Source: Candidatus Hydrogenedentota bacterium | Lineage (GTDB): Bacteria > Hydrogenedentota > Hydrogenedentia > Hydrogenedentales > CAITNO01 | Direction: 5' to 3' | Length of the DNA: 64,000 nucleotides | Assembly: GCA_012730105.1 (NCBI GenBank) | Contig: JAAYBJ010000003.1 | Location: forward strand, 13,450 to 77,449 | In this document: positions 1-64,000 of the stretch, one piece after another | Numbering within the stretch: position 1 is the first letter of the stretch | How the letters are laid out: each line of letters opens with the position of its first letter | The notes under the pieces: generated by a model | What the model saw: the letters and a program-made list of their open reading frames with translations, nothing else | What the model was told of the DNA's origin: nothing | Databases searched by the model: none | Made by a program: the position numbers and the translations under genes

Positions 1-1569
1 ATTGCCCATGCGCTGGCGCGGCAATACGACATGGAATACGCCCCGCTGGGCAAAACGCCGAGCGAAGCCGACGCGCTTTTGGCGGTTCCGGAAAGCCTGG
101 CGCTGAAACACCAGATGCTCCCCGTGCAGTTGTCCGGAAACACCCTTGTGACGCTCGTTGTCAGCCCCCAGACCCGCGAACGCCTGCAGGAGGTCGGGGT
201 ATTCCTGGCCAAGCGGATTGAAGCCCTGCTCACGGCCGCGGAAGACATTGAAGCGGAAATCAAGACCCGATACGCGGAACTGGAACGCGACCAGGCGCGG
301 GAGATCGATGCCGCTTTTCCGGACCACGGGGTGGGCAAGGCGGCCGGCGCGGAGAAGCCGGTCATCCAGGAAGGCGGGGCCGCAGGGGCGGAAGTACGGT
401 TCGAGGAGATTGCCCGGGCGGCGGCCGGCGCCTCGGTGGTGCAGATGGTGTCCATGATTATTGAAGGGGCCATCAACGCCGGCGCAACCGACATCCATAT
501 CGACCCCCAGGCTCCCGAATCACGCGTGCGGTACCGAATCGATGCCGTGCTGCATGACGTGATGAGCATCCCTGAAACGCTATACCCCGCCGTGGTGTCC
601 CGTATCAAGATCATCTCCGATTTGGACATTACCGAAACCCGCCACCCCCAGGACGGCCACATCAGCCTGGTACTGGGCGACCGGGAGGTTGACGTGCGCG
701 TGGCCACGCTTCCCACCTACCTGGGGGAGCGTGTCGTGCTGCGGCTGCTGGACCAGAGCGCAGTGCTGTCCGGGATCAAGGATTTGGGCCTCCGGGAAAA
801 AGACGAGAAGACGATGCATCGCATCATCAAGCAGCCCTACGGCATGATACTGGTAACCGGTCCCACGGGCAGCGGCAAGACCACGACGCTGTACGCGGCG
901 TTGAACCAGAAAAACGTGATGACGGAGAGCATCGTGACCCTGGAAGACCCGGTGGAATACCAGCTTTCGGGCATTAACCAGGTCCAGATAGACCCGGACA
1001 TCAACGTCACCTTCGCGAACACCCTGCGCGCGGCCATGCGCCAGGACATTGACGTGCTGCTGGTGGGCGAGATACGCGACCCGGAGACGGCCCAGATCGC
1101 CATCCGCGCCGCCATGACGGGCCACCTGGTATTCAGCACCCTGCACACCAACGACGCCGTAGAAGCGATAAGCACCCTGCGCAACATGGGGGTGCCCGCA
1201 TTCCTGATCGCGACAGCCATGACCGCCGTGATTGGACAGCGACTGGTGCGTAAGATCTGCCCGGAATGCAAGAACGGGTTCAAGCCGTCAGCCAGCCTCC
1301 TGAAATCCATTGGCATGCCGGCAACGGTGAAGCGGCTATATCGTGGAAAGGGATGCCAATCGTGCCACTTCACAGGAAACCGCGGCCGCACCGGTATTTT
1401 TGAAGTGTTTGAAATTACGCCCAAGGTGCGCAATCTGATTGAAACGGAGTCCGGCGCCGAGAAAATCGCCGCCTCGGAGCATTTCGACACCATGGCGGCC
1501 CATTGTCGAGAAAAAATTAAGGCGGGTATTGTGAACCCGGAAGAGTATTTGCGCGTTATAAGGATATGA
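1..1569 (+). CDS. Type II secretion / type IV pilus assembly ATPase, GspE/PilB family (5' end runs off window start)
   Basis: The frame is open from nt 1 (IAHALARQYDMEY...). N-terminal T2SS-E N-domain-like region; Walker A GPTGSGKTTT; C-terminal tetracysteine CPECKNG...CQSCHFTG typical of GspE/PilB. Confidence 0.9.
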   Translation: MAHALARQYDMEYAPLGKTPSEADALLAVPESLALKHQMLPVQLSGNTLVTLVVSPQTRERLQEVGVFLAKRIEALLTAAEDIEAEIKTRYAELERDQAREIDAAFPDHGVGKAAGAEKPVIQEGGAAGAEVRFEEIARAAAGASVVQMVSMIIEGAINAGATDIHIDPQAPESRVRYRIDAVLHDVMSIPETLYPAVVSRIKIISDLDITETRHPQDGHISLVLGDREVDVRVATLPTYLGERVVLRLLDQSAVLSGIKDLGLREKDEKTMHRIIKQPYGMILVTGPTGSGKTTTLYAALNQKNVMTESIVTLEDPVEYQLSGINQVQIDPDINVTFANTLRAAMRQDIDVLLVGEIRDPETAQIAIRAAMTGHLVFSTLHTNDAVEAISTLRNMGVPAFLIATAMTAVIGQRLVRKICPECKNGFKPSASLLKSIGMPATVKRLYRGKGCQSCHFTGNRGRTGIFEVFEITPKVRNLIETESGAEKIAASEHFDTMAAHCREKIKAGIVNPEEYLRVIRI

Positions 1570-1664
1570 ATTCCCCGGACAGTCTGTGCCCTATGACAGG
1601 AATTTGCCGCCGAACAGGACACAAAGGGGCTGTCCTCCATAAGGCCTTCAGCGTCCGCCATTAA

Positions 1665-1740
1665 CGATGAAAATGTAGACGCGGCATCTTGCCGCGTTGA
1701 AAGCGGCTGGAAGCCGCTTCTACAATTAGTGATTACACCA
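1665..1740. repeat. R3 double-palindrome element, copy 1 (aacGATGAAAATGTAGACGCGGC-loop-GCCGCGTTgaaAGCGGCTggaAGCCGCTTCTACAat..TGATTACA)
   Basis: About 85% identical to 18897..18976. Two perfect short palindromes (ACGCGGC/GCCGCGT and AGCGGCT/AGCCGCT) sit inside an outer TGTAGA/TCTACA stem. Contains TTGAAA-N18-TACAAT, which is promoter-like. Confidence 0.6.
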
Positions 1741-1878
1741 TGTGTAGTTATAATGAGTTAGTTAAATTTTAAGAGCGGACCCGTCTCATCCGCCGGGGCG
1801 GATTCGCTTGCGTCAGTCCCTGCATTCCAAGATTATTTTCACAACGGTAGAAACAAAACCGGCCATGGAGAAACGACC

Positions 1879-2976
1879 ATGCTGATTTCGACAACCTGTC
1901 TTATTGTATCGATTTTGGCCGCGGAGCCTATCGCGCCCACGGCACGGACCCGCTACCCCTACTGGCAGATGGTGGAAGAGGTTGTCACCCAGATCGAATC
2001 GCAACCGCCGCGCATGCAGAGCATCAACGAAGGCCTGCGCACCCCGGGACAGGAATACCCCTTTGAATCCTTCCGCCACCTGCGGACGGTCGACCTGCTT
2101 CGCGCCGCCAGGGAGGGCGTCTCTGTGGCGCGCCAGCAGGAGGCGCTCGGCAAGCCGGCCGCCGAAGTGGATCAGCAGGTGCTGCGCAACATTACCATCG
2201 CCCTGGAATATCTTCCCCTGGTCATCCGGGAAAACATCGACAACACCGAGGAGGATACCATCAAGGTGCATGCTTCGGGACAATACACGTATACGCCCAG
2301 GGAAACCGATGAAATATTTGAAATATTAATCAACAAAGATGACGACCCGGTTCTCAGAAAGTTCCTGCTCGAGCGTTCCGTGCCCGGATTTGCGCCGGAC
2401 AGCCTGTTGGCCCTGACCCTGCCGCAGTATCTCACAGCCAGGGACCAACGCCTCAGGGATGCCTTGATCACCGTGGCCTCACACCCGAGTGAGCACCCTT
2501 TCCTGCAACTCCTTGCCATAGACCTTTATATGAAATATATTCTTGATTCCTATAAAGCGATTTTTAACCGCGACCCCAAGGTCGTTGAACTTAAGGAAAC
2601 CGGCCAGCCTGTGGATTATAAAATGGCCATCGACCCGGACGCCCTTGGGTTATCCGAAGAAACACAAAAGGAATTGAAGCGGCTATCGTTCCGGCTGACC
2701 GATCTTGCGCTTGCCATCGCGGGGCACATCAGTGAAGGCAGCACACGCGATGAAGGGGTAAAAACGCGCACAAAAGCCGTCCTGGAAGAGATACGCGACA
2801 CCATCTACAACGTGGACAAGAATGTTATTTCCGAGTACCTGGCGGGCAGAGCGCCGGAACCGGAAACCGATTGGCCCGTATTGCCGACCACGGGCGTAGA
2901 ATCCCAGGGCGACCCGATGATGGACGGTTTGATAACGGTTCCGCTGCCCGAGGACGGTGGCCCCCCTGTCTTCTAG
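1879..2976 (+). CDS. Hypothetical protein (hydrophobic N-terminus, no recognisable domain)
   Basis: 365-aa ORF with GC-rich codon usage; GGAGA 8 nt upstream of the ATG; lies downstream of R3 copy 1. Confidence 0.5.
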   Translation: MLISTTCLIVSILAAEPIAPTARTRYPYWQMVEEVVTQIESQPPRMQSINEGLRTPGQEYPFESFRHLRTVDLLRAAREGVSVARQQEALGKPAAEVDQQVLRNITIALEYLPLVIRENIDNTEEDTIKVHASGQYTYTPRETDEIFEILINKDDDPVLRKFLLERSVPGFAPDSLLALTLPQYLTARDQRLRDALITVASHPSEHPFLQLLAIDLYMKYILDSYKAIFNRDPKVVELKETGQPVDYKMAIDPDALGLSEETQKELKRLSFRLTDLALAIAGHISEGSTRDEGVKTRTKAVLEEIRDTIYNVDKNVISEYLAGRAPEPETDWPVLPTTGVESQGDPMMDGLITVPLPEDGGPPVF

Positions 2977-3001
2977 GCCGGCAATCCCGACCCGAACGGC
3001 A

Positions 3002-4462
3002 CTAAGAACCGTCGGCAGAAAGGTCCGTTCCCGAACCTTTGGGAAAACGATTCCGCAACATCGCATACAGTCCGCCGAAAGCGCCATTGCTCATGATCAG
3101 GACGAGGTCATTATTCCCGACCGTTTCCGCAATGAACTCAGCGATGGGCGGCACGGCATCGAAGGCCTGTGCGGAAACCCCGGACCGGCACAGATTTTGC
3201 ACCAGTCCGGCGGTGTCCAGACGGTCCGCGTCGGGAATCGCCCCCCCACGGTGCACCGGCCCCAGGCACACCTCATCCGCCCCGGAGAAGGCCTCTTCCA
3301 GTTCTTTCTGGAAGCGGTTGGTGACGGTGGTGTTGGAGCGGGGCTCAAACACCGCGCGCAGGCGTCTTTCCGGCCAGCGCGTGCGCGCCGCGGCGATCGT
3401 TTCCCGTATGGCAGTGGGGTGGTGGGCGAAATCATCGACAAAAACCGCACCGTCCGCTTCAAGGAACACTTCCAGGCGTCTGCGCACGCCCGGGAAATCG
3501 TTTACGGCGGCCGCAATATCGGCGGCGCCCATACCCAGGGTCGCGGCCACAGCCACCGCGGCCAGGGTGTTCTGCATGTTGTGCCTGCCGAAGAGCGATG
3601 GGGTGAGTTCCCCCCACCTCGTTTCCCGGTGCCAGATTTCCAGGGTGATGACGCCGTTTGGGAAAGGTTTCATTGCGGCCCGCCAGTCGGCTCTCCTTTC
3701 CAGTCCGTAGGTCTCGACCCTGGAAAAGGCGTGCGTTTCCAGAAAAAGTGCATGGTTATCAGCGCACAGGAGCGCCAGGCCTTCTCCGGGAATCTGCCGG
3801 AGCAGGCGCTGAAAGGCGGTTTCAATTTCTCCGAGATCCTTGTATATATCCCCGTGGTCAAACTCAATGGAGGTGACAACGGCGATTTCCGGGATGTAAT
3901 GCAGGAACTTGGCGCGCTTGTCAAAGAATGCGGTGTCATATTCATCGCCCTCGATAACGAATGGCGCGCCGGGATTACCGAGCCGGGCGGAAAAGGGAAA
4001 GCCCAGGGCATCGCCGCCGATCAGGTAGCCGACACCGGGCATGCCCCTGTCAAGCACATGCGCGGTCAGGGCGGTCGTGGTGGTCTTGCCATGGGTGCCG
4101 CAAATGGCCACGGGACGCCTCTGGCGCAACACGTTTTCCTTCAGCCATTCGGGAAGGCTCAAATAGCGCAGGCGGCGGGACAACACAGCCTCCACCTCCG
4201 GATTTCCCCGGCTGAGGGCATTGCCGATGATGACGCTGTCCGGGTTCCAGTCGAGATTCGCCGCCGCGTACCCCTCCGCGACCGACACACCCAGGGCCGC
4301 AACCATGCGCGATGCCGGGGGATACAGGGGTCCGTCGCTGCCTCGCACTTCACAGCCCGCCTCAAGGGCAAGCCGCGCCCCGGCCACCATGGCGGTTCCC
4401 CCGATGCCGGCAAAATGTAGCCGTTTCCCTGGCGGAACTATTGGCTTGTCAGTAAAAGTCAT
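3002..4462 (-). CDS. mpl: UDP-N-acetylmuramate:L-alanyl-gamma-D-glutamyl-meso-diaminopimelate ligase (murein peptide ligase Mpl)
   Basis: Collinear similarity to E. coli Mpl: HFAGIGGTAM, ICGTHGKTTTT, EGDEYDTAFFDKRAKFLHY, DDFAHHPTAI, LVLIMSNGAFGG. The first ATG is at 4462; an upstream GTG at 4474 is the ORF-track start. Overlaps the 3' end of the upstream TMTC-like gene. Confidence 0.85.
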   Translation of the reverse strand: MTFTDKPIVPPGKRLHFAGIGGTAMVAGARLALEAGCEVRGSDGPLYPPASRMVAALGVSVAEGYAAANLDWNPDSVIIGNALSRGNPEVEAVLSRRLRYLSLPEWLKENVLRQRRPVAICGTHGKTTTTALTAHVLDRGMPGVGYLIGGDALGFPFSARLGNPGAPFVIEGDEYDTAFFDKRAKFLHYIPEIAVVTSIEFDHGDIYKDLGEIETAFQRLLRQIPGEGLALLCADNHALFLETHAFSRVETYGLERRADWRAAMKPFPNGVITLEIWHRETRWGELTPSLFGRHNMQNTLAAVAVAATLGMGAADIAAAVNDFPGVRRRLEVFLEADGAVFVDDFAHHPTAIRETIAAARTRWPERRLRAVFEPRSNTTVTNRFQKELEEAFSGADEVCLGPVHRGGAIPDADRLDTAGLVQNLCRSGVSAQAFDAVPPIAEFIAETVGNNDLVLIMSNGAFGGLYAMLRNRFPKGSGTDLSADGS

Positions 4463-6182
4463 TGAAAGGGTCACCTGAGAGGCTGTTTTCGATATCGGTC
4501 ATCAGTCCAGGCTCCAGCCCCAGCGCCTGCTGAAAATAGACCGTTGCCCGGCCGACTTCGCCCAGGGCCAGCATGGCCTTGCCTGTTTCACAGGCCGCAA
4601 GCGCGGCCACCTGCTTCCAGCCTTCCAGTTTGGACAGGCCGATCAGGGGGGCGTAGACGTTCACTGCCGCTTCATATTCCTGAAGGCGCATCAATACCCT
4701 GCCCAACGACATCCGCGCCTCAATTTCATCCTGCGGGGCCGCGAGGGCCCCTTCCGGGTCTTTCGCACGGTGGCGCGCCTGGATATCCAGATAACGCTCA
4801 TAATGCCGCCGGGCCCCCGCGTAATTGTTTTCCAGATCCTCGTAGGTGACGGCGAGATTGTAATGAACACGAGCGCTTTCCGGATTCTCGCGGAGTGTTG
4901 CCCGAAACAGGGTGACATTGTCCCGCCAGTCCAGGTTTCTCCGGGCGGTCATGCCGATAAAAACCAGGCAGAGTACAGCCACCGCCGTCCAGGCCAGACG
5001 CCTCGCGCGCCCGCGCCCGCAAAGAGAGTGAATCATTTCCGCCAGGGCCCACCAGAAGCCTGCCATGGGCACATACATCCAATGTTCGGCCATGGGGGCA
5101 TTCAACGGGAAAACGCCGGAAATGGGCAGCCAGGCCACCAGGAACCAGGCACAGCCCGCGGCAATGCGCTTATTACCCCGGCGCCAGTAAAACATAATGG
5201 CCCCAAGCATTACAACGAGAAACGCCACGCCCAGCAGCACGTACGCCCCGGAGACATCGTCCAGGACCCGTTCCATATGCAGGCCCGTGGGCACGAAAAG
5301 CAGTTTCAGGTAGAGCCCCAAGGCCTGGGCCGCCTCGAACAGACGTTGCGTAACAGGCGCGGCGGCAGATCCCCCCCCCTCGGAGAAACGAAGCACGGTC
5401 GCACGCAGCGCCAGGTAGACGACAAGCATAGCTCCGGCGAGGACCGCCGGCGCGGCCGTTCTGAGCCGGGAGGGCCTGTTCCCTTCATTGCCCGCCTGGT
5501 CCCGCATTACCGGCAGCATCAGGAGAAGCAGAAAGGGATAGATGAGGGTGGACTCCTTGCTCAACAGCCCCGCTGCGAAACATGCCGCGGCGGCCGACAA
5601 GGGGAACGCGGGCCTTTCAGAACGCAAGGCGCGGTATGAAAAATACAGGGCGGCGAAAATCGCCATGCCTGACATCATGTCGGCCCGCCCGCTGATGTAG
5701 GCCACCGCTTCCGTATGCAGGGGATGCACGACGAAAATCAACGGGGCCGCGAGGCGGACGAAAGCCGGGGCGGCAAGACGGTGCAGCATCAGGGCGAACA
5801 GAAGGGCCGCCGCCAGGTGCAGGAGCATGTTCGTCAAATGAAAGGGGAAAGTGGGGATTTCCGGTCCCTTGGGATTTTCTTCGGCCTCCGGCCCCGGACC
5901 GCCCGAAAGCCAATAGTCCGCCATGAAAGACACGGACACCAGTGGCCGGTAAAAATTGCCCTCTCCCCTGCCGAAAGCGTGCTGGTCCTCCCGGAACAGT
6001 TGAAAGAACTTTCCGGGGTCGCGCACATGTTTGTGGAGGAGAACAGAGGAGGCATCATCCCACACCCACTCCCCCCGGAAGGTGTTGGCGTAAGCCAAAA
6101 CACATGCGAGCGCCAACAGCAATGCCACCGTCCACAGAAAGGCATGCGAGTCAGGCCTATTGTCCGTACGTTGCGGATACAT
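4449..6182 (-). CDS. TMTC/PMT-like multi-pass membrane protein with C-terminal TPR repeats (putative glycosyltransferase family 39-like)
   Basis: The N-terminus YANTFRGEWVWDDASSV is the hallmark of TMTC/DUF1736-type mannosyltransferase-like proteins. Roughly 10 predicted TM helices are followed by TPR-like repeats. The likely start is M at 6182 (MYPQR), not the upstream 6278. Confidence 0.65.
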   Translation of the reverse strand: MYPQRTDNRPDSHAFLWTVALLLALACVLAYANTFRGEWVWDDASSVLLHKHVRDPGKFFQLFREDQHAFGRGEGNFYRPLVSVSFMADYWLSGGPGPEAEENPKGPEIPTFPFHLTNMLLHLAAALLFALMLHRLAAPAFVRLAAPLIFVVHPLHTEAVAYISGRADMMSGMAIFAALYFSYRALRSERPAFPLSAAAACFAAGLLSKESTLIYPFLLLLMLPVMRDQAGNEGNRPSRLRTAAPAVLAGAMLVVYLALRATVLRFSEGGGSAAAPVTQRLFEAAQALGLYLKLLFVPTGLHMERVLDDVSGAYVLLGVAFLVVMLGAIMFYWRRGNKRIAAGCAWFLVAWLPISGVFPLNAPMAEHWMYVPMAGFWWALAEMIHSLCGRGRARRLAWTAVAVLCLVFIGMTARRNLDWRDNVTLFRATLRENPESARVHYNLAVTYEDLENNYAGARRHYERYLDIQARHRAKDPEGALAAPQDEIEARMSLGRVLMRLQEYEAAVNVYAPLIGLSKLEGWKQVAALAACETGKAMLALGEVGRATVYFQQALGLEPGLMTDIENSLSGDPFNDFY

Positions 6183-6335
6183 GATAGCCTCACGCGAATT
6201 TATAAATAAACCAGCCGCTATTTTTCTGCATCCCGACTTGCCTTCTGTAAGGGGCCTGCAAAACCGCTTCGCACCCATCGGGCACGCACCACATTCCCTT
6301 GGACTGTTGTGAGCAAAATTATTGCCCTGGTCTGG

Positions 6336-7022
6336 TTATATTTTGCGATCCGGGCCAAGCACGTCGCGTTTCTTGGGGCCGATGCAGATCCAGGAATAAC
6401 TCAGGGGCAGGTATTCCACTTCGATGGACTGCTGGTTCCCGATAATTTTCACGAGGCGCAACACCTTGTGAAATTCCTCGCCTTCACGGACACGGTAGGC
6501 GGTCGTCACCCCATCGGTGGGATCAAAAAGATCGATAAAAACATAGAGTTCGTTGTCGAGCTCCATGAAGCCCGTCACGGTCAACACAGGCCGTTTCACC
6601 ATCAGGTCGGCATATTCCCGGGTCTTTTCAAACCGGGTATTATCCGGTTGGAACACCAAGTAGGCCCGGCACAGCGCCGACAGTTTGCGCCAGCGTTCTT
6701 CTTCCCGGGCCACCTTGATGGACTCTTCTATATCGCGGGTAACCATGCCCAGGGCGGCGCGGCCATTTTCGGTCGCGCCCAACTGCGTCTTGCGCGCCTG
6801 CAATTGGTTGAGAATATCCGGTATCAACACATCATCCTGGGCGGGAATACCAGACATCAGCATTTCCCCCATGATGCTCCGCAACTGCTGGTGGTACTCT
6901 TCAGGAGTGGGTTCGGGCGGCGGCGCCGGCTGGGGCGGCGGGGGCGGGGGTTCCGGCTTGCAGGCCGCCACAAGAAACAGCGCGAGACACAATACTACGG
7001 CAAGTGCGATTTTTCTTTTCAT
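6336..7022 (-). CDS. Lipoprotein with Pro-rich linker (hypothetical)
   Basis: MKRKIALAVVLCLALFLVAAC lipobox, followed by a PEPPPPPPQPAPPPEPTPEE linker. GGAAGAA RBS upstream of the ATG at 7022. The 5' extension to 7355 in the ORF track is unlikely to be real. Confidence 0.6.
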   Translation of the reverse strand: MKRKIALAVVLCLALFLVAACKPEPPPPPPQPAPPPEPTPEEYHQQLRSIMGEMLMSGIPAQDDVLIPDILNQLQARKTQLGATENGRAALGMVTRDIEESIKVAREEERWRKLSALCRAYLVFQPDNTRFEKTREYADLMVKRPVLTVTGFMELDNELYVFIDLFDPTDGVTTAYRVREGEEFHKVLRLVKIIGNQQSIEVEYLPLSYSWICIGPKKRDVLGPDRKI

Positions 7023-7245
7023 GGTTTCTTCCTTCTTGAAAGTACCGGCACAGTGTACCATATTCCTCCGCCGGGCACAAAAGCAAGACGCAAAGCTGAC
7101 GCAAAGCAAGACGCAATACCCGGGTCGCCGGACAAAATATTCTGTATCTGATGAACGCCGGCGATCAAGGCGTCTACCTGGACAGCGCTCGTGCATAGGA
7201 CAAAGGGGAGAGTAAGGTCCTGGTTCATTTGCGCTATTCCCAAAA

Positions 7246-7483
7246 CAACGCGTCATTCCGGTTTTTCGCGATGAAGAAGGGATCCGTATCGAAGGGTGTG
7301 GCCAGGCCGCGAAAAGACCGGAATCTATCATAAAAGCCATCAGCAGGAATAACATAGACTGCTGACCTACGAGACGAAGATTCTCTCCTTAAGTGACTTA
7401 ATCTGGATTCCGGTCTTTTTCGCGTTATCCGGCGGCGTTCTTTGATACAAGGCACAGGTCGCGAAAAAACCGGAATGACGTTT
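7246..7483. mobile_element. R1 MITE-like element, copy 1 (~240 bp, terminal inverted repeats CGTCATTCCGGTTTTTCGCG, two internal hairpin units)
   Basis: The left unit (7246-7330) and right unit (7400-7483) are reverse complements of each other. A near-identical element lies at 16535..16777. Confidence 0.55.
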
Positions 7484-7625
7484 GTTGAGGTTCTTTTAAA
7501 CTAAAAATGAAGTTCTTTAATACGGGGCTTGTTCCCGCTCTTTCCTTATTTCACCCTGTCGGTGCGGTCCGGATGTTCAGATGGATCTCTTCCCCCCCCA
7601 TTACGTTGATTCCATTTGCCAACAA

Positions 7626-7750
7626 GATTTCATCCTAAAAACGGCTGTTAACGCAGGGAAAACCTCTTAAAAGAAAGGACCCAAAGGACCAAAAAGACTT
7701 AAAGGAAACACTATGCAGGAAAGCGTTTTACAGTCCTTTTTTTTCTCTGG
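7626..7750. repeat. R2 palindromic repeat, copy a (TCATCCTAAAAACGGCTGTTAACGC...AAAGGACCCAAAGGAC...GTCCTTTTTT)
   Basis: Shares about 50 bp of near-identity, in reverse orientation, with 16925..17045 and 23886..24003. A partial end copy lies at 16381..16405. Confidence 0.5.
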
Positions 7751-7825
7751 TTTAAATAACACTCCTGAGTCTGACTGCCGTTTTTTGGGGAACACAGGTT
7801 ATCTGACACTAGGGGGCCAGAGGCA

Positions 7826-7864
7826 GTAAAACGGCGGCGCCGTTAGATACTCCGGCGCCGCCGT
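7826..7864 (-). terminator. Rho-independent terminator-like hairpin downstream of the 7885..10008 gene
   Basis: Perfect 10-bp stem GGCGGCGCCG/CGGCGCCGCC with a 10-nt loop, followed on the minus strand by GUUUUACUG. Confidence 0.5.
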
Positions 7865-7884
7865 AAAAAGCGAATCAGTGTTGT

Positions 7885-10008
7885 TTATTTGCCGCGTTTA
7901 CGCAGGGCCACCGCGCCTGCCAGGGCGGTAACGGCGGATGCAAGGGCAAGGCCCACCAAACCAGCCACCGGGATGCCCGTGCCCACAGTAAGGGTGATTT
8001 CGGGCGAAGGCTCGGTGTACATGGAATCCGACACGTCGCAGCGATAGACGCCGGAATCTTCCAGCTGGGCAGCCGCAATCGTGTACATCGGGGAATTCAG
8101 GGCGTCGGGAATCACAATAAACTCGCCGCCGATGTCCTGTTTCTTCCATTCGTAGCTGACGGCGCCGACCGCGCAGGAGGCGGGATCCAGCGCCACTTCG
8201 AGGGTAACCTCATCATCAGGCAAAGCACTGACGATCGTAACCGGTGCGGTGACGATGAGTTTGCAGGTTTCGCGCTGGACAATCACATCGAGATACGCCG
8301 TGTTGAGGTTGCCTATACCGTCAGAGGCCGTGTAGGAAACCACATGCGTACCGATCACGCCGGTATTTACGCTGCCGCTGTCAATGACAATGGATTCGGG
8401 CGGAATATCGCCTTCACAAGCGTCCCATGCCGTGGCGCCCTGCTCGATGTAGGGGGCGCCGCCGTCCAACACGACCGGGCTGGCTGCCAGCAGGGTGATG
8501 ACCGGGCCGGTGGTGTCCATGACATTCACCGTGCGAACCAAGGTGTCCGCTGCGAGGGGAACGCTGTCTGAAACGTCATAGGTGATCAAATAGGTGCCGG
8601 TAACGGCGGTATCCACTGTGTCACCGCCAATAATCACTTCAAGGTCGCCTTCGCACTGGTCCACCGCTGTGGCGCCGGGTTCTTCGTACGAGTCAATGTT
8701 GCACTCCAAGTTCATCGTATCGGCGCCATTCAGGCTCAGCACGGGCGCAAGGGTGTCGGCAATGGTCACCACGCGCTGTTTCTGACCGGCCGGGGTGCCT
8801 TCCAAGTCAACCACATCGTAGAGGATCGTGTAAACGCCGGGGGTGATCAGCGGGAAAGTGACATTGCTCATGACAATGGAGGCGGTCAGGTCGCCGTCCT
8901 CGGGATCGCTGGCGGATACGCCTTCCATGGCCATCAGCTCGGTATACCCTGTGGTATCGCATTCCATATCCACCGTTGCCGGGTCCACGGTAATGACCGG
9001 CCTGCCGCTGAAAGTGGCCTCAATGGTGTGCTCAGCCGTCACACCGGTAAAGGTATATGTATAGGTCTCCAGACCGCCTGCCTCGGTTACCGGCACGCCG
9101 TCCACCAGCACCTGGGCGATAACGTAATCCACGTTGGCATCCACCTGGAAGGCCTGGCTGCCACCGGAAAGGACCGGCACTTCGCCCGACGGGGTAATGG
9201 CGCCGTTGGCGCCCGCGCTGGCGTCAATGGTATAGGCCGCGCGGAAACGGACCGCCACGATACTCCAGTTGTCGCTCACGTTCAAGGTATATGAAAAATT
9301 CTGGGCCGTGTTGGCCGTTTTCACGAGATACCCGGTCAGACCTTTGATGGACGGTGTGGCATTGTTCTGCTGGTCCCACGTCTTGACCGGCGCGCGGCCG
9401 GTAACACTTGCCGAAGGGCCAGCGTTGTGCGTGGCGGCGTCTACCACCAGGTAATCCACGTTGGCAATGAATGAACTGATCAAGGGAGTGGTTCCCGTGC
9501 TTGCGGCGTCCTTGCCATTGGTATCGCCCACTACAGGCGCGAATGCGGGGTCCAGATTACCCATGACATGCACATGCACGACCTTGGCCTCGGTCAGGGC
9601 ATTGGCCATACGGATGCGGACGCTGTGATCGCCGGAAACAGCGTTGTCAATATGGCGGTATAACAGCGTCGTGCTTTGATGCATGGGGGCCACGCTGCGG
9701 ATGGCCTGACGCGCCTTGGTCAGCAACGCGCCGGCGTCGCCGTCCAGATTCGCCCAGTCCACCGTGACATAGTCCGCTGTGGGGCCGGTGTCTGTGCGCG
9801 CATGCACGGTGACGATAATGGTGCGGTTTCTGCCCGCGGGCACGGCGAAAAGGCCGGTATCGGCTTCCTGGCCGCTCACAATGAAGTCGTACCGAGCCAG
9901 CCTCACCGGCGCCGCCGTGGCCGACACGGCCATCAGGGCGAGCGCGAGGCACGCCATGCCGAAAACTACCGTCCGAGGGGCGGCACACCTTCTGGTTTTT
10001 ACTGTCAT
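7885..10008 (-). CDS. Secreted surface protein with tandem Ig-like (DUF5011/HYR-like) domains and a C-terminal GxPVAG-TM-RKRGK anchor
   Basis: Signal peptide MTVKTRRCAAPRTVVFGMACLALALMAVSATA. Repeated GATAxDxCEGDL...YxVxDxxGN motifs. Strong AGAAGGAG RBS before the ATG at 10008. The C-terminal ~90 aa are homologous to the C-terminus of the 10193..14497 product. Confidence 0.8.
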   Translation of the reverse strand: MTVKTRRCAAPRTVVFGMACLALALMAVSATAAPVRLARYDFIVSGQEADTGLFAVPAGRNRTIIVTVHARTDTGPTADYVTVDWANLDGDAGALLTKARQAIRSVAPMHQSTTLLYRHIDNAVSGDHSVRIRMANALTEAKVVHVHVMGNLDPAFAPVVGDTNGKDAASTGTTPLISSFIANVDYLVVDAATHNAGPSASVTGRAPVKTWDQQNNATPSIKGLTGYLVKTANTAQNFSYTLNVSDNWSIVAVRFRAAYTIDASAGANGAITPSGEVPVLSGGSQAFQVDANVDYVIAQVLVDGVPVTEAGGLETYTYTFTGVTAEHTIEATFSGRPVITVDPATVDMECDTTGYTELMAMEGVSASDPEDGDLTASIVMSNVTFPLITPGVYTILYDVVDLEGTPAGQKQRVVTIADTLAPVLSLNGADTMNLECNIDSYEEPGATAVDQCEGDLEVIIGGDTVDTAVTGTYLITYDVSDSVPLAADTLVRTVNVMDTTGPVITLLAASPVVLDGGAPYIEQGATAWDACEGDIPPESIVIDSGSVNTGVIGTHVVSYTASDGIGNLNTAYLDVIVQRETCKLIVTAPVTIVSALPDDEVTLEVALDPASCAVGAVSYEWKKQDIGGEFIVIPDALNSPMYTIAAAQLEDSGVYRCDVSDSMYTEPSPEITLTVGTGIPVAGLVGLALASAVTALAGAVALRKRGK

Positions 10009-10149
10009 GAATGCACTCCTTCTCTTTTTGCGGTTATGGGCCGCGCGTTCACTCACCCAAAAGATAATTCCACACTGCCTTTTTGATCGGACAGATCCGA
10101 CCGATCTGACTGATCACCTTATTTATCGATTCAATAAAGCCCAAAGGGC

Positions 10150-10179
10150 GGCGCTGACGTTACAGTCAGCGCCGCCTTG
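10150..10179 (-). terminator. Rho-independent terminator-like hairpin just 3' of the giant gene
   Basis: 12-bp perfect stem GGCGGCGCTGAC/GTCAGCGCCGCC with a 6-nt loop, 14 nt after the stop; a U-rich tract (CUUUGGGCUUUAUUG) follows on the minus strand. Confidence 0.5.
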
Positions 10180-10192
10180 ATTCAACAGTTGA

Positions 10193-13100
10193 CTAGCGGC
10201 GCTTGCGCAGCGAGGCGACACCGGCGAGCGCGGAGGCGGCGGCTGCCAAGAGCAGGCCGAAGGCGCCCGCAACGGGCACACCGGAAGTGACGATGAGCGC
10301 CACTTCATTGGTGTCCACCGAACTCGACGCATCACTCACGCTGCACTTGTACGCCCCGGTATCCGTGAACTCGGCGCTTTCGATGACATAGATCGCCGCA
10401 TCCGGCGCATCCGGGATCACTTCGCCATTCTTCGTCCAGATGTAATGAAGTTCCCCGGCGCTGCAATTTTCAGACAACGGGGCGGCGGTGAAGGTCGAGG
10501 TGCCGCCCGGCGTTACCGGGTTAACGTCCACCGTCAGTTCATAAGCCAGCTCGCAGTCTTCGGGCTTCACCACCACGGTGCGCGCCGTCGCAACCGAATT
10601 CGCGGAGCTGTCACTGACCGTGTAGGTGAGCACATACGTGGCGACTTCATTTGTATTGGCCACGTCACCGTCGATAACGATGGCGCCGGACAGGTCGCCT
10701 TCGCATTCGTCCCACGCCTCGGCACCGGCTTCCACATAGAGGCTGCCGTCGGTGAGGATCACCGGGTTGTCGCCCAGCAGCGCGATGGACGGAGCCGTAG
10801 TATCCGCGACGGTCACCTCGCGCTCCGCGTTGGCAGTATTGCCGGCGCCGTCGGAAACGCTGTAGGTTACGATCTGCAGGCCGAGGACGGCGGTATTGGC
10901 GCCCTCGCCAATGACGATGGCACTGGTCAAGTCGCCTTCACAGACATCCGCCGCTGTCGCGCCGGCTTCTTCATAGATGTCGACGTTGCATTCCAACTGC
11001 AGTACGGCTTCGCCCAGCAGTTCAATCACCGGCGCGGCTGTGTCGGCCACCGTTACGGTCCGGGTGACTGTGGCCGCATTGCCCGCGGCGTCCTCGGCGT
11101 CGTAAGAAACGATATAGGCGTCGGGCACAGCTGTATTCACCAGGTCATCCCCGGTAATAATTACCGGCACAGAACCGTCTACGTTGTCTTCCGCGGTGGC
11201 GCCTGCTTCAATGAAGATGTCCGTATTGCATTCGAGCGTTTCATCGGAGCCGTTCATGGTAATCACAGGCGCTTCGCCGATGGCGCCGCCAAGATCGGAA
11301 CCTTCATTGTCGCGGATGAAGTTGCCCGCCGAATCTTCGACGGAGAAGGGCGTTACTGTAATCACAATATCGCCGCCGTTGAACATTTCATCGGGACGCA
11401 CCCAAACCAGACGGTATTCGGTGCCGCTCACCGTTTCCACACTGCTGGGATTGGCGGACAAGGTGCCGATGCCGGAACCGGAAACCGTGTAGTTGCCGGG
11501 AACATCCATGCCGATACCGCCCGTCATGTCCTTGTTGTAAGTCACCACGACAGTCAATTCGCTTTCCACTTGGACCAGCACGATATCCGGTTGTGAGGTA
11601 TCGAGCACGATCACCGTGCGGGTTACCTGCACCGCGTCGTTGCCCTGGGCGTCGGCAACATCATAAGTGACCGTGTAGGTGTCAGGAGTATTGGTGTCCA
11701 CCGGATTCACCGTGACAATGCTGCCGGTCAGGTCAACAGCGCCGCAACTGTCAGCGGCGGTGGCGCCAGCATCGGTGTAGACACTGAACATGTCCACGTA
11801 CACAACCGAGTCGCCTAGCAGGGTAATCACCGGCAGGGTGGTATCCACCACATGCACCGTGCGCGTCACCTGGGTCGCGGCATTAAGGGCCGTATCGCTG
11901 ACATCATAGGTGACCGTATAGTCGCCGACAACATCCACGTCCACCGGATTGACCGTAGAAATAGAACCGGTCAACTCACCGTCGCACACGTCATCAGCGG
12001 TCGCACCGGCATCGGTGTAACTGGTACTGCATTCCACCGTTACCTCCGCATCACCCACCAAGGTGATGACCGGCGCCGTGGTATCCACCACGTTGACCTG
12101 GCGCACAACCGGTATCGCGGCGTTACCCGCGGCATCAGATACGGTGTAGGTCACCGTGTAATTGCCGGGCACGGCCGTATCAACAGTGCTGACCGCGTTC
12201 GGGGTCAATGGCCCGTCGCAGTTATCATTCGCGGTGGCGCCAGCATCTGTGTAGGTGGCGCCGCATTCGACGGTCACCGGGCTCACGCCACTCATCGCAA
12301 TAACCGGCAGAACATCGTCCACCACCGTTACAGTGGCGTTGCACGATGCCAAATTACCCGCCCCGTCCCGCACATTCAACACTGCAGATACCGACGGCAT
12401 GTCGGCGCACGTAAAGGTCCGGGTTGCCGCACCGTCAATCAGCCACTGGGTGATGCCGCAGTTGTCCGTGCTCCCGCCGTCAATGGCATTGGCATTAATC
12501 GTGGGCGAACTCAAGTTCACTGTGATGTTCTTGCACACCGCGACCGGGTTGGTCGTGTCCGTAATGGTTAAGGTGGTATTGCAGGTGGCGGTAAGCCCGG
12601 CCGTATCCGTCACGGTGATGGTCACGGTTTGCGTACCCGTCACCATTGTACCGGCCGGGGGATTCTGGGCCACACTGGCGACACCACAATTATCCGCATA
12701 CACGCCGGTCGGGAGGAAGTTGGGCATGACCGCCTGGCAGTTGGCGTCGCCGACCGCCGACTGGGGCGGCGGGCAAACCGAAATCACCGGCGGCGTCACA
12801 TCCACCACCGTCACTACAGGACCGCAGGGCACTGCATTGCCACCCACGTCCGTTACCGTGATTTGAATCGGGATGGGGCCGAGCGGCAGAAGCGTGCCCG
12901 CGGCCGGGAATTGGGTAATACTCGCGATGCCGCAGTTGTCCGTCGCGGTTACCAGCGCGGCCAGGTTCGGCGCCGGCGCCACGCACGCGGCATTAGCGTT
13001 CAGTGTCTGATTGCCCGGGCAGAAAGTGATGACCGGGGCGATCGGGTCGTTCACGGTCACCGTGGCGTTGCACGTTGCCGTGCGGCCGATTCGATCCGTT

Positions 13101-14497
13101 ATGGTCAAGGTCACCGTCTTGCTCGGGATATCGGCGCTGCCGAAAGTGGTCTGAGAGGCAATACGCTTATAGATGCCCGCCTCGGCGATGCTGCCGCCGT
13201 CAATGTTGGCCGCTGTCATGGTGCCTGCACAACTGGCATCCAGGTTCACGGTGTAGGCCGCACACACGGCCGACGGCCCGTTCGCGCTGTATTCATACGC
13301 GCCCATATCACGCGCGCCGCCAAGCGGACGCGGGACCAGGCGAATGTCCTCAGTGATGGCCGAACTACCGGTATTCAAACAGGGCGCGCCGGTGATCTGA
13401 TAGGGGAACGGCGCGGCGCCGGAGAAGTTCGGGAGTGCATTGATATTGCCCGTGCCCGGATAGAGGCCGCCGTCAATATCGCTATAGGTACAGGTCAGGT
13501 TCTTTACGGCGCCGGTGATGGCGGCATTTACAATACCGACATTCCCTGTGTTGCCATAGGAGATGGCAGAAAGGACCGAGCCGGCCGTCGCGGGCAGGGT
13601 GCCCACGGTCACGTTAAAGATACCACCGCTGGTAAGACCATGATTCGGGTTGCCGGGCACAGCCGCACCCAAGCCCACGGTATTGGCCGTGATGGTGCAA
13701 TGAATCACTTGCGGCGTGGAAAGATTGATGAACAGGCCGCCGCCGCCTCGGGCCGGATTGCTCTGCCAGTCTAGGTTACGCGTGGCCGTGTTGCCGTCAA
13801 TCACGCAGTTGATGTACTGGGCGGCCGCCGCATCGCCCGAGATGCCTTCGTTCGCCACACCGCCGCCGCTGACGCTGGCGGTATTGCCGTAAATGCGGCA
13901 GTTGGCGATGACCGGGTTGGACCGCCAGTTGTAGATGCCGCCGCCGCGATAGGCATGATACACGCCCGATACGCCCGCGGCGTTACCGCCCGTAATCTGA
14001 AACCCGTCGAGTCTTGAACCCACCGTGGGGGCGGCGCCTTTGCCGAACACCACCACGTGATAGGCGGGACTGCCCGCGCGGGACGTGGCGCCGTTGATGA
14101 CGGTAACATTGATGCCGGGCGCGCGTTGGTTCAGGAGGGTTTCCTGCTGGCCCGTGCCGCCGCGCCATCCTTCAAACCCGCCATACACGGCGACGTTGTC
14201 CTTCATGACCAGCGAGCCGGCATAGGCGGTCGGGCCGCCCCACAATTCCGTGCGCGCTTCATTGTAGACCACGCCGCCCGGCGCACCGGCGACCCACACC
14301 TGGCCGCCGCCCGCGGCGAACATGGCGTCAATGGCGGGCTGAATCGTCGTAAAGGCGTTCTGCCACGACGTGCCGTTGTTCGCGCCCGTGGCGGATTTGT
14401 CCACGAATCTGACCTGCGCGTCAGCGTCTACTGCGGCAAAAAACGTTACCACAATAGCGCATAGGAAAACAGATAAAGACAATCGAGAGGGTTTCAT
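10193..14497 (-). CDS. Giant (1434-aa) secreted adhesin-like protein: N-terminal right-handed beta-helix (pectin-lyase fold) domain, about 10 Ig-like (DUF5011-type) repeats, and a C-terminal GVPVAG-TM-LRKRR anchor
   Basis: Signal peptide MKPSRLSLSVFLCAIVVTFFAAVDADA; TAAGGAG RBS. Beta-helix repeats (NCRIYGNTASVSGGGV, NCVIDGNTA). Repeated GATAxDxCDGxLT Ig-like modules. The C-terminal Ig-like domain and hydrophobic/basic tail are shared with the 7885..10008 product. Confidence 0.85.
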   Translation of the reverse strand: MKPSRLSLSVFLCAIVVTFFAAVDADAQVRFVDKSATGANNGTSWQNAFTTIQPAIDAMFAAGGGQVWVAGAPGGVVYNEARTELWGGPTAYAGSLVMKDNVAVYGGFEGWRGGTGQQETLLNQRAPGINVTVINGATSRAGSPAYHVVVFGKGAAPTVGSRLDGFQITGGNAAGVSGVYHAYRGGGIYNWRSNPVIANCRIYGNTASVSGGGVANEGISGDAAAAQYINCVIDGNTATRNLDWQSNPARGGGGLFINLSTPQVIHCTITANTVGLGAAVPGNPNHGLTSGGIFNVTVGTLPATAGSVLSAISYGNTGNVGIVNAAITGAVKNLTCTYSDIDGGLYPGTGNINALPNFSGAAPFPYQITGAPCLNTGSSAITEDIRLVPRPLGGARDMGAYEYSANGPSAVCAAYTVNLDASCAGTMTAANIDGGSIAEAGIYKRIASQTTFGSADIPSKTVTLTITDRIGRTATCNATVTVNDPIAPVITFCPGNQTLNANAACVAPAPNLAALVTATDNCGIASITQFPAAGTLLPLGPIPIQITVTDVGGNAVPCGPVVTVVDVTPPVISVCPPPQSAVGDANCQAVMPNFLPTGVYADNCGVASVAQNPPAGTMVTGTQTVTITVTDTAGLTATCNTTLTITDTTNPVAVCKNITVNLSSPTINANAIDGGSTDNCGITQWLIDGAATRTFTCADMPSVSAVLNVRDGAGNLASCNATVTVVDDVLPVIAMSGVSPVTVECGATYTDAGATANDNCDGPLTPNAVSTVDTAVPGNYTVTYTVSDAAGNAAIPVVRQVNVVDTTAPVITLVGDAEVTVECSTSYTDAGATADDVCDGELTGSISTVNPVDVDVVGDYTVTYDVSDTALNAATQVTRTVHVVDTTLPVITLLGDSVVYVDMFSVYTDAGATAADSCGAVDLTGSIVTVNPVDTNTPDTYTVTYDVADAQGNDAVQVTRTVIVLDTSQPDIVLVQVESELTVVVTYNKDMTGGIGMDVPGNYTVSGSGIGTLSANPSSVETVSGTEYRLVWVRPDEMFNGGDIVITVTPFSVEDSAGNFIRDNEGSDLGGAIGEAPVITMNGSDETLECNTDIFIEAGATAEDNVDGSVPVIITGDDLVNTAVPDAYIVSYDAEDAAGNAATVTRTVTVADTAAPVIELLGEAVLQLECNVDIYEEAGATAADVCEGDLTSAIVIGEGANTAVLGLQIVTYSVSDGAGNTANAEREVTVADTTAPSIALLGDNPVILTDGSLYVEAGAEAWDECEGDLSGAIVIDGDVANTNEVATYVLTYTVSDSSANSVATARTVVVKPEDCELAYELTVDVNPVTPGGTSTFTAAPLSENCSAGELHYIWTKNGEVIPDAPDAAIYVIESAEFTDTGAYKCSVSDASSSVDTNEVALIVTSGVPVAGAFGLLLAAAASALAGVASLRKRR

Positions 14498-14858
14498 CAC
14501 GTAGACTCCTTACGTTGTTGTTCCATCGAAGCACACCGCCAACGTGCAGACCGGGTACAGGACTACCGATGTAAAGATATCCTGTTGCCTCAACCCTTCA
14601 CTGTCGTGGCTCCGACGCCTCACATTACTTGTTTCTTATAAATACGACACCCAAGAAGAAACGCCTTGCGTTTCCATATTTTAGTAAAAATCCCAGACTA
14701 CCTGAATAACGCTTACACTACAGGGTAAATCAAATTTCACGAAAAGTCAAGAACTTTAAACGAGGCGCTTGTTTTTTCTCGGGCTAAATGCGATATACAT
14801 CACATCCAGATCTGACTGATATAGACACGGTCCATCAAACACGCATTATTCACAGTAT

Positions 14859-15136
14859 AGGATATCGGTTACTTAAAATTTGTTTTTTTTATAAAAATGC
14901 ACTTGCGTTGGGCGGAACACAGGTAAGGGGGGCCGGGGAATGCGGAAGGCGGAAGGCGAAAGGCGAAACCCCTTTTATAGGATCCATAGGACTTATAGGA
15001 CCCATAAGACCCGCAAGAAAAGCGCCTTGACCTGAGCCGCGCCCCGAATGATTTCATTCCGCCTTCCGCATTCCGCATTCCGCTGTCAGGCATACCGATG
15101 AAACGCTTGATACAATTCCGCCTGAACCGATATCCT
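14859..15136. repeat. Nested inverted-repeat element in a divergent intergenic region
   Basis: Outer 12-bp perfect IR AGGATATCGGTT (14859-14870) / AACCGATATCCT (15125-15136). Inner GC-skewed IR GAATGCGGAAGGCGGAAGG (about 14966-14996) / CCGCCTTCCGCATTCCGCATTC (about 15085-15113). Central ATAGGAC direct repeats. Confidence 0.4.
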
Positions 15137-15236
15137 AGCGTTCTCCTGTTTCTTTATGGACACCGATCGTGTTTAAGGACACCGCCCCACAGTTGTTCCC
15201 ACATCCTCATTCGCGTTCAATAGAAAGGGTAAGGAA

Positions 15237-16211
15237 ATGAAAATCGTGATTACCCGCCGTATACCCGAGGCGGGGGTTGAAACGCTTGTCCACGCATTCG
15301 GCACGGAACAGGTCCGACGGCATGAGGAAGAACGACCCATGACACGGGCCGTACTTCTTGATGCCCTCCGGGGCGCGACGGCCGTGCTTTGCACCATTAC
15401 GGAGAAGATGGACGCGGAGGCCATGGACGCCGCAGGCGACCAGTTGAAAATCATCGCGAATATGGCCGTCGGTTATGACAATATTAACCTGGCCGATGCT
15501 GCGGCGCGGAATATTTTGGTAACCAATACGCCCGGCGTCCTGACGGAAGCCACGGCGGACCTGGCTTGGGCGCTGATCCTGGGCGCGGCGCGCCGTACAG
15601 GCGAAGCGGAACGCTGCCTGCGCGCCGGGTTGTGGGAAGGCTGGGGACCGCTCCAGTTCCTGGGCGCGTCGGTGCACGGCAAAACGCTGGGCATTTTCGG
15701 CATGGGCCGCATCGGCCGCGCTGTGGCGCGTCGCGCCCTCGGTTTTGACATGCCCGTCCTCTACTGCGACACAAACCGCCTCGATGCTGAAACGGAGCGG
15801 CAGCTGCATGCCCGGCTCGTTGACAAAGACACTTTGCTTCGCGAATCGGATATCCTGACCCTGCACTGCCCCCTAACCCCGGAAACGCGCCACGCCTTCA
15901 CCCTGCGGGAATTCAAACAGATGAAACGTGGCGCCCTGATCGTCAACACTTCCCGGGGCCCCGTAATCAAAGAGGAGGACTTGTCCGCCGCGCTACGGGA
16001 AGACCTGATTTTCGCCGCAGGCCTCGACGTGTATGAACACGAACCCGCCGTGCACGCAGCACTGCTGAAACAAGAACAGGCCGTGCTGCTGCCGCACCTG
16101 GGCAGCGCCACCGTGGAAACGCGCGCCACCATGGCGCGCATGGCGGCGGAAAATATCGTCGCCGCCCTGTCCGGCAGTGAACCGCCGAACCGGGTCCTCC
16201 TCCCTTCGTGA
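15237..16211 (+). CDS. D-isomer-specific 2-hydroxyacid dehydrogenase (glyoxylate/hydroxypyruvate reductase family)
   Basis: NAD-binding GIFGMGRIGRAVARRA. Overall architecture typical of GhrB/glycerate dehydrogenase-like enzymes, with catalytic R/E/H spacing. Confidence 0.9.
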   Translation: MKIVITRRIPEAGVETLVHAFGTEQVRRHEEERPMTRAVLLDALRGATAVLCTITEKMDAEAMDAAGDQLKIIANMAVGYDNINLADAAARNILVTNTPGVLTEATADLAWALILGAARRTGEAERCLRAGLWEGWGPLQFLGASVHGKTLGIFGMGRIGRAVARRALGFDMPVLYCDTNRLDAETERQLHARLVDKDTLLRESDILTLHCPLTPETRHAFTLREFKQMKRGALIVNTSRGPVIKEEDLSAALREDLIFAAGLDVYEHEPAVHAALLKQEQAVLLPHLGSATVETRATMARMAAENIVAALSGSEPPNRVLLPS

Positions 16212-16245
16212 TCCTAATACGGGCGCTGCCCACAACCCAACGCCC

Positions 16246-16385
16246 CATCGTATTCGTGCTCGTAACTCGTATTCGTAATCGGAAAAAACAGAACAGAGAT
16301 TCGATTACGAAGCACGAGTACGAAGCACGAGTACGAAGCACGAGTACGAAGCACGAGTACGAAGCACGAGTACGAAGCACGATTC
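16246..16385. repeat. 13-bp tandem repeat array (CGAAGCACGAGTA x about 5.7, 16308-16383) preceded by a degenerate inverted copy (16246-16285), forming a potential long hairpin
   Basis: Direct reading of the sequence; lies 35 bp after the stop of the dehydrogenase gene. Confidence 0.75.
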
Positions 16386-16534
16386 ATCCTAAAAACGGCC
16401 GTTGGATTCAGAAGTGGTTTTCAAACCAAGGCGCTTAGGGTCATTTCGCTGACAATTAATTATGAGTTCTGCTTTAAGTATAGGTAACCAAGAAGAGTGT
16501 CATGTTTTGATTTGTCTCAAAGACCCAAAAACAA

Positions 16535-16777
16535 CGCGTCATTCCGGTTTTTCGCGGTGGGAAAAAGAAATGTATCGAAGAGTGTGCCAAGCCGCGAAAA
16601 GACCGGAATCTATCTTTGGAAGCCGCGCATGAGGAACAGCCCGTGTCGGATTTATTTTTTAAGATGGGAAATGGGCATTCATTGCGGTGCGACGAATCTG
16701 GATTCCGGTCTTTTTCGCGTTGTACAGTACCGTTCTTCGATCCGAGCCAGAGATCGCGAAAAAACCGGAATGACGCG
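16535..16777. mobile_element. R1 MITE-like element, copy 2
   Basis: Same TIRs (CGCGTCATTCCGGTTTTTCGCG / CGCGAAAAAACCGGAATGACGCG) and same internal unit sequences as 7246..7483. The centre is variable. Confidence 0.55.
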
Positions 16778-16924
16778 ACTTGGGGTTGTTTATAATAAAA
16801 AGCGAAGTGCGTTGATGCGGGCGTTTTTATTCACCTTTTTTTTCGTATGTAGTGTTGACTTTTGCTGCGCCAAGGGCGTCACTTCTTCCGGGCGAAGTCC
16901 CGGACGAAGCGTAGGGACTTGAAG

Positions 16925-17045
16925 GATATAAAGGACGAAAAGGACTGTAAACCGCTCTCCTGATTAGTATGTCCTTTACGCCTCTTAAGTCCTTTCGGTC
17001 CTTTCTTTTAAGAGGCTTTCCTGGCATTAACTGCCGTTTATGGGT
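16925..17045. repeat. R2 palindromic repeat, copy b (reverse orientation)
   Basis: AAAGGACGAAAAGGAC...GTCCTTTCGGTCCTTTCTTTTAAGAGGCTTTCCTGGCATTAACTGCCGTTT matches the other copies. Confidence 0.5.
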
Positions 17046-17396
17046 TCATAACACGCGTGCTCATACGTGAGACCAAGCAGTATGAACAGGAGTGAACACC
17101 ATGGCTGACTTCATTATTTTTTGTCGATTACAAGCCGATAAAGCTCTTTTATACATTTCATTATCCGGCAAAAGTGCCGGATAATTCCTATTCAGAGAAC
17201 CACTGTCAAACGCTTTGCGCCGGTGTCAGTTGAGGATTACCCCTGTTTCATGGATGTGAATCGACGGGTATGTTTTTTTGACATCGCGGCGCCAGCGCGT
17301 GTACACTTCCCGCAACCGGATGTCAGGTTCCGGTACAGGCTACGCCGCAGACTGCTGAAAACAGCGGCACATTCACCCTACGACCCCGGCCGTTAA

Positions 17397-18758
<1,362 letters not shown>

Positions 18759-18785
18759 TGTAAGGAATGTCACGAATGAAACACA

Positions 18786-18848
18786 GGGGCAGTCCCGTCT
18801 CGCTTCCGTTGGTCGCTCATTTGGGACAGTCCCTGTGTTTCAATTTAA
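18786..18848 (+). terminator. Terminator-like long imperfect hairpin after gdhA
   Basis: AAACACAGGGGCAGTCCC ... GGGACAGTCCCTGTGTTT, followed by CAATTT. Confidence 0.45.
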
Positions 18849-18896
18849 GCCCGCAAAGTAGGGACAGTTCCTCATGACACTTTGCGTTCCCCAGAA

Positions 18897-18976
18897 ACGA
18901 TGAAAATGTAGACGCGGCGTCCCCGCCGCGTTATAAAAGCGGCTGGGAAGCCGCTTCTACATTCATTGATTACAAC
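18897..18976. repeat. R3 double-palindrome element, copy 2, abutting the GTG start of the next gene
   Basis: AACGATGAAAATGTAGACGCGGCGTCCCCGCCGCGTTATAAAAGCGGCTGGGAAGCCGCTTCTACATTCATTGATTACA. The stems are conserved relative to copy 1 while the loops differ. Confidence 0.6.
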
Positions 18977-21658
18977 GTGTTATTTGAAATTTTCAGGGCA
19001 GACCAAAGGAACCACACTGTGGTCAAAAAGACGGATTTAAGCACAGGCCTCCAGGAACTGGATCAGCTGCTGCGCGGTTTGATCTCGGGGGACAACCTGG
19101 TCTGGCGCGTGGATCACGTCGAGGATTACGCGGTTTTCGCGCGGCCGTACTGCGCGTTCGGGCTGGCATCGGGGCGGCCGGTAGTCTACCTGCGCTACGC
19201 AAACCATCCACCGATCCTGACGCCGGACGACTTTTCCGGCAATGTCAAGATTTACGATCTCGACCCGCGCATCGGGTTCGAACCTTTTCTTGACGCCGTC
19301 CACGACGCCATTGAAGAGACGCCCCGGGACGCCTACTATGTCTTTGATTCGCTGTCCAGCCTGGCGGAAACCTGGTACAGCGACCAGATGCTCTGCAATT
19401 TTTTCATGCTTACCTGCCCCTACCTGTACGACCGGGGGGACATCGCTTATTTCGCGCTGATGCGCGACCTGCATTCGAACGAGGCGGTCATGCCCATCCG
19501 AGACACGGCGCAGGTCATGGTGGACGTGCACCGGCACGAAGGCGAGCTGTACCTGCGCCCATTGAAAACCCAGCAGCGCTTCTCGCCGACCATGCACATG
19601 ATGCATCATTGGAGCGGCCGCTCGTTTCAGCCCATCTCAGAGAGTTACACCATCGCCGGGGTGCTGCACACTGCCCCGCCCTCGGCGGTCGGTTGCGCGG
19701 TGCGCCCGTTGGACGCCTGGAACAAGACCTTCCTGCAGGCACAGGATCTCCTGCTCGGCCCCGAGGAGGCGAGGAATAGCGAATACGCGGGGCTGCTCTT
19801 CGAGCGCCTGCTGCGCATGGTCATCTCCAGGGACGCGCGCATCCTGGAGCTGGCGCGGGAATATCTCACGCTGGACGACATGCTCGACATCGGGCGGCGG
19901 GTCATCGGGACCGGCATGATCGGCGGCAAGGCGGTCGGCATGCTCCTGGCCCAGGCCATTCTGAAACGGCATGCGCCGGAGCGGTGGCGCGGGCTTCTTG
20001 AAGGTCATGACAGTTTCTATATCGGCGCGGACGTCTTCTACACCTTTTTAGTGCGCAACGGTTGCTGGTGGATCCGGCGCCGTCAAAAAACGGCCAGCGA
20101 TTTCCTGGAGGGCGCCCAGCAGATCCGGCGGCGCATCATCACGGGGGTGTTCCCCCGCGAGGCCGAGGACGAACTGGCGCGCATGCTGGATTATTTCGGG
20201 TGCTCCCCCATCATTGTGCGTTCCAGTTCCCTGCTGGAAGACAATTTCGGCAACGCCTTCGCCGGTAAGTATGAGAGCGTGTTTTGTCCGAACCAGGGCT
20301 CCTTCCAGCAACGCCTGGAAGACTTCAAGTCGGCCGTGCGCACCGTTTACGCCAGCGCGATGAGCGAAGACGCCCTGGCCTACCGCAAGTGCCACGGTCT
20401 GCTGGACAAGGAAGAACAGATGGGCCTGCTCGTGCAGCGCGTTTCGGGCGTGCAGCGGGCGGACCTGTTCTTTCCGGACGCGGCGGGCGTCGCCTTTTCC
20501 TACAACCCCTACGTCTGGCACGAGGACATCGACCCCGAGGCCGGTATCGTGCGCCTGGTGTTCGGCCTGGGCACCCGCGCCGTAAACCGCGCCGACGACG
20601 ACTACACGCGCATCATCGCGCTTAACGCTCCCCTGCAGACCCCGGAGAGCGGACGTGCGGCAGGGCGGAAATATTATCAGCACAAGGTGGACGTGCTGGA
20701 CCTCGGCGCCAACCACCTGACCACGATGGATTTCGGCCAGGTACTTAAACGCATAGAAAACGGGCAGTGCACCTCCTGGCGCCTCGTGTCCATGCGCGAC
20801 CAGGAACTGGAACGGAGAAACCGGCAGGGAGAGCGGCAGAGCGCCTCGCCCCTGTTCATCAATTTCGACCGGTTCCTGAAGGAAACCCATTTCGTCGAGG
20901 ACATGCGCAACGGGCTGGAAATTATCCAGAAGGCCTACCGGTACCCGGTGGACGTGGAGTTTACCCTGAATTTCGCCGCCGAGAAAGAATACCGCATCAA
21001 CATCGTCCAGTGCAGGCCCCTGCAGGTGAAAGGGAACGCCCGGGCGGAGGCCCTGCCCGACAATATCCCGGAGGACCGGATACTGCTGCGCTCCTCAGGG
21101 CCCGTGATCGGCCAGACGCGGTCGGACGTGGTGGACCGTTTTATCTTTGTCAACCCGGAAACCTACGGGCAACTGCCCGTGCAGGAGCGCCACCGCATCG
21201 CGCGCCTTATCGGGCAGTTGACCCACTGCGATGCCGTCTGCCAGCATCCCCAAGTAATGCTGCTCGGACCGGGACGCTGGGGCACATCCACACCTTCGCT
21301 GGGCGTGCCGGTGAATTTCGCCGAGATCGAGAACGTGTCGGTCCTGTGTGAAATTGTGGCCATGCGCGAAGACCTGGTGCCCGACGTGTCCATGGGCACG
21401 CACTTTTTCAGCGAGCTGGTGGAGATGGAGATGCTTTATCTGACCCTGTTTCCGGACAAGGCGGACTCGGTGCTCGCGTCCCGGTTCTTCCTGGAAGCGC
21501 CCAACCACCTCGCGGAGGCGCTGCCGGGCGCAGAGCCCTATGCGGATGTGGTGCGGCTGCTGCACCTGGACGATATCGCCCCCGGCGCCCGGGCGCGGCT
21601 TTACGCCGATTCGATGAAGCAGCAGACGCTGTGCTTTATCGAACCGGCCTCCAAGTAA
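18977..21658 (+). CDS. Large (893-aa) protein: unknown N-terminal ~300-aa domain fused to a PEP-synthase/PPDK N-terminal-like ATP-binding (ATP-grasp) kinase domain
   Basis: GGKAVGMLLAQ and IIVRSSSLLEDNFGNAFAGKYESV resemble the nucleotide-binding motifs of pyruvate,water dikinase / rifampin phosphotransferase N-domains. There is no His swivel domain. GTG start, with no ATG for about 138 codons. Confidence 0.75.
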   Translation: MLFEIFRADQRNHTVVKKTDLSTGLQELDQLLRGLISGDNLVWRVDHVEDYAVFARPYCAFGLASGRPVVYLRYANHPPILTPDDFSGNVKIYDLDPRIGFEPFLDAVHDAIEETPRDAYYVFDSLSSLAETWYSDQMLCNFFMLTCPYLYDRGDIAYFALMRDLHSNEAVMPIRDTAQVMVDVHRHEGELYLRPLKTQQRFSPTMHMMHHWSGRSFQPISESYTIAGVLHTAPPSAVGCAVRPLDAWNKTFLQAQDLLLGPEEARNSEYAGLLFERLLRMVISRDARILELAREYLTLDDMLDIGRRVIGTGMIGGKAVGMLLAQAILKRHAPERWRGLLEGHDSFYIGADVFYTFLVRNGCWWIRRRQKTASDFLEGAQQIRRRIITGVFPREAEDELARMLDYFGCSPIIVRSSSLLEDNFGNAFAGKYESVFCPNQGSFQQRLEDFKSAVRTVYASAMSEDALAYRKCHGLLDKEEQMGLLVQRVSGVQRADLFFPDAAGVAFSYNPYVWHEDIDPEAGIVRLVFGLGTRAVNRADDDYTRIIALNAPLQTPESGRAAGRKYYQHKVDVLDLGANHLTTMDFGQVLKRIENGQCTSWRLVSMRDQELERRNRQGERQSASPLFINFDRFLKETHFVEDMRNGLEIIQKAYRYPVDVEFTLNFAAEKEYRINIVQCRPLQVKGNARAEALPDNIPEDRILLRSSGPVIGQTRSDVVDRFIFVNPETYGQLPVQERHRIARLIGQLTHCDAVCQHPQVMLLGPGRWGTSTPSLGVPVNFAEIENVSVLCEIVAMREDLVPDVSMGTHFFSELVEMEMLYLTLFPDKADSVLASRFFLEAPNHLAEALPGAEPYADVVRLLHLDDIAPGARARLYADSMKQQTLCFIEPASK

Positions 21659-21693
21659 GACAACGGGGGCACAGCGCGAAAGGAATATCAGTC

Positions 21694-22125
21694 ATGAACG
21701 AGGAACAGGCCCTGCCTTTTTCGCTGTCCGTCAAGGCCATTGTCATGGATAAGGATAAACGGTGCCTCGTGCTCCGGCGTTCCATGGCGTCAAAAAATAA
21801 TGCGGGTAAATGGGAGTTCCCCGGGGGAAAACTAAATCCGGGCGAATCCTTCGACAACGCGCTTGAACGCGAGGTACATGAGGAGACCGGCCTGGAAATC
21901 ACCCTGCTGCGTCCCTTCGACACCGCCATGTCGTCCATCCAAGACCGGCGCGTGGTCTATCTGTTCATGCTTGCCGAAACCGGGACGGATCGGGTGCGCC
22001 TGAGCAACGAGCATGACGCGTTCCAGTGGGTCGCTGTGGACCGGCTCGCGGAGGTGGACCTGGCGCGACAGTTCCAAAGCGTGGCGCAGCGCATGGCCGA
22101 AGCTGTTCTGAACGGCGCGCTGTGA
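21694..22125 (+). CDS. Nudix hydrolase
   Basis: Nudix box GGKLNPGESFDNALEREVHEETGL (GX5EX7REUXEEXGU). AAAGGAA RBS before the ATG at 21694. Begins 33 bp after the upstream gene ends. Confidence 0.85.
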   Translation: MNEEQALPFSLSVKAIVMDKDKRCLVLRRSMASKNNAGKWEFPGGKLNPGESFDNALEREVHEETGLEITLLRPFDTAMSSIQDRRVVYLFMLAETGTDRVRLSNEHDAFQWVAVDRLAEVDLARQFQSVAQRMAEAVLNGAL

Positions 22126-22189
22126 ATGAATTTCGAAACCCAGGGACCGAAAAATAGCGATAACGTCCTGCCCGGACATGCGCCTAAGA

Positions 22190-22423
22190 CTAGGCATGCA
22201 CCATCTCCAATTCCATGGTAACGATCATGGTGGGGTTTGCGGCCAACCCCATATCGGACAGATCTTCATCCTCGAGATGCAAAGAAACCGCTTCATGCAA
22301 ATTCGCAATGGTTTCGTCAAGTGTCCGGCCTTGAGTAACGACGGGGATTTCCAGACACTCCGCCACATAACCCGAATTATCTCCGCAACGGACCACGGCC
22401 TTTATTGTATGCTGCAATTGCAT
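22190..22423 (-). CDS. HicB-like (UPF0150 family) antitoxin-like protein, apparently orphan
   Basis: GYVAECLEIPVVTQGRTLDETIANLHEAVSLHLED matches the HicB N-domain consensus. AGGAGA RBS. No recognisable HicA found nearby. Confidence 0.65.
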   Translation of the reverse strand: MQLQHTIKAVVRCGDNSGYVAECLEIPVVTQGRTLDETIANLHEAVSLHLEDEDLSDMGLAANPTMIVTMELEMVHA

Positions 22424-22684
22424 CGACTCATCTCCTGAATATCAGTACCGCCTTCTGGAAGAAGATCAGTAGTATCCTTTTTTGTATTATACCCCAGCAT
22501 GAAATCTGTAAGGCCAAAGCACAAAGTATAAGGCTTGACCCACAGCATCGTCCATAGAGGCCTGATGATTAGAATTCGATCACTTTCCGCCAGGCAACGA
22601 CTTTGATACAATGAAACTATCGACGGCGCGGAATAAGAATCACCGCGTCCTGCCGGGCTGCGAATACATAAGGAGCCTGCGTTC

Positions 22685-23761
22685 ATGTGTTACCGACATT
22701 TTCTTGCCGGAATCCTTCTACCGGGCCTGATCTGTTGCGCACAGGCCGGGGCTGAAAACACTTTCACGGCGGCTGCCTCGCCGCAGGAGGAACGGATAAA
22801 AGCGTTTTGCATTGATTTTAACTGGGGCCCGGAGGGCTTTGCCAAGCCGGGCATGTGCGCCGGCGCGTCGGCAAAAAAACATTTCGAATGGTACCGGGAC
22901 ATGGGGGTCAACACCATTCAGACCTTCTGCGTGAGCTGTCCCGGATACGCGTGGTACAACAGCGACGTCGCCCCGGTACAGCCGGGCATGGAGGGTGATT
23001 TCCTCAAGGAACTGGTGGAACTCGGACACGGGGCGGGCATGCGCGTCATGGGCTATTTCTGTATCGGCGCCAACACCTACTGGAATGAAAAGCATCCAGA
23101 CCTGAGCCACAACTTCCCCAGCGCCATTTCCATCCCTTTTACCCTGCAATACCTGGACTACCTGGAACGGGTCATCCGCGAGGCCGTCAGCAAGACGGGT
23201 ATTGACGGCTTCATGATCGACTGGGTCTACAACGCCTCCCATCTCTATCCCGACCGAAAGTATACCTGGCTGGATTGTGAGAAGCAGATGTACACGGAAT
23301 TATTCAACGAAGCGTTTCCCGGGGACGCAGCCATGGATGAAGGGCGCATCAACGCGTTCAACAAACGCGCCACGGAACGCTGCTGGGACCGCATTCGCAG
23401 CGCTACGAAATCGACCAATCCGGACTGCATCCTCTGGCTGACCTGTTATGACCTACAGCATCCCATGCTGAAAGGTTCCCGAATGCTGCGCGAAGTGGAT
23501 TGGATCATGAACGAACATCCCGACACGGAAAAACTGGCCAATCTGCGCGCCGTCATCGGGCCACAAACAAAAATCATCCAGTGCATCTGCGGCTGGGGCG
23601 ACCAGCACAATGCGGAAAAGATTATTAACGATCCCGCCTTCAATGCCCTCGGCCTCTACGGGTTCGCGCGCCCCGACCTCACCACCACCCTGCCCCCGGA
23701 CGACGACTCCGGAAATGCCCGCAATATCGCGGCCATGCGCAAGGCCTTTAATCTGCGGTAG
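22685..23761 (+). CDS. Secreted hypothetical protein, possibly a glycoside-hydrolase-like TIM-barrel
   Basis: Signal peptide; AAGGAG RBS. Weak resemblance to the N-domain of the 29410 gene product (GYAWYNSD vs NYAYYNSK). Family not assignable by eye. Confidence 0.6.
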   Translation: MCYRHFLAGILLPGLICCAQAGAENTFTAAASPQEERIKAFCIDFNWGPEGFAKPGMCAGASAKKHFEWYRDMGVNTIQTFCVSCPGYAWYNSDVAPVQPGMEGDFLKELVELGHGAGMRVMGYFCIGANTYWNEKHPDLSHNFPSAISIPFTLQYLDYLERVIREAVSKTGIDGFMIDWVYNASHLYPDRKYTWLDCEKQMYTELFNEAFPGDAAMDEGRINAFNKRATERCWDRIRSATKSTNPDCILWLTCYDLQHPMLKGSRMLREVDWIMNEHPDTEKLANLRAVIGPQTKIIQCICGWGDQHNAEKIINDPAFNALGLYGFARPDLTTTLPPDDDSGNARNIAAMRKAFNLR

Positions 23762-23885
23762 TTGTCGAATGTTCTTTTTGACAGCCCCTCAATAAGACCT
23801 TATAATCACCCTTTCCATGGCGACGGAAAACACTGCAACTATGCAATAAAAAAACGGCAGTTGAATTGTGAAGCGGTTTTCGAAC

Positions 23886-24003
23886 CAAAGGACATAAATG
23901 ACCAAAAGGACAGTAGAACATTCTCCCGGTTGGTGCGTCCTTGACGTCCTTTCGGTCCTTTTTTTTAAGAGATTTTCCCGGCGTTAACAGCCGTTTTTTT
24001 TTG
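23886..24003. repeat. R2 palindromic repeat, copy c
   Basis: CCAAAGGACATAAATGACCAAAAGGAC...GTCCTTTCGGTCCTTTTTTTTAAGAGATTTTCCCGGCGTTAACAGCCGTTTTT. Confidence 0.5.
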
Positions 24004-24052
24004 GATGAACGCCGGCAGAAACCCAAGCAAATCGTTAGGAAAGAGAAAACAA

Positions 24053-26281
24053 ATGCGTCTTGGAACCTATTTATTAATTGGGGCGTGCCTGTCAACAACG
24101 ATTTCAACCGCCTGGGCGGAAGACCTGTACACGGTAACCTGGGAATCCCCCAGCGACGGTCCTTCGGGTTCCATGCCTCTCGGCAACGGCGCTTATGGCA
24201 TCAACCTGTGGGTGGAACCTAATGGCGAGATCTGTTTTTATGTCTCGGGGAGCGGCGCATGGAGCGGCAACGCCCGCCTGCTCAAACTGGGCCGGGTGCG
24301 AATAAGCCTCACTCCTACTCCCTTCCGTGAGAACACTCCTTTCCGGCAAGTACTGGACACGCGCCGGGGCGTTGCCACCCTTGTATTCGGCGGGCCGGAC
24401 GAAGAAACGCACGTGGAAATATGGGTGGACGCCCTGTATCCCGCGATACGCGTATATATGCAAAGCGCCTTGCCCAGGCGCATGCGCGCCGTCGCGGAAA
24501 CCTGGCGAACCGCTCCAAGAGAACTGCTTCCCGAGGAACGGGGCAGCGCTTATGGACTTGCGGAATCGGGAAAGCCCATTATGGTGGAACCGGACAGATA
24601 CGCGGAAGGGGTCGCCGACGCCGTCGTACTTTTCCACCGGAATGAACACTCCATCTGGGCGGAAACGCTGCGTCACCAGGGCATGGAACGCTGGCTGGCA
24701 CAAGGAAAGGATCCCCTGCTGTATCGCACTTTCGGCATGCGCCTGTCCGGGGCGGGATTCCGGTCCGAGGACGCGCGCACCCTCACCGCTGACGAAACAC
24801 GCGAATGCCTGATAAATGTACACCTGCATACGGCCCAGACTGAAAGCATCGATGCCTGGCGTGAAGCCCTTGAAGACGTGGCGCGGACAGATACCCGGCC
24901 TTATGACCAGGCGCTACAAGAGCATTCAGCCTGGTGGGATGCGTTTCAGGAACGCAGCTGGATTCACATCGAAGGCAAGGATGTGGAACATATCAATCGC
25001 GGTTATGCCCTGCAGCGGTATATTACGGCCTGCGCGGGCCGGGGCGAATTTCCCATTAAGTTCAACGGCTCCCTGTTTACAGTGGACGCTGTGGAAAACG
25101 GGAAGCGCCTTGACGCCGACTACCGTCGCTGGGGCGGGCCATACTGGTTCCAGAACACGCGCCTGGTCTATTGGCCCATGCTTGCCGCGGGCGATACGGA
25201 AATGATGTTCCCTCTCTTCAACATTTACCGCGAGATGCTGCCTTTCACGGAGTCCCGCACGCAAGTGTATTTCAACCACGGAGGGGCGTTTTTCCCGGAA
25301 ACGCTCTATTTCTGGGGCGCTTACGCCAATGACAATTACGGGTACAACCGCGGGGACCTGCCTGTGGGCATCACGGAAAACCGCTATATCCGCCATTACT
25401 ACGACGGCGCCCTGGAATTGATAATGTTAATGCTCGCCTATCACGCCTACACGGAAGAAAACGCTTTTCTGGAAGAATACGTGTTTCCTTTGGCGGAACC
25501 CGTGTTGCGATTTTATTTTGAACATTATGGAACGGATGATCTGGGCAAACTGCGGATATATCCGTCGCAGGCACTGGAAACCTATCAGGACGCAGTGAAT
25601 CCCATGCCGGCTGTTGCGGGGCTGCAAAGCGTTCTCGAGGGATTACTTGCTCTGCCAGAGGCGTCGACCCGTGCGGAGCAGCGGGTGCAATGGGAGCGGT
25701 GGGTCAGCCTGCTGCCCGGGCTGCCCACACGCGAAGAAGAGGGTAAAACGCTGCTCTCAGCTGCCGAGAAAATACTGGAGCAGTCCGCCAATGTGGAGAA
25801 TCCTGAATTGTATGCCGTATTCCCCTACCGCCGCTACGGCATCGGCAAGCCGGACCTCGACGTGGCGCGCCGCACCTTCGAATTGCGGCGCATAAAGGGG
25901 AACACCGGGTGGAACCAGGACGAAACGCAAGCGGCCTTGCTGGGCCTGGCGGAAGAGGCGCGACGCGGTCTTGATGACCGTCTCCGAAGGAAGCACGAGC
26001 GTAGCCGCTTCCCGGCCTTCTGGGGTCCCAATTACGACTGGATTCCCGACCAGGACCACGGCGGCAATGCCATGATGGCGCTACAGACCATGTTGCTGCA
26101 GGCGGACGGAGACCGACTCTACCTGTTCCCCGCCTGGCCAAAAGACTGGAATGTTTCGTTTAAACTGCATGCCCCCGATAACACCGCTGTCACGGGCATC
26201 TACCGTGACGGAAACGTTGTTGAACTTTCGGTAGACCCGGAAATACGGCGCAGTCGACTCATCATCATGACGCCGCAGTAG
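24053..26281 (+). CDS. Secreted glycoside hydrolase, GH95-like (N-terminal PLGNG motif domain plus alpha/alpha-barrel); family assignment tentative
   Basis: Signal peptide MRLGTYLLIGACLSTTISTAWA. SMPLGNGAYGINLW resembles the GH95/GH65-N-type LPIGNGRLGAMV motif. 742 aa. Confidence 0.7.
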   Translation: MRLGTYLLIGACLSTTISTAWAEDLYTVTWESPSDGPSGSMPLGNGAYGINLWVEPNGEICFYVSGSGAWSGNARLLKLGRVRISLTPTPFRENTPFRQVLDTRRGVATLVFGGPDEETHVEIWVDALYPAIRVYMQSALPRRMRAVAETWRTAPRELLPEERGSAYGLAESGKPIMVEPDRYAEGVADAVVLFHRNEHSIWAETLRHQGMERWLAQGKDPLLYRTFGMRLSGAGFRSEDARTLTADETRECLINVHLHTAQTESIDAWREALEDVARTDTRPYDQALQEHSAWWDAFQERSWIHIEGKDVEHINRGYALQRYITACAGRGEFPIKFNGSLFTVDAVENGKRLDADYRRWGGPYWFQNTRLVYWPMLAAGDTEMMFPLFNIYREMLPFTESRTQVYFNHGGAFFPETLYFWGAYANDNYGYNRGDLPVGITENRYIRHYYDGALELIMLMLAYHAYTEENAFLEEYVFPLAEPVLRFYFEHYGTDDLGKLRIYPSQALETYQDAVNPMPAVAGLQSVLEGLLALPEASTRAEQRVQWERWVSLLPGLPTREEEGKTLLSAAEKILEQSANVENPELYAVFPYRRYGIGKPDLDVARRTFELRRIKGNTGWNQDETQAALLGLAEEARRGLDDRLRRKHERSRFPAFWGPNYDWIPDQDHGGNAMMALQTMLLQADGDRLYLFPAWPKDWNVSFKLHAPDNTAVTGIYRDGNVVELSVDPEIRRSRLIIMTPQ

Positions 26282-26308
26282 AAAGCGCAACCAACGAGGA
26301 ATGACAAT

Positions 26309-28504
26309 ATGAATTTTTGGCGATTATTGTCTCTTGCCCTGTGCGTATGCGCGGCGGCGACTGCCGATGACCTGGGCAGCCTGCATTCACTGTCAGAGGA
26401 GGTGGCGGTCGTGGGAGCGGATTGGCTGGTAGACCCGATAGAAACAAAAGCGGGCGTCTATCGCGGGCCCGACGGGAAGAGCATGGTTCTTTCCAACGGC
26501 CTGTTGCGACGCACCTTTCGCTTGGAACCCAATGCCGCCACTATCAGGTTTGACAATCTCGTATCGGGTGAGGCGTTGCTGCGCGGCGTAAAGCCTGAGG
26601 CTGTCATTACGATTGACGGTAAATCAATCGAGGTGGGCGGTCTGAAAGGGCAGCCCAATTACGCCTTCCTGCGCGAGGAATGGCTCAATACCCTCAGCGC
26701 CGCACCGGAAGCAATGCGTTTTACGGGCTTTGCCGTCGGGCCCATAGAGGAACGGATGACCTGGAACCGGGTCCGTCATCATGCGCCCGGCATTGCCTGG
26801 CCGCCGAAAGGCATACACCTGCGCATGGTGTACGCCATGCCCGAAGGCACAGCTTCGCCGCTACAGGATGTTACCGTATCGGTGCACTATGAGCTGTACG
26901 ACGGGTTGCCCGTGCTCTGCAAATGGATATCTGTCACCAACACCGGGACCAAGCCGGTCATGCTCGACCGTTTCATCAGCGAGTTACTTGCCGCGGTGGA
27001 ATACAGTTCCGACGTGGAGGACCGGGCCGGCGCGGCGCGCCACCCGAATATTCTCGTGGAAACGGATTACGCTTTCCTGGCCATGAGTTCCATGAACGCG
27101 GGCCGTCATGCCGTGCGCTGGACGCCCGATCCCGACTACGAAACGCAGGTCAACTACGAGCGGAAGAATCCCTGCCTGCTGCAGGTCGGCCCGGATCCCG
27201 GCCCGGCGGCAACACTGCAGCCCGGCGAAACCTTTTCCTCCTTCCGGACCTGGTTGCTCCCCTTTGACGGAGACGACCGGGAACGGAACGGTCTCGCCCA
27301 GCGGCGGATGTACCGCACCATAGCGCCATGGGTCACGGAGAATCCGCTGATGCTGCACGCGCGATTCTCTAATCAAAAAGCGGTCGAGAAAGCCATCGAC
27401 CAGTGCGCCGACGTCGGCTTCGAAATGGTCATCCTGACCTTCGGCAGCGGCTTTGATATTGAGGATGACAGCCCGGCTTACCTGGAAAAAATGAAGGGGT
27501 ATGCGGAATACGCCCATGCCCGGGGCATTGAAATCGGGGGCTATTCTCTTTTAGCCTCAAGAAGCATCGACCCGGAAAATAATATCGTTTCTCCGGAAGA
27601 TTCCCCGCCCGCTTTCGGCCAATCCCCCTGCATCCAAAGCGCATGGGGACAGGCGTATTTCAAAAAGTTGTATGCGTTTTATGAGCGTACCGGCTTCACC
27701 CTTTTAGAACATGACGGCTCCTATCCCGGCGATCTGTGCGCAAGCGCGAGCCATCCGGGGCATCGCGGTCTGGAAGACTCCCGCTGGTCCCAATGGAAAA
27801 CCATAACGGATTTCTATCACTGGTGCCGCGGCCGGGGCGTCTTCCTGAATGTGCCGGACTGGTATTTCCTGAGCGGGTCGAACAAGACCGGAATGGGCTA
27901 CCGGGAAACCAATTGGAACCTGCCACGGGATCAGCAGGTTATCCACACGCGCCAGAATATTTATGACGGCACTTGGGAGAAAACGCCCGGCATGGGCTGG
28001 ATGTTCGTGCCCCTCACCGAGTACCACGGCGGCGGCGAAGCGGCCACTATCGAACCACTTGACGAGCACCTTGACCACTATGAACGCATGCTCGTGAGCA
28101 ACCTGGCCTTCGGCGTCCAGGCCTGCTATCGTGGCCCGCGTCTTTACGATACGGACCGCACCCGGGACACGGTTAAGAAGTGGGTTTCCTGGTACAAGAC
28201 ACACCGGGACATCCTGGAAAGCGACCTTATCCATGGTCGGCGCGCGGACGGGCGTGATCTTGACTGGATGCTGCATGTGAACCCGCTGTTACCGGTCAAA
28301 GGCATGCTGGTCGTATTCAATCCCCTCGACCAGCCCATGGAACGAACCCTGGCCGTTAATCTGTATTATACGGGTTTGAAAGAACGGGCGGTTATTGTCG
28401 GGGAATCAGGAGAAGAACAGGAATTGCTCCTGAATCGTAATTACACGGTTCCCATAACGGTCCAAGCGAGTGCATGCGGTTTTACCTGGTATAAGATACG
28501 ATGA
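26309..28504 (+). CDS. Secreted glycoside hydrolase-like protein (family unassigned; alpha-galactosidase/GH36-like architecture suspected)
   Basis: Signal peptide. N-terminal beta-sandwich, then a TIM-barrel-like core with many conserved aromatic/acidic residues. 731 aa. Low confidence on family. Confidence 0.7.
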   Translation: MNFWRLLSLALCVCAAATADDLGSLHSLSEEVAVVGADWLVDPIETKAGVYRGPDGKSMVLSNGLLRRTFRLEPNAATIRFDNLVSGEALLRGVKPEAVITIDGKSIEVGGLKGQPNYAFLREEWLNTLSAAPEAMRFTGFAVGPIEERMTWNRVRHHAPGIAWPPKGIHLRMVYAMPEGTASPLQDVTVSVHYELYDGLPVLCKWISVTNTGTKPVMLDRFISELLAAVEYSSDVEDRAGAARHPNILVETDYAFLAMSSMNAGRHAVRWTPDPDYETQVNYERKNPCLLQVGPDPGPAATLQPGETFSSFRTWLLPFDGDDRERNGLAQRRMYRTIAPWVTENPLMLHARFSNQKAVEKAIDQCADVGFEMVILTFGSGFDIEDDSPAYLEKMKGYAEYAHARGIEIGGYSLLASRSIDPENNIVSPEDSPPAFGQSPCIQSAWGQAYFKKLYAFYERTGFTLLEHDGSYPGDLCASASHPGHRGLEDSRWSQWKTITDFYHWCRGRGVFLNVPDWYFLSGSNKTGMGYRETNWNLPRDQQVIHTRQNIYDGTWEKTPGMGWMFVPLTEYHGGGEAATIEPLDEHLDHYERMLVSNLAFGVQACYRGPRLYDTDRTRDTVKKWVSWYKTHRDILESDLIHGRRADGRDLDWMLHVNPLLPVKGMLVVFNPLDQPMERTLAVNLYYTGLKERAVIVGESGEEQELLLNRNYTVPITVQASACGFTWYKIR

Positions 28505-28671
28505 ACCTGAAAACGCTTGTTGAAAGAAAGAACCCAAAAGATTAACACGGGTTTTGCCCGTCCCCCGTAGCGTAATGATAAATACGGAGTATAATGGGAT
28601 GGTCTCCGTCGCGCGTGAAGACCGTGGGCACCCTTGGGACGCTGGCCTACATCGTTATTCCGAAAGATGTA

Positions 28672-28977
28672 CTATGTCAGTCTTTCTTGCCATTTATCCG
28701 GATCCTGAGCGCAATGGAATACAGAATAAACAATACAACTATTGCGGTCCTGTTCTGCTTCGAAGAATACGACATAAGGGAAACGACGCAGTATTGCCCG
28801 GCGGCACGTTCCTTGTACTTTTGGATAGATAGTCGGTGTGCGCTGAATCGCGGCCAGTATAACCTCCAGACAACGCAGGAATTCCATGCCAAGGCCGACG
28901 GATTGTGCCTCGTACCAGCGATAGGCCTGCTCTACATCCTTTTTCGCTTCAGGAAGGAGTAATATCGTTGCGTTCAT
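28672..28977 (-). CDS. ParE/RelE-family toxin
   Basis: 101 aa. C-terminal VFHCAQDPDKW, typical of ParE. 4-nt ATGA overlap with the upstream antitoxin gene. Confidence 0.85.
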   Translation of the reverse strand: MNATILLLPEAKKDVEQAYRWYEAQSVGLGMEFLRCLEVILAAIQRTPTIYPKVQGTCRRAILRRFPYVVFFEAEQDRNSCIVYSVFHCAQDPDKWQERLT

Positions 28978-29192
28978 TGTGATTGCAGTATGTCACGCTT
29001 AGCCTGATCCCAAGTCAGCACCGAATCCGGGTTCCGCAAGAAGATTTCTTTGCGTCTCGCCAATTCGTCCTTCTGCCACTGTGGTATCGGGACTTCCGTG
29101 TTACTCCGTGCAATGCTATCCCATAAATCCTCTACGAGTTGCAGCCGTTCGGCTACGGAGAGTTTTTCAAGTTCTTCGAGTACGTTTGCCAT
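28974..29192 (-). CDS. Putative addiction-module antitoxin (TIGR02574-like family) paired with ParE
   Basis: LSVAERLQLVEDLWDSIA matches the 'putative addiction module component' signature. AGGAG SD before the ATG at 29192; the GTG at 29204 is the ORF-track start. Confidence 0.75.
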   Translation of the reverse strand: MANVLEELEKLSVAERLQLVEDLWDSIARSNTEVPIPQWQKDELARRKEIFLRNPDSVLTWDQAKRDILQSQ

Positions 29193-29409
29193 GATATCAT
29201 ACACTCCTGCTTACGCAATGTTGCGCAAAAGCTATATTTAGCGTTTTTTAAATGTACCACAACATCCTGGGTCGGTTCCAAAGACCTATTATTACTTGGT
29301 GCCGAAAGAATATAAGACAATGATAAAATCTTATTCGCCATTGGCCATCTTGTGTAGAAATCCAAACCCACTTCTTAGAGTGCTGTCTGTTTGTAAGGAA
29401 AAACCTACC

Positions 29410-31572
29410 ATGAGGACGATTTGGATAATCCTGATGATCATTCTCCTTGTCATAATGAACGCCAGCGCCGCTGATGTGCCCTGGTATGTGATTTCGCTGG
29501 TGGGGATGGAGGTCGGGCCCACAGGCGCCCAGTTTGGATACAGCGATCCAGCGGATACACGCTATTGTTCCCGCTTCAACGGCACCGAGATAGTGCAGCA
29601 CTGTGTTGAGACCAAGAGTGAGTATCTCGTCATGTGGGTACGCGACGGTAATTACGCCTATTACAATTCAAAGCTGCTGCCGAAGGCTCCGGGGCTTGGA
29701 GATCGTGACCCGCTCCGGGAGACCGTGGAGGAAGCCGCATCCAAAGGCATGCCCGTGATCGCCTATTGCGTGGTGCAGCAGGGCGGCCATTTCCTGAAAG
29801 AACATCCGGAATTCGAGATGCGGGATGTGAACGGCGCGCCCATTGGCCGTTTCTGCTATAACTCCGGGTATCTCGATGCCATGAAAGGAATCGTCGCGGA
29901 ACAGTTGGCCTACGACATAGCGGGTTTTCACATTGATATGCTGGACCAGGGCTTCGGCCCGCCATACGGCTGCTGGTGCGACGTCTGCCGCGCGCAATTT
30001 GAAAGCGAGTACGGCCGCAAGATGCCCGCCGGGATTACCTGGGACGAAGACTGGGATAAGTTCCTTGAATTCCGTTATAAGAGCAGCGAACGTTTCATGC
30101 AAAGCCTGTGCGCATTTATCAAGTCCGTCAAACCGGAAGCAACCGTGGATTTCAATTATCACGGGAATCCGCCCTTCTCCTTTGAAGTGGGGCAACGCCC
30201 GGTTCAGCACGCGGATAATGCCGATTTCGTCACGGGCGAAACCGGCGTCTGGGGATTCAGCGCCCTGACTGTGGGGCTGAATGTCGCTTTCTATCGGGCT
30301 GCAACGCCCGGCAGGCCGGTGCAAGTGGCCATGCAACGGGGTGTACGCATGTATCATGACCAGACCACGCGTCCCCTGGCGGATATGCGCTGGGAATTGT
30401 TATCCCTGCTGACCCACGGCGCTTTTGTCACCATGGTCGACAAGACGGCATTTGACGGCGCCCTCGATACCCAAGCGTATAAACGCATCGGCAAGGCTTT
30501 TGCCGAGGTTCACGCAAAACGTGCCCACTTCGGGCAGTCCCCTCTTGCCGATGTGGGCATATACTTCAGTCATAGAACCCGTGACTGGATCGGCAGGGAG
30601 AAACCCTCCGACTACTTCGCCGCTTTTCAAGGTGCGCACAAGGCTATGGTTTATGAGCATATTCCCTGGGGCGTTATTCTGGATGAAAACGCAGACCTGG
30701 ATACCCTGCGCCGCTTCCCGGTAATCCTGTTGTGCAATGCGGGCATTATCAGTCCGGGAGAAATGGAATTGTTTTCCACTTATGTGCGGGACGGCGGCAA
30801 AATGATCGTAACGGGATTGTCGGGGTGTTATGATCACATGGGTGTTCCAGTGCAAAGCAGCTCACTAGAATCTCTTATCGGAGCTCGTTTCAAAGGTTCC
30901 TTACCTTCCCTCGACAACTGGGTACGCCTGTCCGCGGACATGCCGGAAACGCTGCGCGGGGGAATAGATCCTGATTGGGCTTTCCTCGTGAAAGGCCCTG
31001 CCGCCATTTACGAGCCGACCGGCGCCCAGGCCTATGTTGAACTGCTTAAGCCGTACAGGACCACACGGCAGATGGAAGGCAAGGAAGGCACGGAATGGCC
31101 CATGAGCGCTGACACACCGGTAGGCCCCGCCCTGCTGTTAAACCGGGTCGGGGACGGTGAAGTGCTCGTTTTTGCGGCTTCACCGGATTACGCCACGGCC
31201 AGCGAGCATGCCATTACCGAAGCCAGGCGGCTGCTTGCCGCCGCGATGGACTATCTGCACCCTACGCGCCGCGTGCGCGTCCGGGCGCCCCTGACTGTCC
31301 AGTCCGTTGTTACCGACGATCCCCCGGCACGTCTGCTGCGTGTGCATCTTATATGTTACAACAGCCCGCCACAGACAACGCCTCCTAACAATCGTCCCTA
31401 TATCATTCCCGGCCTGATTGAAGACGTGCCCTCGTATCGGGCTGAGATCGAAGTTGCGGCCGCCATCCAGAAGGCAACGGCATTCAATCCGGAAACCCAA
31501 CTGAGTCTTGAGGGCAACACCATCCACGCCGTTGTAAACGATATTCACGAAGTACTACTGATATCCTATTGA
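29410..31572 (+). CDS. Secreted GH42-like glycoside hydrolase (TIM barrel plus beta-galactosidase trimerisation-like / GATase1-like domain)
   Basis: Signal peptide MRTIWIILMIILLVIMNASAAD. The central VGIYFSHRTRDW...FPVILLCNAGIISPGEMELFSTYVRDGGKMIVTG resembles the GH42 middle domain. Family tentative. Confidence 0.7.
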   Translation: MRTIWIILMIILLVIMNASAADVPWYVISLVGMEVGPTGAQFGYSDPADTRYCSRFNGTEIVQHCVETKSEYLVMWVRDGNYAYYNSKLLPKAPGLGDRDPLRETVEEAASKGMPVIAYCVVQQGGHFLKEHPEFEMRDVNGAPIGRFCYNSGYLDAMKGIVAEQLAYDIAGFHIDMLDQGFGPPYGCWCDVCRAQFESEYGRKMPAGITWDEDWDKFLEFRYKSSERFMQSLCAFIKSVKPEATVDFNYHGNPPFSFEVGQRPVQHADNADFVTGETGVWGFSALTVGLNVAFYRAATPGRPVQVAMQRGVRMYHDQTTRPLADMRWELLSLLTHGAFVTMVDKTAFDGALDTQAYKRIGKAFAEVHAKRAHFGQSPLADVGIYFSHRTRDWIGREKPSDYFAAFQGAHKAMVYEHIPWGVILDENADLDTLRRFPVILLCNAGIISPGEMELFSTYVRDGGKMIVTGLSGCYDHMGVPVQSSSLESLIGARFKGSLPSLDNWVRLSADMPETLRGGIDPDWAFLVKGPAAIYEPTGAQAYVELLKPYRTTRQMEGKEGTEWPMSADTPVGPALLLNRVGDGEVLVFAASPDYATASEHAITEARRLLAAAMDYLHPTRRVRVRAPLTVQSVVTDDPPARLLRVHLICYNSPPQTTPPNNRPYIIPGLIEDVPSYRAEIEVAAAIQKATAFNPETQLSLEGNTIHAVVNDIHEVLLISY

Positions 31573-31663
31573 GCGGTCCGCCTGTCGGGCGCTTCCACAG
31601 GGCGACGGCCCCGCATCAAACAGCCCCATCAACAAAATACTTTCCGCCCTACTGATTCCCAGA

Positions 31664-32320
31664 TTACTTCAGCGCCGCCACGATATCTTCGACGTCCTTC
31701 CAGACCTTCTCGTGTTGGTCGGTCCTGGTCGGTTTTTTGTCGAAGATGTCGGCGAGAAAGGGAGAATCTTCCGAAAACTGGGCGTAACTGAGTGTGCCTA
31801 TCGGATCCTTTGCGCCTGCCGGCGGCGGCGTGTAAAATGCCAGGGAAGCAACCCCGTTTTTGCGCCAGCAGAATACCGCCACCGGCTGTTCCTCCGGAGA
31901 ACCCGGGTAGACCAGGATGCTCTTGCGCTCATACGGGCGGCCGTGACGCTTCATGACCGATGAAAGAAAACTGAGCGCGTGGGCGCGCATGACCGCAGCC
32001 TCGCCCTTCCAGACGGCCACCAGTTCATAGAGGCTGCCTTCTTTAAACCCGAAATTGGCGAAACTGTAATGGCCGAGGAAGGGATCCTGATCGTGTACGA
32101 TCAGCATGGCGCCGGGCGTTTCTTTGGTCACCGGCGTGCCGCGCAGGGCGTCATCGCTGTAGACCGCCTCCGGGTGCGTATCGACAAAGACATCGAAAGC
32201 CATTCCTATGCCTGCGCCGCGCAACACTTTTTCTATTCCTTCGGCCGTTTCTCCGCTCGACGCCGGGATGGCGTATGACACGCACAACGCCAGGGCGCTT
32301 AACAAGGCAAGGATTCGCAT
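31664..32320 (-). CDS. Secreted hypothetical protein
   Basis: Signal peptide MRILALLSALALCVSYA at an internal ATG (32320). No recognisable domain. Confidence 0.55.
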   Translation of the reverse strand: MRILALLSALALCVSYAIPASSGETAEGIEKVLRGAGIGMAFDVFVDTHPEAVYSDDALRGTPVTKETPGAMLIVHDQDPFLGHYSFANFGFKEGSLYELVAVWKGEAAVMRAHALSFLSSVMKRHGRPYERKSILVYPGSPEEQPVAVFCWRKNGVASLAFYTPPPAGAKDPIGTLSYAQFSEDSPFLADIFDKKPTRTDQHEKVWKDVEDIVAALK

Positions 32321-32354
32321 GACAGATGCTCCTGATAAGGGGAAAAGGGCGCGG

Positions 32355-33734
32355 TCAGACAGTGACGGACACCTTTTCCTCCATGATGGTAACGTTACGG
32401 ACACCTTTATCGCCCAGCCCGGAGCGAAGCGCTTCCAGCGACGCCGGTTCCCCATGCACCAGCAAAACCTTCTGATGTTTGCCCGGGAAACGCGCCCCGA
32501 AATCAATCAGTTCGGAGCGGCCGGCGTGGGCGCTGAAGGCGTTCATGATCTTCACTTCGGCTTTCAAGGGGCGTTTCACGCCGAAAATTTTAATTTCCGG
32601 CTGCCGTTCCACGATCCGGCGGCCCAAGGTGTTCTCGGCCATAAAGCCCACAATCAGAATGGTGTTGCGCGGGTCTTCGCAGTTGTTCCGCAAGTGGTGC
32701 AGTATACGGCCCACTTCGCACATGCCCGAAGCGGAGATGATGATACAAGGCTCCTTGAGCGTGTTAAGACGCATGGAATCATCCGCGTTCCGGACATACT
32801 CGATGTGGTTGAGTTCAAAAGGATCGCCGGCCGTACTCATTACCTGTTTGGTTTCCCGGTCGAACAACTCCGTGTGGTAGCGAAATATTTCCGTGATATT
32901 TACCGTCAGCGGGCTGTCGACATAAACCGGGATCGTGGGAATAGCACCATTCATTTCCAGGCGTTTCAGCGCGAATACGATTTCCTGGGCGCGTTCCAGC
33001 GCGAAGCTGGGAATGATGATTTTGCCACCCCTTCGGATGGTCGCCAACACTACCTCGGCCAGCTGCGCTTCCATGGCTTCAATGGGGTCATGGTCGCGGT
33101 CGCCGTAGGTGCTTTCCATAATGACGGTGTCGGCATCCTCGGGCACCCAGGGATCGCGGAGCAGAGGCATGTTTTTCCGGCCGAGATCGCCACTGAAAAG
33201 CAGGCGCCGCTCCACGCCATCTTCCTTGTAGTCCACCACCACCATGGCCGAACCGAGCACATGTCCAGCGTCCTGAAAGGTGACAAACACATCCGGAACC
33301 ACTTCAAAACGATCCCCATAGGGATACCCAACGAAATGCCGCATCGCTTCATAGACATCTTCTTCTTCATACAGCGCCGGAACAAATTCACGGTTTTTCT
33401 TCTGCAGCCATTCCGCGTCCCGCTTCTGGATGTTCGCGCTGTCCTGCAGCATCACACCGCACAGGTCATGGGTGGCCGGCGTCGTGTAAATGCGCCCCCG
33501 GTAGCCACTCTTATGAAGCATGGGAACCGTGCCCGTGTGGTCGATATGGGCATGGCTCAGCACCACCGCGTTCAGTTTTTCCGAGACGAAAGGAAAGGAC
33601 CGGTTCTTTCGGGCGGTTTCTTCGCGTTTGCCCTGGAACATACCGCAATCCAGGAGGATACGGTAGCCGTTGATTTCGAGAAGATGCTTGGAACCGGTGA
33701 CACCGCCCGCGGCGCCGTAAGACGTAATTTTCAT
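32355..33734 (-). CDS. MBL-fold beta-CASP ribonuclease (RNase J / CPSF-like)
   Basis: HxHxDH motif SHAHIDHTG and the downstream beta-CASP motifs. 459 aa. Confidence 0.9.
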   Translation of the reverse strand: MKITSYGAAGGVTGSKHLLEINGYRILLDCGMFQGKREETARKNRSFPFVSEKLNAVVLSHAHIDHTGTVPMLHKSGYRGRIYTTPATHDLCGVMLQDSANIQKRDAEWLQKKNREFVPALYEEEDVYEAMRHFVGYPYGDRFEVVPDVFVTFQDAGHVLGSAMVVVDYKEDGVERRLLFSGDLGRKNMPLLRDPWVPEDADTVIMESTYGDRDHDPIEAMEAQLAEVVLATIRRGGKIIIPSFALERAQEIVFALKRLEMNGAIPTIPVYVDSPLTVNITEIFRYHTELFDRETKQVMSTAGDPFELNHIEYVRNADDSMRLNTLKEPCIIISASGMCEVGRILHHLRNNCEDPRNTILIVGFMAENTLGRRIVERQPEIKIFGVKRPLKAEVKIMNAFSAHAGRSELIDFGARFPGKHQKVLLVHGEPASLEALRSGLGDKGVRNVTIMEEKVSVTV

Positions 33735-33858
33735 CCGTGTATCCTTTTAGTCTGAGTCATGGCATCACCGGCGGCATGGCTACATCTTTCCAGCCGCCCT
33801 TGACACGATTATTCATGCGCTGGTCGCGCTTACGATTTCGGGCCTGGCAGATAACCGC

Positions 33859-35424
33859 CTACGCTTCCTCCACCACCGTATAGCCCAGGGCATCCGCCAA
33901 GGCAAACACCGGTTCTTTCAAATCGCCGTAAAAAGTGACCCGGTGCCATCCCCACTGGTCCCATTGGGTGAACAGCTTTTCGATGTCGCCAATGGGCTCC
34001 GCGCACAATTTTGTGCGGCAAGCGCGGTCGTCGGGATCGTTGGCCACGGCTTTCGCCTGATGAAACAGAATTTCTTTGCGTTCTGGGCTTACCTCAAGTG
34101 AGGTTGTCATATAACCGCTCGGCAACAGGGAACGGACCGCGGCGCCCTGTCTGTCCTCTGAGTGGGTCAGTATGGAGAAGGGGTTTTCTATTCCCGCAGG
34201 GCCAAACGCCCGGTTTGAAGCCACGCAGTGGGCATAAATAATCTGACGTTTCGCGGTGTCCACCACCGGGTCAGAAATATACCCCGGCCGGCCCTGGGTA
34301 AGAGCCGTAAAGGTGGTCATGGTGGCCGTGGAACGCACGTCCGCTTCACAGGCGCCCACAAGACCTTCGTTGTTCAACTCGTGGAAACCGAGACAGGGAT
34401 AGGCGTGAATATGATTGCCGTAGAAACCGCCCAGGCAGTTAATCGTTATCGCGTTGGCGTCGTATTTGGCAAGGAGGGCTTTATTGGCGAGATACATGGC
34501 CGCCGACGTTTCCAGCGTTTCCCGCGTGACATCCGTAATAGAGGATGCCCGTTTTTCCCATCGGTCCGCAACTGCCCGCGCTTCATCCTTGTCGGCGGAT
34601 TCCCACAAGGCATTCAACTCTGAAAAGGCTACCTGGACCATGGGAATACCCATATAGGGGTCAAGCGCCTTGGATTCCTGGTCCCGCACCACCAAAATTT
34701 TGGAGGTTTTCATCCGTTCAATGCATTCGGTGGTCGACAGGGTTTTAAGCGGATCGGGAAGGCAGCCTAGGTCCCCGGGCGGAGGTGTGCAACCCCGGCG
34801 CGCTTGCGCGGTGGCGGCAACAAAGGCTGCAGGGGCGCCGCCATCCAGCACGGTCTTAAAACATTTCACCGCCGCGATCACATCATCCATGCGTGAAGAA
34901 GCGGCAAAACCCACATTGGGAGTTTGCTTACGGAGAAAATCCGCCGTATACACGAGGAAACCGCCGCTGCCACCGAACTGGAAGTCCACGTAAAGCGTGG
35001 GTTTTCCGGTTTCCGCGACAGTCTGGACGACACGATTCCAGCAGTTCAACTGATACACGATGTACCCTAATATGGATTCCGGGGCGTCTTCTTTAATAAT
35101 GGCGGCCGCCTCTTCGGGCCCCGTGGCCATTGACGGCACGAATTCGAATTCAGGACAGCTGTTGGCAAGGACGGTGTTGATCTGTTCCATAACCGGGCCG
35201 AAGGCGAAACCCACATTCGGCCAGTCCGGGCCAGGCTGTGTTTCCGCATGAAGCGAATACAGGATCCGAATGCGGGGTTTGTTTCCCGCGGACGCTGCGA
35301 ATACCGGGCGCGACGCGGTCATCAGCCCCAGAGCCCCAGCGCAGGCAGCACAGCCGGAGGCCAGGAAATTACGCCTTGATACACCGCAACACGCACAGCC
35401 GGTCAGGATAGGTGTGGATTCCAT
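33859..35424 (-). CDS. TAT-secreted hypothetical protein
   Basis: Twin-arginine motif SRRNFLASGCAACAGALG after the internal ATG at 35424. About 520 aa, no recognisable domain. Confidence 0.65.
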   Translation of the reverse strand: MESTPILTGCACCGVSRRNFLASGCAACAGALGLMTASRPVFAASAGNKPRIRILYSLHAETQPGPDWPNVGFAFGPVMEQINTVLANSCPEFEFVPSMATGPEEAAAIIKEDAPESILGYIVYQLNCWNRVVQTVAETGKPTLYVDFQFGGSGGFLVYTADFLRKQTPNVGFAASSRMDDVIAAVKCFKTVLDGGAPAAFVAATAQARRGCTPPPGDLGCLPDPLKTLSTTECIERMKTSKILVVRDQESKALDPYMGIPMVQVAFSELNALWESADKDEARAVADRWEKRASSITDVTRETLETSAAMYLANKALLAKYDANAITINCLGGFYGNHIHAYPCLGFHELNNEGLVGACEADVRSTATMTTFTALTQGRPGYISDPVVDTAKRQIIYAHCVASNRAFGPAGIENPFSILTHSEDRQGAAVRSLLPSGYMTTSLEVSPERKEILFHQAKAVANDPDDRACRTKLCAEPIGDIEKLFTQWDQWGWHRVTFYGDLKEPVFALADALGYTVVEEA

Positions 35425-35710
35425 GCTCAGATTCCTTCTCAAAAAGGGTTTATGGTGCCCAAACAAGGTACAGCCTGAAGACCATACTATACGTTCAATC
35501 CTTTCTTGGCATCAACTTTTTATAAAAACGGCTTTGCGTAAAAACGATCCTTATTATATCAATCTCCCTGTAATTTCACCTGTGTTTCCGGACACGGCAG
35601 GAACATTAAGGATATATCATTTAAATTGTGGTAGAATCAGTTCGTCTCGGTTTCTTAACCGGGACTGATGAAAAATGCCCATGTGTACGTATGGAGCAAT
35701 GGAGTCTTTC

Positions 35711-37087
35711 ATGAAAATCTGTAACCCGACACATTTCCTTGTCACCTTAACTTTTTTATACAGTGCGGCACAGTGCATTGAGCCGACTTCAGCCGGTGCG
35801 GACACCGCCGGTACGGAGTGGCAGGCGGGTGTGGCCCGTGTCGATATCACGCCAGAAGAACCTTTATGGCTTGGGGGGTACGCAGCACGAACGAAGCCGG
35901 CGGAGGGTACCTTGCACCCCCTGTGGGCAAAAGCCCTGTCCCTCAAAGATTCGGCGGGGAACCAGGCCGTGCTGGTGACCACGGACATCCTGGGATATCC
36001 CAGGGACGTGGCGGAACGGATCCGCGCACGGATCGAACAGGAATATGGTCTTCCCCGGGCAAACCTGATCCTCAGCGCTTCGCACACCCACAGCGCCCCC
36101 GTGATTGGCGCGTCACTGAAATGCATCTATGCCTTCGATGCCTCGGGAGAACAAAAATTAACCGACTATACGGAACAATTCGAGGACAAGGTAACAGCCC
36201 TTGTCGGTGAAGCGCTGGCCAAAATGGCGCCGGCATCTCTCGAATCCGGAAACGGCACCGCCCGCTTTGCCGTCAACCGGCGCAGCAACAAGGAAGGCGC
36301 CTTGACCGCGACCAGTCCGCTTCAAGGCCCCAATGACCATGCGGTGCCGGTTTTAAAGGTTATGCGAACGGACGGCGCCGTTGCGGCGATCATCTTCGGC
36401 TATGCCTGCCATGCGACAGTTCTGGACGGGTATCAGTGGAGCGGCGATTATCCCGGGTTTGCCCAGGCCGCCCTGGAAGCGCAATATCCAACCGCCACCG
36501 CCCTGTTTTTCGCGGGCTGCGGCGCCGACCAGAACCCCCTGCCCCGGCGAAGTGTCGCTCTGGCGCGTCAATACGGCGTCACGCTGGCGGCAGCGGTCGC
36601 TTGTGTGCTGGAAGGAACCATGACACCCCTGCCCCCCACACTGATAACAGGATACAAAGAAGTGGACCTGGCGCTGGAATCCGTGCCCGATGAAGCCGCC
36701 CTTCGCCAACGCGCGGAAAGCACTTCCGGCTATGAGCAACGCTGCACGGAAGACCTGCTTGCCCGGGTTACCCGTGAAGGAAGCCTCCCGGCTTCCTACC
36801 CGTATCCCGTACAAACCTGGCAGATGGGCGGGCAGACGCTAGTCGTTCTTGGCGGGGAGGTTGTGGTGGATTATGCCCTTGCCATCAAGGAGCGCCTTGG
36901 ACAGAACGCCTTTATCATGGCGTATGCCAATGATTTAATGGCGTACATTCCTTCGGAACGTGTTCGGGAAGAAGGAGGCTATGAAGGGCAAGGCGCGCAA
37001 ATTATTTACGGGTTACCAAGTCCCTGGGCGGACGGACTGCAGGAGCGCATTCTCAGCGAAATATGGAATCAGGCGGGAATAAAATAG
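35711..37087 (+). CDS. Neutral/alkaline ceramidase N-domain-like secreted hydrolase
   Basis: Signal peptide. LWLGGYAARTKPAEGTLHPLWAKALSL resembles the conserved N-terminal region of non-lysosomal ceramidases. GGAG RBS. An alternative start lies at 35699. Confidence 0.65.
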   Translation: MKICNPTHFLVTLTFLYSAAQCIEPTSAGADTAGTEWQAGVARVDITPEEPLWLGGYAARTKPAEGTLHPLWAKALSLKDSAGNQAVLVTTDILGYPRDVAERIRARIEQEYGLPRANLILSASHTHSAPVIGASLKCIYAFDASGEQKLTDYTEQFEDKVTALVGEALAKMAPASLESGNGTARFAVNRRSNKEGALTATSPLQGPNDHAVPVLKVMRTDGAVAAIIFGYACHATVLDGYQWSGDYPGFAQAALEAQYPTATALFFAGCGADQNPLPRRSVALARQYGVTLAAAVACVLEGTMTPLPPTLITGYKEVDLALESVPDEAALRQRAESTSGYEQRCTEDLLARVTREGSLPASYPYPVQTWQMGGQTLVVLGGEVVVDYALAIKERLGQNAFIMAYANDLMAYIPSERVREEGGYEGQGAQIIYGLPSPWADGLQERILSEIWNQAGIK

Positions 37088-37258
37088 GCGGTGCTCCCGC
37101 TGAAATTTCAAGGTAAACGCGGTCATGAATGTTCGTTTACTCAGGTTACGGGCACAAGATTCCTCACAGAAGGTATTTAAGCACGGCCTATAATATGATA
37201 GGATAAGAGTTAAAGATGTGGCATTTTTAACCGTTTCCCGTTACGAAAGCATTTTTGG

Positions 37259-39718
37259 GTGAAACCAACCGGCTTAGCGGGGAGATTGGGAACCATGGGT
37301 ATTTCTTTGTCCGGCATTACGCACGCAGGACAAAACCTGCGCAAACCCGTGCTGTTGACTTTATTGGGGGTTTGCATTGAGATTGAAGTTGTAATCGCGA
37401 GTTTTATACTGAGTGAGGTATGGCGAGAGTGGGGACGCGGGCTTTTCGGTTCCACTAAAATCTATCACCAGTGGCATCAAGGCAATTCCTTACTTGGCCT
37501 GTTCGGTTCCCTTATCCTGGTTTTGGGTGTGACTTCATTTAGCCGGAAACTGCGCATCAGCCGCGCGGCTTTAAACTGGGTTTATGTTGCCGGCGGCTTC
37601 CTTATTATCCTGAAGTCCTTCGATGTGGTAAATACAGTCTTTGTGGATTACATGGACCGCTTGTTTGAGTCCTATCCGGATATGGATAGTTTCATTAACA
37701 ATCTGCTTATATTATGCGGTTGCCTAACTGTGCTGGTCGGCCTCATGTGGGCTATGTATGATATCAGCCGTCTGAACATCACCCTTTCCGAACAGAACGC
37801 CCAGCTGGACCGGGAAATGCAAGAGCGCTCAGACACGGAATCACGGCTTTCCGTTCAGGAAAAGCGCCTGTCCTCAATATTACAGGCCTTGCCTTCGCCT
37901 GTTTTTCTGTTAAATATAGATGGTTTCATACTGGCGCATAACAAGTTTTTTGCCTTGCTGTGGGGACGGGGGGAAGAGAATTTGGTGGGTCTGCACCTGA
38001 GGCAGGTACTGCCGGAAGCATTGTTTGAAAGGGGAAAGTCCTTCTCAATGCGGGTGTTTGAAAGAAATGCCCCCGAGAATTACGTTGTAAACATCAGCAA
38101 CCGGACTTACGAAATCAATACCTATCCCACCATGGACGAGGAAGGGAACGTCCCTTCCATCACGGTGCTTGCCCTGGACATTACGGACAAACTCCGCGGA
38201 GAAGAAGAGCGGCGCCTGCTGCAGGAAGCCGTAAACAGCGCCGCCGAAAGCATTATCATCGTGGATGAAACCGGCCTGATCGAATATGTCAACCCCGCCT
38301 TCGAGGAACAGTCCGGCTATTCCCGAAAAGAAGTTCAAGGTCAGCTTTATAACCTTATGCATAGTGAGGCGCTTGATGAAGCGTTGATCCAGGAGATAAA
38401 GGACACCCTAGAACAGGGCAAGTCCTGGCGCGGCCGCCTGATAAGCCAAAAGAAGGATGGCGCGCTCATGTATGAAACCGCCACCATTTCACCCATAACG
38501 AACCAGGACGGCGTCATCAAGCATTACGTGTCCGTAAAACGGAATATCACCCGGGAACTGCAGTTGGAACAACAGTTGCAGCAGGCGCAGAAACTGGAGG
38601 CCCTGGGCACCATGGCCGGGGGAATCACCCATAACCTGAACAACGTACTTGCCATTATTCTCGGCCGGTCCGAACTCGGCGCGCAAATGCTGGAGGCGGA
38701 AAATCCCGCCCGGGAAAATTTTGAAATCATCATGCGCACCGCGGCCCGCTCCTCCGACATGATCAAACGGTTGTTGACTTTTTCACGCAAACAGGCCGGG
38801 GGAATGAAGCCCGTGGAAGTCGCTCCCCTGATCCGCGAACAACTGAGCCTGATGCGCAATTATCTTCCGAGCAATATCACTATCCTTGAAGCCATTTTGC
38901 TGGACAAGGAAATCATCATCGCAGACGCGGTGGAATTGCAGCAGGCTTTCGTGAATCTTATCAACAACGCAAACTATGCGATGCAGCCTGAAGGCGGCGA
39001 ACTCGAAATCGGACTGGATAAAGTTTGCATTGACAATGAACTGCTCGCCACCACGGGCATGCTCAGCCCGGGCGATTATGTACGCCTTCGTGTCCGCGAC
39101 ACGGGCTGCGGCATGGACAGCGACACGCAGATGCGCATGTTCGATCCGTTCTTTACGACCAAGGCGGCGGATGAGGGCACCGGCCTGGGACTGCCCATGG
39201 TGCATGGGAGCGTGCTGCGCGCAGGAGGACAGATCCAGGTGGAAAGTGCGCCCGGCAAGGGCACTGAAATAAGCCTTTATCTGCCCGCGGCTGAAGAAAC
39301 GGCACGAGGCATTGAAGAGGCCTCGCTGGAAATGCCGGTTTCGGGAAGGGGTATTACGGTCATGGTGGTGGATGACATGGCGGATTTTTCTGACTTGCTC
39401 ACCATGAACCTGGAATATTTCGGTTTCGAAGTATGCTCCTTTTCGGATCCCGAAGAGGCAATGGCCTTCTTCAGCGACAACCCGGACATGGTCAAAGTCG
39501 CCGTGCTGGACTACATGATGCCCGGGATGAACGGCAAGGATCTCGGCGCTGCGTTAAAGAACATCCGGCCCGGGCTGCCCCTGGTGTTGCTAAGCGGTTA
39601 TGCCTGCGGTATTACCAACGAAAACGCGCGCGATTTCGGTTTCAGTGCCATGTTTGACAAGCCGGTTGAAATTTCCACGCTTGCCCGAATGCTAGCGAGT
39701 CTGGTTTCCCAGTCCTGA
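37259..39718 (+). CDS. Membrane-anchored PAS-domain hybrid sensor histidine kinase with C-terminal receiver domain
   Basis: N-terminal TM helices; two PAS-like regions; HisKA H-box HNLNNVLAIILGRSEL; HATPase_c motifs (DTGCGMD, GTGLGL); receiver D in VAVLDYMMPGMNG. The start may instead be the ATG at 37295. Confidence 0.9.
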   Translation: MKPTGLAGRLGTMGISLSGITHAGQNLRKPVLLTLLGVCIEIEVVIASFILSEVWREWGRGLFGSTKIYHQWHQGNSLLGLFGSLILVLGVTSFSRKLRISRAALNWVYVAGGFLIILKSFDVVNTVFVDYMDRLFESYPDMDSFINNLLILCGCLTVLVGLMWAMYDISRLNITLSEQNAQLDREMQERSDTESRLSVQEKRLSSILQALPSPVFLLNIDGFILAHNKFFALLWGRGEENLVGLHLRQVLPEALFERGKSFSMRVFERNAPENYVVNISNRTYEINTYPTMDEEGNVPSITVLALDITDKLRGEEERRLLQEAVNSAAESIIIVDETGLIEYVNPAFEEQSGYSRKEVQGQLYNLMHSEALDEALIQEIKDTLEQGKSWRGRLISQKKDGALMYETATISPITNQDGVIKHYVSVKRNITRELQLEQQLQQAQKLEALGTMAGGITHNLNNVLAIILGRSELGAQMLEAENPARENFEIIMRTAARSSDMIKRLLTFSRKQAGGMKPVEVAPLIREQLSLMRNYLPSNITILEAILLDKEIIIADAVELQQAFVNLINNANYAMQPEGGELEIGLDKVCIDNELLATTGMLSPGDYVRLRVRDTGCGMDSDTQMRMFDPFFTTKAADEGTGLGLPMVHGSVLRAGGQIQVESAPGKGTEISLYLPAAEETARGIEEASLEMPVSGRGITVMVVDDMADFSDLLTMNLEYFGFEVCSFSDPEEAMAFFSDNPDMVKVAVLDYMMPGMNGKDLGAALKNIRPGLPLVLLSGYACGITNENARDFGFSAMFDKPVEISTLARMLASLVSQS

Positions 39719-39857
39719 CACTCGCGTGGGATCCGGAAATCCCGGTTCGTCCCGCCACTTGTGGGCCCTGTTTTTTGTATGGTACAGTGAGGCTGCCGAT
39801 TTCACGTTGGTCCTGCGCAAAGACGGGGCCGGTGTTCCTGGCGATAAAGGTGCCCAG

Positions 39858-42197
39858 ATGAAATCCCAACTGATTCCTTCTCTGCTTCTGGCAATACTTG
39901 CGGCGGCATGTCCCTCTATGGGCACGGCGGATGACCAGCCTGAAAACCGGCCGGACGCCCGGCACCACCAGCGCCTGGTGGAAGACGACTGGCAGCTGCA
40001 GGAAGCGCGTCAGGGCCGGAACGCGGGAAGCCTGGAGGCGGTGCGCGCCGCCATGGTCAGGGCGGAAGCCCTGTACCAGGATCTTTCCGGGGTTGCCGGG
40101 ATGGAAGACTGCCGGGAACAAATGGAACTGTTCGCCCGACAAGTGGGCCGCGCCGAAGCCATGGAAGACAGCGAACGCCTGGCGCTTTATTACGCCCTGC
40201 GCTGGTTCACCCGCGAACTGGCGTTGCAGAATCCGCTGATCGCCGACACACCCCTGGTGTTCATGCAACGGCGCCGTTTCATCTGCCAGATGCTGCATGA
40301 ATATCTCGGCTATTATTATGATTACGGGGATATTGAAGGGGGCGGTGTCTTCATCCTCGAACAGCCCGGCAAGTCCTTTGCCGCGCGCGAACTGGTCCGC
40401 GGACGACTGCCACGGGGCAATTACACTACCCTGGCGCTTTCTTATGACGCAAAAACCATCCACTTTGCATTCGCGCCCCGCGCACCCGGGGAAAAACCGG
40501 ATTTCTATTCCGGTGAACGCCGCTGTTTTCATTTGTACAGCATGGACAGCGACGGAAACAACCTGCGGCCGCTGACGGAAGGACCTGACGACGATTTTGA
40601 TCCCTGCCCGCTGCCGGACGGCGGCATCGCGTTCATGTCCACCCGACGGGGCGGTTTCACGCGCTGCAACAACCCCTGGGAACCGCTGCCCGCCCACACG
40701 CTGCACCGGCTGGACCCGGACGGCGCAGTCCGTTGCCTGTCTTATCATGAGACCAGCGAGTGGCATCCGCAGGTGCTCCATGACGGGCGGATCGCCTACA
40801 TCCGATGGGACTATGTGGACCGTTCGGCGGCGCATTTCCACGGCATCTGGGCCACCAACCCCGACGGGACCGAAACGCGCCAGATTTTCGGCAATTATAC
40901 GCAACGGATCAACGCCTGTTATCAGCCGCATCCCGTGCCGGGTTCCCGCCGTCTGGCCTTTCTTGCCGGGGCCCATCACGCCAATGTCGGAGGATCACTT
41001 GTACTATTCGACCCCGCCAAAGCCGCCTTCGACCCCGCGACCGGGGAAGACGATTTCGGTTCCCTTGAACCGTTAACGCCGGAGGTATGTTTCGCGGAGA
41101 CGCCGGACGTGTGGCCTGAATCCTATTTTCACAGCCCCTGGCCGCTTTCAGAAGGCTATTTCCTCATCAGTTTCTCTTTTGATCCCCTGCCAGGCATGAG
41201 CGCCCGTACGAAAGAAGACACCGAAACGGGCATCTATCTGTGGGACCGGTTTGGAAACCTGGAACTCCTGTACCGTGAGCCCGGCATCTCCTGCATGTAT
41301 CCACTCCCCTTGAAACCACGGCCGATACCGCCCGCGCTGCCAAGCCGGCTTGATCCAACACTGGGCGATTCAGGAGAGTTTTATCTCGCCAATGTGTATG
41401 AAAGCCATTTACCATTCCCTAAAGACCGGCCGATCCACGGCTTGCATATTTATCAACTCCTGCCCAAAAGTGAAACGCATGTGGCCAACCAGCCGCGTAT
41501 CGGGTATGCCAATGCGGAATCCGCCCGGATGCTGCTGGGTTTCGTGCCGGTCGAAAAGGATGGTTCCGCCCGTTTCAAGGCGCCCGCCGGGAAACCGCTC
41601 GCCTTTCAGGCCGTGGATGAATCCGGCCGAGCGGTGCAGGGTATGCGCAGCGCCGTGTACCTGCAGCCGGGCGAACGCCGGAGTTGTGTGGGCTGCCATG
41701 AATCTCCGGAACGATCCGGAACTGTTCCCTTAGGAAAACAGATCGCCTTCGGCCGCGGGCCTTCCGAGATTACGCCCGGCCCGGACGGCGTCATGCCGTG
41801 GAGTTTTCCCAGGCTGGTGCAACCGATTCTGGACACGCACTGCGTCCGCTGCCATGGCGAAGCGGGCAATGCAAGACCATGCCTTGAGGCGAAGGTACAG
41901 GACGAATTTACTGAGGCTTACACCGTGCTGAAACCTTACGCGCGCTGGTACGAATGGGGCGGGGAAAGCATCAGCATAATTGTAACCCGTCCGGGCGAAA
42001 TGCCCGCCGACGTGAGTCCATTGACCGCCATACTGAATGATGCCAATCACGCGTCCGAACTGCGCCTGCCCGAGGCCGCGCAGCGAATCCTGTACTTGTG
42101 GCTGGACGGTAACGCGGCGTTTTACGGAACCTACTCGCCGACCGAGCGGCTCGCCCAGTTTGAAGGCAGTAAGGTGCCGCCTCCCGCGCTGCAGTGA
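39858..42197 (+). CDS. Secreted beta-propeller protein with C-terminal Planctomycete-type cytochrome c (PSCyt1-like) region, double CXXCH
   Basis: Signal peptide MKSQLIPSLLLAILAAAC. TolB/HzsA-like propeller segments. CVGCHESP and FPRLVQPILDTHCVRCHGEAGN, the latter matching the PSCyt1 consensus (V/I)xPILxxxCxxCHG. Confidence 0.8.
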   Translation: MKSQLIPSLLLAILAAACPSMGTADDQPENRPDARHHQRLVEDDWQLQEARQGRNAGSLEAVRAAMVRAEALYQDLSGVAGMEDCREQMELFARQVGRAEAMEDSERLALYYALRWFTRELALQNPLIADTPLVFMQRRRFICQMLHEYLGYYYDYGDIEGGGVFILEQPGKSFAARELVRGRLPRGNYTTLALSYDAKTIHFAFAPRAPGEKPDFYSGERRCFHLYSMDSDGNNLRPLTEGPDDDFDPCPLPDGGIAFMSTRRGGFTRCNNPWEPLPAHTLHRLDPDGAVRCLSYHETSEWHPQVLHDGRIAYIRWDYVDRSAAHFHGIWATNPDGTETRQIFGNYTQRINACYQPHPVPGSRRLAFLAGAHHANVGGSLVLFDPAKAAFDPATGEDDFGSLEPLTPEVCFAETPDVWPESYFHSPWPLSEGYFLISFSFDPLPGMSARTKEDTETGIYLWDRFGNLELLYREPGISCMYPLPLKPRPIPPALPSRLDPTLGDSGEFYLANVYESHLPFPKDRPIHGLHIYQLLPKSETHVANQPRIGYANAESARMLLGFVPVEKDGSARFKAPAGKPLAFQAVDESGRAVQGMRSAVYLQPGERRSCVGCHESPERSGTVPLGKQIAFGRGPSEITPGPDGVMPWSFPRLVQPILDTHCVRCHGEAGNARPCLEAKVQDEFTEAYTVLKPYARWYEWGGESISIIVTRPGEMPADVSPLTAILNDANHASELRLPEAAQRILYLWLDGNAAFYGTYSPTERLAQFEGSKVPPPALQ

Positions 42198-42204
42198 GTG
42201 AGGC

Positions 42205-42252
42205 GCACTGTGGACGATATGGACAGTATGGACGATATGGACAAGATGGACC
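42205..42252 (+). repeat. 9-bp-periodic ATGGAC tandem repeat (x5: acTGTGGAC GATATGGAC AGTATGGAC GATATGGAC AAGATGGAC)
   Basis: Direct reading. Lies immediately after the stop of the upstream gene and supplies four in-frame ATGs at the 5' end of the UDG ORF. A related repeat lies at 60249..60283. Confidence 0.75.
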
Positions 42253-42836
42253 GCGCGCTCGCACTTTGCCTTAAACGGGTGCGCGCCTGTCGCCGTTGCG
42301 CAGCCGCGCTGCCCTTGGGTCCCCGGCCCATTGTGCGCGCCCGAATCACAGCGCGTATCCTCATCGTTGGGCAGGCGCCCGGCCTCAAGGTGCATCAAAC
42401 AGGTATCCCATGGAACGACCCGAGCGGGGACCGCCTGCGCCGCTGGCTCGGCCTCGACCGTGAACAATTCTATGATGAGTCCCGGATCGCCATCATCCCA
42501 ATGGGCTTGTGTTATCCTGGTCGCAACCCACAGGGAGGTGACCTGCCGCCGCGAACGGAATGCGCTCCGGCATGGTTTCCTAAACTGCTCCCCCTCCTGC
42601 CAACTATTGCAACAACGATCCTTGCCGGCGCCTATGCCCAGAATGGGTACTTGGGTGAAAAGACAAAACCCACTCTGACGGAAACTGTCCGGAACTGGCG
42701 CGCCTATGCACCGGAATACTTCCCGCTCCCCCACCCCTCGTTCCGTAACAATCAGTGGCTGAAAAACAACCCCTGGTTCGAAGAGGAACTCGTGCCCGCG
42801 TTAAAGGCGCGGCTCCGCGAAATACTCAATTACTAG
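42219..42836 (+). CDS. Uracil-DNA glycosylase superfamily protein
   Basis: GQAPG motif in LIVGQAPGLKVHQTGIPW and C-terminal FPLPHPSFRN, typical of UDG-family enzymes. True start ambiguous (ATGs at 42219/42228/42237/42246; the GTG at 42198 is the ORF-track start). Confidence 0.75.
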   Translation: MDSMDDMDKMDRALALCLKRVRACRRCAAALPLGPRPIVRARITARILIVGQAPGLKVHQTGIPWNDPSGDRLRRWLGLDREQFYDESRIAIIPMGLCYPGRNPQGGDLPPRTECAPAWFPKLLPLLPTIATTILAGAYAQNGYLGEKTKPTLTETVRNWRAYAPEYFPLPHPSFRNNQWLKNNPWFEEELVPALKARLREILNY

Positions 42837-43131
42837 GACGGGAACAAATTGGCTGCAAATACGCTGGCGGAATAGAGGTTTTACTTTTCAATAAAACTAA
42901 GGATACGAAAAATAACCTCTTTTTATACCGACCGATCTAATCAGTAATAATTTGCAAAAACGGTTGGGATAGGATAAAATAAATTCAATTTGACCGTAGC
43001 GTGTGAAACTGTAGATGGGAGGGTGAGAAGGGGTATGGGGAACGCGATTGGGCGTGTTTTTCGATCATGACAGGACATATTTTACAGTTGCAGAAAATAA
43101 GAATAGTTGAAACAAACAGAAGGAGGCAATA

Positions 43132-44943
43132 ATGATGAAGAAAAATGTGTTTATCTGCGTGTTGATTCTGGCGATTACAGGTCCGGCCTTTGCCGTGCAT
43201 ACCCCGGTACCGGATATGGATTCCTGTCCACCAACAGTGGACGAATACGGCACACCCATCAACTGGAACTTTGTTCCGCTGCCCCTGTTCAATATCAATG
43301 TGCTTGGCAGTACTGTAAATTTTACACCCATTGCCGGACAAGTGGACTTCTGTGCCTATACGGACATCATCTTTTGTTCCCTGGGACCTGTGGGGGATTT
43401 GGTACCTGAGGTAATGGCTTTTGCCAACCTGGTGCAATGCAACGGATTTAAACGGATTTACGAATGGACCTGTCCCTGCACAAGTACGGTACAAACAGGC
43501 GTGGTGCCGGACGGTGAATGTGTCACTTATGTTGAAGGAGAGACTTCGGAAGGGGAGATCGCATGTCAGCAAGAGTGGGTGCGGGGCAGTCTGGTCGAAA
43601 GTATCCCCGTGCACATGGATATCAATGGTCCTATTGACTTACAGGCGGAACTGCCAGTCACCGGCAACGGCATTCCGGACGGCCAGTATGAGCTTGGAAT
43701 TCTTGCGGCCATTTACAATGACGATACCCATCCCCTGCATGCAACCGTGGTTGCCGCCTATCAGGCGAACTATAAGGCGGTCAAAGATTTAATTGTGGAT
43801 GCCCTTGCCGCCGCGAATTTAAAAAATGACAAAGACCTTCGCCCGATTGTACAATCCGTCGCGCCCTATCTGGTAAGGGCTTTAAGCTCGATTCTGGCCG
43901 GCTTTGCCACTATGGCTGATCCCCAAACTAATATGGCGCTCGACCAGTTGCTTTTGCTGCTGGCGGAAATTGGTATTGCCCCGCCCGAGGGCGGCATAGC
44001 CGGGATTGCGACAGGTATTCCCGAACTGGGGCCGGAAGGCGACGCGGACGGCGGCGGCGCCACCAACCGTCAGGAGTATGAATACTTTGTAACAGTACTC
44101 GGCTATGGTCCGGCCGAGTACGTGGCCGCCGCTCTTGATCCCGCACAGGAACCGCCCGTGGAGAATGAAGGCGAAACTGAAACAGAAGGCGAAGGCGAAG
44201 CGGTGCCTGAAGGGGAAGGCGAAATCGTCGCCGAAGGTGAAGTGTCGTCCGAAGGCGAGGGCGAAGGGATGAGTGAAGGCGAAGCCCCATACGAAGGTGA
44301 ACCCTCCGGGGAAGGCGAGTTTGAATCTGAAGGCGAGATACCGGCCGAAGGGGAAATCGTTGTAGAAGGCGAGGGTGAAGCCGCTGCTGAAGGTGAAATC
44401 GTTGACGAAGGCGAGGGTGAAGCCGCTGCTGAAGGCGAAATCATTGAAGAAGGCGAGGGTGAAGCCGCTGCTGAAGGCGAAATCGTTGAAGAAGGCGAGG
44501 GTGAAACCGCTGCTGAAGGCGAAATCATTGAAGAAGGCGAGGGTGAAGCCGCTGCTGAAGGCGAAATCGTTGAAGAAGGCGAGGGCGAAGCGCCTGCAGA
44601 AGGTGAAGGCGAAGCGCCTGCAGAAGGTGAAGGCGAAGCGCCTTCAGAAGGTGAGGGTGAAATCGTTGCCGAAGGAGAAGGAGAAGCACTTGCAGAAGGA
44701 GAAGGTGAAGTCATTGCCGAAGGAGAAGGAGAAGCACTTGCAGAAGGAGAAGGTGAAGTCATTGCCGAAGGCGAAGGAGAAGCACCTGCAGAAGGTGAAG
44801 GCGAAGACGAGACTTCCAGCTGCTGCGGCACCTCTGGGAAAGACATGAACATCAGGAAACTCATGGACCGCACCATCGGTGATTGGTTATTAATCGGCAT
44901 GAGTCTGTTGGGATTGACGGCATTCTCCCTTGTCCGTAAATAA
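43132..44943 (+). CDS. Secreted acidic-repeat protein A: signal peptide, ~320-aa unique domain, ~215 aa of EGEGExxA-type tandem repeats, Cys-rich/GDWLLIG C-terminal anchor module
   Basis: Perfect GAAGGAGG RBS. Signal peptide [20 protein letters not shown]. Repeats run from about residue 340. C-terminus [42 protein letters not shown]. Confidence 0.85.
44160..44810 (+). repeat. Coding tandem repeats (24-bp basic period, 42-bp super-period) encoding [12 protein letters not shown](V/I)(E/D) units
   Basis: Direct reading. Generates frame-artefact ORFs on both strands (SPSPS... and KAKSLKK...). Confidence 0.8.
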
Positions 44944-44967
44944 ACTGTTTCATGACACAATAATGAA

Positions 44968-44989
44968 TTTCCTCGGAGGAAACATTTTT
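44968..44989 (+). terminator. Weak terminator-like hairpin plus T-run after gene A
   Basis: TTTCCTcggAGGAAA followed by CATTTTT. Short AU-rich stem. Confidence 0.3.
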
Positions 44990-45333
44990 CGGCGTGAGTT
45001 GTACCCTATGTAGCGGTATGCGCGATGCCCTATTCATTAGGGAGCCTTTACCGAAGGCTCTTTCTTAAGAAGCAAATGTTTTGGCCACCTCGAAATGTCT
45101 TAATCGGCAGGTCATCCCGCGTTCGGGTTGCGGCTGTGTGCTGCGAGGGACGAACGAAACTGACAGTTGGGCGTGCTTGACGTACGTTTTTGGCGCTTTC
45201 ACCAGGGTGCCCCCCAAGTAGTGGATAACGCCCTTGGTACCAGTGACATAGACAATAGGGTATGGTATACGGCAAGGAATGACATGGGTTCAAACACATG
45301 TTTATTCACAATAAGTTGCACTGCAAAATGTAT

Positions 45334-45362
45334 TTGACATAAATTTGAATAAACTGTATATT
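45334..45362 (+). promoter_or_regulatory. Sigma70-consensus-like promoter for gene B (TTGACA-N17-TATATT)
   Basis: Exact -35 TTGACA, a 17-nt spacer, and -10 TATATT about 75 nt upstream of the ATG at 45441. Lies in a 500-bp, lower-GC intergenic region. Confidence 0.5.
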
Positions 45363-45440
45363 AACTGTGTTAATGGATGAGTGCGGTTAGAAAATCTTCG
45401 TTCTTTGGGTTGAAGCCAACAATTTAAAAAGGGATGCACC

Positions 45441-48400
45441 ATGAAAAAGATACTGGTAAGTGTTTTGGGTCTTGCGATCTGCCTGCTGCCGATGGCGGTA
45501 TTTGCCGCTCCCGGTGATGTGCCCATGCCGGATACGGTCCTGGAGGCTGCCGTTGAAGCGGAAATCGGCGATGACGGGGTCAGCGGCGCTGTGGACAGCA
45601 CCCTGCTGCTGAACCTCGTCCAATTGGGCGGGCTCGATGATTTTCCCAACCAACTGGTCACCGGCGTAACGGACTTAACGGGGCTGGAAGCGGCAACAAA
45701 TCTCGAGTTTTTGCTGTTGTTAAACGGTGATATCGACAGTCTGGAACCAGTTGCGGATTTGCCCGCCTTAACCGGCCTGGCCCTGTTCGATATGGGCGTT
45801 GAGGACGCCGATGTGGCGGAACTTGCCGCCGGAACCGCTGAACCTGTTGCGTTACTGATTTCAAACCTGGGAACAGGAACTCCGAACGACCTGACCACCA
45901 CGGGTATTAATAGTATTGGTCAGATCGGCAGTATTGTGGAACTGTCTCTGTCGGGCTTGGGAAATGAATTTGACATCTCAGGTTTAAGCACCTTGTCGCT
46001 GGGGGATTTGGGTTTTGGTCTTGGACTGTCCATGGACGGCAATACCATTGTGGACGGGTTTGAAGTTATCGCCGGGTTTACAGGCCTGACGGCGCTTTCA
46101 CTTGGCCAAACAGGCATTACCAGTGCAGACTTGGACCTCGTTGACTGGTCCCTGATGACCAGCCTGGGGGAATTGCTGCTGCCCTTCAATGCCATTACGG
46201 ATATTTCCATGTTGCTGGATCTCGGAGCTCCGTCCGGCGCAATTATAGACCTTGCCGGCAACCCCCTTGATAATGCCGCTGTATGTACGCATATCCCCGC
46301 GTTAGTAACTGCCGGTTATACCGTTTTGGATGGCCAGGTTCTCCCCTGTGGTTCCCCAGTACTTACCCTGACTCTGAACGGTGTAGGCGAAATCAATCCC
46401 GCGCCAGGTGAGTACCGCTATGAGGTCGGTACGGAAGTGTTTCTAAATGCCAACCAGATCAGCGGCGGTGGTGTTTTTTCCCATTGGACTGGTGACGTGG
46501 CGGATCCTAGCAACCCGAACACCAGCATCGTCATGAATGCAGACGAGGCTGTGGAGGCGGTGTTTGTGGATGGCGACTATACATTGACGATCCAGTACGC
46601 CGGGGACGGAACGGGCGTTACCTCTCCCCCGGCAGGCGTATGGGCCTATCAGGACGGGGCTTCCGTTGGCTTGAATTTTACCCCCGACCCGGGCAATTTC
46701 TGGGGCGGCTGGCAGGGGGATCTTACGGGCATTATCGCCAATACGATCATCATGGACAGCGACAAAACGGTTACGGCCGTATTCGGCGCCACAGGTTATG
46801 ATTTGATCATCGGCGTAAATGATACAGATCTGGGCTTTACCTTTCCGGTGATGGGCACGTATCCCCTTGCAACGGGAACCGTGGTGGATATCAACGCGAT
46901 TGTGGACTTCTCCGAGCCAACCTATATTTTCGGTGAATGGACCGGTGATATCGGCACGGCCGATCCTGCCAACCCAGAACTGCAGGTCACCATGGACCAG
47001 GCGCGTACCGTCACCGCCAACTTCAGAAAACCTGAGTTAACCATCAGCATCACTGGGGAAGGGACAACGAATCCCGTACCGGGAGTATATCCGTATGACA
47101 ACGGCGCCTTTGCCGCTGTGACTGCGACACCCGCCGATGGATGGTTTTTCGTCGGTTGGCAAGGTGATGCGGAAGGGGCAGGTGAATTAAATATTTTGAT
47201 GGACGGCGACAAGGCGGTAACAGCGGTATTCGAACAGATTCCCGTCTATACGCTGACCATTAATGCCGCTGATGGTGGTTCCACTAATCCGCCAGCGGGA
47301 AGTTATCCCTATGATGAAGGTGCCGTTGTGGAAATAACTGCCACACCGGAGACAGGATGGCAATTCCTTCGCTGGGAGGGCGACGTTACCAGTACCGACC
47401 CCTCCACTTTGGTTAATATGGATGGCGATAAAACAGTAACGCCCGTTTTTGAAATTTTATCCTACGATGTCACCATTAATGTTGTAGGCAATGGAACGAC
47501 CTTGCCTGCCGCAGGTACCTCTCCATGGGATTACGGGTCGGTAGTGATGATCACGGCCACTCCTGCAACTGGATGGCAATTTGTACGCTGGGAAGGCGAC
47601 TTTTCTGTTCCGAATCCGGAAGTGCCCAACTTCGCTGAAGTAGAAGTGGACGGTCCGAAAACCGTAACCGCGGTGTTCGAACAGATTACCTATACACTGA
47701 CTATTTCAGTGGCAGGCGATGGCACTACAGATCCCCCTACAGGCGGGGTTTACACTTCAGGTACGCCTGTAACGATTACAGCCCAGCCTGCGGATGGTTG
47801 GAACTTTGCCAGATGGGAAGGGGATGTTTCCGGTACGGAATCCACACTATCGTTCACTATGGATAGCGACATATCCGTTACGGCGGTCTTTGAAGAGCAA
47901 ATAATTGAAGGCGAGGGTGAAACCCCTGTTGAAGGCGAAGGCGAAGCCCCTGTTGAGGGTGAAGGTGAAGAACCCATTGAAGGCGAAGGCGAAGAGCCCG
48001 TCGAAGGCGAAGGTGAAGAACCCGTCGAAGGCGAAGGCGAAGAGCCCGTCGAAGGCGAAGGTGAAGAACCCGTCGAAGGCGAAGGTGAAGAACCCGTCGA
48101 AGGCGAAGGTGAAGAACCTGTCGAAGGCGAAGGCGAAGAACCTGTCGAAGGCGAAGGCGAAGAACCTGTCGAAGGCGAAGGTGAAGAACCTGTCGAAGGC
48201 GAAGGTGAAGAACCTGTCGAAGGCGAAGGTGAAGAACCTGTCGAAGGCGAAGGTGAAGAACCTGTCGAAGGTGAAGGTGAAGCCCCTGTCGAAGGCGAAG
48301 GTGAAGAACCTGTCGAAGGCGAAGGTGAAGAACCTGTCGAAGGTGAAGGTGAAGCCCCTGTCGAAGGTGAAGGCGAAGAGCCTGTCGAAGGCGAAGGCGA

Positions 48401-48689
48401 AGAACCTGTCGAAGGCGAAGGTGAAGCCCCCGTTGAGGGCGAAGGTGAAGTAACCGCCGAAGGCGAGGGCGAAGAACCTGTCGAAGGTGAAGGCGAAGAG
48501 CCTGTCGAAGGCGAGGGTGAAACCCCCGTTGAGGGCGAAGGCGAGGGCGAAGAAGAAGCCTGCGGTTGCTGCCAGCAGAATGAAAAAGCCCTTACCATAA
48601 AAGAAATGGTAGAAAAGAGTTTGGGCGACTGGCTGTTAATCGGCGTAAGCCTTCTTGGACTTACGGCTTTGGCCGGTATGCGCAAATAA
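45441..48689 (+). CDS. Secreted acidic-repeat protein B, internalin-like: signal peptide, leucine-rich repeats, about 8 InlB-B-repeat (Listeria-Bacteroides repeat)-type domains, about 27 copies of EGEGEEPV, Cys-rich/GDWLLIG C-terminal anchor
   Basis: AAAGGGA RBS. Signal peptide [25 protein letters not shown]-like LxxLxxLxLxxNxI segments. Repeated YTLTIxxxGxGTxxPxxGxYxYxxGxxVxLxAxPxxGWxFxxWxGD modules. C-terminus [43 protein letters not shown]. Confidence 0.85.
47905..48555 (+). repeat. Near-perfect 24-bp coding tandem repeats (GAAGGCGAAGGTGAAGAACCTGTC x about 27) encoding EGEGEEPV
   Basis: Direct reading. Copies differ mostly at synonymous third positions (gag/gaa, ccc/cct, gtc/gtt). Confidence 0.85.
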
Positions 48690-48705
48690 TCTTCCATAAT
48701 TAATT

Positions 48706-48746
48706 GCGGGGCCGCTTCAGCAATGAAGCGGCCCCGTTTGCTTTAT
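48706..48746 (+). terminator. Rho-independent terminator after gene B
   Basis: 13-bp GC-rich stem CGGGGCCGCTTCA/TGAAGCGGCCCCG with loop GCAA, followed by TTTGCTTTAT. Confidence 0.7.
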
Positions 48747-48920
48747 AACGCTGTGGAAATTGATGTGATGGACCTCACCCTGAATACAGCGGCATGAAAC
48801 ACAGGACTGTTTCCCGAACGACCAGTCCGCGCATCACCAGCGCAGTGCGCGCATTACAGGCGGAGAATGCCGGTATAGTTCCTGTGGCAAGGACAAAAAC
48901 TGCCTTAAATCGTCAGACAA

Positions 48921-49880
48921 TCAATCGCCCGCCCAGCGGGCTTTCTTGCTGAGCAGCCCCTCTATGATCAGGTCGGTGGCCTCGTCCTCGGTCAGCCCCC
49001 TGCTCAACAGGGTCTGGAGCTGCCTGGAATCCACGCTGCCGATGGCGGCTTCGTGGGTGATATGGGCGCTTGGATTGCGCACCTCCACGGTGGGCACCGC
49101 CCTTGCCACGGCGCGGCCGAGCACAATTTCCTTGCAGTCCACATGGCCGCGTGCACGGTCGCCGGTGGCTACAAGGTCGTTATAGATTTCGGCAGAGGCA
49201 TCGTCACGGAGCGCGATATGGGAGATCAGGGCTGCCCGGGCGTCCTCACCCGACAGCAGGGCTTTTTCATGAATCACAATGGTATCGTCGCCGCGCCCGT
49301 TGATGCGGGCGGTCATCTCCACCACACTTCGGGCGTGGCACACGGTATCGTATTCGAAATCAATCCGTCCGGCCCGCCCCTTGATTAATTCAAATTCCGT
49401 GGTGAACTCCGCCCCTTCATGAACGATCACTTTTGCGCGGGGCACTACATTGACCCCACCGCCGGGCCCGTGGACATGGCGTTCGAAGTAAGCGTAACGG
49501 GCGCCGGGTTCCACCGCTATCACCGCATCCATGGTATGCTGCACGTTTATCGCGTTCGGGAACGTGCAGTGGGCCAGGAAGGACGCGCGGGCATCCTGTT
49601 TGACTCGAATGTCGAGGGCGATGTGCTGCAGGCCGTTTTCGGGCAGCACACCGAAACAGATATGAACCGGTTTTTCAAGGTGCGCGCCGTCATCGACGGA
49701 TATCACGGCATTGATGCCGGTGTCCGTTTCGTCGGCGTCCACGTGAAGTCCTTTCACGAGTTTGAGCCCCACAACGCGGTTCTCATGAATTTCTATGCGC
49801 GCCACATCGTCCCCGAAGGGATGCGCGGGATCCATGCCGATGGATTGAAGCAATTCCGCCACCACGTCTTTTTTGGTCAT
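48921..49880 (-). CDS. Fe-S cluster assembly protein, SufB/SufD family
   Basis: About 320 aa with SufBD-like beta-helix region. Start MTKKDVVAELL at 49880 overlaps the sufC stop (translational coupling). Confidence 0.75.
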   Translation of the reverse strand: MTKKDVVAELLQSIGMDPAHPFGDDVARIEIHENRVVGLKLVKGLHVDADETDTGINAVISVDDGAHLEKPVHICFGVLPENGLQHIALDIRVKQDARASFLAHCTFPNAINVQHTMDAVIAVEPGARYAYFERHVHGPGGGVNVVPRAKVIVHEGAEFTTEFELIKGRAGRIDFEYDTVCHARSVVEMTARINGRGDDTIVIHEKALLSGEDARAALISHIALRDDASAEIYNDLVATGDRARGHVDCKEIVLGRAVARAVPTVEVRNPSAHITHEAAIGSVDSRQLQTLLSRGLTEDEATDLIIEGLLSKKARWAGD

Positions 49881-50614
49881 GCCTTGATCTCCGTCAGCGC
49901 AGGCTGGTTGATGTGGTCGCAGGCAATGCATTTGTTGGCGAAATATTTTCCGATTTTTTTCACGCCGCCCTTGTCCAAAAGTTTCCCCTGGCAGATGAGA
50001 AAGGCATGATCGGCCTGTTCGAGCACAGCCATGCTGTGGGTGATCATAACAACCGTAACGCCCTTGTCTTTCAGGTGGCGTAGCCCCTCGAAAATATACT
50101 GGAGCGCCTCCACATCGATGCCGGAATCCGGCTCATCCATGAGAATAAGGCGCGGTTCCATAGCAAGGATGGAAGCCAGTTCAATCCGCTTGCGCTCTCC
50201 GCCGCTCAGGGTACGGTCCACGCTGCGGTGCATATATCGCTCCGGTTCAAGCCCGAGCGCCCCAAGCAGTTCCTTGACATAAGCGGTGTCTTTGCGTTGC
50301 GAGCCGGCTGTAATGAAACGCGGCACAGACAGTCCCTCAAAGCGGGCCGGTTCCTGCCAGGCGAGGGTAATGCCCCGACGCGCCCGTTCATCCACAGCCA
50401 CCCCCTTCAGGGATTGCCCGTCATAAAGAATGTCGCCCTCGTAATTCGTATAGCCGTGGAGGCCCATGATGGCGCTGGCCAGGGTCGACTTGCCGGCGCC
50501 GTTCGGACCAATCACCGCATGGATGTGGCCGCGCCAGAAGTCGAGGGAGAGGTCGTCCAGTATCTTCTTGTTATCAAGGGTGAGCGTTACATTGTTTACG
50601 GATAGGATATTCAT
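49877..50614 (-). CDS. sufC: Fe-S cluster assembly ATPase SufC
   Basis: Walker [10 protein letters not shown], signature LSGGERKR, Walker B LILMDEPDSG. Start MNILSVNN at 50614. Confidence 0.9.
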   Translation of the reverse strand: MNILSVNNVTLTLDNKKILDDLSLDFWRGHIHAVIGPNGAGKSTLASAIMGLHGYTNYEGDILYDGQSLKGVAVDERARRGITLAWQEPARFEGLSVPRFITAGSQRKDTAYVKELLGALGLEPERYMHRSVDRTLSGGERKRIELASILAMEPRLILMDEPDSGIDVEALQYIFEGLRHLKDKGVTVVMITHSMAVLEQADHAFLICQGKLLDKGGVKKIGKYFANKCIACDHINQPALTEIKA

Positions 50615-50892
50615 TTTCGTTCCGTTTTTAGTGGGAAAATACGCGTTGACGGCGCCCGGAACACACCTGTCTCGGATCAGGATGCCATCACAAACCGGCG
50701 CGGGAACCGTGCCGATATAGTACCACAAAGATTCGGCGGACTGCCCACTTTACCGCGTCTTGGGTCGCGTCGCCCTTTTTCCCGGCGCATCAGGAATAAG
50801 CACCGGGCAGAAGGTGTTTGTTATAATAGTGTAAGTGTTTATACGTGTCAACGCATGCGTTGGTAACTAAACCAAAAACGGGAGGATACCCC

Positions 50893-51486
50893 ATGAGTTT
50901 CAAACAACCAGAACTGCCCTATGACCTGAAAGCGCTAAGCCCCTTTGTGTCCGAAGAGCAAATGAGTTTCCACTATGGAAAGCATCATGCCGCGTATTTT
51001 ACCAACCTGAACGGCCTGGTGGACGGCAAGGCCGAATCGGACATGCCTCTAAAAGAGGTGGTTCTGAAATCGGAAGGCCCTGTGTTCAATAATGCGGCCC
51101 AGGCATGGAATCACAGTTTCTTCTGGCACTGCATGTCCCCTTCGGGGGGCGGGGCGCCTTCAGCGGACCTTGTCACGCATATTGAACGTGACTTCGGTTC
51201 CTTTGACGACTTCAAATCTCAGTTTTCCACGGCCGCGGCCAAGTTGTTCGGTTCCGGCTGGGCCTGGCTTGCGATGGACAGCGCGGGTAAACTGGAGATC
51301 ATGGCGCTGAGTAATGCTGACACGCCGCTGCGTCACGGCAAGGAGCCCATCCTGACGCTGGACGTCTGGGAACACGCCTACTACATCGACTATCGCAATC
51401 AGCGCCCGAAGTTTATCGAAGGCTTTTGGGATGTGGTCAACTGGGATTTTGTCAAGCAGTCCCTCGGCACACCCTTTAAGGAATAG
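50893..51486 (+). CDS. Fe/Mn superoxide dismutase
   Basis: FHYGKHHAAY, DVWEHAYYIDY metal-binding motifs. GGGAGGA RBS. Confidence 0.95.
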   Translation: MSFKQPELPYDLKALSPFVSEEQMSFHYGKHHAAYFTNLNGLVDGKAESDMPLKEVVLKSEGPVFNNAAQAWNHSFFWHCMSPSGGGAPSADLVTHIERDFGSFDDFKSQFSTAAAKLFGSGWAWLAMDSAGKLEIMALSNADTPLRHGKEPILTLDVWEHAYYIDYRNQRPKFIEGFWDVVNWDFVKQSLGTPFKE

Positions 51487-51514
51487 GCGCCTAAGGGCAA
51501 AGACTTAATTCAAA

Positions 51515-51543
51515 CCGCCGGAAGGGTATGCATCCTTCCGGCG
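51515..51543. terminator. Possible bidirectional terminator hairpin between convergent SOD and SGNH genes
   Basis: CCGCCGGAAGG-gtatgcat-CCTTCCGGCG. 10-bp stem; flanks are modestly T-rich. Confidence 0.4.
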
Positions 51544-51575
51544 ACTTTCATTACGTAGTAAAGCGCAAAGCCCGG

Positions 51576-52865
51576 TCAGGGCAGTTCGCGCAGTTTGATG
51601 TTCCGGTAGTCCAGCCGGGAACCATGGTCCTGCAGCCCGATAAATCCCGCAGTGCGCAGAACGCCGGGGTGGTCTTTCGCCCTGTCCTTGAAGGTGCTGA
51701 TATCGCTGTTCACAATCTCCTCGCCGTTCAGTTTGACCTGGATGTTAACTCCTTCATACCGGATATACATGGTCTGCCATTCACCGGCAGCCTTGGACGC
51801 CCGTCTCGAAGGCGCGACAAGGGAATACACTGAGCCGGTAAACTGCCAGGGCTTCAAGTCCCCGAATACTTTCGTGTCATCGTCAAGCACCTGTATCTCC
51901 AGGCCCTGGTAAGCGGGGTTACCCTCAAGCGTTGAACGGACAAAGACGCCGCTGTTGCCGCCCGCGGGCACCTTGAATTCAAGTTCGAGTTCGAAATTCG
52001 CGAATTCACGGGTGGTGCCCAGCCAACCGCCGCCACCACCGTCGGTAAAGAGCATGCCATTATCCACGCCCCAGGTCAGTTTTTCCCCGCCGACCTGGCT
52101 CCAACCGGTCAGATCCTTGCCGTTGAACAAATCGCTCCACCCTTCTTCCCCCATCAGGCGGGCGATGGTCGGTTCAACCGCATGGGCCCACAGGGCGTAG
52201 CCGAGTTCATTAGGATGGAGGAAATCGGGCATGACTTCTTTTGTCAACACGCCTTCACGGTTCAGAAAGGCCCGGTTGATGTCCAGGAACTCGACCATGG
52301 GATCTTCGGCTGCCGGGGCAAAGAGCGCGGTAGCCTGGCGCAGTTTTTCCTGGTTGTCCTTGTCGACATCCGTGCGTGGGAAAATGGCCAGCAGTAGGAT
52401 TTTCATGTCGGGCAGCGTTGCGCGCAGTTTGGCCACAATGGCTTTGACGCCTTCGGCGATTTCTTCCGCCGTATTGTCGCCAAAATTGTTGGTGCCGATC
52501 ATAATGACCGCCAGTTTCGGGCTGATACCCGCCAGGTGTCCATTCTCAAGCCGCCATAACACATGCTGGGTACGGTCGCCTGAAAAGCCCATGTTCACCG
52601 CGTTGCGTTTGGCGTAGTACGTGTCCCATTCCGCTTTTCCGGCGCTTTCCCACCCGTGAGTGATGGAATCGCCTATCATGAGCAGGTCCACGTTGCCCTC
52701 CTTGATGCGGGCGTTGACGGCGTCATTCCGCTGGGTCCACCAGTCGTCCGGTCGGGGCACGGGGGTCACTGTGGATTCCGCGCAGGCAACCGAAACCGCA
52801 AGCGCCATACAACACGCCGTCGCGAGAAATAAACGAGAAGCCCAAATGCTGCCTTGGTTTTTCAT
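51576..52865 (-). CDS. Secreted SGNH/GDSL hydrolase fused to a DUF1080 (3-keto-disaccharide hydrolase-like, LamG-fold) domain
   Basis: LLMIGDSITHGW GDSL motif and DxxH near FLHPNELGY. The C-terminal GWxxxGxxxW...QDHG pattern is typical of DUF1080. Confidence 0.8.
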   Translation of the reverse strand: MKNQGSIWASRLFLATACCMALAVSVACAESTVTPVPRPDDWWTQRNDAVNARIKEGNVDLLMIGDSITHGWESAGKAEWDTYYAKRNAVNMGFSGDRTQHVLWRLENGHLAGISPKLAVIMIGTNNFGDNTAEEIAEGVKAIVAKLRATLPDMKILLLAIFPRTDVDKDNQEKLRQATALFAPAAEDPMVEFLDINRAFLNREGVLTKEVMPDFLHPNELGYALWAHAVEPTIARLMGEEGWSDLFNGKDLTGWSQVGGEKLTWGVDNGMLFTDGGGGGWLGTTREFANFELELEFKVPAGGNSGVFVRSTLEGNPAYQGLEIQVLDDDTKVFGDLKPWQFTGSVYSLVAPSRRASKAAGEWQTMYIRYEGVNIQVKLNGEEIVNSDISTFKDRAKDHPGVLRTAGFIGLQDHGSRLDYRNIKLRELP

Positions 52866-52905
52866 GTCTTCTTTTCCTTCATCGTCCGGGTTATCACCTT
52901 ATACC

Positions 52906-54150
52906 TTACACAAAAGCCGGGCGCGTCATGGCCGCCCAGTCTTTCTTGAACACAAAGAAATTAATGCCGTCCGCGCCGTTCTCTCTTGCAAGGCGGGCGG
53001 TGTCTTTCATCATGGGGTCATCAATGTAAATGATGGGCGCCAGTTCTTTGTCCTTGCCCAGGAGTGCTCGGGCACGACCCGTTTCGAGGCCGACTGTTTC
53101 CGGGGGCAGTTCTTTTTTGACGGTTTCCACGCGAGGCGCGATATCGAGCCCCGCGAATCCCGCCCAGGCCAGGATCGCGTTCACGACGGCCGCTTCTTCC
53201 GGGGCACCCGCAAGGCCGAGCTCGCCGGGCAATTCGGCCAGTTCCCAGTTCAGGCACGCGGGACCGGGATGATCCGGGTAGTTACGATAAATCATGGGCG
53301 CGAAGACGTCAACGAACTCACGCAGGTCATGATAAGACTGGCCCACGAGGGGCGCCATGCACGGGGTAAAAATATAAACGCCCATTTTCAGTCCGGCGCC
53401 GTGTATGATTGCCGATAACGCCTTGAAATGGGACGTGGTATGGGTCCGCCGGAACCGCAACCACTCCAGGATTCCGGGATGGCCCGTAAGCCATTCCAGC
53501 ATCCCGGAAGACGAGGCGAGCCGGGCGAAGAAAGATGAACGCTCTTCGGCCAGGCCAGTCAGCAAAACGTGCAACGCCGTAACGTCCCGTTTCATCAGCG
53601 AGAAATCAAAGCCGAGCTCGCCGGCCCGTTTTTCAGCCTGCTCCGAAAAATCCGTGAGGAAGGGCATCAACCCGCTGGCGGGTGACGCGAAGCGGACGCC
53701 GTCCACCAGAATGCCTGTGATGCCCTCCGTTGCCGCCATTTTCGTGTAAGACACCAAAGACGCTTCCTGTATTTCCGGGCAGCAGGGGGAGCCTGAACCG
53801 AACCATACTTGCGGTGCGCCGTGGACATCGCGCGCTTTCAGGGCGTCCTCATCGCGCACCAGGGGAAATCCGCCGCCACAGAGCCAGGCTTCCATGCCCG
53901 CACCAGTTACCGCTTCTATCACCGCGGCGCCACCGGCAACAACCACATTAAAGCCCGCATCCCGAAGCGCCCCGGCCAAAGCATTTGGATCTTCGCTTTC
54001 AAAGCCGTGCATCCAGTATTTTATGCTTGCGGCTGTCTGGTTGTCCTGCGATTCCACGGGCGCGTCCTCCGCTTTCGAGGTGACAGCCATTCCCGCGCCC
54101 AGGGCGGCCGCCTGTAAAAAAGCCCGCCTTCCAACATGCCGGTTATTCAT
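52906..54150 (-). CDS. TAT-secreted hypothetical protein (possible glycoside hydrolase-like TIM barrel)
   Basis: RRAFLQAAALGAGMAV twin-arginine signal. No recognisable catalytic motif. Confidence 0.65.
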   Translation of the reverse strand: MNNRHVGRRAFLQAAALGAGMAVTSKAEDAPVESQDNQTAASIKYWMHGFESEDPNALAGALRDAGFNVVVAGGAAVIEAVTGAGMEAWLCGGGFPLVRDEDALKARDVHGAPQVWFGSGSPCCPEIQEASLVSYTKMAATEGITGILVDGVRFASPASGLMPFLTDFSEQAEKRAGELGFDFSLMKRDVTALHVLLTGLAEERSSFFARLASSSGMLEWLTGHPGILEWLRFRRTHTTSHFKALSAIIHGAGLKMGVYIFTPCMAPLVGQSYHDLREFVDVFAPMIYRNYPDHPGPACLNWELAELPGELGLAGAPEEAAVVNAILAWAGFAGLDIAPRVETVKKELPPETVGLETGRARALLGKDKELAPIIYIDDPMMKDTARLARENGADGINFFVFKKDWAAMTRPAFV

Positions 54151-54258
54151 GAGAAATCCCTTCCGGAAACAACATTCCCCGTAACAGATTGGGGGGAATC
54201 CACAGTCGGTAATAGTATACCCCTAAGGCATTCGCGTAACAAATGCTGGAACATCATA

Positions 54259-55008
54259 TCAGCGCCGCATTTCCGGGCGCTCCAGAATATCCAAGACGCC
54301 CCGTATATCCGGCCAGGGCGACACATAATCCGCCACCGCCTTGAGACCCGGCACGGCGTTGGCCGGACAGGCGAAGAAATGCACCGCCTCACGAATGGAA
54401 ATATCGCCCATCGTGTCGCCGATGCCGGCGATATCCTCTTTTTCCAACCCGAGGCCATGTGCCAGGCCTTGAACGGCCGCGCCCTTGGTAACCCCCTTCA
54501 GGTCGATGTTCAGGTAAAAGTGGGTGGGGGTCACCTGGAGTTCCAGGCCGGGAACCGTCTCCGCGAAGGCAAGAATCCTGGGGGTAATCTCTGTGAAACA
54601 CGCGGGCTGCTCGGAAAACAGGGACATCTGCGCTTCTTTGCCGAATTGATAGATCAGCCCGGGATACTCCGGAAGCAGTTCTGAGGAAATATACTCGCGC
54701 ACCCGGTGCAGCCCCCGGATCATTTCGGCGGTAACCTCGGGGACAAAGACAGAACGGTTGTCATTTAGGGTGTAATACACCGCGCCCGCCTCGCAGATGG
54801 CCGGATAGCGGATGTCCAGCAGCTTCATCAGGACTTCCACGTAAGGCTGGGGCCGCCCGGTGCACAGGGTCATGGGTGCGAGGCCGCTTTCTCCCGCAGA
54901 AGCGGCCCGGCTCAATCCGGCCAACCGCGCGAAAAGATCCATCTCCCAGGCGCGGGACTCTTCAGGAGAGATGCATCCGTCTATATCGGAAATGATGAGT
55001 TTGGTCAT
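54259..55008 (-). CDS. HAD-superfamily hydrolase, subfamily IIB (sugar-phosphate phosphatase-like)
   Basis: Motif I IISDIDGC and motif IV GIGDTMGD. Internal ATG at 55008 (MTKLIISDIDG). Confidence 0.8.
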   Translation of the reverse strand: MTKLIISDIDGCISPEESRAWEMDLFARLAGLSRAASAGESGLAPMTLCTGRPQPYVEVLMKLLDIRYPAICEAGAVYYTLNDNRSVFVPEVTAEMIRGLHRVREYISSELLPEYPGLIYQFGKEAQMSLFSEQPACFTEITPRILAFAETVPGLELQVTPTHFYLNIDLKGVTKGAAVQGLAHGLGLEKEDIAGIGDTMGDISIREAVHFFACPANAVPGLKAVADYVSPWPDIRGVLDILERPEMRR

Positions 55009-55125
55009 GAGAAGGCTTTCTTTCACGGGATTCTTGGGGAAAAAGGCGTGTATTCACCTTAGGCAGTAGTATATCATGCCTTCGGGTTTCAATCGCACAG
55101 ACTAAGTAACACAGGGTAAACACGC

Positions 55126-56418
55126 GTGACACCACTGAACAGTAACGAAGCGGCCCGGGTCGTACAAATACGTGCGCAATCCGCATCAGCCTTGTCCGAT
55201 AACCTGATGCCCTTCTGGGCGAACAATACCTGGGATGAGGAATACGGCGGTTTCCTGACCCGGCTGGACCGGCGGGGCCAGCGACTGGACGACTTGGAAA
55301 AAGTACTGATGATGCAGGTGCGCATGATCCACAGCCTGTCGGCGGCACACCGTCACGGCCTGCGCGACCGCGGTTACCTGGAGTTGGCGGACCGGGGCTT
55401 TGACTACCTCATCCATACCTTTTGGGACAACACAAACGGCGGCTTGTATTTTTCCGTCAACCGCGATGGAAACCCCCGCTCCACGCGCAAGAATACGGAT
55501 TTCCACGCGTATGCCTTGACCGGGCTTTCAGAATATTACCTGGCGTCCGGACAGTCCGAAGCGCTCCAGTGGGCATGCCGCGTGTTTGACATGCTGCTGG
55601 CAAGCGCGGCTGACCGCGACCTGGGTTTTATCGAAGACTTTGACGGTAAAGACTGGCCGGCGTTAAACGCCGAACAGATGGGCCTGGGCGGCCGGACCGG
55701 CATCAAGACCATCGACATGCATACCAATGTGCTTGAGGGGATGACCTACCTGGCGCGGGCATCAGGCGAGCAAAAACACAGGGAAGCGCTGGACGCCCTG
55801 CTTGACCTCATCTGCCGGAAAGGCATTCACCCCAGCCCCGGATGCACCATCACCGCCTTTGACGCGGGCTGGTATCCTGTGAGTGACGCGGCAGGACGGA
55901 TGACCACCTCCTATGGGTTGAACGTGGAACTTGCCTGGCTAATTTGGGAGGCCATGGATGTACTGGGAAAAACAGAGGATTTTTATCACCAGATCGCGCT
56001 GGGCTTGATTGACCACGCACTGGCCTTCGGCTTTGACCAGGAACGGGGCGGCCTCGCGGCGAATGGGCCGATTACCGGCTTCATTCTGGATGCGGGCGAA
56101 TTGGGCGAAGCGCGCCTGCATAAGTCATGGTGGGCCCAGGCGGAATTATTGAACGCCCTGTGCGGCGCTTTTGCACGTACCGGGAACCGGAAGTATTTTG
56201 ACGCCCTGGTCAAAACCTTCGACTGGGTCTACCGCTTTCAGATCGACCACGAATGCGGCGACTGGTACCAGGATACCCGCTGGGATACCGGCGAACCCCT
56301 CACCACCGACAAAGGCCGGGAATTCAAGACTTCCTTTCATGCGGGACGGGCGCTGATTCGGCTCAGCGAAGCCTTAAGAAAATGGGGGGACTCCGCTACT
56401 TCTCAAGGGAGACCATAA
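55126..56418 (+). CDS. N-acylglucosamine 2-epimerase (AGE)-family sugar epimerase/isomerase
   Basis: (alpha/alpha)6 barrel-type sequence with repeated aromatic/His/Glu positions characteristic of AGE, cellobiose 2-epimerase and YihS. GTG start. Confidence 0.8.
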   Translation: MTPLNSNEAARVVQIRAQSASALSDNLMPFWANNTWDEEYGGFLTRLDRRGQRLDDLEKVLMMQVRMIHSLSAAHRHGLRDRGYLELADRGFDYLIHTFWDNTNGGLYFSVNRDGNPRSTRKNTDFHAYALTGLSEYYLASGQSEALQWACRVFDMLLASAADRDLGFIEDFDGKDWPALNAEQMGLGGRTGIKTIDMHTNVLEGMTYLARASGEQKHREALDALLDLICRKGIHPSPGCTITAFDAGWYPVSDAAGRMTTSYGLNVELAWLIWEAMDVLGKTEDFYHQIALGLIDHALAFGFDQERGGLAANGPITGFILDAGELGEARLHKSWWAQAELLNALCGAFARTGNRKYFDALVKTFDWVYRFQIDHECGDWYQDTRWDTGEPLTTDKGREFKTSFHAGRALIRLSEALRKWGDSATSQGRP

Positions 56419-56847
56419 TGAAGCAAAGACCGAGCAGAAGTTTTGTAATGGCTATGTTTATTGTTGGACCGGCTGTTGGTGGCTTGATTGGAATGACCAT
56501 GGTTATTGTTTCAATGCTTTTTTTTCATGGAGTATGTCGTTGGAGCGGGCTTGATACTGATTCTCGCCGGAGTTTTGGGAAGTGTTACGGGAGGTATCTT
56601 TGCGCCGATTACCTATCCCTTTATTCGACATATGGACATTCCCAAGGTTGTTGGTTGTTTGGCGGGAGGTACGTTCATTTTCGGAATGATTCCAAGTATC
56701 GTATTCTATTGCCGTCTAGGGGAGGCTATGCCCATACTAAACTGGCCTGCGGGAATGTTGGGTTATTGGATAACCTTTTTGTTCCGCCATGAACTCATTT
56801 GGCTTATCGACTGGTGGCAGGCCCGTCGACATACGGAAACTGAATAA
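56418..56847 (+). CDS. Small multi-TM membrane protein, reading frame apparently split at a T8 homopolymer (56518-56525); the downstream frame 56506..56847 is intact
   Basis: Two overlapping hydrophobic ORFs in different frames (56418.. and 56506..) would fuse into a ~143-aa protein with a +/-1 shift in the run GCTTTTTTTTCATGG. The region is AT-richer than its surroundings. Confidence 0.4.
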
Positions 56848-57131
56848 GAATTAATTTTTACCTGGGACTTCGCCCGGAAAAATGGCATCTACCCCGTTCC
56901 CGGCATTTTCGAACCCACAAATTTTTGTTGAAGAAATAGGCCTAAGCGCTTAGGTTACCCTGGTACTCACTAAAATGGATTGGACTGTAATGCACTTAAA
57001 AACAGTTGCGTTTCAGAAGCGCTCACCATTTGATACCAGATCTGAAAGGGAAAAGGGGAGGCAAATTTACTATAATGGTGCCGTAACAATACGTGAAAAC
57101 CTATTAGGGGTCAGACACGAGGAGGCGTTTT

Positions 57132-57383
57132 ATGACACGGATAGAGATACAAGTGCCGGAAGGCGTACTTGCAAGTCTTCATTTTGCGCCAGACCAGTTT
57201 AGTCGTGAGCTGCGCCTGGCAGCCGCTGTCAAGTGGTATGAGTCCGGCAAATTAAGCCAGTCTCGAGCCGCTGAAATCGCAGGCCTTTCACGAACGGAAT
57301 TCATGGATTCCCTCAGCCACTTTCAGGTAACTCCTTTTCAGACATCCGTTAACGAATTATGCGACGAGGTCGTGCATGAGTGA
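57132..57383 (+). CDS. UPF0175-family antitoxin
   Basis: AAAVKWYESGKLSQSRAAEIAGLSRTEFMDSL matches the UPF0175 consensus. GGAGG RBS. Confidence 0.8.
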   Translation: MTRIEIQVPEGVLASLHFAPDQFSRELRLAAAVKWYESGKLSQSRAAEIAGLSRTEFMDSLSHFQVTPFQTSVNELCDEVVHE

Positions 57384-57870
57384 TATGTGGGTACTAAATG
57401 CCTCGCCTGTCATTGCCCTTGCCAAGGCCAATTCTCTCTTTATTCTTGCTGAATCCAACCGCGAACTTATAATTCCGGATGCTGTGGCCGAGGAAATACG
57501 GCAAGGACCTCCCCAGGATCCCGCCCGGCAGGCGTTAGAGTCGGGGTGGGGACCAAAGCCTGCGGTCAGCAAACTCGAATACGATGTGCTTGAATGGGGA
57601 CTTGGACAAGGAGAGTCCGCGGTATTGAGCCTGGCCAGGCAAAAAACGGCATGGGCTGTGGTGGATGACCGGGCGGCGCGAAATGCCTGTAAGGCTTTAG
57701 GCATTCGTTTTATAGGCACGTTGGGGGTTATTTTGCTTGCAAAGGTCGAAGGTCGAATCTCATCGTCGGTTGCCGTACTTAAAACATTGCAGAACGCCGG
57801 CTTATATCTCGACGATGAAATGATTCGAACCGGGTTATTAAAATCTACCGGAGAAATATGGCCTGTATGA
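57376..57870 (+). CDS. DUF3368 (PIN-like) toxin partner of UPF0175
   Basis: LNASPVIALAKANSLFIL...VVDDRAARNACKALGIRFIGTLGVILLAK matches the DUF3368 pattern. 8-nt overlap with the antitoxin gene. Confidence 0.8.
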   Translation: MSDMWVLNASPVIALAKANSLFILAESNRELIIPDAVAEEIRQGPPQDPARQALESGWGPKPAVSKLEYDVLEWGLGQGESAVLSLARQKTAWAVVDDRAARNACKALGIRFIGTLGVILLAKVEGRISSSVAVLKTLQNAGLYLDDEMIRTGLLKSTGEIWPV

Positions 57871-57939
57871 ACGACTTCCAGGCTTGAATACTATCCGAGT
57901 TAAACCGTGATCCGTATTCCCTACGTCAGGAAAAAAACT

Positions 57940-60231
57940 ATGAACTTGCTTGTCGCGGCCAACCTCCTTGCCCTTCTTGTCACGCACACGCCTACAACAC
58001 TCGTCCATGAATTCCCTCTGGCTCAGGTCCGCTTGCTGGACGGGCCGTTCAAGGTCGCTATGGACCAGAACACGGTGTGGCTGCTGTCGCTGGATGCGGA
58101 CCGGTTGCTGGCGGGATTCCGAGAGTCTGCGGGGCTGGAACCCAAGGCCCCACGCTACGGCGGCTGGGAACAACAGGGCGTCGCCGGCCATTCGCTGGGC
58201 CATCACCTGTCAGCCTGCGCCGCCATGAGCGCCCAGGGCGACGCGCGCTTTACGGAACGGGTAAACTACATCGTCCATGAACTGGCCCTGTGCCAGGAGG
58301 CGGGCGGTGACGGCTATGTGGGCGCCATCCCGGACGGGCGCCGCGTATTTTCCGAAATCGCCCGGGGCGACATCCGTGCGGAGAATTTCAACCTGAACGG
58401 CGTTTGGGTGCCGTGGTACACCATGCACAAGGTCATGGCAGGGTTACGCGACGCGTGGCGTCTTGCCGGGAATGAGGAAGCACTGGCCGTCTACAAAAAA
58501 CTGGGCGATTGGGAATTGCAGGTGACAGACGCACTCACCCCGGAACAACTGCAGACCATGCTCAGCTGCGAACACGGCGGTATGAACGAGGTTGCCGCGG
58601 ATTTGTTTGCCGCCACGGGCGATGAAAAGTACCTGGAGTTAGCGCGGCGGTTTTATCACAAGGCGGTGCTGGATCCAGCGGCAAAGCACCATAATGCCTT
58701 GAACGGCCTGCACGCGAACACGCAGTTCCCGAAGTTCATCGGCCTGGCGCGTCAATATGAAGTCGCTGGTGACACATGGGCGGGCGAAGCATCCAGGTTC
58801 TTCTGGGAAACCGTGGTGCGCCATCACAGTTACGTCACGGGCGGTAACAGCGACCACGAGCACTTCGGTCCGCCGGATCAATTGTCGGAGCGGCTCAGCG
58901 ACCAGACCACGGAAAGCTGCAACACCTACAACATGCTCAAATTGACGCGCCGCCTGTTCATGCAGGCACCCAAGCCTGACTACGCGGAGTTCTATGAACG
59001 GGCCCTGTTCAACCACATCCTGGGATCCCAAGACCCGGCGACCGCCCGGGTGACCTATTATGTGCCCCTGAAATCCGGCTTGGAAAAGACCTACCAGACC
59101 CTGGACGACACCTTCTCCTGTTGCGTGGGCACGGGCATGGAAAACCATACGCAGTACGGGTCAAGCATTTATTTTCATAGTGATGACGCCCTGTATATCA
59201 ACCTGTTCATTGCTTCCGAACTTTCCTGTCCCGAAAAGGGGCTAACCCTGACGCAGGAAACACGCTACCCGGAGGAAGATGCCTCGCGATTCAAATTCGC
59301 CTGCACGCAGCCGGTTCGTTTAACCGTCTATTTGCGATATCCGGCGTGGGCAAAAGACGGCGCGTCCCTTAGCATAAACGGTGTCGCGGAAACGTTAAAA
59401 GCCACACCGGGTAGTTTCATTCCCCTAGTGCGGGAATGGAAAGATGGTGATGTGCTGTCCGTGAAATATCCCATGTCCCTGCGGACGGAAGCCATGCCCG
59501 ATAATGCCGCCCGGCTTGCCTTTTTCTACGGCCCCGTGCTGCTGTCGGGCGCGCTGGGCAAGAACGAATGCCCCCCGGCCAACATGCCGGTACTCATCGC
59601 CAACGAAAAACCTTTGGAACACTGCCTGGAACCCGTTCCCGGCGAATCGCTTACGTTCAAGACTTCCGGCATCGGCCATCCCGAAGACCTGACCCTGATT
59701 CCTTTCTACCGCATGCACCATCAGCGCCACATCGTCTACTGGGACCTGTTTACCCGGGAACAGTGGGAAGAACGACAGGCGGCCTACCGCGCGGAACAGG
59801 AGCGGCTGCGCCGGCTGGAAGCGCGCACCCTGGATTTTGTGCAGCCTGGTGAGATGCAACCCGAACGGGACCACGCCTTTGAAGGTGTAAACAGCCGCCA
59901 CGGATCGCACCTGGACCGCACGTGGCGCGACGCCGCCGACGGCGGATGGTTCGCGTTCACCATGCAGGTATCGCCGGACAAGCCCGTGGAGCTGGTCGTC
60001 ACTTATTGGGGCAGTGATGCCGGCCCGCGCACGTTCGACATCCTTGTGGACGGTACGGTCATTGCCACCCAGCAACTGGACAACCCTTCACCGGGCAACT
60101 TCTGGGATGTGGCCTATCCCGTTCCTTCTGAACTGACCCACGACAAGGAAACGGTGCGCGTCACCTTCCAAGCCCATCCGGGCAATATGGCAGGCGGCAT
60201 CTTCGGGCTGCGAACCGCAGTGCCGGAATAA
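57940..60231 (+). CDS. Glycoside hydrolase family 127-like (beta-L-arabinofuranosidase HypBA1-type, DUF1680)
   Basis: ESCNTYNMLKL and FSCCVGTGMENH correspond to the Glu/Cys and Cys-Cys zinc/catalytic motifs of GH127. 764 aa with a signal-like N-terminus. AGGAAAAA RBS. Confidence 0.85.
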   Translation: MNLLVAANLLALLVTHTPTTLVHEFPLAQVRLLDGPFKVAMDQNTVWLLSLDADRLLAGFRESAGLEPKAPRYGGWEQQGVAGHSLGHHLSACAAMSAQGDARFTERVNYIVHELALCQEAGGDGYVGAIPDGRRVFSEIARGDIRAENFNLNGVWVPWYTMHKVMAGLRDAWRLAGNEEALAVYKKLGDWELQVTDALTPEQLQTMLSCEHGGMNEVAADLFAATGDEKYLELARRFYHKAVLDPAAKHHNALNGLHANTQFPKFIGLARQYEVAGDTWAGEASRFFWETVVRHHSYVTGGNSDHEHFGPPDQLSERLSDQTTESCNTYNMLKLTRRLFMQAPKPDYAEFYERALFNHILGSQDPATARVTYYVPLKSGLEKTYQTLDDTFSCCVGTGMENHTQYGSSIYFHSDDALYINLFIASELSCPEKGLTLTQETRYPEEDASRFKFACTQPVRLTVYLRYPAWAKDGASLSINGVAETLKATPGSFIPLVREWKDGDVLSVKYPMSLRTEAMPDNAARLAFFYGPVLLSGALGKNECPPANMPVLIANEKPLEHCLEPVPGESLTFKTSGIGHPEDLTLIPFYRMHHQRHIVYWDLFTREQWEERQAAYRAEQERLRRLEARTLDFVQPGEMQPERDHAFEGVNSRHGSHLDRTWRDAADGGWFAFTMQVSPDKPVELVVTYWGSDAGPRTFDILVDGTVIATQQLDNPSPGNFWDVAYPVPSELTHDKETVRVTFQAHPGNMAGGIFGLRTAVPE

Positions 60232-60248
60232 AGGCGGATTGTTTGAAC

Positions 60249-60283
60249 CAATGGACGTAATGGACATCATGGACATAATGGAG
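60249..60283 (+). repeat. 9-bp-periodic ATGGAC repeat (CAATGGACG TAATGGACA TCATGGACA TAATGGAGC) encoding mini-ORF MDVMDIMDIMEPP
   Basis: Direct reading. Lies 18 bp after the GH127 stop. In-frame ATGs at 60251/60260/60269/60278; TAA stop at 60290. Confidence 0.75.
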
Positions 60284-60360
60284 CCGCCCTAAATGATAAT
60301 GGCGCAAACAACCCAAGTGAACACCACAGGGTATTGCTCAACCCTGCCTACCCCCAAAAC

Positions 60361-61461
60361 CTAATCCGAGGTCTTCCGCATTAAGCGCACGGCCAGGGCA
60401 AGAAACAGCAGGGCAAGACCGCATTGCCCGAGGATGGGCCGCCACAACGCGCGCGGACCGACTCCCTTTGTGACTATGCCTTGAACGATTTCCAGAAACC
60501 AGCGTAGAGGGTCGAGGAAGGTGAGGTATTGAAACAGGACGGGCATGTTGCGAACGGGAAAGATGAAGCCGCTGAGCAGCACGCAGGGCATCATGAAGAA
60601 AAAGGCGGTGAGCAGGGCCTGCTGCTGTGTTTTGGCGGTAGTGCTGATGACGAGGGCGAGGCCAAGATTACCAGCGATGTACACACCGGCCATGACATAG
60701 AGCAGCAGGAGGCTGCCCTGCACGGAAATGCCGAACATCACGCGGGTCAACACAAGCATCATAGTCATGATAAGGTACCCGAGCACCATATAGGGAATGG
60801 TCTTGCCGAGGATAAACTCGGTCTTGCCGATGGGCGTGACCAGCAGTTGTTCGATGGTGCCGATTTCCTTTTCACGCACGATGGCGATACTGGCCAGCAG
60901 GATGCTGACCACAAGCAGCATGACGGCGATGAGCCCGGGCACAAAATAGAACTTGCTTTCCAGGTTCGGGTTGAACCAGGCGCGCGTTTCAATGTCGATG
61001 GCACCGGGAAAGGACGCGGCCGAGTTCCCCAGGTGACCCGTGAGCACCTGGCTGGCGTAGTTGAACACGATGGCGGTGCTGTTGCTGTCCGTGGCGTCGG
61101 CGAGCAGCTGTACCCGGGCAGTGCGCCCGCCACGCAGGTCGCGCTCGAAGCCGGCCGGGAAATGGAACACACAGCGGACCTGCCCGGCGTCGAGGACCCG
61201 TGCCATGTCCGACTGCCGTTCGAGCGGCTCGATGATGTCGAAATAGCCGCTGCCGGTGAAGGCGGCAATAAGCGCGCGCGACGAGGGGGTCTGGTCGAGG
61301 TCGAGGACCGCCGCGCGGATATGGGTCACGTCGGTGGTGAGCGCGAAGGCGAAAATGAGCATCTGCAGCACGGGCATGAGGAGGATCATGGCGCGCATGC
61401 GCGGGTCGCGCAGCATCTGCAGAAACTCCTTGATTAACATTTCGCGGATTCGGCGGAACAT
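60361..61461 (-). CDS. ABC-2 family transporter permease
   Basis: About 6 TM helices with a large N-terminal periplasmic loop; ABC-2/YhhJ-like pattern. Confidence 0.85.
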   Translation of the reverse strand: MFRRIREMLIKEFLQMLRDPRMRAMILLMPVLQMLIFAFALTTDVTHIRAAVLDLDQTPSSRALIAAFTGSGYFDIIEPLERQSDMARVLDAGQVRCVFHFPAGFERDLRGGRTARVQLLADATDSNSTAIVFNYASQVLTGHLGNSAASFPGAIDIETRAWFNPNLESKFYFVPGLIAVMLLVVSILLASIAIVREKEIGTIEQLLVTPIGKTEFILGKTIPYMVLGYLIMTMMLVLTRVMFGISVQGSLLLLYVMAGVYIAGNLGLALVISTTAKTQQQALLTAFFFMMPCVLLSGFIFPVRNMPVLFQYLTFLDPLRWFLEIVQGIVTKGVGPRALWRPILGQCGLALLFLALAVRLMRKTSD

Positions 61462-61464
61462 GGG

Positions 61465-62595
61465 TTATTCCAATTTCAGTTTCATGCTCTTGTGGGCGAG
61501 CACGACCATCAGCGCGGCGTATATCGCAAGGAGCAGCGTGTTGAACCAGATGATTTCCAGGCCGACCCCCTTAAGGTAGATATCGCGCAGGATTTCAATG
61601 AAATAGCGCCCGGGAATCAGGTAGGTCAGCAGTTGCACGGGCACGGGCATATTCTCAATGGCGAAGGCGAAACCGCTGAGCAGCAGCGTTGGCAAATAAC
61701 TGGCCATGATGGCGGCCTGGTTGGCGAGGACCTGCGCCTTGAGGCGGATGCTCAGCATGAGCCCGAAAAAGAGGGCGCCCGTCAGAAAGATCGCGGCGGT
61801 GAAAAATACCAGGGCGGGGTGGCCACGCAGTGGCACCTGGAACAGCCACTGGCCGAGCACGACCGCGATGGCCACGTCGGCCATACCGATGACGTAATAG
61901 GGAAGCACCTTGCCCAGGACCAGTTCGGGCACGCGGATGGGCGTGCCGATGAGCTGTTCCATGGTGCCCAGTTCCCATTCCCGGGCTACGGTGACACTGG
62001 TCAGCATGGCGGCTATGACGATCATCACGATGACGATAATGCCGGGCACGGTGGTATTGACGCTGCGCAGGTCCGGATTGTACCAGGCGCGTAACTCCAG
62101 GACAATCGGCGCGGCTGCCGCGCCGCGGCCGGAAATCCGGGCGAGCGACGCCGCGACACGTCCGTTATAAAGGGCGCCCAAGGCGGATGCGTAACCCAGG
62201 GCAAGCCGGGCCGTGTTCGCATCGCTGCCATCGGCGATCACCTGGGCCTGTGCGCGGCCCTGGCGCAGACGCTGTACGAAGTCAGCGGGCACGACCAGGC
62301 CGAGCAGGGCCTTGCCGTTCTCCAGACGGCGTTGCATTTCCCCGTAGCTGTCAGAATACCCGGAGATGGAGAAGTAGGGCGAACCGCTGAAGAGGGCGAT
62401 CAACTCCCGGCTTTCGGGCGTACGCGACTGGTCCCAGACGACTGTGGGCACGTTGTCCAGGTCCATATCGAGGGCATACCCGAAGATGAGAATGAGCAGG
62501 GCCGGGATTGCCACCGCCAGCACCAGGCTGCGCCAGTCCCGGAACACATGGATAAATTCCTTGCGCGCTACGGCGCGTAACCGCCTGAAATTCAT
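61465..62595 (-). CDS. ABC-2 family transporter permease (paralog)
   Basis: Same architecture as the downstream gene. Start overlaps the stop of the ATPase gene (ATGA). Confidence 0.85.
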   Translation of the reverse strand: MNFRRLRAVARKEFIHVFRDWRSLVLAVAIPALLILIFGYALDMDLDNVPTVVWDQSRTPESRELIALFSGSPYFSISGYSDSYGEMQRRLENGKALLGLVVPADFVQRLRQGRAQAQVIADGSDANTARLALGYASALGALYNGRVAASLARISGRGAAAAPIVLELRAWYNPDLRSVNTTVPGIIVIVMIVIAAMLTSVTVAREWELGTMEQLIGTPIRVPELVLGKVLPYYVIGMADVAIAVVLGQWLFQVPLRGHPALVFFTAAIFLTGALFFGLMLSIRLKAQVLANQAAIMASYLPTLLLSGFAFAIENMPVPVQLLTYLIPGRYFIEILRDIYLKGVGLEIIWFNTLLLAIYAALMVVLAHKSMKLKLE

Positions 62596-64000
62596 GGTTG
62601 CCTCCCCCCCGCGTTGGCGGCCGAAGCAGCCTCCTCCCGGTCCACCTGTTCGATCAACGACACAAACACATCCTCCATGGAGGGCGTGATTTCGCGGACA
62701 TGAGCCGGGGCGGACCCGTACTCCTCGAAAGCCCGGTTCACCGCGCCGGCGACGGTTTCGGGATCCGCGACCACGAGGTGGATGCCCGCGCCGAACAGGG
62801 CCGCCTCGCGCACCCCGGGCAGCGCGGCCAGCGTTTCGATCAGGTCCTGGGGCGCGTCACAGGCGACGTCAAGAATGCGCTCGCGCATCACGCCGGTCTT
62901 CAGTTCGAGGGGCGTGCCCAGGGCGATCATCCGGCCCCGGTAAATCATGGCGAGCCGGTCGCAGTATTCGGCCTCCTCCATGTAGTGGGTGGTGACAAAT
63001 ACCGTCACGCCGTTCCCAGCCATGTCGTAAATGAGGTCCCAGAAACGCCGCCGGTTCAAGGGGTCCACCCCGCTGGTCGGCTCGTCGAGGAAAAGCACGG
63101 GCGGTTCGTGCAGTACGGCGCAGGCCATGGCAAGGCGCTGTTTCCAGCCTCCGCTGAGCACACGCGCCGGGCTCTGACGCCGTTCGCGCAGGCCCGTCAT
63201 GTCAAAAGCCCAGTCCTTGCGCGCGGCAAGGCGCCGCCCGGATAGCCCGTAGATCCCCCCGTAAAAATTAATGTTCTCCTCGACCGTCAGATCCTCGTAC
63301 AGGGAAAAGCGCTGGCTCATGTAGCCGATGTTCTTCTTGATGGCTTCGGGCTGGGTTCGCACATCGAAACCCGCCACCGTTCCCGAGCCTTCCGTCGGCG
63401 CAAGCAGCCCGCAGAGCATGCGGATGGTGGTGCTTTTCCCGGCGCCGTTCGGGCCTAGAAACCCGAAGATTTCGCCGCGCGCCGTTTCAAAACTCACCCG
63501 GTCCACCGCGGTAAACTTGCCGAAACGCCGGGTAAGCCCTTCGACGCGCACGGCAGGTCCGTCCGTCACGGAAGGCGGGGTATGGGAAGCAGCTTCGGAA
63601 ACCTGCCCGGGATGGGCCTCGGACGCTCCGTCCGCGCCCAGCACGGCCACGAAGACATCCTCCAGGGATGGAGTCTGCTCTCCGAGGTCTTCCGCGTCCA
63701 GGCCGGAGGACGCGATGGCCGCGAGCGCGTCCCGGCGCGCCCCCGCAATGTCGTCGGCCACCACATGCACCTGCGCGCCGAACACGTCCACGCTGGCACC
63801 GGACAAATGTGCGCGCAGCATCCGGGCGAGCTCCCTCGCACGCGTGCTGCGGAATGCCGTCAGACCACGATGCATCAGGCCCTTGATTTCACGGGGGCTA
63901 CCCTGGGCCAGCAGGCCGCCCCGGTCAAGCAGCGCCAGCCGGCCGCAGCGTTCCGCCTCATCGAGATAGGCGGTGCTTACGAGTATGGCCACATCCTGTT
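62592..64000 (-). CDS. ABC transporter ATP-binding protein with tandem ATPase domains (RbbA/YhiH-like); 5' end runs off the window
   Basis: Complete second domain ([37 protein letters not shown]), preceded by the C-terminal part of a first ABC domain ([14 protein letters not shown]). The frame is open to nt 64000. Confidence 0.9.

Follow-up and report, generated by a model that had tools for sequence, protein, structure and literature searches.

A recurrent C-terminal G-x-P-V-A-G tail that looks like an uncurated sorting signal on adhesin-like proteins of a Candidatus Hydrogenedentota bacterium

Two tandem genes in the window (the whole 64,000-nucleotide stretch of DNA that was analysed) probably encode Sec-exported, adhesin-like surface proteins of Candidatus Hydrogenedentota bacterium, each ending in an uncurated tripartite sorting or anchoring tail. 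The tail, denoted GxPVAG-CTERM, looks like a previously uncurated tripartite C-terminal domain that falls outside the existing classes. Because it is conserved on many unrelated secreted proteins and is recognised by no curated model, it has the appearance of a new class of cell-surface sorting signal.

Both genes lie on the minus strand. The first, an ORF with Pfam and NCBIfam matches, encodes a 1434-aa surface protein (10193..14497), and the second ORF a paralogous protein of 707 aa (7885..10008); both had been given in a preliminary description of this DNA, and the tails quoted there are exact. Both genes are also called in the source ENA metagenome contig, and the smaller one on four metagenome contigs. 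The 1434-aa protein begins with a Sec-type signal peptide, MKPSRLSLSVFLCAIVVTFFAAVDADA, ahead of QV (14417..14497), and the 707-aa protein with the signal peptide MTVKTRRCAAPRTVVFGMACLALALMAVSATA, ahead of AP (9913..10008); both are heuristic readings made directly from the sequence without a dedicated predictor. The last ~370 residues of the two proteins are 41% identical (BLASTP, E 1e-57), spanning three DUF5011-type modules, an Ig-like domain and the tail. The homologous Ig-like domain and tail described earlier are therefore present, but the common end extends well beyond the ~90 aa then proposed. Behind the Ig-like domain, both proteins run through S/T-G-[IV]-P-V-A-G and a hydrophobic stretch of 19 residues to LRKR. 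The tail of the 1434-aa protein, SGVPVAG-AFGLLLAAAASALAGVASL-RKRR (10196..10285, minus strand), comprises motif, TM helix and basic cluster and is a member of the family of 58 tails presented below; that of the 707-aa protein reads TGIPVAG-LVGLALASAVTALAGAVAL-RKRGK (7888..7980, minus strand). A hydrophobic stretch with a basic tail ends only four ORFs in the 64-kb window, two with G-x-P-V-A-G and two with GDWLLIG at 43-48 kb, which bears out the earlier observation of two different tail grammars; the organism may have two dedicated surface-protein sorting pathways.

In its passenger part, the 1434-aa protein combines a right-handed beta-helix with some 11 Ig-like modules C-terminal to it, as Pfam, homologues and an AlphaFold model agree, much as had been proposed. 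The parallel beta-helix, with a choice-of-anchor Q motif at its end, occupies aa ~28-405 (13283..14416, minus strand; NCBIfam, homologues, AF2 and Foldseek). The choice_anch_Q model matches with 28.6 bits (cutoff 25, NCBIfam), the homologues of this part contain PF13229/PF02415, and PMP-repeat / choice-of-anchor Q beta-helix proteins are nearest to it. The AF2 model of this part has a pLDDT of 79.9 and a pTM of 0.81. Its Foldseek matches are beta-helix proteins, the top one being Rhombotarget A (PDB 9cdv), with a TM-score of only 0.38, which for this predicted model shows generic beta-helix similarity. Rhombotarget A is itself a rhombosortase substrate. No enzyme was found as a close match of the 1434-aa protein in the homologue, NCBIfam and structure comparisons; it may be a glycan-binding adhesin or a lyase-like enzyme, the two roles put forward earlier.

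An array of about 10 Ig-like modules follows at aa ~410-1310 (10568..13270, minus strand; Pfam and motif positions, the latter setting the module boundaries), made up of three HYR-like modules, 3+3 DUF5011/PF16403 modules and one unassigned insert of ~110 aa. The expected DUF5011 domains were recovered by Pfam, with PF16403 in six stretches (1.8e-79) and HYR (4.7e-11) in the 1434-aa protein, and three PF16403 modules in the 707-aa protein (8269..9000, minus strand; 2.4e-29, three stretches) that align to the last three of its paralogue. The terminal domain is Ig-like, with YxCxVSD-type motifs as described before, while its Pfam assignment stays at or just below the Ig_2 cutoff of 27 bits. In the 1434-aa protein it covers aa ~1315-1400 (10298..10555, minus strand; W...GxYxCxVSD; Ig_2 26.8 bits, Ig_3 weak), and in the 707-aa protein it lies at 7984..8259 (minus strand; GVYRCDVSD; Ig_2 23.3 bits, V-set 16.7 bits). 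The AF2 model of the terminal Ig-like part of the 1434-aa protein is unusably poor (pLDDT 37). Tandem copies of the module recur in further Hydrogenedentota proteins (L012).

The tail recurs well outside the window. An HMM of the tail only (33 columns), run against 1.84 billion proteins, returned 16 matches at E<=1e-3, of which 15 are true; in all 15 the match stops 0-5 residues short of the C-terminus. A degenerate in-frame DNA pattern, searched over metagenome contigs, gave 54 matches, 51 in the frame of the tail and three wrong-frame false positives. A stop codon follows the basic cluster after 1-4 codons in 49 of the 51, and one match runs 19 residues past it. Combined, the two sets comprise 58 unique tails that share a core of 29 residues without gaps, and they support the distinct, recurrent C-terminal class with a PEP-CTERM/LPXTG-like layout that the preliminary description had suggested. 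These matches, far beyond chance, mark the tail as a homology domain that can be separated from its passengers, and not as a chance TM helix. All named carriers belong to Candidatus Hydrogenedens/Hydrogenedentota. NCBI names them only 'DUF5011 / immunoglobulin-like domain-containing protein', which shows that its pipeline does not recognise the tail. Tail genes form tandem pairs in the window and in L020, L029, L036 and L055, and six different carriers with a common (GD)n linker come from a single metagenome assembly (SDBV01); the number of copies per genome is documented as 2-3 only, or as six when inferred from this one metagenome.

The consensus of the tail is [ST]-G-[VIM]-P-[VA]-[AT]-G-x-x-G-L-[AG]-L-x-A-A-x-x-A-L-[AG]-G-x-x-x-L-R-[RK]-[RK], followed by 1-3 residues. 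Across the 58 tails, G-1 is conserved in 57, P+1 in 58 and G+4 in 55, and within the membrane G7 in 57, A16 in 56 and G19 in 58, but the metagenome pattern imposed conserved positions, which makes conservation in the pattern-derived set circular. Since the DNA pattern forced these positions, only the profile-derived tails are semi-independent evidence; in that set of 17, the P, G29 and R34 are invariant. The hydrophobic stretch has one fixed length across the tails and is followed by R-[RK]-[RK]. Sorting signals do not usually combine such an invariant helix length with conserved intramembrane positions, and a permanent TM anchor with specific packing would also explain both.

Against the NCBIfam and Pfam models of sorting signals, the window tails stay below every cutoff. 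They reach 9 bits against PEP-CTERM (TIGR02595, cutoff 16) and 12.5 bits against PF07589 (cutoff 20.7), so they are not canonical PEP-CTERM, and 8.6 bits against the LPXTG model (cutoff 15.9). The 17 diverse tails show scattered sub-threshold matches to many different C-terminal sorting models: Rumino_NPXTG in ten, Pfam Gram_pos_anchor in eight, NCBIfam LPXTG_anchor in seven and IPTL_CTERM in six, with weak matches to PEP_CTERM and VPLPA-CTERM. The closest are the relative P0126 (IPVTS), exactly at the LPXTG_anchor cutoff of 15.9 with the whole model covered, and an IPTL_CTERM match of 19.8 bits (cutoff 20.5) over the full model length. The GlyGly-CTERM model had zero matches among the tails scanned. 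These weak matches appear to lean at least as much to LPXTG/NPXTG and IPTL-CTERM as to PEP-CTERM.

Among the carriers are giant Ig/beta-helix proteins, one arylsulfatase-like enzyme, one cupredoxin and several proteins of unknown kind. With the tails removed they resolve into one Ig/beta-helix superfamily and five BLAST singletons, two of which are identified (the arylsulfatase-like protein and the cupredoxin); on this comparison the tail's passengers are of six or more unrelated types. The majority of carriers fall within the single Ig-rich superfamily, where the tail could partly have spread by duplication along with the Ig module, but the sulfatase and cupredoxin carriers contradict a tail restricted to one family of Ig-module paralogues. 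By a crude test, the N-terminus looks like a signal peptide in 21 of the 24 complete carriers, the remaining three having non-ATG starts or being truncated. Haft has listed eight attributes of tripartite sorting signals (bioRxiv 10.1101/2023.06.07.544157, section 5): C-terminal location, several copies per genome, a signature motif, a hydrophobic stretch, a basic cluster, signal peptides, unrelated passengers, and homologues with other anchors. All eight are found in the GxPVAG tail.

We propose that, upon Sec export and removal of the signal peptide, the tail would keep the protein anchored in the cytoplasmic membrane, R-K-R lying on the inner side and the G-x-P-V-A-G motif on the outer. A putative dedicated membrane-embedded protease or transpeptidase would recognise the motif and the conserved face of small residues along the helix (G7, A16, [AG]18-G19) and cut near the motif, and the passenger would be handed to a surface anchor or an outer-membrane export step. 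We infer both the processing and its enzyme, because neither the window nor the ~550 kb of flanks sampled around related genes contains a gene for such an enzyme. That search covered sortase, exosortase, rhombosortase and CPBP genes, and it did not yield the exosortase that a PEP-CTERM-like arrangement had led one to look for.

The reading of the preliminary description, a variant exosortase/archaeosortase signal of the PEP-CTERM-variant family (IPTL-CTERM TIGR04174, VPDSG-CTERM, VPLPA-CTERM), is rather unlikely. The tail shares with PEP-CTERM proteins the order motif, TM helix, Arg/Lys cluster at the extreme C-terminus, carriers with N-terminal signal peptides, unrelated passengers, hosts that are Gram-negative-type environmental bacteria, and a motif starting with [VI]-P, as in VPEP and IPTL. 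The VPDSG-CTERM motif is described in TIGRFAM as intermediate between VPEP and LPXTG, and VPVAG is likewise intermediate. However, neither an acidic residue nor a second Pro follows [VI]-P, the motif being G-x-P-V-A-G and not P-E-P; the helix is of fixed length with conserved internal A..G positions; and no exosortase is linked, all polytopic neighbours scanned being a transporter, flippase or rhomboid. A divergent LPXTG-type signal ([ILV]-P-x-[TA]-G) cut by a sortase-family transpeptidase (TIGR01167, PF00746; Rumino_NPXTG NF033846) is less likely again, although [VI]-P-[VA]-[AT]-G agrees with L-P-x-T-G at P, [T/A] and G, a TM helix and basic tail follow, and LPXTG-type models are the most frequent weak matches. 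Position 4 is mostly Ala, with Thr in only 7 of 58 tails, the motif abuts the helix without a spacer, and ~550 kb contain no sortase-like ORF with a TLxTC motif. Hydrogenedentota are also regarded as diderm, and an outer-membrane AlgE-type porin gene adjoins one carrier gene. A rhombosortase-type signal (GlyGly-CTERM TIGR03501 / TIGR03902), cut by a specialised rhomboid protease before type II secretion of the passenger, seems very improbable. The tripartite tail is small/Gly-rich (S-G...A-G-x-x-G), and the best solved fold match of the passenger, Rhombotarget A, is reportedly secreted by the T2SS of Acinetobacter (PMC5861075). A T2SS/T4P-type ATPase gene is present in the window (31-1569), and one rhomboid gene lies 11 kb from the tail gene in L030. 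That sole nearby rhomboid, however, scores 35.5 bits against the rhombosortase cutoff of 84, rhomboid and T2SS genes are common across bacterial genomes, and both the fold likeness and the GlyGly-CTERM scan speak against this reading.

Alternatively, the tail may be a permanent, never-cleaved TM anchor that tethers the proteins to the cytoplasmic membrane, with the G-x-P-x-x-G cap and small residues serving helix capping, packing, oligomerisation or partner docking in place of protease recognition; we regard this as possible but doubtful. It is consistent with the lack of a sorting enzyme in every sampled flank, and the gapless core with its small intrahelix residues is as expected of a packing interface; a periplasm-facing sulfatase or cupredoxin could also work while tethered to the inner membrane. 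The eight attributes above, on the other hand, are those of processed sorting signals, and rods of 1400-2100 aa with at least ten Ig modules, if tethered to the inner membrane, would be hard to fit in a diderm periplasm. A processed signal is also favoured by the passengers, whose homologues elsewhere have bona fide sorting or secretion signals at the same position. The N-terminal 400 aa of the 1434-aa protein belong to the choice-of-anchor Q (NF041518) / polymorphic-membrane-protein-type beta-helix (PF02415, PF13229), with homologues that reach E 1e-66 outside the species. In other phyla these end in T9SS type A (PF18962), dockerin, SLH, IPTL-like or other tails, whereas the 1434-aa protein continues into Ig modules and a G-x-P-V-A-G tail, which sits where the homologues have known sorting signals.

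The two adjacent open reading frames on the minus strand (7885–10056 and 10193–14500) correspond to gene calls of 707 amino acids (7885–10008) and 1434 amino acids (10193–14497) on the ENA metagenome contig ERZ773285 NODE_746 (67.7 kb). Both proteins begin with a signal-peptide-like N-terminus and end in a tail consisting of a G-x-P-V-A-G motif, a hydrophobic helix and an R-K-R cluster; their C-terminal ends read ...TGIPVAGLVGLALASAVTALAGAVALRKRGK and ...SGVPVAGAFGLLLAAAASALAGVASLRKRR. In Pfam, the Bact_surface_Ig-like/DUF5011 modules (PF16403) anticipated by the preliminary description are found well above the cutoff of 27 bits, as six stretches in the large protein (262 bits) and three in the small one (101.6 bits), with HYR additionally present in the large protein. 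Motif positions indicate about 11 Ig-like modules in the latter. The Ig_2-type domain directly before each tail scores 23.3 and 26.8 bits, which is at or just under its cutoff of 27. The similarity of the two proteins had been placed in the last ~90 residues; it extends over the last ~370 (41% identity, E 1e-57), and the two are paralogues throughout this region. Scans for promoters and terminators gave nothing above chance, and an AlphaFold (AF2) model of the Ig domain with the tail, built from four sequences, was unusable (pLDDT 37).

A profile of the tail only (4 sequences, 33 columns) was searched with HMMER against 1.84 billion representative proteins. There were 16 matches at E≤1e-3, of which 15 are true (E 1e-11 to 8e-4), all at the extreme C-terminus; one protein, P0128, was rejected as a low-complexity false match. 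Metagenome contigs were searched with a degenerate in-frame DNA pattern, G-x-P-x-x-G-x-x-G-(8 non-polar)-A-x-x-G-x4-R-[KR], which gave zero false matches in 384 kb of local sequence. It matched 54 times in 52 contigs; 51 matches are in the tail frame and the other three are wrong-frame, GC-rich artefacts. A stop codon follows the basic cluster within one to four codons in 49 of the 51, and one has 19 extra residues. With two further variants in genes adjoining those found by the pattern, the collection comprises 58 unique tails, which align without gaps over a 29-residue core.

The consensus is [GT]-[ST]-G-[VIM]-P-[VA]-[AT]-G-x-x-G-L-[AG]-L-x-A-A-x-x-A-L-[AG]-G-x-x-x-L-R-[RK]-[RK]. Within the motif, the proline (+1) is present in all 58 tails, the glycine at −1 in 57 and that at +4 in 55. 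The hydrophobic stretch is of fixed length and is followed by R (58/58), then R or K (58/58) and usually a third basic residue. Seven residues (G, P, G, G, A, G and R) were imposed by the DNA pattern itself, and a semi-independent view of conservation comes only from the profile-derived set: all 17 of its tails have P, G29 and R34, and at least 90% have G9, G17 and A26. A word-indexed protein search returned three proteins with the Ig-plus-tail query and one with a 46-residue tail alignment; it missed the window's own proteins and is thus too insensitive for short tails to provide evidence of rarity. Scanning GTDB with the Ig domain plus tail yielded mostly Ig domains of Flavobacteriia without the tail, together with three Hydrogenedentota loci. 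Those relatives that carry a name are Candidatus Hydrogenedentes, Hydrogenedentota or Hydrogenedens, and by these named members the tail appears to be a modular domain specific to one lineage.

Window tails score below the cutoffs of the curated models for known sorting signals (NCBIfam release June 2026). For PEP-CTERM the scores are 9.0 bits compared with a cutoff of 16 (TIGR02595) and 12.5 compared with 20.7 (Pfam PF07589), and the motif is P-V-A-G rather than P-E-P; the tail is therefore not a canonical PEP-CTERM. The remaining scores are 8.6 against 15.9 bits for LPXTG_anchor (TIGR01167/PF00746), 16.7 against 23.5 for Rumino_NPXTG and 11.6 against 35 for CoaP_CTERM. The window tails have no match to IPTL-CTERM (TIGR04174), and neither they nor 17 diverse tails match GlyGly-CTERM (TIGR03501). 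Among the relatives, only P0126, with the motif IPVTS, touches a cutoff (LPXTG_anchor, 15.9 against 15.9); it is also the best relative on IPTL-CTERM (19.8 against 20.5), while others score 13.4–13.9 bits on LPXTG_anchor. The 17 diverse tails give scattered sub-threshold matches to the NCBIfam C-terminal sorting models: Rumino_NPXTG (10/17), LPXTG_anchor (7/17), IPTL_CTERM and CoaP_CTERM (6/17 each), GVDTG_CTERM (3/17), and PGAP-CTERM, MYXO-CTERM and PEP_CTERM (2/17 each, the last with a best E of 0.95). Pfam behaves likewise. Members are annotated at NCBI as 'DUF5011' or 'immunoglobulin-like domain-containing protein', which indicates that the tail is not recognised, and searches of the literature, genome papers on Hydrogenedentota included, turned up no mention of sortases, exosortases, the G-x-P-V-A-G motif or sorting systems in this phylum. 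Judged by sequence, the tail belongs to no known sorting-signal class, which confirms and extends the earlier observation of a distinct tail with PEP-CTERM-like architecture.

Haft has listed eight attributes of tripartite C-terminal sorting signals (bioRxiv 10.1101/2023.06.07.544157), and seven of them are found here. The tail is C-terminal, with a motif, a hydrophobic middle of transmembrane length and a basic cluster. A crude hydrophobicity and charge test detects a signal peptide in 21 of 24 complete carriers, as we term the proteins ending in the tail, the other three having non-ATG starts or being truncated; there are pairs of passengers (the parts upstream of the tail) that are dissimilar outside the tail, and homologues that lack it or bear another signal. 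The eighth attribute, several per genome, is partly documented: tail genes often lie in tandem, two per contig (in the window and in the related loci L020, L029, L036 and L055), and a single metagenome assembly accounts for six different carriers.

The tail is separable from the Ig module, because it also occurs in a group of carriers without a preceding Ig domain. In these proteins (P0129, P0133, P0138, L023, L037, L043, L044, L053, L061 and L069) a (GD)n or GEGE linker leads into E-A-G-M-P-V-A-G. Among their passengers are an arylsulfatase-like enzyme (L069), a cupredoxin (L044), a beta-helix/choice-of-anchor-Q-like protein (L061) and proteins without a family match. BLAST comparison of carriers with the tails removed gave one large Ig/beta-helix superfamily and five singletons, the sulfatase-like protein and the cupredoxin among them; a 170-residue carrier in L032 is additional to these five. 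The Ig-like module that precedes the tail in the window (Y.W.K...G.Y.C.V.D) is also present in more than 12 tandem copies in a Hydrogenedentales protein (L012, 22–4182, plus strand), which has no G-x-P-V-A-G tail and ends in a dockerin-like segment.

The N-terminal passenger of the large protein spans residues ~28–405. The choice-of-anchor Q model of NCBIfam (NF041518) matches residues 370–404 above its cutoff (28.6 against 25 bits). The first 470 residues have 171 homologues, among them many with the annotation right-handed parallel beta-helix or polymorphic-outer-membrane-repeat protein (PF13229, PF02415). An AF2 model of the passenger, from an alignment of 59 homologues, consists of coiled short strands (pLDDT 79.9, pTM 0.81); its best Foldseek match in the PDB is Rhombotarget A (9cdv; E 7e-6, TM 0.38), and others are AlgE4 epimerase, pectin methylesterases and phage tailspikes. 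PDB sequence searches with the N-terminal regions of both window proteins found no match. The N-terminal ~400 residues are thus predicted by the model to form a right-handed parallel beta-helix of pectate-lyase-like fold. The pectin-lyase-type beta-helix of the preliminary description holds as a fold, by the AF2 model, Foldseek and the families of the homologues, whereas Pfam Beta_helix itself has no match to the large protein at E≤0.01; an enzymatic role is not established.

Homologues of this passenger carry varied C-terminal devices, including T9SS type A domains (PF18962), dockerins, SLH domains and one IPTL-like tail. This variety, the 'choice of anchor', suggests that the Hydrogenedentota tail occupies a position where known sorting signals are found. 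In other metagenomes, many of the beta-helix homologues have a very short end without a transmembrane helix (for example ...FYLPAVLNHR, ...LYLPIVTKSP, ...IFLPMITR or ...VFLPIVRR). These proteins (P0010, P0021, P0035, P0042, P0043, P0046, P0049, P0053, P0092, P0093 and P0096) were found as homologues of window 13087–14497, and their short end may represent a further C-terminal signal of choice-of-anchor proteins.

From their sequences, the carriers can be described as Sec-type precursors, each with a predicted C-terminal hydrophobic helix that has a conserved motif on its extracytoplasmic side and an R-K-R cluster on its cytoplasmic side. By analogy with the LPXTG/sortase, PEP-CTERM/exosortase and GlyGly-CTERM/rhombosortase systems (PMC3237569; bioRxiv 10.1101/2023.06.07.544157), the tail would hold the protein in the cytoplasmic membrane after export, for cleavage at or near G-x-P-V-A-G by a dedicated membrane enzyme; from there the passenger would go either to a surface anchor or into a step of export across the outer membrane. 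As the motif stands between LPXTG and those exosortase signals that begin with [VI]-P, the enzyme could belong to either superfamily or to a new one. The main rival explanation, a permanent transmembrane anchor, gains some support from the helix, which is unusually rigid, of fixed length and has conserved small residues. The gene neighbourhoods bear on both explanations: flanks free of candidates fit a many-to-one system with its enzyme encoded elsewhere, and equally the absence of any enzyme.

Such flanks are what was found. No sortase, exosortase, rhomboid or CPBP protein is present among the scanned ORFs of the window, and ~550 kb of flanks around the carriers contain no sorting-enzyme candidate; precomputed Pfam annotation of 10-kb flanks in several independent contexts gave none either. 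All-against-all clustering of 1151 ORFs (~530 kb) revealed no neighbour of tail genes recurring beyond local synteny; what the loci shared was synteny within one and the same region of a genome, or members of the abundant DUF1559/N_methyl family. Crude searches of flanking ORFs for active-site motifs (TLxTC, CSG) were negative. Ten polytopic neighbours of tail genes proved to be transporters, a flippase and a single rhomboid of the ordinary kind; this rhomboid was rejected as a rhombosortase (TIGR03902, 35.5 bits against a cutoff of 84). Transglutaminase-core proteins, of papain-like Cys protease fold, lie 0.4–8.4 kb from tail genes in two independent contexts (L016, 23830–25320, and L078, 10837–14639, both minus strand); they are a weak lead to a processing enzyme and may be a coincidence.

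Elsewhere, tail genes lack conserved neighbours corresponding to the lipoprotein, TPR-membrane protein, Mur ligase and T2SS ATPase of the window. Two genes downstream of the 707-residue protein, beyond the proline-rich lipoprotein (6336–7022), is a polytopic protein of ~7 transmembrane helices with C-terminal TPR repeats (4449–6278, minus strand). Pfam detects only the TPRs; by its topology and a WDD motif that follows helix 1, the protein looks like a TMTC/PMT-type GT-C protein glycosyltransferase. The type II secretion/type IV pilus ATPase (T2SSE, E 3e-127; 31–1569, plus strand), 6 kb from the tail genes and adjoined by two ORFs without a family match, deserves mention solely because in Acinetobacter the T2SS exports rhombosortase substrates (PMC5861075).

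A second type of tail is found on two plus-strand proteins (43132–44943 and 45441–48689). It comprises a Cys-rich stretch (CCGTSGK or CGCCQQNEK), ~20 amphipathic residues, GDWLLIG, a hydrophobic helix and a terminal (V/M)RK; it has no NCBIfam match and was not seen in ~80 related loci. The larger of these carriers contains five InlB-B-repeat-like (PF18998) domains. Assignment of the G-x-P-V-A-G tail to an exosortase pathway, and the two dedicated pathways proposed earlier from the two tail types, are unproven. A more far-reaching proposal is that G-x-P-V-A-G marks a complete, undescribed Hydrogenedentota sorting system, whose enzyme would be none of sortase, exosortase/archaeosortase, rhombosortase or CPBP-type myxosortase; a new intramembrane enzyme would recognise the conserved A..[AG]G face of the fixed-length helix and, with the GDWLLIG tails, the phylum would have at least two private surface-display pathways. 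We regard this as unlikely.

With each of LPXTG, PEP-CTERM, PGF-CTERM, GlyGly-CTERM and MYXO-CTERM, the signal opened the way to a dedicated surface-display enzyme. The main value of the present tail, a clean and easily modelled new signal class from an uncultured phylum, is as a handle for finding its cognate enzyme; it can serve as a query for phylogenetic profiling, and the enzyme may represent a subfamily or even a family not described before. The tail also flags surface proteins of the phylum (giant beta-helix/Ig adhesin-like proteins, a sulfatase, a cupredoxin), and a model of it would improve on NCBI's present names. Members of the Hydrogenedentota are frequent in anaerobic digesters and in activated sludge, settings in which attachment and the formation of flocs are important.

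Two further features of the window were recorded. An MBL/beta-CASP nuclease (32355–33734, minus strand) has as its best NCBIfam match the type VII CRISPR-associated Cas14 model (412 bits against 800), followed by aCPSF1 (315 bits); being below the cutoffs, it is probably a generic beta-CASP RNase. A protein with a hydrazine-synthase-alpha middle domain (PF18582) is encoded at 39726–42197 (plus strand), and another lies beside the tail gene pair of L020 (6832–9657, plus strand).

Follow-up and report, generated by a model that had tools for sequence, protein, structure and literature searches.

Dikinases are known that act on pyruvate, rifampin, phenol, and glucans, and to our knowledge the characterized enzymes built around this type of ATP-grasp domain all have small molecules or glucans, rather than proteins, as phosphoryl acceptors. 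Rifampin phosphotransferase (RPH), PigC/RedH, phenylphosphate synthase, and the HpeHI-type enzymes serve antibiotic, pigment, or aromatic metabolism. Nitrogen, on the other hand, enters biomass through glutamate dehydrogenase (GDH) and glutamate synthase (GOGAT), and bacterial GDHs offer precedents for dedicated partner proteins that are nucleotide sensing or phosphorylation dependent, such as Thermus GdhA/GdhB-APRTh and GarA/OdhI. The APRT-like subunit of the Thermus enzyme exerts allosteric control through complex formation. In the nitrogen PTS, EI-Ntr (PtsP) joins a sensor domain to a module that generates phospho-His and reports nitrogen status, and E. coli ptsP adjoins the Nudix gene rppH.

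Here, we compare with these systems a locus within a 64,000-nucleotide stretch of a Candidatus Hydrogenedentota contig (the window), in which a large gene, called X below, lies directly downstream of gdhA (Table 1). X differs from RPH, PigC/RedH, phenylphosphate synthase, and the HpeHI-type dikinases in having a P-loop-less RecA/KaiC fold as the putative substrate-defining module and nitrogen assimilation as its genomic context. Thermus GdhA/GdhB-APRTh and GarA/OdhI have protein folds unrelated to that of X. EI-Ntr is an analogy only, as it uses PEP, carries a TIM-barrel domain and a GAF sensor, and shares no homology with X beyond the general swiveling fold class.

Table 1. Features of the gdhA-X-Nudix locus (positions in the window)
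Feature	Coordinates	Strand	Remarks
gdhA, hexameric-type NADP-glutamate dehydrogenase, 446 aa	17418..18758	+	Pfam ELFV_dehydrog_N + ELFV_dehydrog
gdhA-X spacer, 260 nt	18759..19018	+	Two long hairpins, three copies of palindrome GGGACAGTCCC
Family gene X	19019..21658	+	879 aa (probable start); 893 aa if the upstream GTG at 18977 is used instead
KaiC/RecA-like domain without Walker A P-loop (predicted)	19019..19693	+	Residues 1-225 (879-aa numbering)
PPDK_N ATP-grasp nucleotide-binding domain	19916..21073	+	GGK, RSSS..ED, D-x-E, QCRP motifs
C-terminal domain, ~200 aa, swiveling beta/beta/alpha-like fold (predicted)	21074..21655	+	No Pfam family
Codon of invariant His H795 (879-aa numbering)	21401..21403	+	Motif GTHFF; candidate phospho-carrier
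MutT-like Nudix hydrolase, 143 aa	21694..22125	+	PF00293 E=8.6e-24; lineage-specific neighbor

Gene X and its three modules

The large open reading frame (ORF) at 18977..21658 on the forward strand encodes the 893 aa of the original prediction when counted from its first GTG, and the motifs quoted there, GGKAVGMLLAQ and IIVRSSSLLEDNFGNAFAGKYESV, are both located in its translation. However, translation probably starts at the GTG at 19019, since a database protein with 100% identity has 879 aa, homologues begin at the same point, and AAAGGA, an RBS-like sequence that also precedes the Nudix gene, sits 8 nt upstream. Both ORFs are real genes. The X protein comprises three modules, i.e., a KaiC/RecA-fold domain, a PPDK_N ATP-grasp domain, and a C-terminal swiveling-beta/beta/alpha-like domain, the first and last being assigned from predicted structures.

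Consistent with the nucleotide-binding region of the PPDK/PEP-synthase type that had been predicted, a Pfam scan assigned PF01326 (PPDK_N) to residues 314-699 of the 893-aa form (E=3.7e-50), leaving residues 1-313 and 700-893 without a significant match. The GGK, RSSS..ED, D-x-E, and QCRP motifs were invariant across 26 homologues; RSSS..ED, D-x-E, and Q-x-RP align with the equivalent motifs in solved PEP synthases, and the nucleotide- and Mg-binding motifs are intact. The same scan detected neither the canonical phospho-His swivel (PF00391, GG.TSH motif) nor the PEP/pyruvate-binding TIM barrel (PF02896), in line with the domain losses proposed earlier, and X has no RIF-binding domain. Its NCBIfam scores (14 to 68 bits) were far beneath the cutoffs (456 to 1700) of the PEP synthase, PPDK, RPH, and PigC families, for example, 43.6 bits versus 739.75 for TIGR01418, 68.3 versus 883 for NF004881, and 31.1 versus 999 for NF041857 (RPH), the last with an alignment confined to ATP-grasp residues 379-532. 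PEP synthases and RPH in the PDB likewise aligned with X solely across the ATP-grasp region, and an end-to-end alignment with a characterized PEP synthase or RPH was absent. Judged from its sequence, the architecture of X, rightly called nonstandard at the outset, is unlike that of any characterized enzyme.

The N-terminal domain, for which the original prediction found no place, has indeed no Pfam match, but its fold can be assigned. A Foldseek search of the PDB with its model returned KaiC, FlaH, PH0284, and RecA (E about 1e-8 to 2e-8, probability 1.0) in alignments spanning about 230 columns. Behind the domain, a helical linker extends to residue 299. With KaiC, FlaH (ArlH), and PH0284, residues 1-225 share the fold, the N-terminal motif sTGlp.lD.ll.Gg, and a hydrophobic strand resembling Walker B, with an invariant Asp (FD) at its end. 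They differ at the Walker A motif: a profile alignment placed vdsvedya of X opposite GGPGTGKT of PH0284 and GATGTGKT of KaiC, and the family consensus at this position is VDxIEDY. An acidic, non-glycine segment thus stands in place of GxxGxGKT, and therefore canonical NTP binding is not expected. The model and the profile alignment indicate a KaiC/RecA fold that has lost its P-loop, a module that we know of in no characterized dikinase; the X family would add a new case of this fold being recycled without a P-loop. The domain is rich in invariant Arg, His, Lys, and Asp residues and matched 842 clusters (clustered at 50% identity). In one case, on a single metagenomic contig, the domain occurs without the other two modules, with its family-specific motifs, at the N-terminus of a PAS-GAF-HisKA-HATPase histidine kinase whose neighbors are a sigma54 NtrC-type regulator and a REC protein. 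Because the same domain heads this one kinase, it may have a sensory or regulatory role. Apparent stand-alone ORFs of the domain (~245 aa) were not taken as natural splits, as they came from contigs resembling long-read assemblies with fragmented genes or were cut by contig ends.

The C-terminal ~200 aa, which were not discussed in the original prediction, form a swiveling beta/beta/alpha-like domain in a confident predicted model. As in PpsA, the ATP-grasp domain is immediately succeeded by a small domain, whose first strand can still be aligned with the beginning of the PpsA swivel. In contrast to PpsA and PPDK, X lacks the TIM barrel and carries the additional KaiC-like domain, and its C-terminal domain is unrecognizable as PF00391, with no sequence homology to the canonical phospho-His domain found. 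H795 was invariant in 26/26 aligned sequences and is also present in P0024 and P0025, two Geobacter fusion proteins, the additional N-terminal module of P0024 retaining it as GSHFF. The model places this residue where a helix begins, following a loop predicted with low confidence. The domain is possibly a phospho-carrier that has diverged very far, and we infer that H795 could take part in phosphotransfer.

X is a member of a large, widespread, uncharacterized, and deeply conserved bacterial family. More than 100 homologues were found at 98% query coverage, and at least 583 stretches in a species-representative genome collection encode a relative. Culturable organisms that carry the gene include Geoanaerobacter pelophilus and Geobacter sp. 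OR-1, both with the fused form, and Pontiellaceae B12219. The members (~875 aa) are conserved end to end at about 50 to 55% identity between phyla, with many invariant polar residues across all three modules. A full-text literature search found no published study of the family. Two sets of longer members were rejected as Rosetta-stone fusions: the 1232-aa P0211 has only a low-complexity N-terminal extension, probably from a miscalled start, and Geobacter proteins of 1472 to 1499 aa carry an internal duplication of the ATP-grasp and C-terminal modules and join X to no other function. Membership in a known anti-phage defense system was rejected, as no PADLOC defense-protein model matched X.

Glutamate dehydrogenase genes next to X

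The original prediction did not mention gdhA upstream of the large ORF; the best PDB matches of its product are the C. glutamicum and E. coli GDHs (E about 1e-170 to 1e-181). The gdhA-X spacer has a predicted RNA fold with z=-7.4 relative to shuffled sequences, and the copies of its palindrome are found at 18786, 18823, and 18861 only. A riboswitch or other known RNA was rejected, as Rfam gave no match at E<=1 over 16200-22800. The spacer is only 65 to 156 bp long in relatives.

We conducted a neighborhood census at 80 species-representative loci carrying X relatives. In 46 of them, from at least 11 phyla, gdhA was found in the flank of X: on the same strand directly upstream in 20, divergent in 9, convergent in 6, and 1.2 to 4.4 kb away in 11. 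Nine further loci had the glutamate synthase genes gltB/gltD without gdhA, so that one or the other was near X in 55/80. At the remaining 25/80, neither was present in the available flank, several of these flanks being incomplete. An NrpR-type nitrogen repressor was encoded near X at 13 of the 80 loci. No NrpR, gltBD, or NrpR operator was found near the window locus. Among 146 immediate neighbors classified by Pfam, GDH accounted for 29 and no unrelated family exceeded 3. Regulators (NrpR, LysR) were frequent neighbors, but no further pathway enzymes were.

The GdhAs linked to X in other phyla were 61 to 87% identical to that of the window, whereas E. coli GdhA reached only 52 to 62% identity with any X-linked GdhA compared. 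These identities suggest that a particular gdhA subtype travels with X.

A possible phosphotransfer controller of glutamate synthesis

We tentatively propose that X is an ATP-driven, dikinase-like phosphotransfer controller of the 2-oxoglutarate-to-glutamate step, partnered with gdhA, with the Nudix gene being incidental; we put the probability of this reading at roughly 0.42. In the manner of dikinases, the ATP-grasp domain would draw a phosphoryl group from ATP and place it, probably, on H795 of the C-terminal domain. The group would then be handed to a target set by the KaiC-like domain, acting as a sensor or docking module. For this target, GdhA or a further component in the control of ammonium assimilation is the most probable candidate, and X would be a post-translational controller of this conversion. 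Weighing against it are the small-molecule and glucan substrates of the characterized ATP-grasp relatives, none of which is known to modify proteins, the 25 loci at which gdhA and gltBD were not seen, and, for the sensor role, the single contig behind the histidine kinase fusion. In a narrower form, which we regard as rather doubtful, X and GdhA would be a functional unit in which an ATP-grasp/phospho-His relay steered by a degenerate KaiC-like sensor covalently switches GDH or energetically assists it.

Alternatively, X may be a metabolic dikinase that phosphorylates a ligand of its KaiC-like domain, either a metabolite from the glutamate/2-oxoglutarate node or a cofactor, for example NAD(P). 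Such an activity would agree with the small-molecule or polymer substrates of all characterized PPDK_N-type enzymes, and with the linkage of X to both GDH and GOGAT, enzymes with common substrates; the very high conservation would fit as well, with the invariant Arg, His, Lys, and Asp residues of the N-terminal domain possibly forming a ligand site. However, for GDH and GOGAT chemistry no phosphorylated intermediate is known, nor is one required, the N-terminal domain also provides the input to a histidine kinase, and the recurrent neighbors of X are regulators without further pathway enzymes. We consider this explanation unlikely.

X could also be a noncatalytic or slow-turnover partner that senses ATP/AMP and controls GDH allosterically by complex formation, without phosphotransfer. 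The adjacency to gdhA and the resemblance of the P-loop-less RecA-like domain to a pseudo-enzyme module would be explained by such a role, but the catalytic ATP-grasp motifs, including the equivalents of the Mg-binding Glu and Gln, are invariant across phyla, and chemistry is therefore favored over binding only. H795 and nearby C-terminal motifs are likewise invariant, and this explanation appears improbable.

The Nudix neighbor and the public annotation of X

The Nudix gene (PF00293) follows X on the same strand, as originally described, but the gap is 35 nt instead of 33 with the most likely start, ATG 21694. Its translation contains an intact Nudix box, G45-KLNPG-E-SFDNALE-REVHEETGL (GX5EX7REUXEEXGU), and scored under every NCBIfam equivalog cutoff, including those for MutT (63.7 versus 148 for NF008044 and 55.9 versus 97.9 for TIGR00586). 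PADLOC matched it only to the candidate singleton PDC-S07 (E=2.6e-25), as expected for any small MutT-like Nudix protein.

The two genes had been proposed to form a dedicated pair that phosphorylates and then hydrolyzes a small molecule, nucleotide sugar, or antibiotic. The close same-strand spacing, the RBS-like sequence ahead of each gene, and the gdhA-X-Nudix order kept in relatives of 78 to 85% identity would suit such a module. However, the Nudix gene is missing downstream of X in relatives at 70 to 76% identity and was found at 0/80 species-level loci (searched by tblastn using the window Nudix protein as query and by a regular expression for the Nudix box), and its product is a generic MutT/NudG-like protein. 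The X-Nudix adjacency is shallow synteny only, and the conserved genomic partner of X is gdhA, not the adjacent Nudix gene. Because this adjacency is not conserved, the paired function is largely refuted, and we hold it to be very improbable. The Nudix protein would be a MutT-like housekeeping passenger sharing the transcription unit of X in one Hydrogenedentota lineage.

Public records label X relatives "pyruvate, phosphate dikinase," "phosphoenolpyruvate synthase," "pyruvate, water dikinase," or "PEP/pyruvate-binding domain" protein. That X is no more than a divergent member of the PEP synthase, PPDK, or RPH families, as these names and its PPDK_N domain would have it, is hardly credible against the missing TIM-barrel, canonical swivel, and RIF-binding domains, the very low family scores, and the PDB alignments restricted to the ATP-grasp region. 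The present analysis corrects this systematic misannotation, which would introduce errors into metabolic reconstructions for Hydrogenedentota, Planctomycetota, Geobacteraceae, and the wastewater Competibacteraceae and Dechloromonas.

That X lies beside gdhA across at least 11 phyla, in all gene orientations, suggests that an enzyme or regulator at the nitrogen-assimilation node has so far gone unstudied. If X and GdhA do act as a unit, they would represent a previously unrecognized ATP-dependent layer of control on ammonium assimilation in these phyla, one that would move with its own gdhA subtype through horizontal transfer.

Architecture and conservation of the X family

The ORF holding the motifs of the original prediction, here called X, was confirmed on the forward strand (see table), with its start corrected: GTG 19019, giving 879 aa, is likely the true start, since a 100%-identical database protein has 879 aa, homologues begin there, and AAAGGA precedes it. 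Residue numbers after this correction, such as H795, refer to the 879-aa form. A Pfam scan matched PF01326 (PPDK_N) at residues 314-699 in the 893-aa numbering (E = 3.7e-50), bearing out the pyruvate,water-dikinase-type nucleotide-binding region that had been proposed, and, as also predicted, matched neither the swivel domain (PF00391) nor the PEP-utilising domain (PF02896). The NCBIfam models for PEP synthase, PPDK, rifampin phosphotransferase, and PigC/RedH covered only part of the ATP-grasp region and scored 14-68 bits against cut-offs of 456-1700. PEP synthase, PPDK, and RPH were rejected as annotated functions of X on tests of their defining features. The only public names for the family were "PEP/pyruvate-binding domain-containing protein," "pyruvate, phosphate dikinase," "phosphoenolpyruvate synthase," and "hypothetical"; NLV42890.1 (Candidatus Hydrogenedentota) sits in the same protein cluster as X.

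Coordinates of features in the window
Feature	Position	Strand	Description
Repeat-rich protein	10193-14500	-	1435 aa, predicted secreted
Tandem array	16302-16382		6.2 copies of 13-bp unit CGAGTACGAAGCA, 98% matches
Sigma70-like promoter match	17278-17307	+	upstream of gdhA
gdhA	17418..18758	+	immediately upstream of X; Pfam; PDB GDH matches, E ~1e-180
gdhA-X spacer	18759-19018	+	260 nt vs 65-156 nt in relatives
X, first-GTG form	18977..21658	+	893 aa
Invariant His H795	21401-21403	+	codon; motif GTHFF in family alignment
Nudix gene	21694-22125	+	143 aa from internal ATG 21694 of its ORF; PF00293, E = 8.6e-24
731-aa ORF	26309-28504		no Pfam match at E<=1e-3

A protein search gave at least 8000 hits, the best 120 of which had 96-99% query coverage and approximately 857-908 aa, except for two of about 1480 aa. 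Scanning one genome per GTDB species, we found at least 583 genomic stretches encoding a relative and used the best 80 for locus comparisons. End-to-end identity to X in these 80 loci was 48-75%, and their hosts were Gamma-, Beta-, and Deltaproteobacteria, Planctomycetota, Verrucomicrobiota, Kiritimatiellia, Lentisphaerota, and Omnitrophota, as well as Hydrogenedentota, Sumerlaeota, Spirochaetes, Armatimonadota, Anaerolineales, Acidobacteria, and Nitrospirales. A 26-sequence alignment had a mean column identity of 63%, with invariant residues throughout all three regions of the protein.

The N-terminal domain (residues 1-225), in which no motif had been placed at first, could be assigned by fold: all Foldseek matches of the full-length AF2 model (pLDDT 75.6) were to the RecA superfamily, namely KaiC, FlaH, PH0284, and RecA (E ~1e-8, probability 1.0, ~230 columns). 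Its profile aligned marginally but consistently to PH0284 and KaiC, with 'sTGlpelDrvlkGl..GdnivwqVdsvedya' standing opposite their P-loop-containing stretch; the P-loop itself is absent, and a Walker-B-like FD strand is invariant. The ATP-grasp domain looks catalytically competent, since its motifs GGK, RSSS..ED, FAGKYES, D-x-E-F, and QCRP are invariant in the 26-sequence alignment, and RSSS..ED, FAG, D-x-E, and Q-x-RP line up with their counterparts in PEP synthases of known structure. With an archaeal PEP synthase, the profile alignment extends from the ATP-grasp into the first swivel strand ('GpviGqsr' of X against 'GasPGigaGr'). The C-terminal domain of about 200 aa, swivelling beta/beta/alpha-like, had no Pfam match to PF00391, and hhalign against the swivel domains of PpsA, PtsI, PtsP, PtsA, and FryA gave probabilities below 1%. 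It bears the invariant H795, which the model places at a helix start after a low-confidence loop, and it may be a very divergent carrier domain.

Variant architectures were found in Geobacter sp. OR-1 and Geoanaerobacter pelophilus (P0024, P0025, and P0311), whose proteins of 1449-1499 aa consist of a complete family protein preceded by a second copy of the linker, ATP-grasp, and C-terminal module; this copy shares 43% identity with residues 269-873. The duplicated module of P0024 keeps the H795 position as GSHFF. In one Bryobacterales MAG, the duplicated module is a separate upstream gene encoding a short paralogue (L054:4288-5907), and such duplication hints at hetero-oligomeric operation. 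A phmmer search with the N-terminal domain alone against 1.84 billion representative proteins gave 842 matches at E<=1e-3; the near-full-length ones all had 845-917 aa, and the shorter ones look like fragments. The sole non-family architecture seen was P0242 (L093:2070-4385, E = 7e-33), in which the domain, with the family motifs, precedes PAS, GAF, HisKA, and HATPase_c; its neighbors on this marine-sediment contig encode an REC protein and a sigma54 NtrC-type response regulator. Only this one protein, on one contig, suggests that the domain can serve as a signalling input module.

Genomic neighborhood of X

All-against-all ORF clustering of the 80 loci identified GdhA-like proteins as the dominant neighbor family, followed by the small and large subunits of glutamate synthase and an NrpR-like protein. 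By tblastn mapping, gdhA was present in 46 loci: immediately upstream and co-directional with X, at 25-319 bp, in 20, as in the window; divergent in 9 and convergent in 6, both within 560 bp; and 1.2-4.4 kb away in 11. Nine more loci had gltB and/or gltD without gdhA (55/80 with either), and NrpR occurred in 13/80, all these counts being lower bounds, with several "empty" loci having flanks shorter than 1.5 kb. The chance adjacency of a single-copy gene within 8 kb is about 0.5%, an order-of-magnitude estimate resting on genome size. A Pfam census of the 146 immediate neighbors bore these identities out, giving ELFV_dehydrog (29), Fer4_20/Pyr_redox_2 (5-6), GATase_2 (4), and NRD1_2 of NrpR (4), with no other family exceeding 3.

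X-linked GdhAs of other phyla were 61-87% identical to that of the window (73-77% for those of Chromatiaceae, Ectothiorhodospiraceae, and another gammaproteobacterium), whereas E. coli GdhA was only 52-62% identical to the window or X-linked GdhAs, a pattern consistent with a gdhA subtype co-transferred with X. In several genomes of Hydrogenedentota, Planctomycetota, and Verrucomicrobiota (L003, L004, L008, L028, L046, and others), a bacterial homologue of NrpR, the archaeal nitrogen repressor (NRD1_2 plus HTH_12), is divergent from gdhA-X and lies ~1.8 kb upstream of X. Neither NrpR nor gltBD was found within the 64-kb window.

The conserved partner of X is GDH and not the Nudix hydrolase, with which X had been proposed to form a two-gene module. 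A Nudix gene does follow on the same strand, at a gap of 35 nt rather than 33. The order gdhA-X-Nudix was kept in relatives at 85% (P0003), 80% (P0005), and 78% (P0007) identity; at 76% (P0008), 75% (P0010), and 70% (P0017), gdhA was still upstream and another gene lay downstream. Across the 80 loci, no match to the window Nudix emerged by tblastn at E<=1e-3, and a search of every ORF of 70 aa or more for the Nudix-box pattern was likewise negative. The original prediction had named such loss of adjacency among relatives as refuting evidence, and the proposed kinase-Nudix module is not supported; the pairing is family- or genus-level synteny. The Nudix box is complete, yet the protein scored below every NCBIfam equivalog cut-off, the best models being MutT, NudG, and PRK08999. 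It also matched the PADLOC candidate-defence singleton model PDC-S07 (E = 2.6e-25), most likely through generic MutT-like similarity and not a defence role. In E. coli K-12, nudG, a Nudix gene of MutT-like type, is found two genes upstream of gdhA (L092, 1841490-1843714), and the Nudix gene rppH adjoins ptsP (L096, 2966188-2968977), which encodes the nitrogen-sensing phosphotransferase EI-Ntr; both parallels are probably coincidental.

Local sequence features

The gdhA-X spacer is strongly structured (z = -7.4), forming two long hairpins. Within them the palindrome GGGACAGTCCC occurs three times, ~37 nt apart, and it is found nowhere else in the window. The spacer matched no Rfam family and could be a terminator/attenuator, an array of operators, or a REP/MITE-like insertion. 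The only forward-strand sigma70-like promoter match of the region precedes gdhA, and gdhA, X, and the Nudix gene could plausibly be co-transcribed. The perfect-looking tandem array lies in a 1.2-kb non-coding stretch from a 2-hydroxyacid dehydrogenase gene to gdhA. Elsewhere, GHL6-like and DUF5703/GH95-like genes precede the 731-aa ORF, which seems to form part of a gene block for polysaccharide utilisation. In the predicted secreted protein, numerous Ig/HYR-like modules are repeated in tandem, and the C-terminus is a hydrophobic tail resembling an anchor.

Possible role of X

Literature searches found no published work on the family. The superfamilies of its parts are already known; what is undescribed is their combination, in which a KaiC fold lacking its P-loop joins a PPDK-type ATP-grasp and an unrecognised, His-bearing domain of swivelling-like type, in tight linkage to gdhA. 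Beyond what was observed, namely the domain architecture, the conserved motifs, and the association of the gene with gdhA, gltBD, and NrpR, two roles were weighed. The main alternative is that X is a dikinase phosphorylating a small-molecule metabolite of the glutamate-forming node; to our knowledge, this is the activity of every characterised relative with its type of ATP-grasp. On the other hand, no additional pathway enzymes recur beside X, which, together with gdhA adjacency in all three orientations, linkage to GOGAT and transcriptional nitrogen regulators, and recruitment of the N-terminal domain into a histidine kinase, favors a regulatory role. The ATP-grasp would hydrolyse ATP, a phosphoryl group would be carried, with H795 as its probable site, and target choice or signal sensing would fall to the KaiC-like domain. 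We favor X as a putative regulator of the step that forms glutamate; GdhA is the leading candidate for its target.

Follow-up and report, generated by a model that had tools for sequence, protein, structure and literature searches.

Our analysis suggests that the gene at 39858-42197 of the window (the whole 64 kb stretch of DNA that was analysed) probably encodes an exported, periplasmic dihaem c-type cytochrome that is a full-length homologue of the hydrazine synthase alpha subunit, HzsA, that is not itself a hydrazine synthase, and that serves as a redox enzyme or as a subunit of one. The family to which it belongs is very large, strongly conserved and uncharacterised, and within it the protein is an ordinary member. 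The open reading frame that a sequence-only reading had placed here is real; it lies on the + strand and its translation has 779 aa. The features discussed below are the following.

39847..39852, + strand, AAGGTG resembling a Shine-Dalgarno site, 5 nt upstream of the 39858 ATG, read from the sequence
39858..42197, + strand, complete gene, stop codon included, for a 779-aa HzsA-like dihaem protein, from the ORF list and translation
39858..39935, + strand, Sec-type signal peptide, residues 1-26, MKSQLIPSLLLAILAAACPSMGTADD, by inspection
39954..40226, + strand, N-terminal four-helix domain, residues ~33-123 (AlphaFold helices 33-51, 59-76, 82-97 and 104-123, pLDDT >90)
40245..41357, + strand, six-bladed TolB/PD40-type beta-propeller, residues ~130-500
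41511..41702, + strand, HZS_alpha middle domain, PF18582, residues 552-615 (Pfam 78.5 bits, E 6e-22)
41643..41645, + strand, Met596, conserved at 95% or more superfamily-wide, Ala in HzsA (HMMER alignment to 5c2v_A)
41685..41699, + strand, haem I attachment motif C610-V-G-C-H614, kept in 98/98 representatives, with a conserved E615 next to it
41790..42194, + strand, C-terminal helical cytochrome-c-like domain, residues ~645-779, equivalent of the HzsA haem alpha-II domain
41841..41855, + strand, haem II attachment motif C662-V-R-C-H666 within FPRLVQPILDTHCVRCH, kept in 97/98 representatives

A database protein that matches at 100% identity (P0001) is called as 823 aa from a GTG at 39726. We favour the start at 39858 because of the signal peptide, the AAGGTG and the N-termini of 20 orthologues, every one of which (20/20 aligned) has a variable hydrophobic N-terminus of the signal-peptide kind. 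Scans for promoters and terminators around the gene gave weak consensus matches only.

The N-terminal propeller had earlier been likened to TolB or to folds of the HzsA middle-domain type. It has six blades, and in a Foldseek comparison the AlphaFold model (pLDDT 73.9, pTM 0.76) matches 5c2v_A, the HzsA chain of PDB 5C2V (kuste2861), best and over its full length (804 columns, E 2.6e-24, TM 0.55, 17% identity). TolB is the next match, 15 orders of magnitude weaker, and the TolB equivalog TIGR02800 scores 11.5 bits where its cut-off is 343; TolB, a component of the Tol-Pal system, shares only the propeller fold with the window protein, and it lacks haems and differs in its N-domain. By sequence 5c2v_A is the sole PDB match (phmmer 2.9e-6, profile 5.4e-15), and both haem regions align, the HZS_alpha region pairing with 5c2v_A residues 499-565 and residues 641-689 with 642-692 in the HMMER alignments. 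PF18582 HZS_alpha is also the sole significant Pfam match, scoring 78.5 bits with the full sequence and 81.8 bits when the region is scanned by itself (gathering threshold 26.6 bits). All three parts of the HzsA architecture, the propeller, the haem alpha-I middle domain and the haem alpha-II C-terminal domain (helical in the AlphaFold model), are found in a protein of similar length to HzsA, from which the window protein differs in having an extra N-terminal helical domain.

Two CXXCH motifs occur in a protein whose composition would yield about 0.009 by chance. Both are conserved in a set of 98 distant representatives (32-54% identity), and export is judged from the signal peptide by inspection, so that the protein has what is expected of a c-type cytochrome, a conserved CXXCH in an exported protein. 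The C-terminal peptide FPRLVQPILDTHCVRCHGEAGN picked out by the sequence-only reading is present at residues 649-670, and the region of the haem II motif aligns with FRRDIQPILDAKCAMCH of HzsA. The second motif, CVGCHE, is likewise present, at residues 610-615; the distance of 45 residues given for it was wrong, the motifs being 52 residues apart from Cys to Cys, with H614 and C662 separated by 47 residues. A CXXCH pair spaced by about 50 residues recurs throughout the superfamily. The window ORFs that were scanned showed no Ccm or ResBC genes.

Among the same 98 representatives, 46 positions are at least 95% conserved, and they are concentrated in the propeller loops and around haem I, a pattern that, as far as sequence can tell, is enzyme-like. 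In the propeller, R263, C270, E301, R316-W317-D318-Y319, R322 and H373-H374 are conserved superfamily-wide, and the loops rich in conserved positions are the low-pLDDT parts of the AlphaFold model, which is cofactor-free. H731, a candidate sixth ligand of haem II, is found in 19/21 orthologues, whereas across the superfamily only about half of the members have it.

Around haem I the window protein differs from HzsA. In HzsA the proximal ligand of haem alpha-I is Tyr591, which stands four residues beyond the CXXCH His, and the CXXCH His587 itself forms a Zn site with Cys303 (PMC12607021). In 21 orthologues of the window protein we found no Tyr within 6 residues after the CXXCH; the aligned residue is Glu618, which is variable. 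Tyr591 is likewise missing from other non-anammox homologues, and C303 is not conserved in other HzsA homologues (PMC12758564). Three superfamily-invariant residues are replaced in HzsA, M596 by Ala, E606 by His and E615 by Tyr. The axial ligand of haem I in the window protein is most probably the canonical His614 of the CXXCH, and Met596 is a candidate for the sixth ligand. The NCBIfam hydrazine_alpha equivalog NF052339 scores 40.2 bits, over residues 555-616 of the middle domain only, against an equivalog cut-off of 800 bits. The gene has no adjacent hzsBC: tblastn with three HzsBC-like queries found no HzsBC-like gene in the 64 kb window (nothing better than E 0.68), nor does the window hold another CXXCH protein of the HzsBC-like kind, and the genes around code for glycoside hydrolases and other functions typical of heterotrophs. 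HzsA belongs to anammox planctomycetes, the window protein to a heterotroph of the Hydrogenedentota.

HZS_alpha dihaem proteins that lack Tyr591, like the window protein, have been described by Hagglund et al. 2025 (PMC12758564) and, as 'hzs-like', by Dalcin Martins et al. 2023 (PMC10732223). Such homologues occur in Planctomycetota and other anaerobes, and the authors concluded that the non-anammox homologues cannot make hydrazine and may use other substrates (PMC12758564; PMC10732223). Those studies picked genes for their co-location with beta-gamma homologues and reported few alpha homologues. The orthogroup of the window protein, by contrast, is far larger, and most of its genes stand alone; both haem sites are retained, and conservation across phyla is 60-79%. 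Possibly, the window orthogroup is clade IV of PMC12758564.

In the mechanism that we favour, the dihaem protein would act as a redox enzyme or redox subunit. A small substrate may bind in a pocket formed by the invariant propeller loops (R316-W-D-Y-x-D-R322, H373-H374, E301, C270) and the haem I region (M596, E606, C610-H614, E615), and haem II would pass electrons to or from a separate periplasmic partner. Haem I may be the catalytic centre or, with His/Met ligation, an electron-transfer haem for a site in the propeller. By analogy with HZS and with CCP/MauG partners, the leading guesses for the substrate are small N- or O-species, for example NO, hydroxylamine or peroxide.

A different division of labour is possible, though we think it on balance unlikely. 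In this alternative both haems serve electron transfer only, haem I being held by His614 and Met596, and catalysis takes place at a metal or organic cofactor bound in the propeller by invariant His, Asp, Glu, Arg and Cys residues, an arrangement that resembles propeller dehydrogenases fused to cytochrome domains. In its favour, M596 is at least 95% conserved across the superfamily, even when paralogues of about 30% identity are included, and is Ala in HzsA, whose haem alpha-I is five-coordinate; H373-H374, E301, D318, D321, R316, R322 and C270 in the propeller are also conserved superfamily-wide. However, no cofactor-binding family scores by sequence.

It is about equally doubtful whether the protein is the alpha-type subunit of an HZS-like alpha/beta-gamma complex in bacteria outside the anammox group. 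The partner, which would be encoded elsewhere in the genome, joins a YncE-type propeller to a dihaem domain of the CCP/MauG type. Such a complex would be a variant of our preferred explanation rather than its opposite. Orthologues 62-65% identical to the window protein adjoin a ~615-aa protein with two CXXCH motifs in L012, L013, L016 and L088/L089, the two genes being 34 bp apart in L013. Among NCBIfam models this neighbour scores best with those of hydrazine synthase, at 186.5 bits for the beta-gamma fusion, 143.6 bits for beta and 90.2 bits for gamma. The beta-gamma-like family is itself conserved at 64-70% identity and its named taxa are the same as those of the alpha-like family, a complete MAG chromosome (CP070675.1) carries both genes about 2.1 Mb apart, and in one 2,267-aa chain (P0175) the alpha-like and beta-gamma-like parts are fused. 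Co-located alpha and beta-gamma homologues have also been described (PMC12758564). Against this, the 64 kb window has neither a beta-gamma-like gene nor any other CXXCH protein, the two genes lie within 6 kb of each other in only 3/80 genome loci, the gene directly beside beta-gamma in L088-L092 encodes another paralogue, whose identity to the window protein is about 30%, and there is no Hydrogenedentota name among the best 120 beta-gamma-like matches. An HzsBC-like gene is nevertheless adjacent in a few relatives, and the dihaem protein may therefore not act alone.

We speculate, at a level of confidence below that of either of these alternatives, that the window protein shows the HzsA fold in its common, ancestral-type form, that of a widespread periplasmic haem enzyme of anaerobic heterotrophs from which the HzsA of anammox bacteria was derived. 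If so, new chemistry on a small N- or O-containing substrate might be expected, carried out alone or with an unlinked HzsBC-like CCP/MauG partner, and HzsA would have arisen by loss of the canonical haem I ligands (His diverted to Zn, Met596 to Ala) and gain of Tyr591. M596, E606, E615 and the missing Tyr591 offer a testable picture of how a hydrazine-forming haem may have evolved from an ordinary c-type haem site.

The sequence-only reading was correct that the gene directly follows a hybrid kinase. A PAS-PAS-HisKA-HATPase-REC kinase gene lies at 37259..39718 on the same strand, with a gap of 139 bp to the ATG, or of 7 bp if the GTG is the start. That reading had also hinted at a functional link, in which the protein would be a periplasmic redox or haem sensor module signalling to the kinase. 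We consider this very unlikely and reject it, since the kinase adjacency is not conserved. We searched for a conserved operon in 86 loci by all-against-all BLAST clustering and with Pfam on 110 immediate neighbours. A homologous kinase lies upstream in only 3/86 loci, including one in Hydrogenedentota (L008) and one in Planctomycetaceae (L048), HATPase_c is found in only 2/110 immediate neighbours, and other Hydrogenedentota orthologues have unrelated neighbours, so that the link is one of local synteny only. A weak hairpin followed by a T-run at 39751-39765 separates the two genes, and 60-79% conservation across phyla suits an enzyme better than a lineage-specific sensor accessory.

No neighbour family was present in more than 11 of the 86 loci; the dihaem gene usually stands alone. 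Gfo/Idh/MocA oxidoreductases are near the gene in 11 loci, at variable positions, and are probably background because they are, by our estimate, abundant in these genomes. An Fe-ADH gene, whose product has no signal peptide by inspection, is directly downstream in 7 loci, confined to Phycisphaerae/Sedimentisphaerales and related Planctomycetota loci. In a single Omnitrophota locus Rrf2 and Hcp genes are found upstream. In the window itself, a UDG gene follows downstream.

The C-terminal motif had also been taken for the PSCyt1 signature, which would make the protein a planctomycete-type cytochrome c domain protein marking a PVC organism. There is a resemblance by eye between F-x-R-x-V-Q-P-I-L-x-x-x-C-x-x-C-H and the short PSCyt1 motif F-x-x-x-V-x-P-I-L-x-x-x-C-x-x-C-H, and like PSCyt1 the family is found mostly in PVC genomes, with Planctomycetota or Verrucomicrobiota making up 68 of the best 80 genome loci. 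However, PSCyt1 (PF07635) is absent from Pfam scans of the full-length protein (E<=1) and of its last 144 aa (E<=10), and the cytochrome c models stay below threshold, Cytochrome_CBB3 being the only one to appear (15-17 bits against a cut-off of 27). PSCyt1 usually comes with a PSD1/DUF1549/DUF1553 architecture, which the window protein does not have, and HzsA carries the same motif at haem alpha-II. We have therefore dropped the PSCyt1 assignment, which is even less credible than a sensor, as no HMM match was obtained even with the isolated C-terminal domain.

The claim that the gene places its host in the PVC superphylum also fails. The family is PVC-rich, yet the closest relatives of the window protein (78%) are from Hydrogenedentota MAGs, and the named best matches of a beta-CASP protein in the same window are almost only from Hydrogenedentota. 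A search of the window for tRNAs and other taxonomic markers found none. Judged by these protein matches, the host is a Hydrogenedentota bacterium and not a planctomycete.

That the gene is a genuine hzsA marking a cryptic anammox organism has practically no chance of being true and is rejected: PF18582, which serves as an hzsA marker in annotation pipelines (PMC9325076), does match, but the score of 40.2 bits against the 800-bit cut-off, the 17% identity to 5c2v_A, the absence of Tyr591, the window without hzsBC and the heterotroph genes nearby all stand against it. The PF18582 family outside HzsA is far commoner than true HzsA, and hzsA calls based on PF18582 in metagenome pipelines would falsely suggest anammox in bins of Hydrogenedentota, Planctomycetota and Verrucomicrobiota.

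The orthogroup spans these three phyla and Omnitrophota, and its carriers are anaerobic glycan-degrading lineages, gut and bioreactor lineages among them. Conservation at 60-79% across phyla is unusual for an uncharacterised protein and, with hundreds of carrier species, makes it a good biochemical target. We found more than 2,274 homologues, the best 120 of which are full-length at 60-79% identity, and relatives in at least 596 GTDB species genomes. The superfamily comprises 16,045 clusters at 50% identity with E<=1e-3, and 1,897 with E<=1e-30.

The HzsA-like gene encodes an exported protein of 779 residues with two conserved haem-attachment motifs and the fold of HzsA, the alpha subunit of the anammox hydrazine synthase, and belongs to a very large, conserved and mostly stand-alone orthogroup. 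Its N-terminus is a typical signal peptide (MKSQLIPSLLLAILAAACPSMGTADD). An identical protein in the database, P0001 (823 aa), was called with a longer frame, beginning with GTG at 39726. We prefer the ATG at 39858 because AAGGTG lies 5 nt upstream of it, because the signal peptide begins there and because the N-termini of 20 aligned orthologues, close full-length relatives, coincide with it. The protein contains exactly two CXXCH motifs, where about 0.009 would be expected by chance for its composition. The peptide cited in the sequence-only reading is present, but the spacing of the motifs, put there at 45 residues, is 52 from Cys to Cys.

Features of the window discussed in the text
32355..33734, beta-CASP metallo-beta-lactamase protein, used for taxonomic comparison
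33859..35466, minus strand, 535-aa protein with a twin-arginine-like signal (SRRNFLASG...)
35675..37087, plus strand, neutral-ceramidase-like gene, two genes 5' of the HzsA-like gene
37259..39718, membrane-anchored hybrid kinase (PAS-PAS-HisKA-HATPase-REC), upstream of the HzsA-like gene
39858..42197, plus strand, HzsA-like gene, ATG start at 39858
41685, plus strand, CXXCH motif 1 (C610-V-G-C-H614)
41841, plus strand, CXXCH motif 2 (C662-V-R-C-H666)
42198..42836, plus strand, uracil-DNA glycosylase superfamily gene, downstream of the HzsA-like gene
43132..44943 and 45441..48689, plus strand, two large secreted proteins with long acidic GEGE-x-x repeats

Only one Pfam model matches significantly, that for the middle domain of the hydrazine synthase alpha subunit (HZS_alpha, PF18582). 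At 78.5 bits (cut-off 26.6) the match spans residues 552-615, ending in the first CXXCH. In a search of all PDB sequences the only match was the Kuenenia stuttgartiensis HzsA, 5c2v_A (phmmer 2.9e-6; profile 5.4e-15), with an alignment that covers the middle domain and the second haem motif (FPRLVQPILDTHCVRCH in the window protein, FRRDIQPILDAKCAMCH in HzsA). The hydrazine synthase and TolB leads drawn earlier from the propeller were therefore correct. The PSCyt1 lead was mistaken. We reject a PSCyt1 assignment, since this model did not appear either with the full sequence (E<=1) or with its C-terminal 144 residues taken alone (E<=10). Cytochrome_CBB3 reaches only 15-17 bits, under its cut-off of 27.

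We also reject a true hydrazine synthase. In HzsA, His587 of the first CXXCH is a zinc ligand and Tyr591, four residues later, is a ligand of the five-coordinate catalytic haem alpha-I, while haem alpha-II is bis-His in a class I cytochrome c fold (PMC12607021). In the window protein motif 1 continues as CVGCH-E-S-P-E-R, the equivalent of Tyr591 is Glu618, at a variable position, and all 21 orthologues lack a Tyr within six residues of motif 1. The NCBIfam alpha-subunit equivalog gives 40.2 bits where its cut-off is 800, and neither an HzsBC-like gene, for the partner subunits, nor a further candidate c-type cytochrome was found across the 64 kb window. The surrounding genes (GH95-like, GH127, GHL6, 3-keto-disaccharide hydrolase, GlcNAc 2-epimerase-like) are those of a glycan-degrading heterotroph. 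The fold is common to the two proteins; the HzsA-specific ligation is lost in the window protein.

Across 98 representatives that share just 32-54% identity with the window protein, conservation reaches 95% or more at 46 positions. These include R263, E301, R316-W317-D318-Y319, R322, W331 and D336 of the propeller, D568-G-S570, Q584, M596, C610, G612, C613 and H614 of the haem I region, and P656, C662, C665, H666, W748 and D750 towards the C-terminus; C270, H373, H374, E606 and E615 are 85-95% conserved. The conserved residues are also retained in paralogues of only about 30% identity. In HzsA, however, M596, E606 and E615 are replaced by Ala, His and Tyr, which indicates that the surroundings of haem I are the exact place where the anammox protein diverges from the superfamily. 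In the cofactor-free AlphaFold model the best-conserved loops (144-155, 269-275, 319-326, 373-378 and 538-553) have the lowest confidence (pLDDT <50); this is only suggestive, but would fit packing around a haem or other cofactor missing from the prediction. We infer that the protein is probably a periplasmic redox enzyme or a subunit of one, in which the haem I region, together with the conserved loops of the propeller, would form the working site and haem II would provide the connection to an external redox partner. Haem I could be the catalytic centre or could act as a His/Met relay.

A word-indexed search with the window protein returned more than 2,274 proteins, of which the best 120 have about 770-790 residues, PF18582 only and 60-79% identity over their full length. 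In their sources these best matches are labelled 'hypothetical protein' and only rarely 'hydrazine synthase alpha subunit-like'. Scanning one genome for each GTDB species showed a relative in at least 596. Planctomycetota account for 55 of the 80 best loci (Phycisphaerae, Sedimentisphaerales, Pirellulales, Thermoguttaceae and others), Verrucomicrobiota for 13, Hydrogenedentota for four, unclassified sources for five and other taxa for three. When 1.84 billion cluster representatives were searched exhaustively with a profile, 16,045 clusters (50% identity) matched at E<=1e-3, of which 1,897 reached E<=1e-30. Nearly all full-length superfamily members have the CXXCH pair, about 50 residues apart, and many clusters consist of proteins of 900-1,300 aa with additional domains. 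One such protein carries an N-terminal F5/8 type C domain (P0122) and another C-terminal HEAT repeats (P0196), and P0143 has two alpha-like modules in a single chain. The 2,267-aa P0175 combines an alpha-like part with PKD, PA14, propeller and CCP/MauG-type dihaem parts, that is, alpha and beta-gamma in one protein.

The family is PVC-rich, yet having the gene does not mark a member of the PVC superphylum, in which the gene had been taken to place the organism. Its top matches, up to 78% identical, are in Hydrogenedentota MAGs, and the best matches of the beta-CASP protein are 86-87% identical, the named ones being almost all Candidatus Hydrogenedentes/Hydrogenedentota. Together these place the window in Hydrogenedentota.

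In L012, L013 and L016, three loci with an orthologue 62-64% identical to the window protein, the gene adjoins one for a protein of about 610 aa with two CXXCH motifs. In NCBIfam the L013 neighbour is matched best by the model for the hydrazine synthase beta-gamma fusion (186.5 bits), followed by those for beta (143.6) and gamma (90.2); every score is far under its cut-off, so the protein is a distant HzsBC homologue. This beta-gamma-like family shows conservation of 64-70% identity, and its named members come from the same taxa as the alpha-like family. On two metagenome contigs three genes stand in a row, for an orthologue (65%), a further, paralogous alpha-like protein (32%) and the beta-gamma-like protein; three other metagenome contigs have only the 30%-type paralogue beside it. 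In a Phycisphaerales MAG chromosome (CP070675.1) both genes are present, about 2.1 Mb apart.

Loci in relatives discussed in the text
L088/L089:2578-9911, L090:5365-9848 and L013:4480-8682, hydrazine-synthase-like clusters of uncultured non-anammox bacteria
L025:4547-5836, L026:245-1948 and L029:191-1477, ceramidase-like genes

In the L088/L089 type the order is orthologue, paralogue of about 30% identity, HzsBC-like gene; in the other clusters the paralogue alone or the orthologue alone adjoins the HzsBC-like gene. The association in several loci makes a hydrazine-synthase-like complex in non-anammox bacteria plausible. Such a complex has already been proposed from co-located genes (PMC12758564), and hzs-like enzymes have been suggested to be a broader family with other substrates (PMC10732223).

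No conserved neighbour of the HzsA-like gene emerged when ORFs were called and clustered in 86 loci and 110 immediate neighbours were scanned against Pfam. The hybrid kinase does lie immediately upstream, as the sequence-only reading had it, but the functional link suggested from this is not supported. A homologous kinase occurs in only three of the 86 loci (the window's own contig, one Hydrogenedentota MAG and one Planctomycetaceae MAG), and the neighbours of the orthologue in other Hydrogenedentota are unrelated to those in the window, so the adjacency reflects local synteny and not a conserved functional unit. The most frequent neighbour cluster, Gfo/Idh/MocA oxidoreductases, is found in 11 of the 86 loci at varying positions. 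In seven (L018, L020, L023, L024, L047, L052 and L082) the orthologue is followed directly, on the same strand and after 10-260 bp, by an Fe-alcohol dehydrogenase gene; all seven are from Planctomycetota MAGs, mostly Phycisphaerae/Sedimentisphaerales. The ceramidase-like gene adjoins the HzsA-like gene divergently in three Planctomycetota/Phycisphaerae loci, a weak recurrence (4/86 with the window). The uracil-DNA glycosylase gene begins at the base after the HzsA-like stop codon and the two may therefore be co-transcribed; the second member of the glycosylase gene's two-locus BLAST cluster may be the ORF 3' of the orthologue (78% identity) in L007, from a Hydrogenedentota MAG. In an Omnitrophota MAG (L006:5079-9764) the genes immediately 5' of the orthologue, on the same strand, encode an Rrf2-family regulator and a hybrid-cluster protein (Prismane/Hcp), a single case that hints at a connection with NO or hydroxylamine stress.

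The window gene is ordinary for its kind, which is already known from a Pfam family and two recent papers on non-anammox homologues, with no function demonstrated for any member. New here are how large and how conserved the stand-alone orthogroup is, its occurrence in Hydrogenedentota and the list of superfamily-invariant residues replaced in HzsA. PF18582 serves for hzsA annotation in metagenome pipelines (PMC9325076); since the non-anammox family is very abundant, such calls risk false positives for anammox potential.

Elsewhere in the window, the 535-aa protein has no Pfam match and only a weak NCBIfam match, at 43.7 bits to the sulfoquinovose isomerase model, whose cut-off is 700. NCBIfam C-terminal sorting models gave no match to the GEGE-x-x proteins. 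Both of these end in a common module, a Cys-rich patch followed by ...GDWLLIG[MV]SLLGLTA...RK, which looks like a sorting or anchor signal.

Follow-up and report, generated by a model that had tools for sequence, protein, structure and literature searches.

The DNA analyzed here is a stretch of 64,000 nucleotides from Candidatus Hydrogenedentota (hereafter, the window). Among its genes are those for a PAS histidine kinase, a protein with an HZS_alpha domain and a member of the uracil-DNA glycosylase (UDG) family, in an order that is conserved in relatives, with the contigs L130, L131 and L132 sharing the HZS_alpha–UDG portion. A sequence-only reading of the window had called the middle gene PSCyt1, but Pfam gives for it an HZS_alpha middle domain only. 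The same reading had drawn attention to two arrays of 9-nucleotide units (nonamers), with five and four units of ATGGAC, just downstream of two large genes. Both arrays exist (arrays 1 and 2; Table 1), except that the last unit of the second is ATGGAG, and both lie close to a stop codon, array 1 following the TGA of the HZS_alpha-domain gene (42195-42197) after 13 nt and array 2 following the TAA of a GH127 gene after 19 nt. Array 1 does come after a stop codon, but it is not merely 3' of a gene, as it begins exactly at the start codon called for UDG. Array 2 occupies the spacer between two convergent genes, GH127 and that of an ABC-2 permease. Tandem Repeats Finder reported period 9 for both arrays, with scores of 54 (array 1) and 52 (array 2); for array 1 a period of 18 scored better, with 91% matches.

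Table 1. Genes, nonamer arrays and MITE copies considered in the text (positions in the window)
Feature	Position	Strand	Description
MITE copy 3	7634..7790	-	3' arm is the plus-strand GGAC array 7674-7706
Solitary array GATCGGACA GATCCGACC GATCTGACT GATC	10085..10115	+	between two minus-strand surface-protein genes
Solitary array ATAGGATCC ATAGGACTT ATAGGACCC ATAAGACCC	14977..15012	+	loop of a long inverted repeat
MITE copy 2	16388..17049	+	nhmmer matches 16388-16437 (E = 6e-7) and 16907-17049; flanking duplication TTCAT
MITE copy 1	23847..24003	+	TIR, AAGGAC-type x3, conserved 25-nt centre, GTCCTT x3, tail, TIR
Upstream gene, 823 aa, HZS_alpha middle-domain protein	39726..42197	+	from Pfam
Array 1	42210..42252	+	five 9-nt units, GTGGACGAT ATGGACAGT ATGGACGAT ATGGACAAG ATGGAC; in frame with UDG
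UDG family gene	42210..42836	+	as called in public assemblies
Segment of 20 nt 5' of array 2, AAAGGCGGATTGTTTGAACC	60230..60249	+	overlaps the GH127 stop codon
Array 2	60250..60283	+	four 9-nt units, AATGGACGT AATGGACAT CATGGACAT AATGGAG; non-coding
13-codon ORF, MDVMDIMDIMEPP and stop	60251..60292	+	from sequence

The first unit of array 1 is exactly where gene callers place the start of UDG. It reads GTGGAC in this lineage, with GTG as the start codon, and ATGGAC, with ATG as the start codon, in L128. The array encodes the peptide (M/V)DDMDSMDDMDKMD, and Pfam places the onset of the UDG domain at about residue 47 of the open reading frame. Orthologues with 96% (P0001) and 85% (P0002) identity have kept the array, and both proteins have the N-terminus MDDMDSMDDMDKMD. 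In an orthologue of 75% identity (L130) the counterpart of array 1 is ATGGATACT GTAGACCAA TCGGACAAG ATGGCC, encoding MDTVDQSDKMAH; it is a unit shorter, matches at 23 of 33 positions and lacks two of the four aligned ATGs, and its cores are GGAT, AGAC, GGAC and GGCC, GGAC having been partly lost. In the protein P0003, 20 residues precede VRAC as compared with 23 here, a difference of one unit. The tails that lead up to the conserved VRACR motif in other UDG homologues are unrelated in sequence and roughly 6-40 residues long, and the length of the tail encoded by array 1 is thus unremarkable.

Comparison of array 1 with L128 revealed 1 difference in 43 nt, a level of conservation that is reached by 14% of the 43-nt windows in the alignment and hence is not significant. 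No copy-number polymorphism was seen among L131, L132, L128 and L129. Because the array has decayed in L130 and its conservation is matched by 14% of windows, it behaves as a neutrally evolving translated repeat; judged from the sequence, array 1 is a translated, in-frame, low-complexity N-terminal tail that evolves neutrally, at the average rate of the gene. It resembles in-frame coding repeats in that its unit is a multiple of three nucleotides, it lies inside the open reading frame, the frame is kept across a change in copy number, and the tail is poorly conserved. It differs from ordinary coding repeats in that its core and pitch are common to non-coding repeats of the same genome and in the lack of copy-number polymorphism in the few strains compared.

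The repeats are not confined to these two sites. When the window was searched for three WWGGAC units spaced 9 bp apart, two mismatches being allowed, 14 matches were found as compared with 0.09 expected, which bears out the earlier view that the repeats are non-random and recurring. When three units of GGAC were sought with up to 1 mismatch, 9 arrays were found at period 9 (0.49 expected) and 0-1 at each of the other periods from 5 to 14. ATG is not the common feature that it had been taken to be, as arrays of equal pitch elsewhere have AAGGAC, TAGGAC or ATCGGAC cores. Thus, AAAGGAC cores are found at 7674-7706, 16915-16945 and 23888-23911 and, on the minus strand, at 23937-23960, and the two solitary arrays of Table 1 have the cores GATCnGAC (at 10085) and ATAGGAC (at 14977). 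Three of these intergenic sites with other cores are parts of one repeated element, the MITE that is described below. M-D-x coding is confined to arrays 1 and 2 and is no property of the family, other arrays having stop codons in the matching frame. In every array, the differences between units fall mostly in 2-3 spacer positions.

The DNA examined comprised about 81 kb of this genome (the window and its extensions in L001 and L154) and about 300 kb of relatives, and ENA, JGI and Logan metagenomes contain the same species. In the 81 kb there are two arrays of each core type: ATGGAC at 42210 and 60250, TATAGGAC at 14977 and L154:4979, and GATCGGAC at 10085 and L001:14393. No flank homology was detected within these pairs (all p > 0.2), arrays 1 and 2 sharing the ATGGAC core alone. 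GGAC is present in five of the eight non-MITE period-9 arrays of the 81 kb, as compared with about 7% by our own estimate for a random 9-mer. The generic patterns WWGGAC x4 and ATGGAC x4 cannot be used to trace the family: WWGGAC x4 matches viral contigs in large numbers, and ATGGAC x4 gave 81 viral stretches. Those looked at individually proved to be coding repeats of a G-x-D or collagen-like type, although an automated filter put just 7 of the 98 ATGGAC x4 matches in that class. Resemblances to DnaA boxes, sigma-54 sites and rut sites were considered and dropped, the common core being just GGAC. A further period-9 repeat, AATGTAAGG AATGTCACG AATGAAAC at 18757-18782, overlaps the stop codon of a glutamate dehydrogenase gene and lacks the GGAC core.

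The best-defined setting of the nonamers is a MITE with a consensus of 173 bp and no open reading frame. It consists, in order, of the TIR CCTAAAAACGGC, about 28 nt, a 5' arm, a 25-nt centre, a 3' arm, a tail and the second TIR, the two TIRs (CCTAAAAACGGC...GCCGTTTTTAGG) being complementary in the consensus at 12 of 12 and then 15 of 17 positions. The arms (AAAGGACTT AAAGGACAT AAACGACCA AAAGGACAG and GTCCTTTAC GTCCTTTAA GTCCTTTCG GTCCTTTCT in the consensus) are inverted and sub-terminal, with three to five units of AAAGGACnn on one side and of GTCCTTTnn on the other, depending on the copy, and their units begin about 40 bp inside the termini. Exact 5-bp AT-rich target duplications are present at seven copies (ATCAT, ATAAC, ATAAT, ATAAA, TTTAA, TTGAA and TTCAT), two further copies have a duplication with one mismatch, and older copies have none. 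In addition to the three copies in the window there are at least 13 distinct ones elsewhere in Candidatus Hydrogenedentota metagenomes, with flanks unlike those in the window. A pattern taken from the element matched twice in GTDB genomes, both times in the MAG RA.bin58 and at sites whose flanks are unrelated; in JGI metagenomes it matched 17 stretches, three of them by chance, and in viral contigs it matched none. In L148 a solo 3' half with five units adjoins a stop codon. As for orientation relative to genes, ten copies are co-oriented, many of these sitting in convergent spacers, two are anti-oriented, and four are in divergent spacers.

The spacers in the MITE arms are specific to the unit and conserved between copies, and they do not pair across the arms. 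Conserved yet unpaired spacers are more in line with recognition repeats than with a stem under selection for its stability, and the arms are most plausibly repeated recognition sites for a mobilizing transposase or an accessory protein. Multiple sub-terminal repeats that are bound by transposase are known from the TnsB sites of Tn7, the MuA sites of Mu, the ends of IS21 and the plant elements Ac/Ds and En/Spm, and 5-bp duplications are also made by Tn7, Mu and Tn402. Like those ends, the MITE has several direct short motifs near each end, with the ends inverted, a conserved core and variable spacing bases; unlike them, its units are just 9 bp, abut one another and start about 40 bp inside the termini, and binding to them is inferred. 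All TIR matches in the DNA examined were copies of the MITE itself, and neither an autonomous partner or transposase nor a subfamily with ATGGAC arms was found there. Ends in CC together with a duplication of 4-5 bp would presumably fit IS1380, which we take as a lead only.

Known bacterial MITEs include Correia/NEMIS of Neisseria, RUP and BOX of Streptococcus pneumoniae, ERIC/IRU of enterobacteria and Nezha of cyanobacteria. The 173-bp element resembles them in its size (about 170 bp), TIRs, short target duplications, lack of an open reading frame and capacity to form a hairpin, and in having dispersed intergenic copies, often by gene ends, some of them nested or truncated. It departs from the named families in that its arms are contiguous inverted arrays of three to five nonamers, each with a 7-nt core and a 2-nt spacer, and also in its 5-bp AT-rich duplication, its host and the occurrence of solitary arrays with related cores outside the element. 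A search of the window against Rfam at gathering thresholds found no family there, and full-text searches of the literature on Hydrogenedentes repeats and on bacterial MITEs with sub-terminal tandem repeats gave nothing relevant. The element thus appears to represent an undescribed family in an uncultured candidate phylum, with unusual arms of abutting nonamers.

We also considered the MITE as an RNA hairpin or terminator, and rejected this on account of modest z-scores (predicted folds with z of -0.8 to -2.4, modestly better than shuffles), mixed orientation and the absence of a terminator-like site call at copy 1. A perfect sigma-70 consensus (TTGACA-17-TATAAT, 12/12) at 23778-23806 points into copy 1 and into the gene at 24005, which is DUF5703/GH95-like; should the promoter be real, copy 1 would lie in a 5' untranslated region and could not be a strong terminator. 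An insertion of about 470 bp (16438-16906) is nested in copy 2 and cuts it in two within the first arm unit; the insertion is itself a second dispersed repeat, with internal inverted repeats (ACGCGTCATTCCGGTTTTTCGCG...), a partial copy at 7239-7329 and further occurrences at L137:1-471, L137:5614-5967, L141:1-279, L142:4167-4520 and L144:1331-1605. In the strain contig L001 the sequence is no longer that of the window from about 16821 onward, a position that falls within the 470-bp repeat.

What connects array 2 with the MITE is its 5' flank. The 20 nt that precede it (AAAGGCGGATTGTTTGAACC) resemble the MITE segment that precedes the 5' arm (TCTGAAGCGGTTTTCAAACC, or ..TTTTCGAACC in a window copy), and in an anchored alignment the flank scored 7, a score reached by 0.2% of 20,000 window positions (p about 0.002). 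An nhmmer profile built from external MITE copies only gave a weak match at 60242-60282 (E = 0.05). The match of the flank is short, at 20 nt, the core is AATGGAC as compared with AAAGGAC in the MITE, and the 3' flank is unrelated to the MITE. Given the resemblance of the preceding 20 nt to the pre-arm segment, array 2 is probably a truncated and diverged MITE half, a relic beside the GH127 stop codon. By the same anchored alignment the flanks of array 1 have no similarity to the MITE, 31% of window positions scoring as well.

The 13-codon open reading frame that had been noticed in array 2 is indeed present, but we judge it from its sequence to be incidental, a by-product of the ATGGAC core, rather than the source of a functional peptide. 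No Shine-Dalgarno-like sequence is visible upstream of it. Four contigs with GH127 orthologues (L171, L167, L168 and L170) have neither an array nor such an open reading frame after the gene, and in L165 a different nonamer array follows GH127. Among nine contigs of the same species array 2 does not vary, but since the contigs are 100% identical throughout, the comparison has low power to reveal copy-number polymorphism. It is also identical in a relative of 88% identity (L163/L164), where it falls within a 245-nt tract (60251-60494 as compared with L163) that is 100% identical in surroundings of about 90% and that runs from the array through the spacer into the 3' part of the ABC-2 gene. A second such tract is found at 62795-62894. 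These tracts suggest recent recombination between lineages, and since array 2 lies inside a probable recombination tract, its identity in the 88% relative is uninformative as to conservation. In the region of array 2 (60252-60297), TGGACA and TGGACG units are one mismatch from the -35 consensus and, with CATAAT or AATGAT 16 nt downstream, make promoter-like sites directed antisense into the ABC-2 operon; three such sites were found as compared with 0.3 expected in the region.

Solitary arrays show turnover among relatives. The array at 14977 also scores better at period 18 with Tandem Repeats Finder. It lies in a divergent intergenic region within an inverted repeat of 7-mers (of the type GGAAGGC and its complement, at 14937-14968 and 15055-15083) for which the predicted fold has z = -5.3. 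Its sister of equal core in the same genome, L154:4979-5012, is about 2.5 kb past the end of the window and precedes the -35 box of a TetR-efflux operon by about 50 nt; it is missing from an 88% relative, in which the adjoining TetR promoter is conserved. The sister of the 10085 array is at L001:14393-14422. Between GH127 and a ygiQ-type radical-SAM gene, L165 and L166 have a palindromic TATAGGACC / GGTCCTATA array, and in L167 and L169 a GTCCTAC-type array, partly homogenized in L169, lies 50-85 nt upstream of the ygiQ-type gene. Arrays with TAGGAC/GTCCTA cores are thus found upstream of ygiQ in three related species (L165:10185-10225, L167:13759-13793 and L169:13738-13764), in differing orientation and with differing upstream neighbors, and, as far as sequence goes, their persistence could mean function. 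L168, L170 and L171 have no array at the GH127/ygiQ positions. The third unit of the L167 array has CGAC, as does the third unit of the MITE 5' arm. Perfect, recent expansions are seen in L169 (ACGTCCTAC x3) and L148 (GAAAGGACC x3). The 14977 array is invariant in four metagenome contigs in which a 13-mer tandem repeat, CGAGTACGAAGCA at 16302-16382, does vary, with six copies in the window, five in L007 and three in L001 and L004; the 13-mer is a true strain-level VNTR, unlike the invariant 9-mer arrays.

Our preferred reading, to which we give about even credence, is that the arrays are lineage-specific nonamer repeats acting at the DNA level, with the MITE arm as archetype, array 2 as a MITE relic, array 1 as an in-frame repeat and neither as an RNA target. 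There would be in this lineage a set of repeats with an invariant WWGGAC core of 6-7 nt and a variable spacer of 2-3 nt, of which the pair of MITE arms would be the source as well as the best-defined carrier. The number of units would drift by slippage, as is seen in the MITE arms, and truncation would leave solo arms at AT-rich target sites at gene boundaries. Array 2, with its small open reading frame as a by-product, would be one such diverged half, and array 1 would be a nonamer repeat of the same kind, of putative descent from a MITE arm, that gains or loses whole units inside the UDG frame. Because 9 nt make three codons, array 1 would be tolerated and translated; and because the targets of the MITE are AT-rich pentamers, which cluster at gene ends in a genome of 57% G+C, arrays would come to lie near stop codons. 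Were this so, MITE arms could be the origin of solitary short repeats both at gene boundaries and within reading frames. For annotation, the analysis removes a tempting false lead (micropeptides or CsrA sites) and identifies the odd MDDMDSMDDMDKMD start of UDG as a translated repeat. Against descent of the arrays as relics stands the presence, in about 81 kb, of two arrays for each of three core types without flank homology, which relic decay alone does not predict, and the pattern of invariant core and variable spacer could reflect present-day selection and not inheritance.

Two other readings at the DNA level have to be weighed against the one that we prefer. It is unlikely, yet worth retaining, that an oligomerizing host protein (ribbon-helix-helix, AbrB/MraZ-like or similar) recognizes WGGAC at a 9-bp pitch, with the solitary arrays as landing pads for regulatory or architectural roles and the MITE copying or spreading the sites. 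We keep this reading because identical cores recur without flank homology, because in three species an array persists at 50-105 nt before the start of ygiQ in spite of different upstream neighbors, and because core and spacer are partitioned in every array; direct and inverted units within single arrays (L165 and L001:14393) and the position of the L154:4979 array upstream of the TetR-efflux -35 box also agree with it. In their short, abutting units, which share a conserved core and combine in direct and inverted order, the arrays recall the operators of ribbon-helix-helix proteins, such as the 7-bp heptads of the omega protein of pSM19035 and the 8-bp metboxes of MetJ, which form arrays of 2-10 units; the nonamers differ from these in their 9-bp pitch, in their scattered and heterogeneous positions (over a start codon, in convergent spacers and in divergent spacers) and in their turnover between close relatives, as when the TetR-upstream array is missing beside a conserved promoter or array 1 decays at the gene-average rate. 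Moreover, neither a candidate for an array-binding protein nor a regulon was found in the DNA examined, and as cores differ between arrays, a single specificity would rest on just 4 bp. More specifically, and with a probability that we set lower, the WGGAC arrays might be landing pads of a dedicated Hydrogenedentota protein, a domesticated transposase DNA-binding domain or an oligomerizing repressor that coats three to five units, the solitary arrays forming a regulatory or architectural network seeded by the MITE. If a protein does read WGGAC at this pitch, the arrays would mark a network of binding sites spread by a mobile element, with candidate sites upstream of ygiQ, upstream of the TetR-efflux operon and on the UDG start. 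Equally improbable, in our judgment, is that the arrays are independent microsatellites born of slippage, by local duplication of a 9-mer and then of an 18-mer, with GGAC present by coincidence or through compositional or mutational bias and without any connection to the MITE. Short tandem repeats of other kinds (6-, 7-, 12- and 13-mers) abound in the intergenic DNA of this genome, among them the 13-mer that goes from six to five to three copies between strains; a period of 18 gives arrays 1 and 14977 a higher score; perfect recent expansions exist; and arrays lack flank homology to one another. Microsatellites would not, however, account for the excess of GGAC among non-MITE period-9 arrays, for its periodicity at pitch 9 only, for the concentration of unit differences in the spacer or for the MITE-like flank of array 2, and the flagged arrays showed no copy-number polymorphism in the contigs compared.

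The remaining readings, which the sequence-only reading had raised, place the function in RNA or in translation, and strand independence, inverted arrangements, unstructured RNA and orthologue decay together disfavor an RNA role, a conserved multi-start and a peptide function. That the arrays are multi-GGA targets in untranslated regions for a CsrA/RsmA-type protein, as a sponge or for translational control of UDG, is scarcely credible to us. An (A)NGGA-like motif is indeed present in each unit, the 18 nt from one unit to the next but one are a spacing favorable for the bridging of two sites by a CsrA dimer, array 1 overlaps the UDG initiation region, and the arrays are single-stranded in predicted folds. 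In their several close GGA motifs, one of them over an initiation region, they recall the clusters in sponges of the CsrB/RsmZ type, whereas their motifs are not set in hairpin loops, their pitch is strictly 9 nt and the extended consensus is lacking; no csrA gene was noticed in the DNA examined. The GGAC strand, moreover, is independent of transcription: MITE copies occur in both orientations, the L167 and L169 arrays read GTCC in the sense direction, and the 10085 array lies between minus-strand genes. The predicted folds of arrays 1 and 2 do not surpass those of shuffled sequences (z = +0.13 and -0.51) and have no GGA-loop hairpins, the GGA motifs of the MITE are buried in the arm helix, the motif has decayed in the 75% UDG orthologue, and Rfam found nothing in the window at gathering thresholds. 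Very unlikely, too, is a translational device, in which in-frame ATGs would give heterogeneous UDG N-termini or aid re-initiation, or a real M-D-x micropeptide from the open reading frame at 60251. Array 1 offers four to five in-frame starts within 45 nt, from 13 nt after the upstream stop, and the length of the UDG tail from any of them is within the range of homologues; yet ATG is limited to arrays 1 and 2 in a family with a WWGGAC core, the 75% orthologue retains just two of the ATGs, and the open reading frame at 60251 has neither a Shine-Dalgarno-like sequence nor, as described above, a counterpart in GH127 orthologues. As to the suggestion of a protein-binding iteron, a DNA-level recognition repeat comes near to the reading that we prefer, but the iteron itself does not fit: plasmid-type iterons have units of about 17-22 bp beside a rep gene and an AT-rich unwinding element, whereas the units here are 9 bp, and no rep gene was found among the neighboring open reading frames scanned (the HZS_alpha-domain gene, UDG, GH127 and the ABC-2 permease gene).

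Finally, we note that the window also contains coding repeats of a different kind. The open reading frames 43132-44943, which has no Pfam match, and 45441-48689 encode repetitive proteins rich in E and G, and long coding repeats with periods of 24, 42 and 96 nt (GAAGGCGAAGGTGAAGAACCTGTC x25.6) are found at 44167-44806 and 47907-48521.
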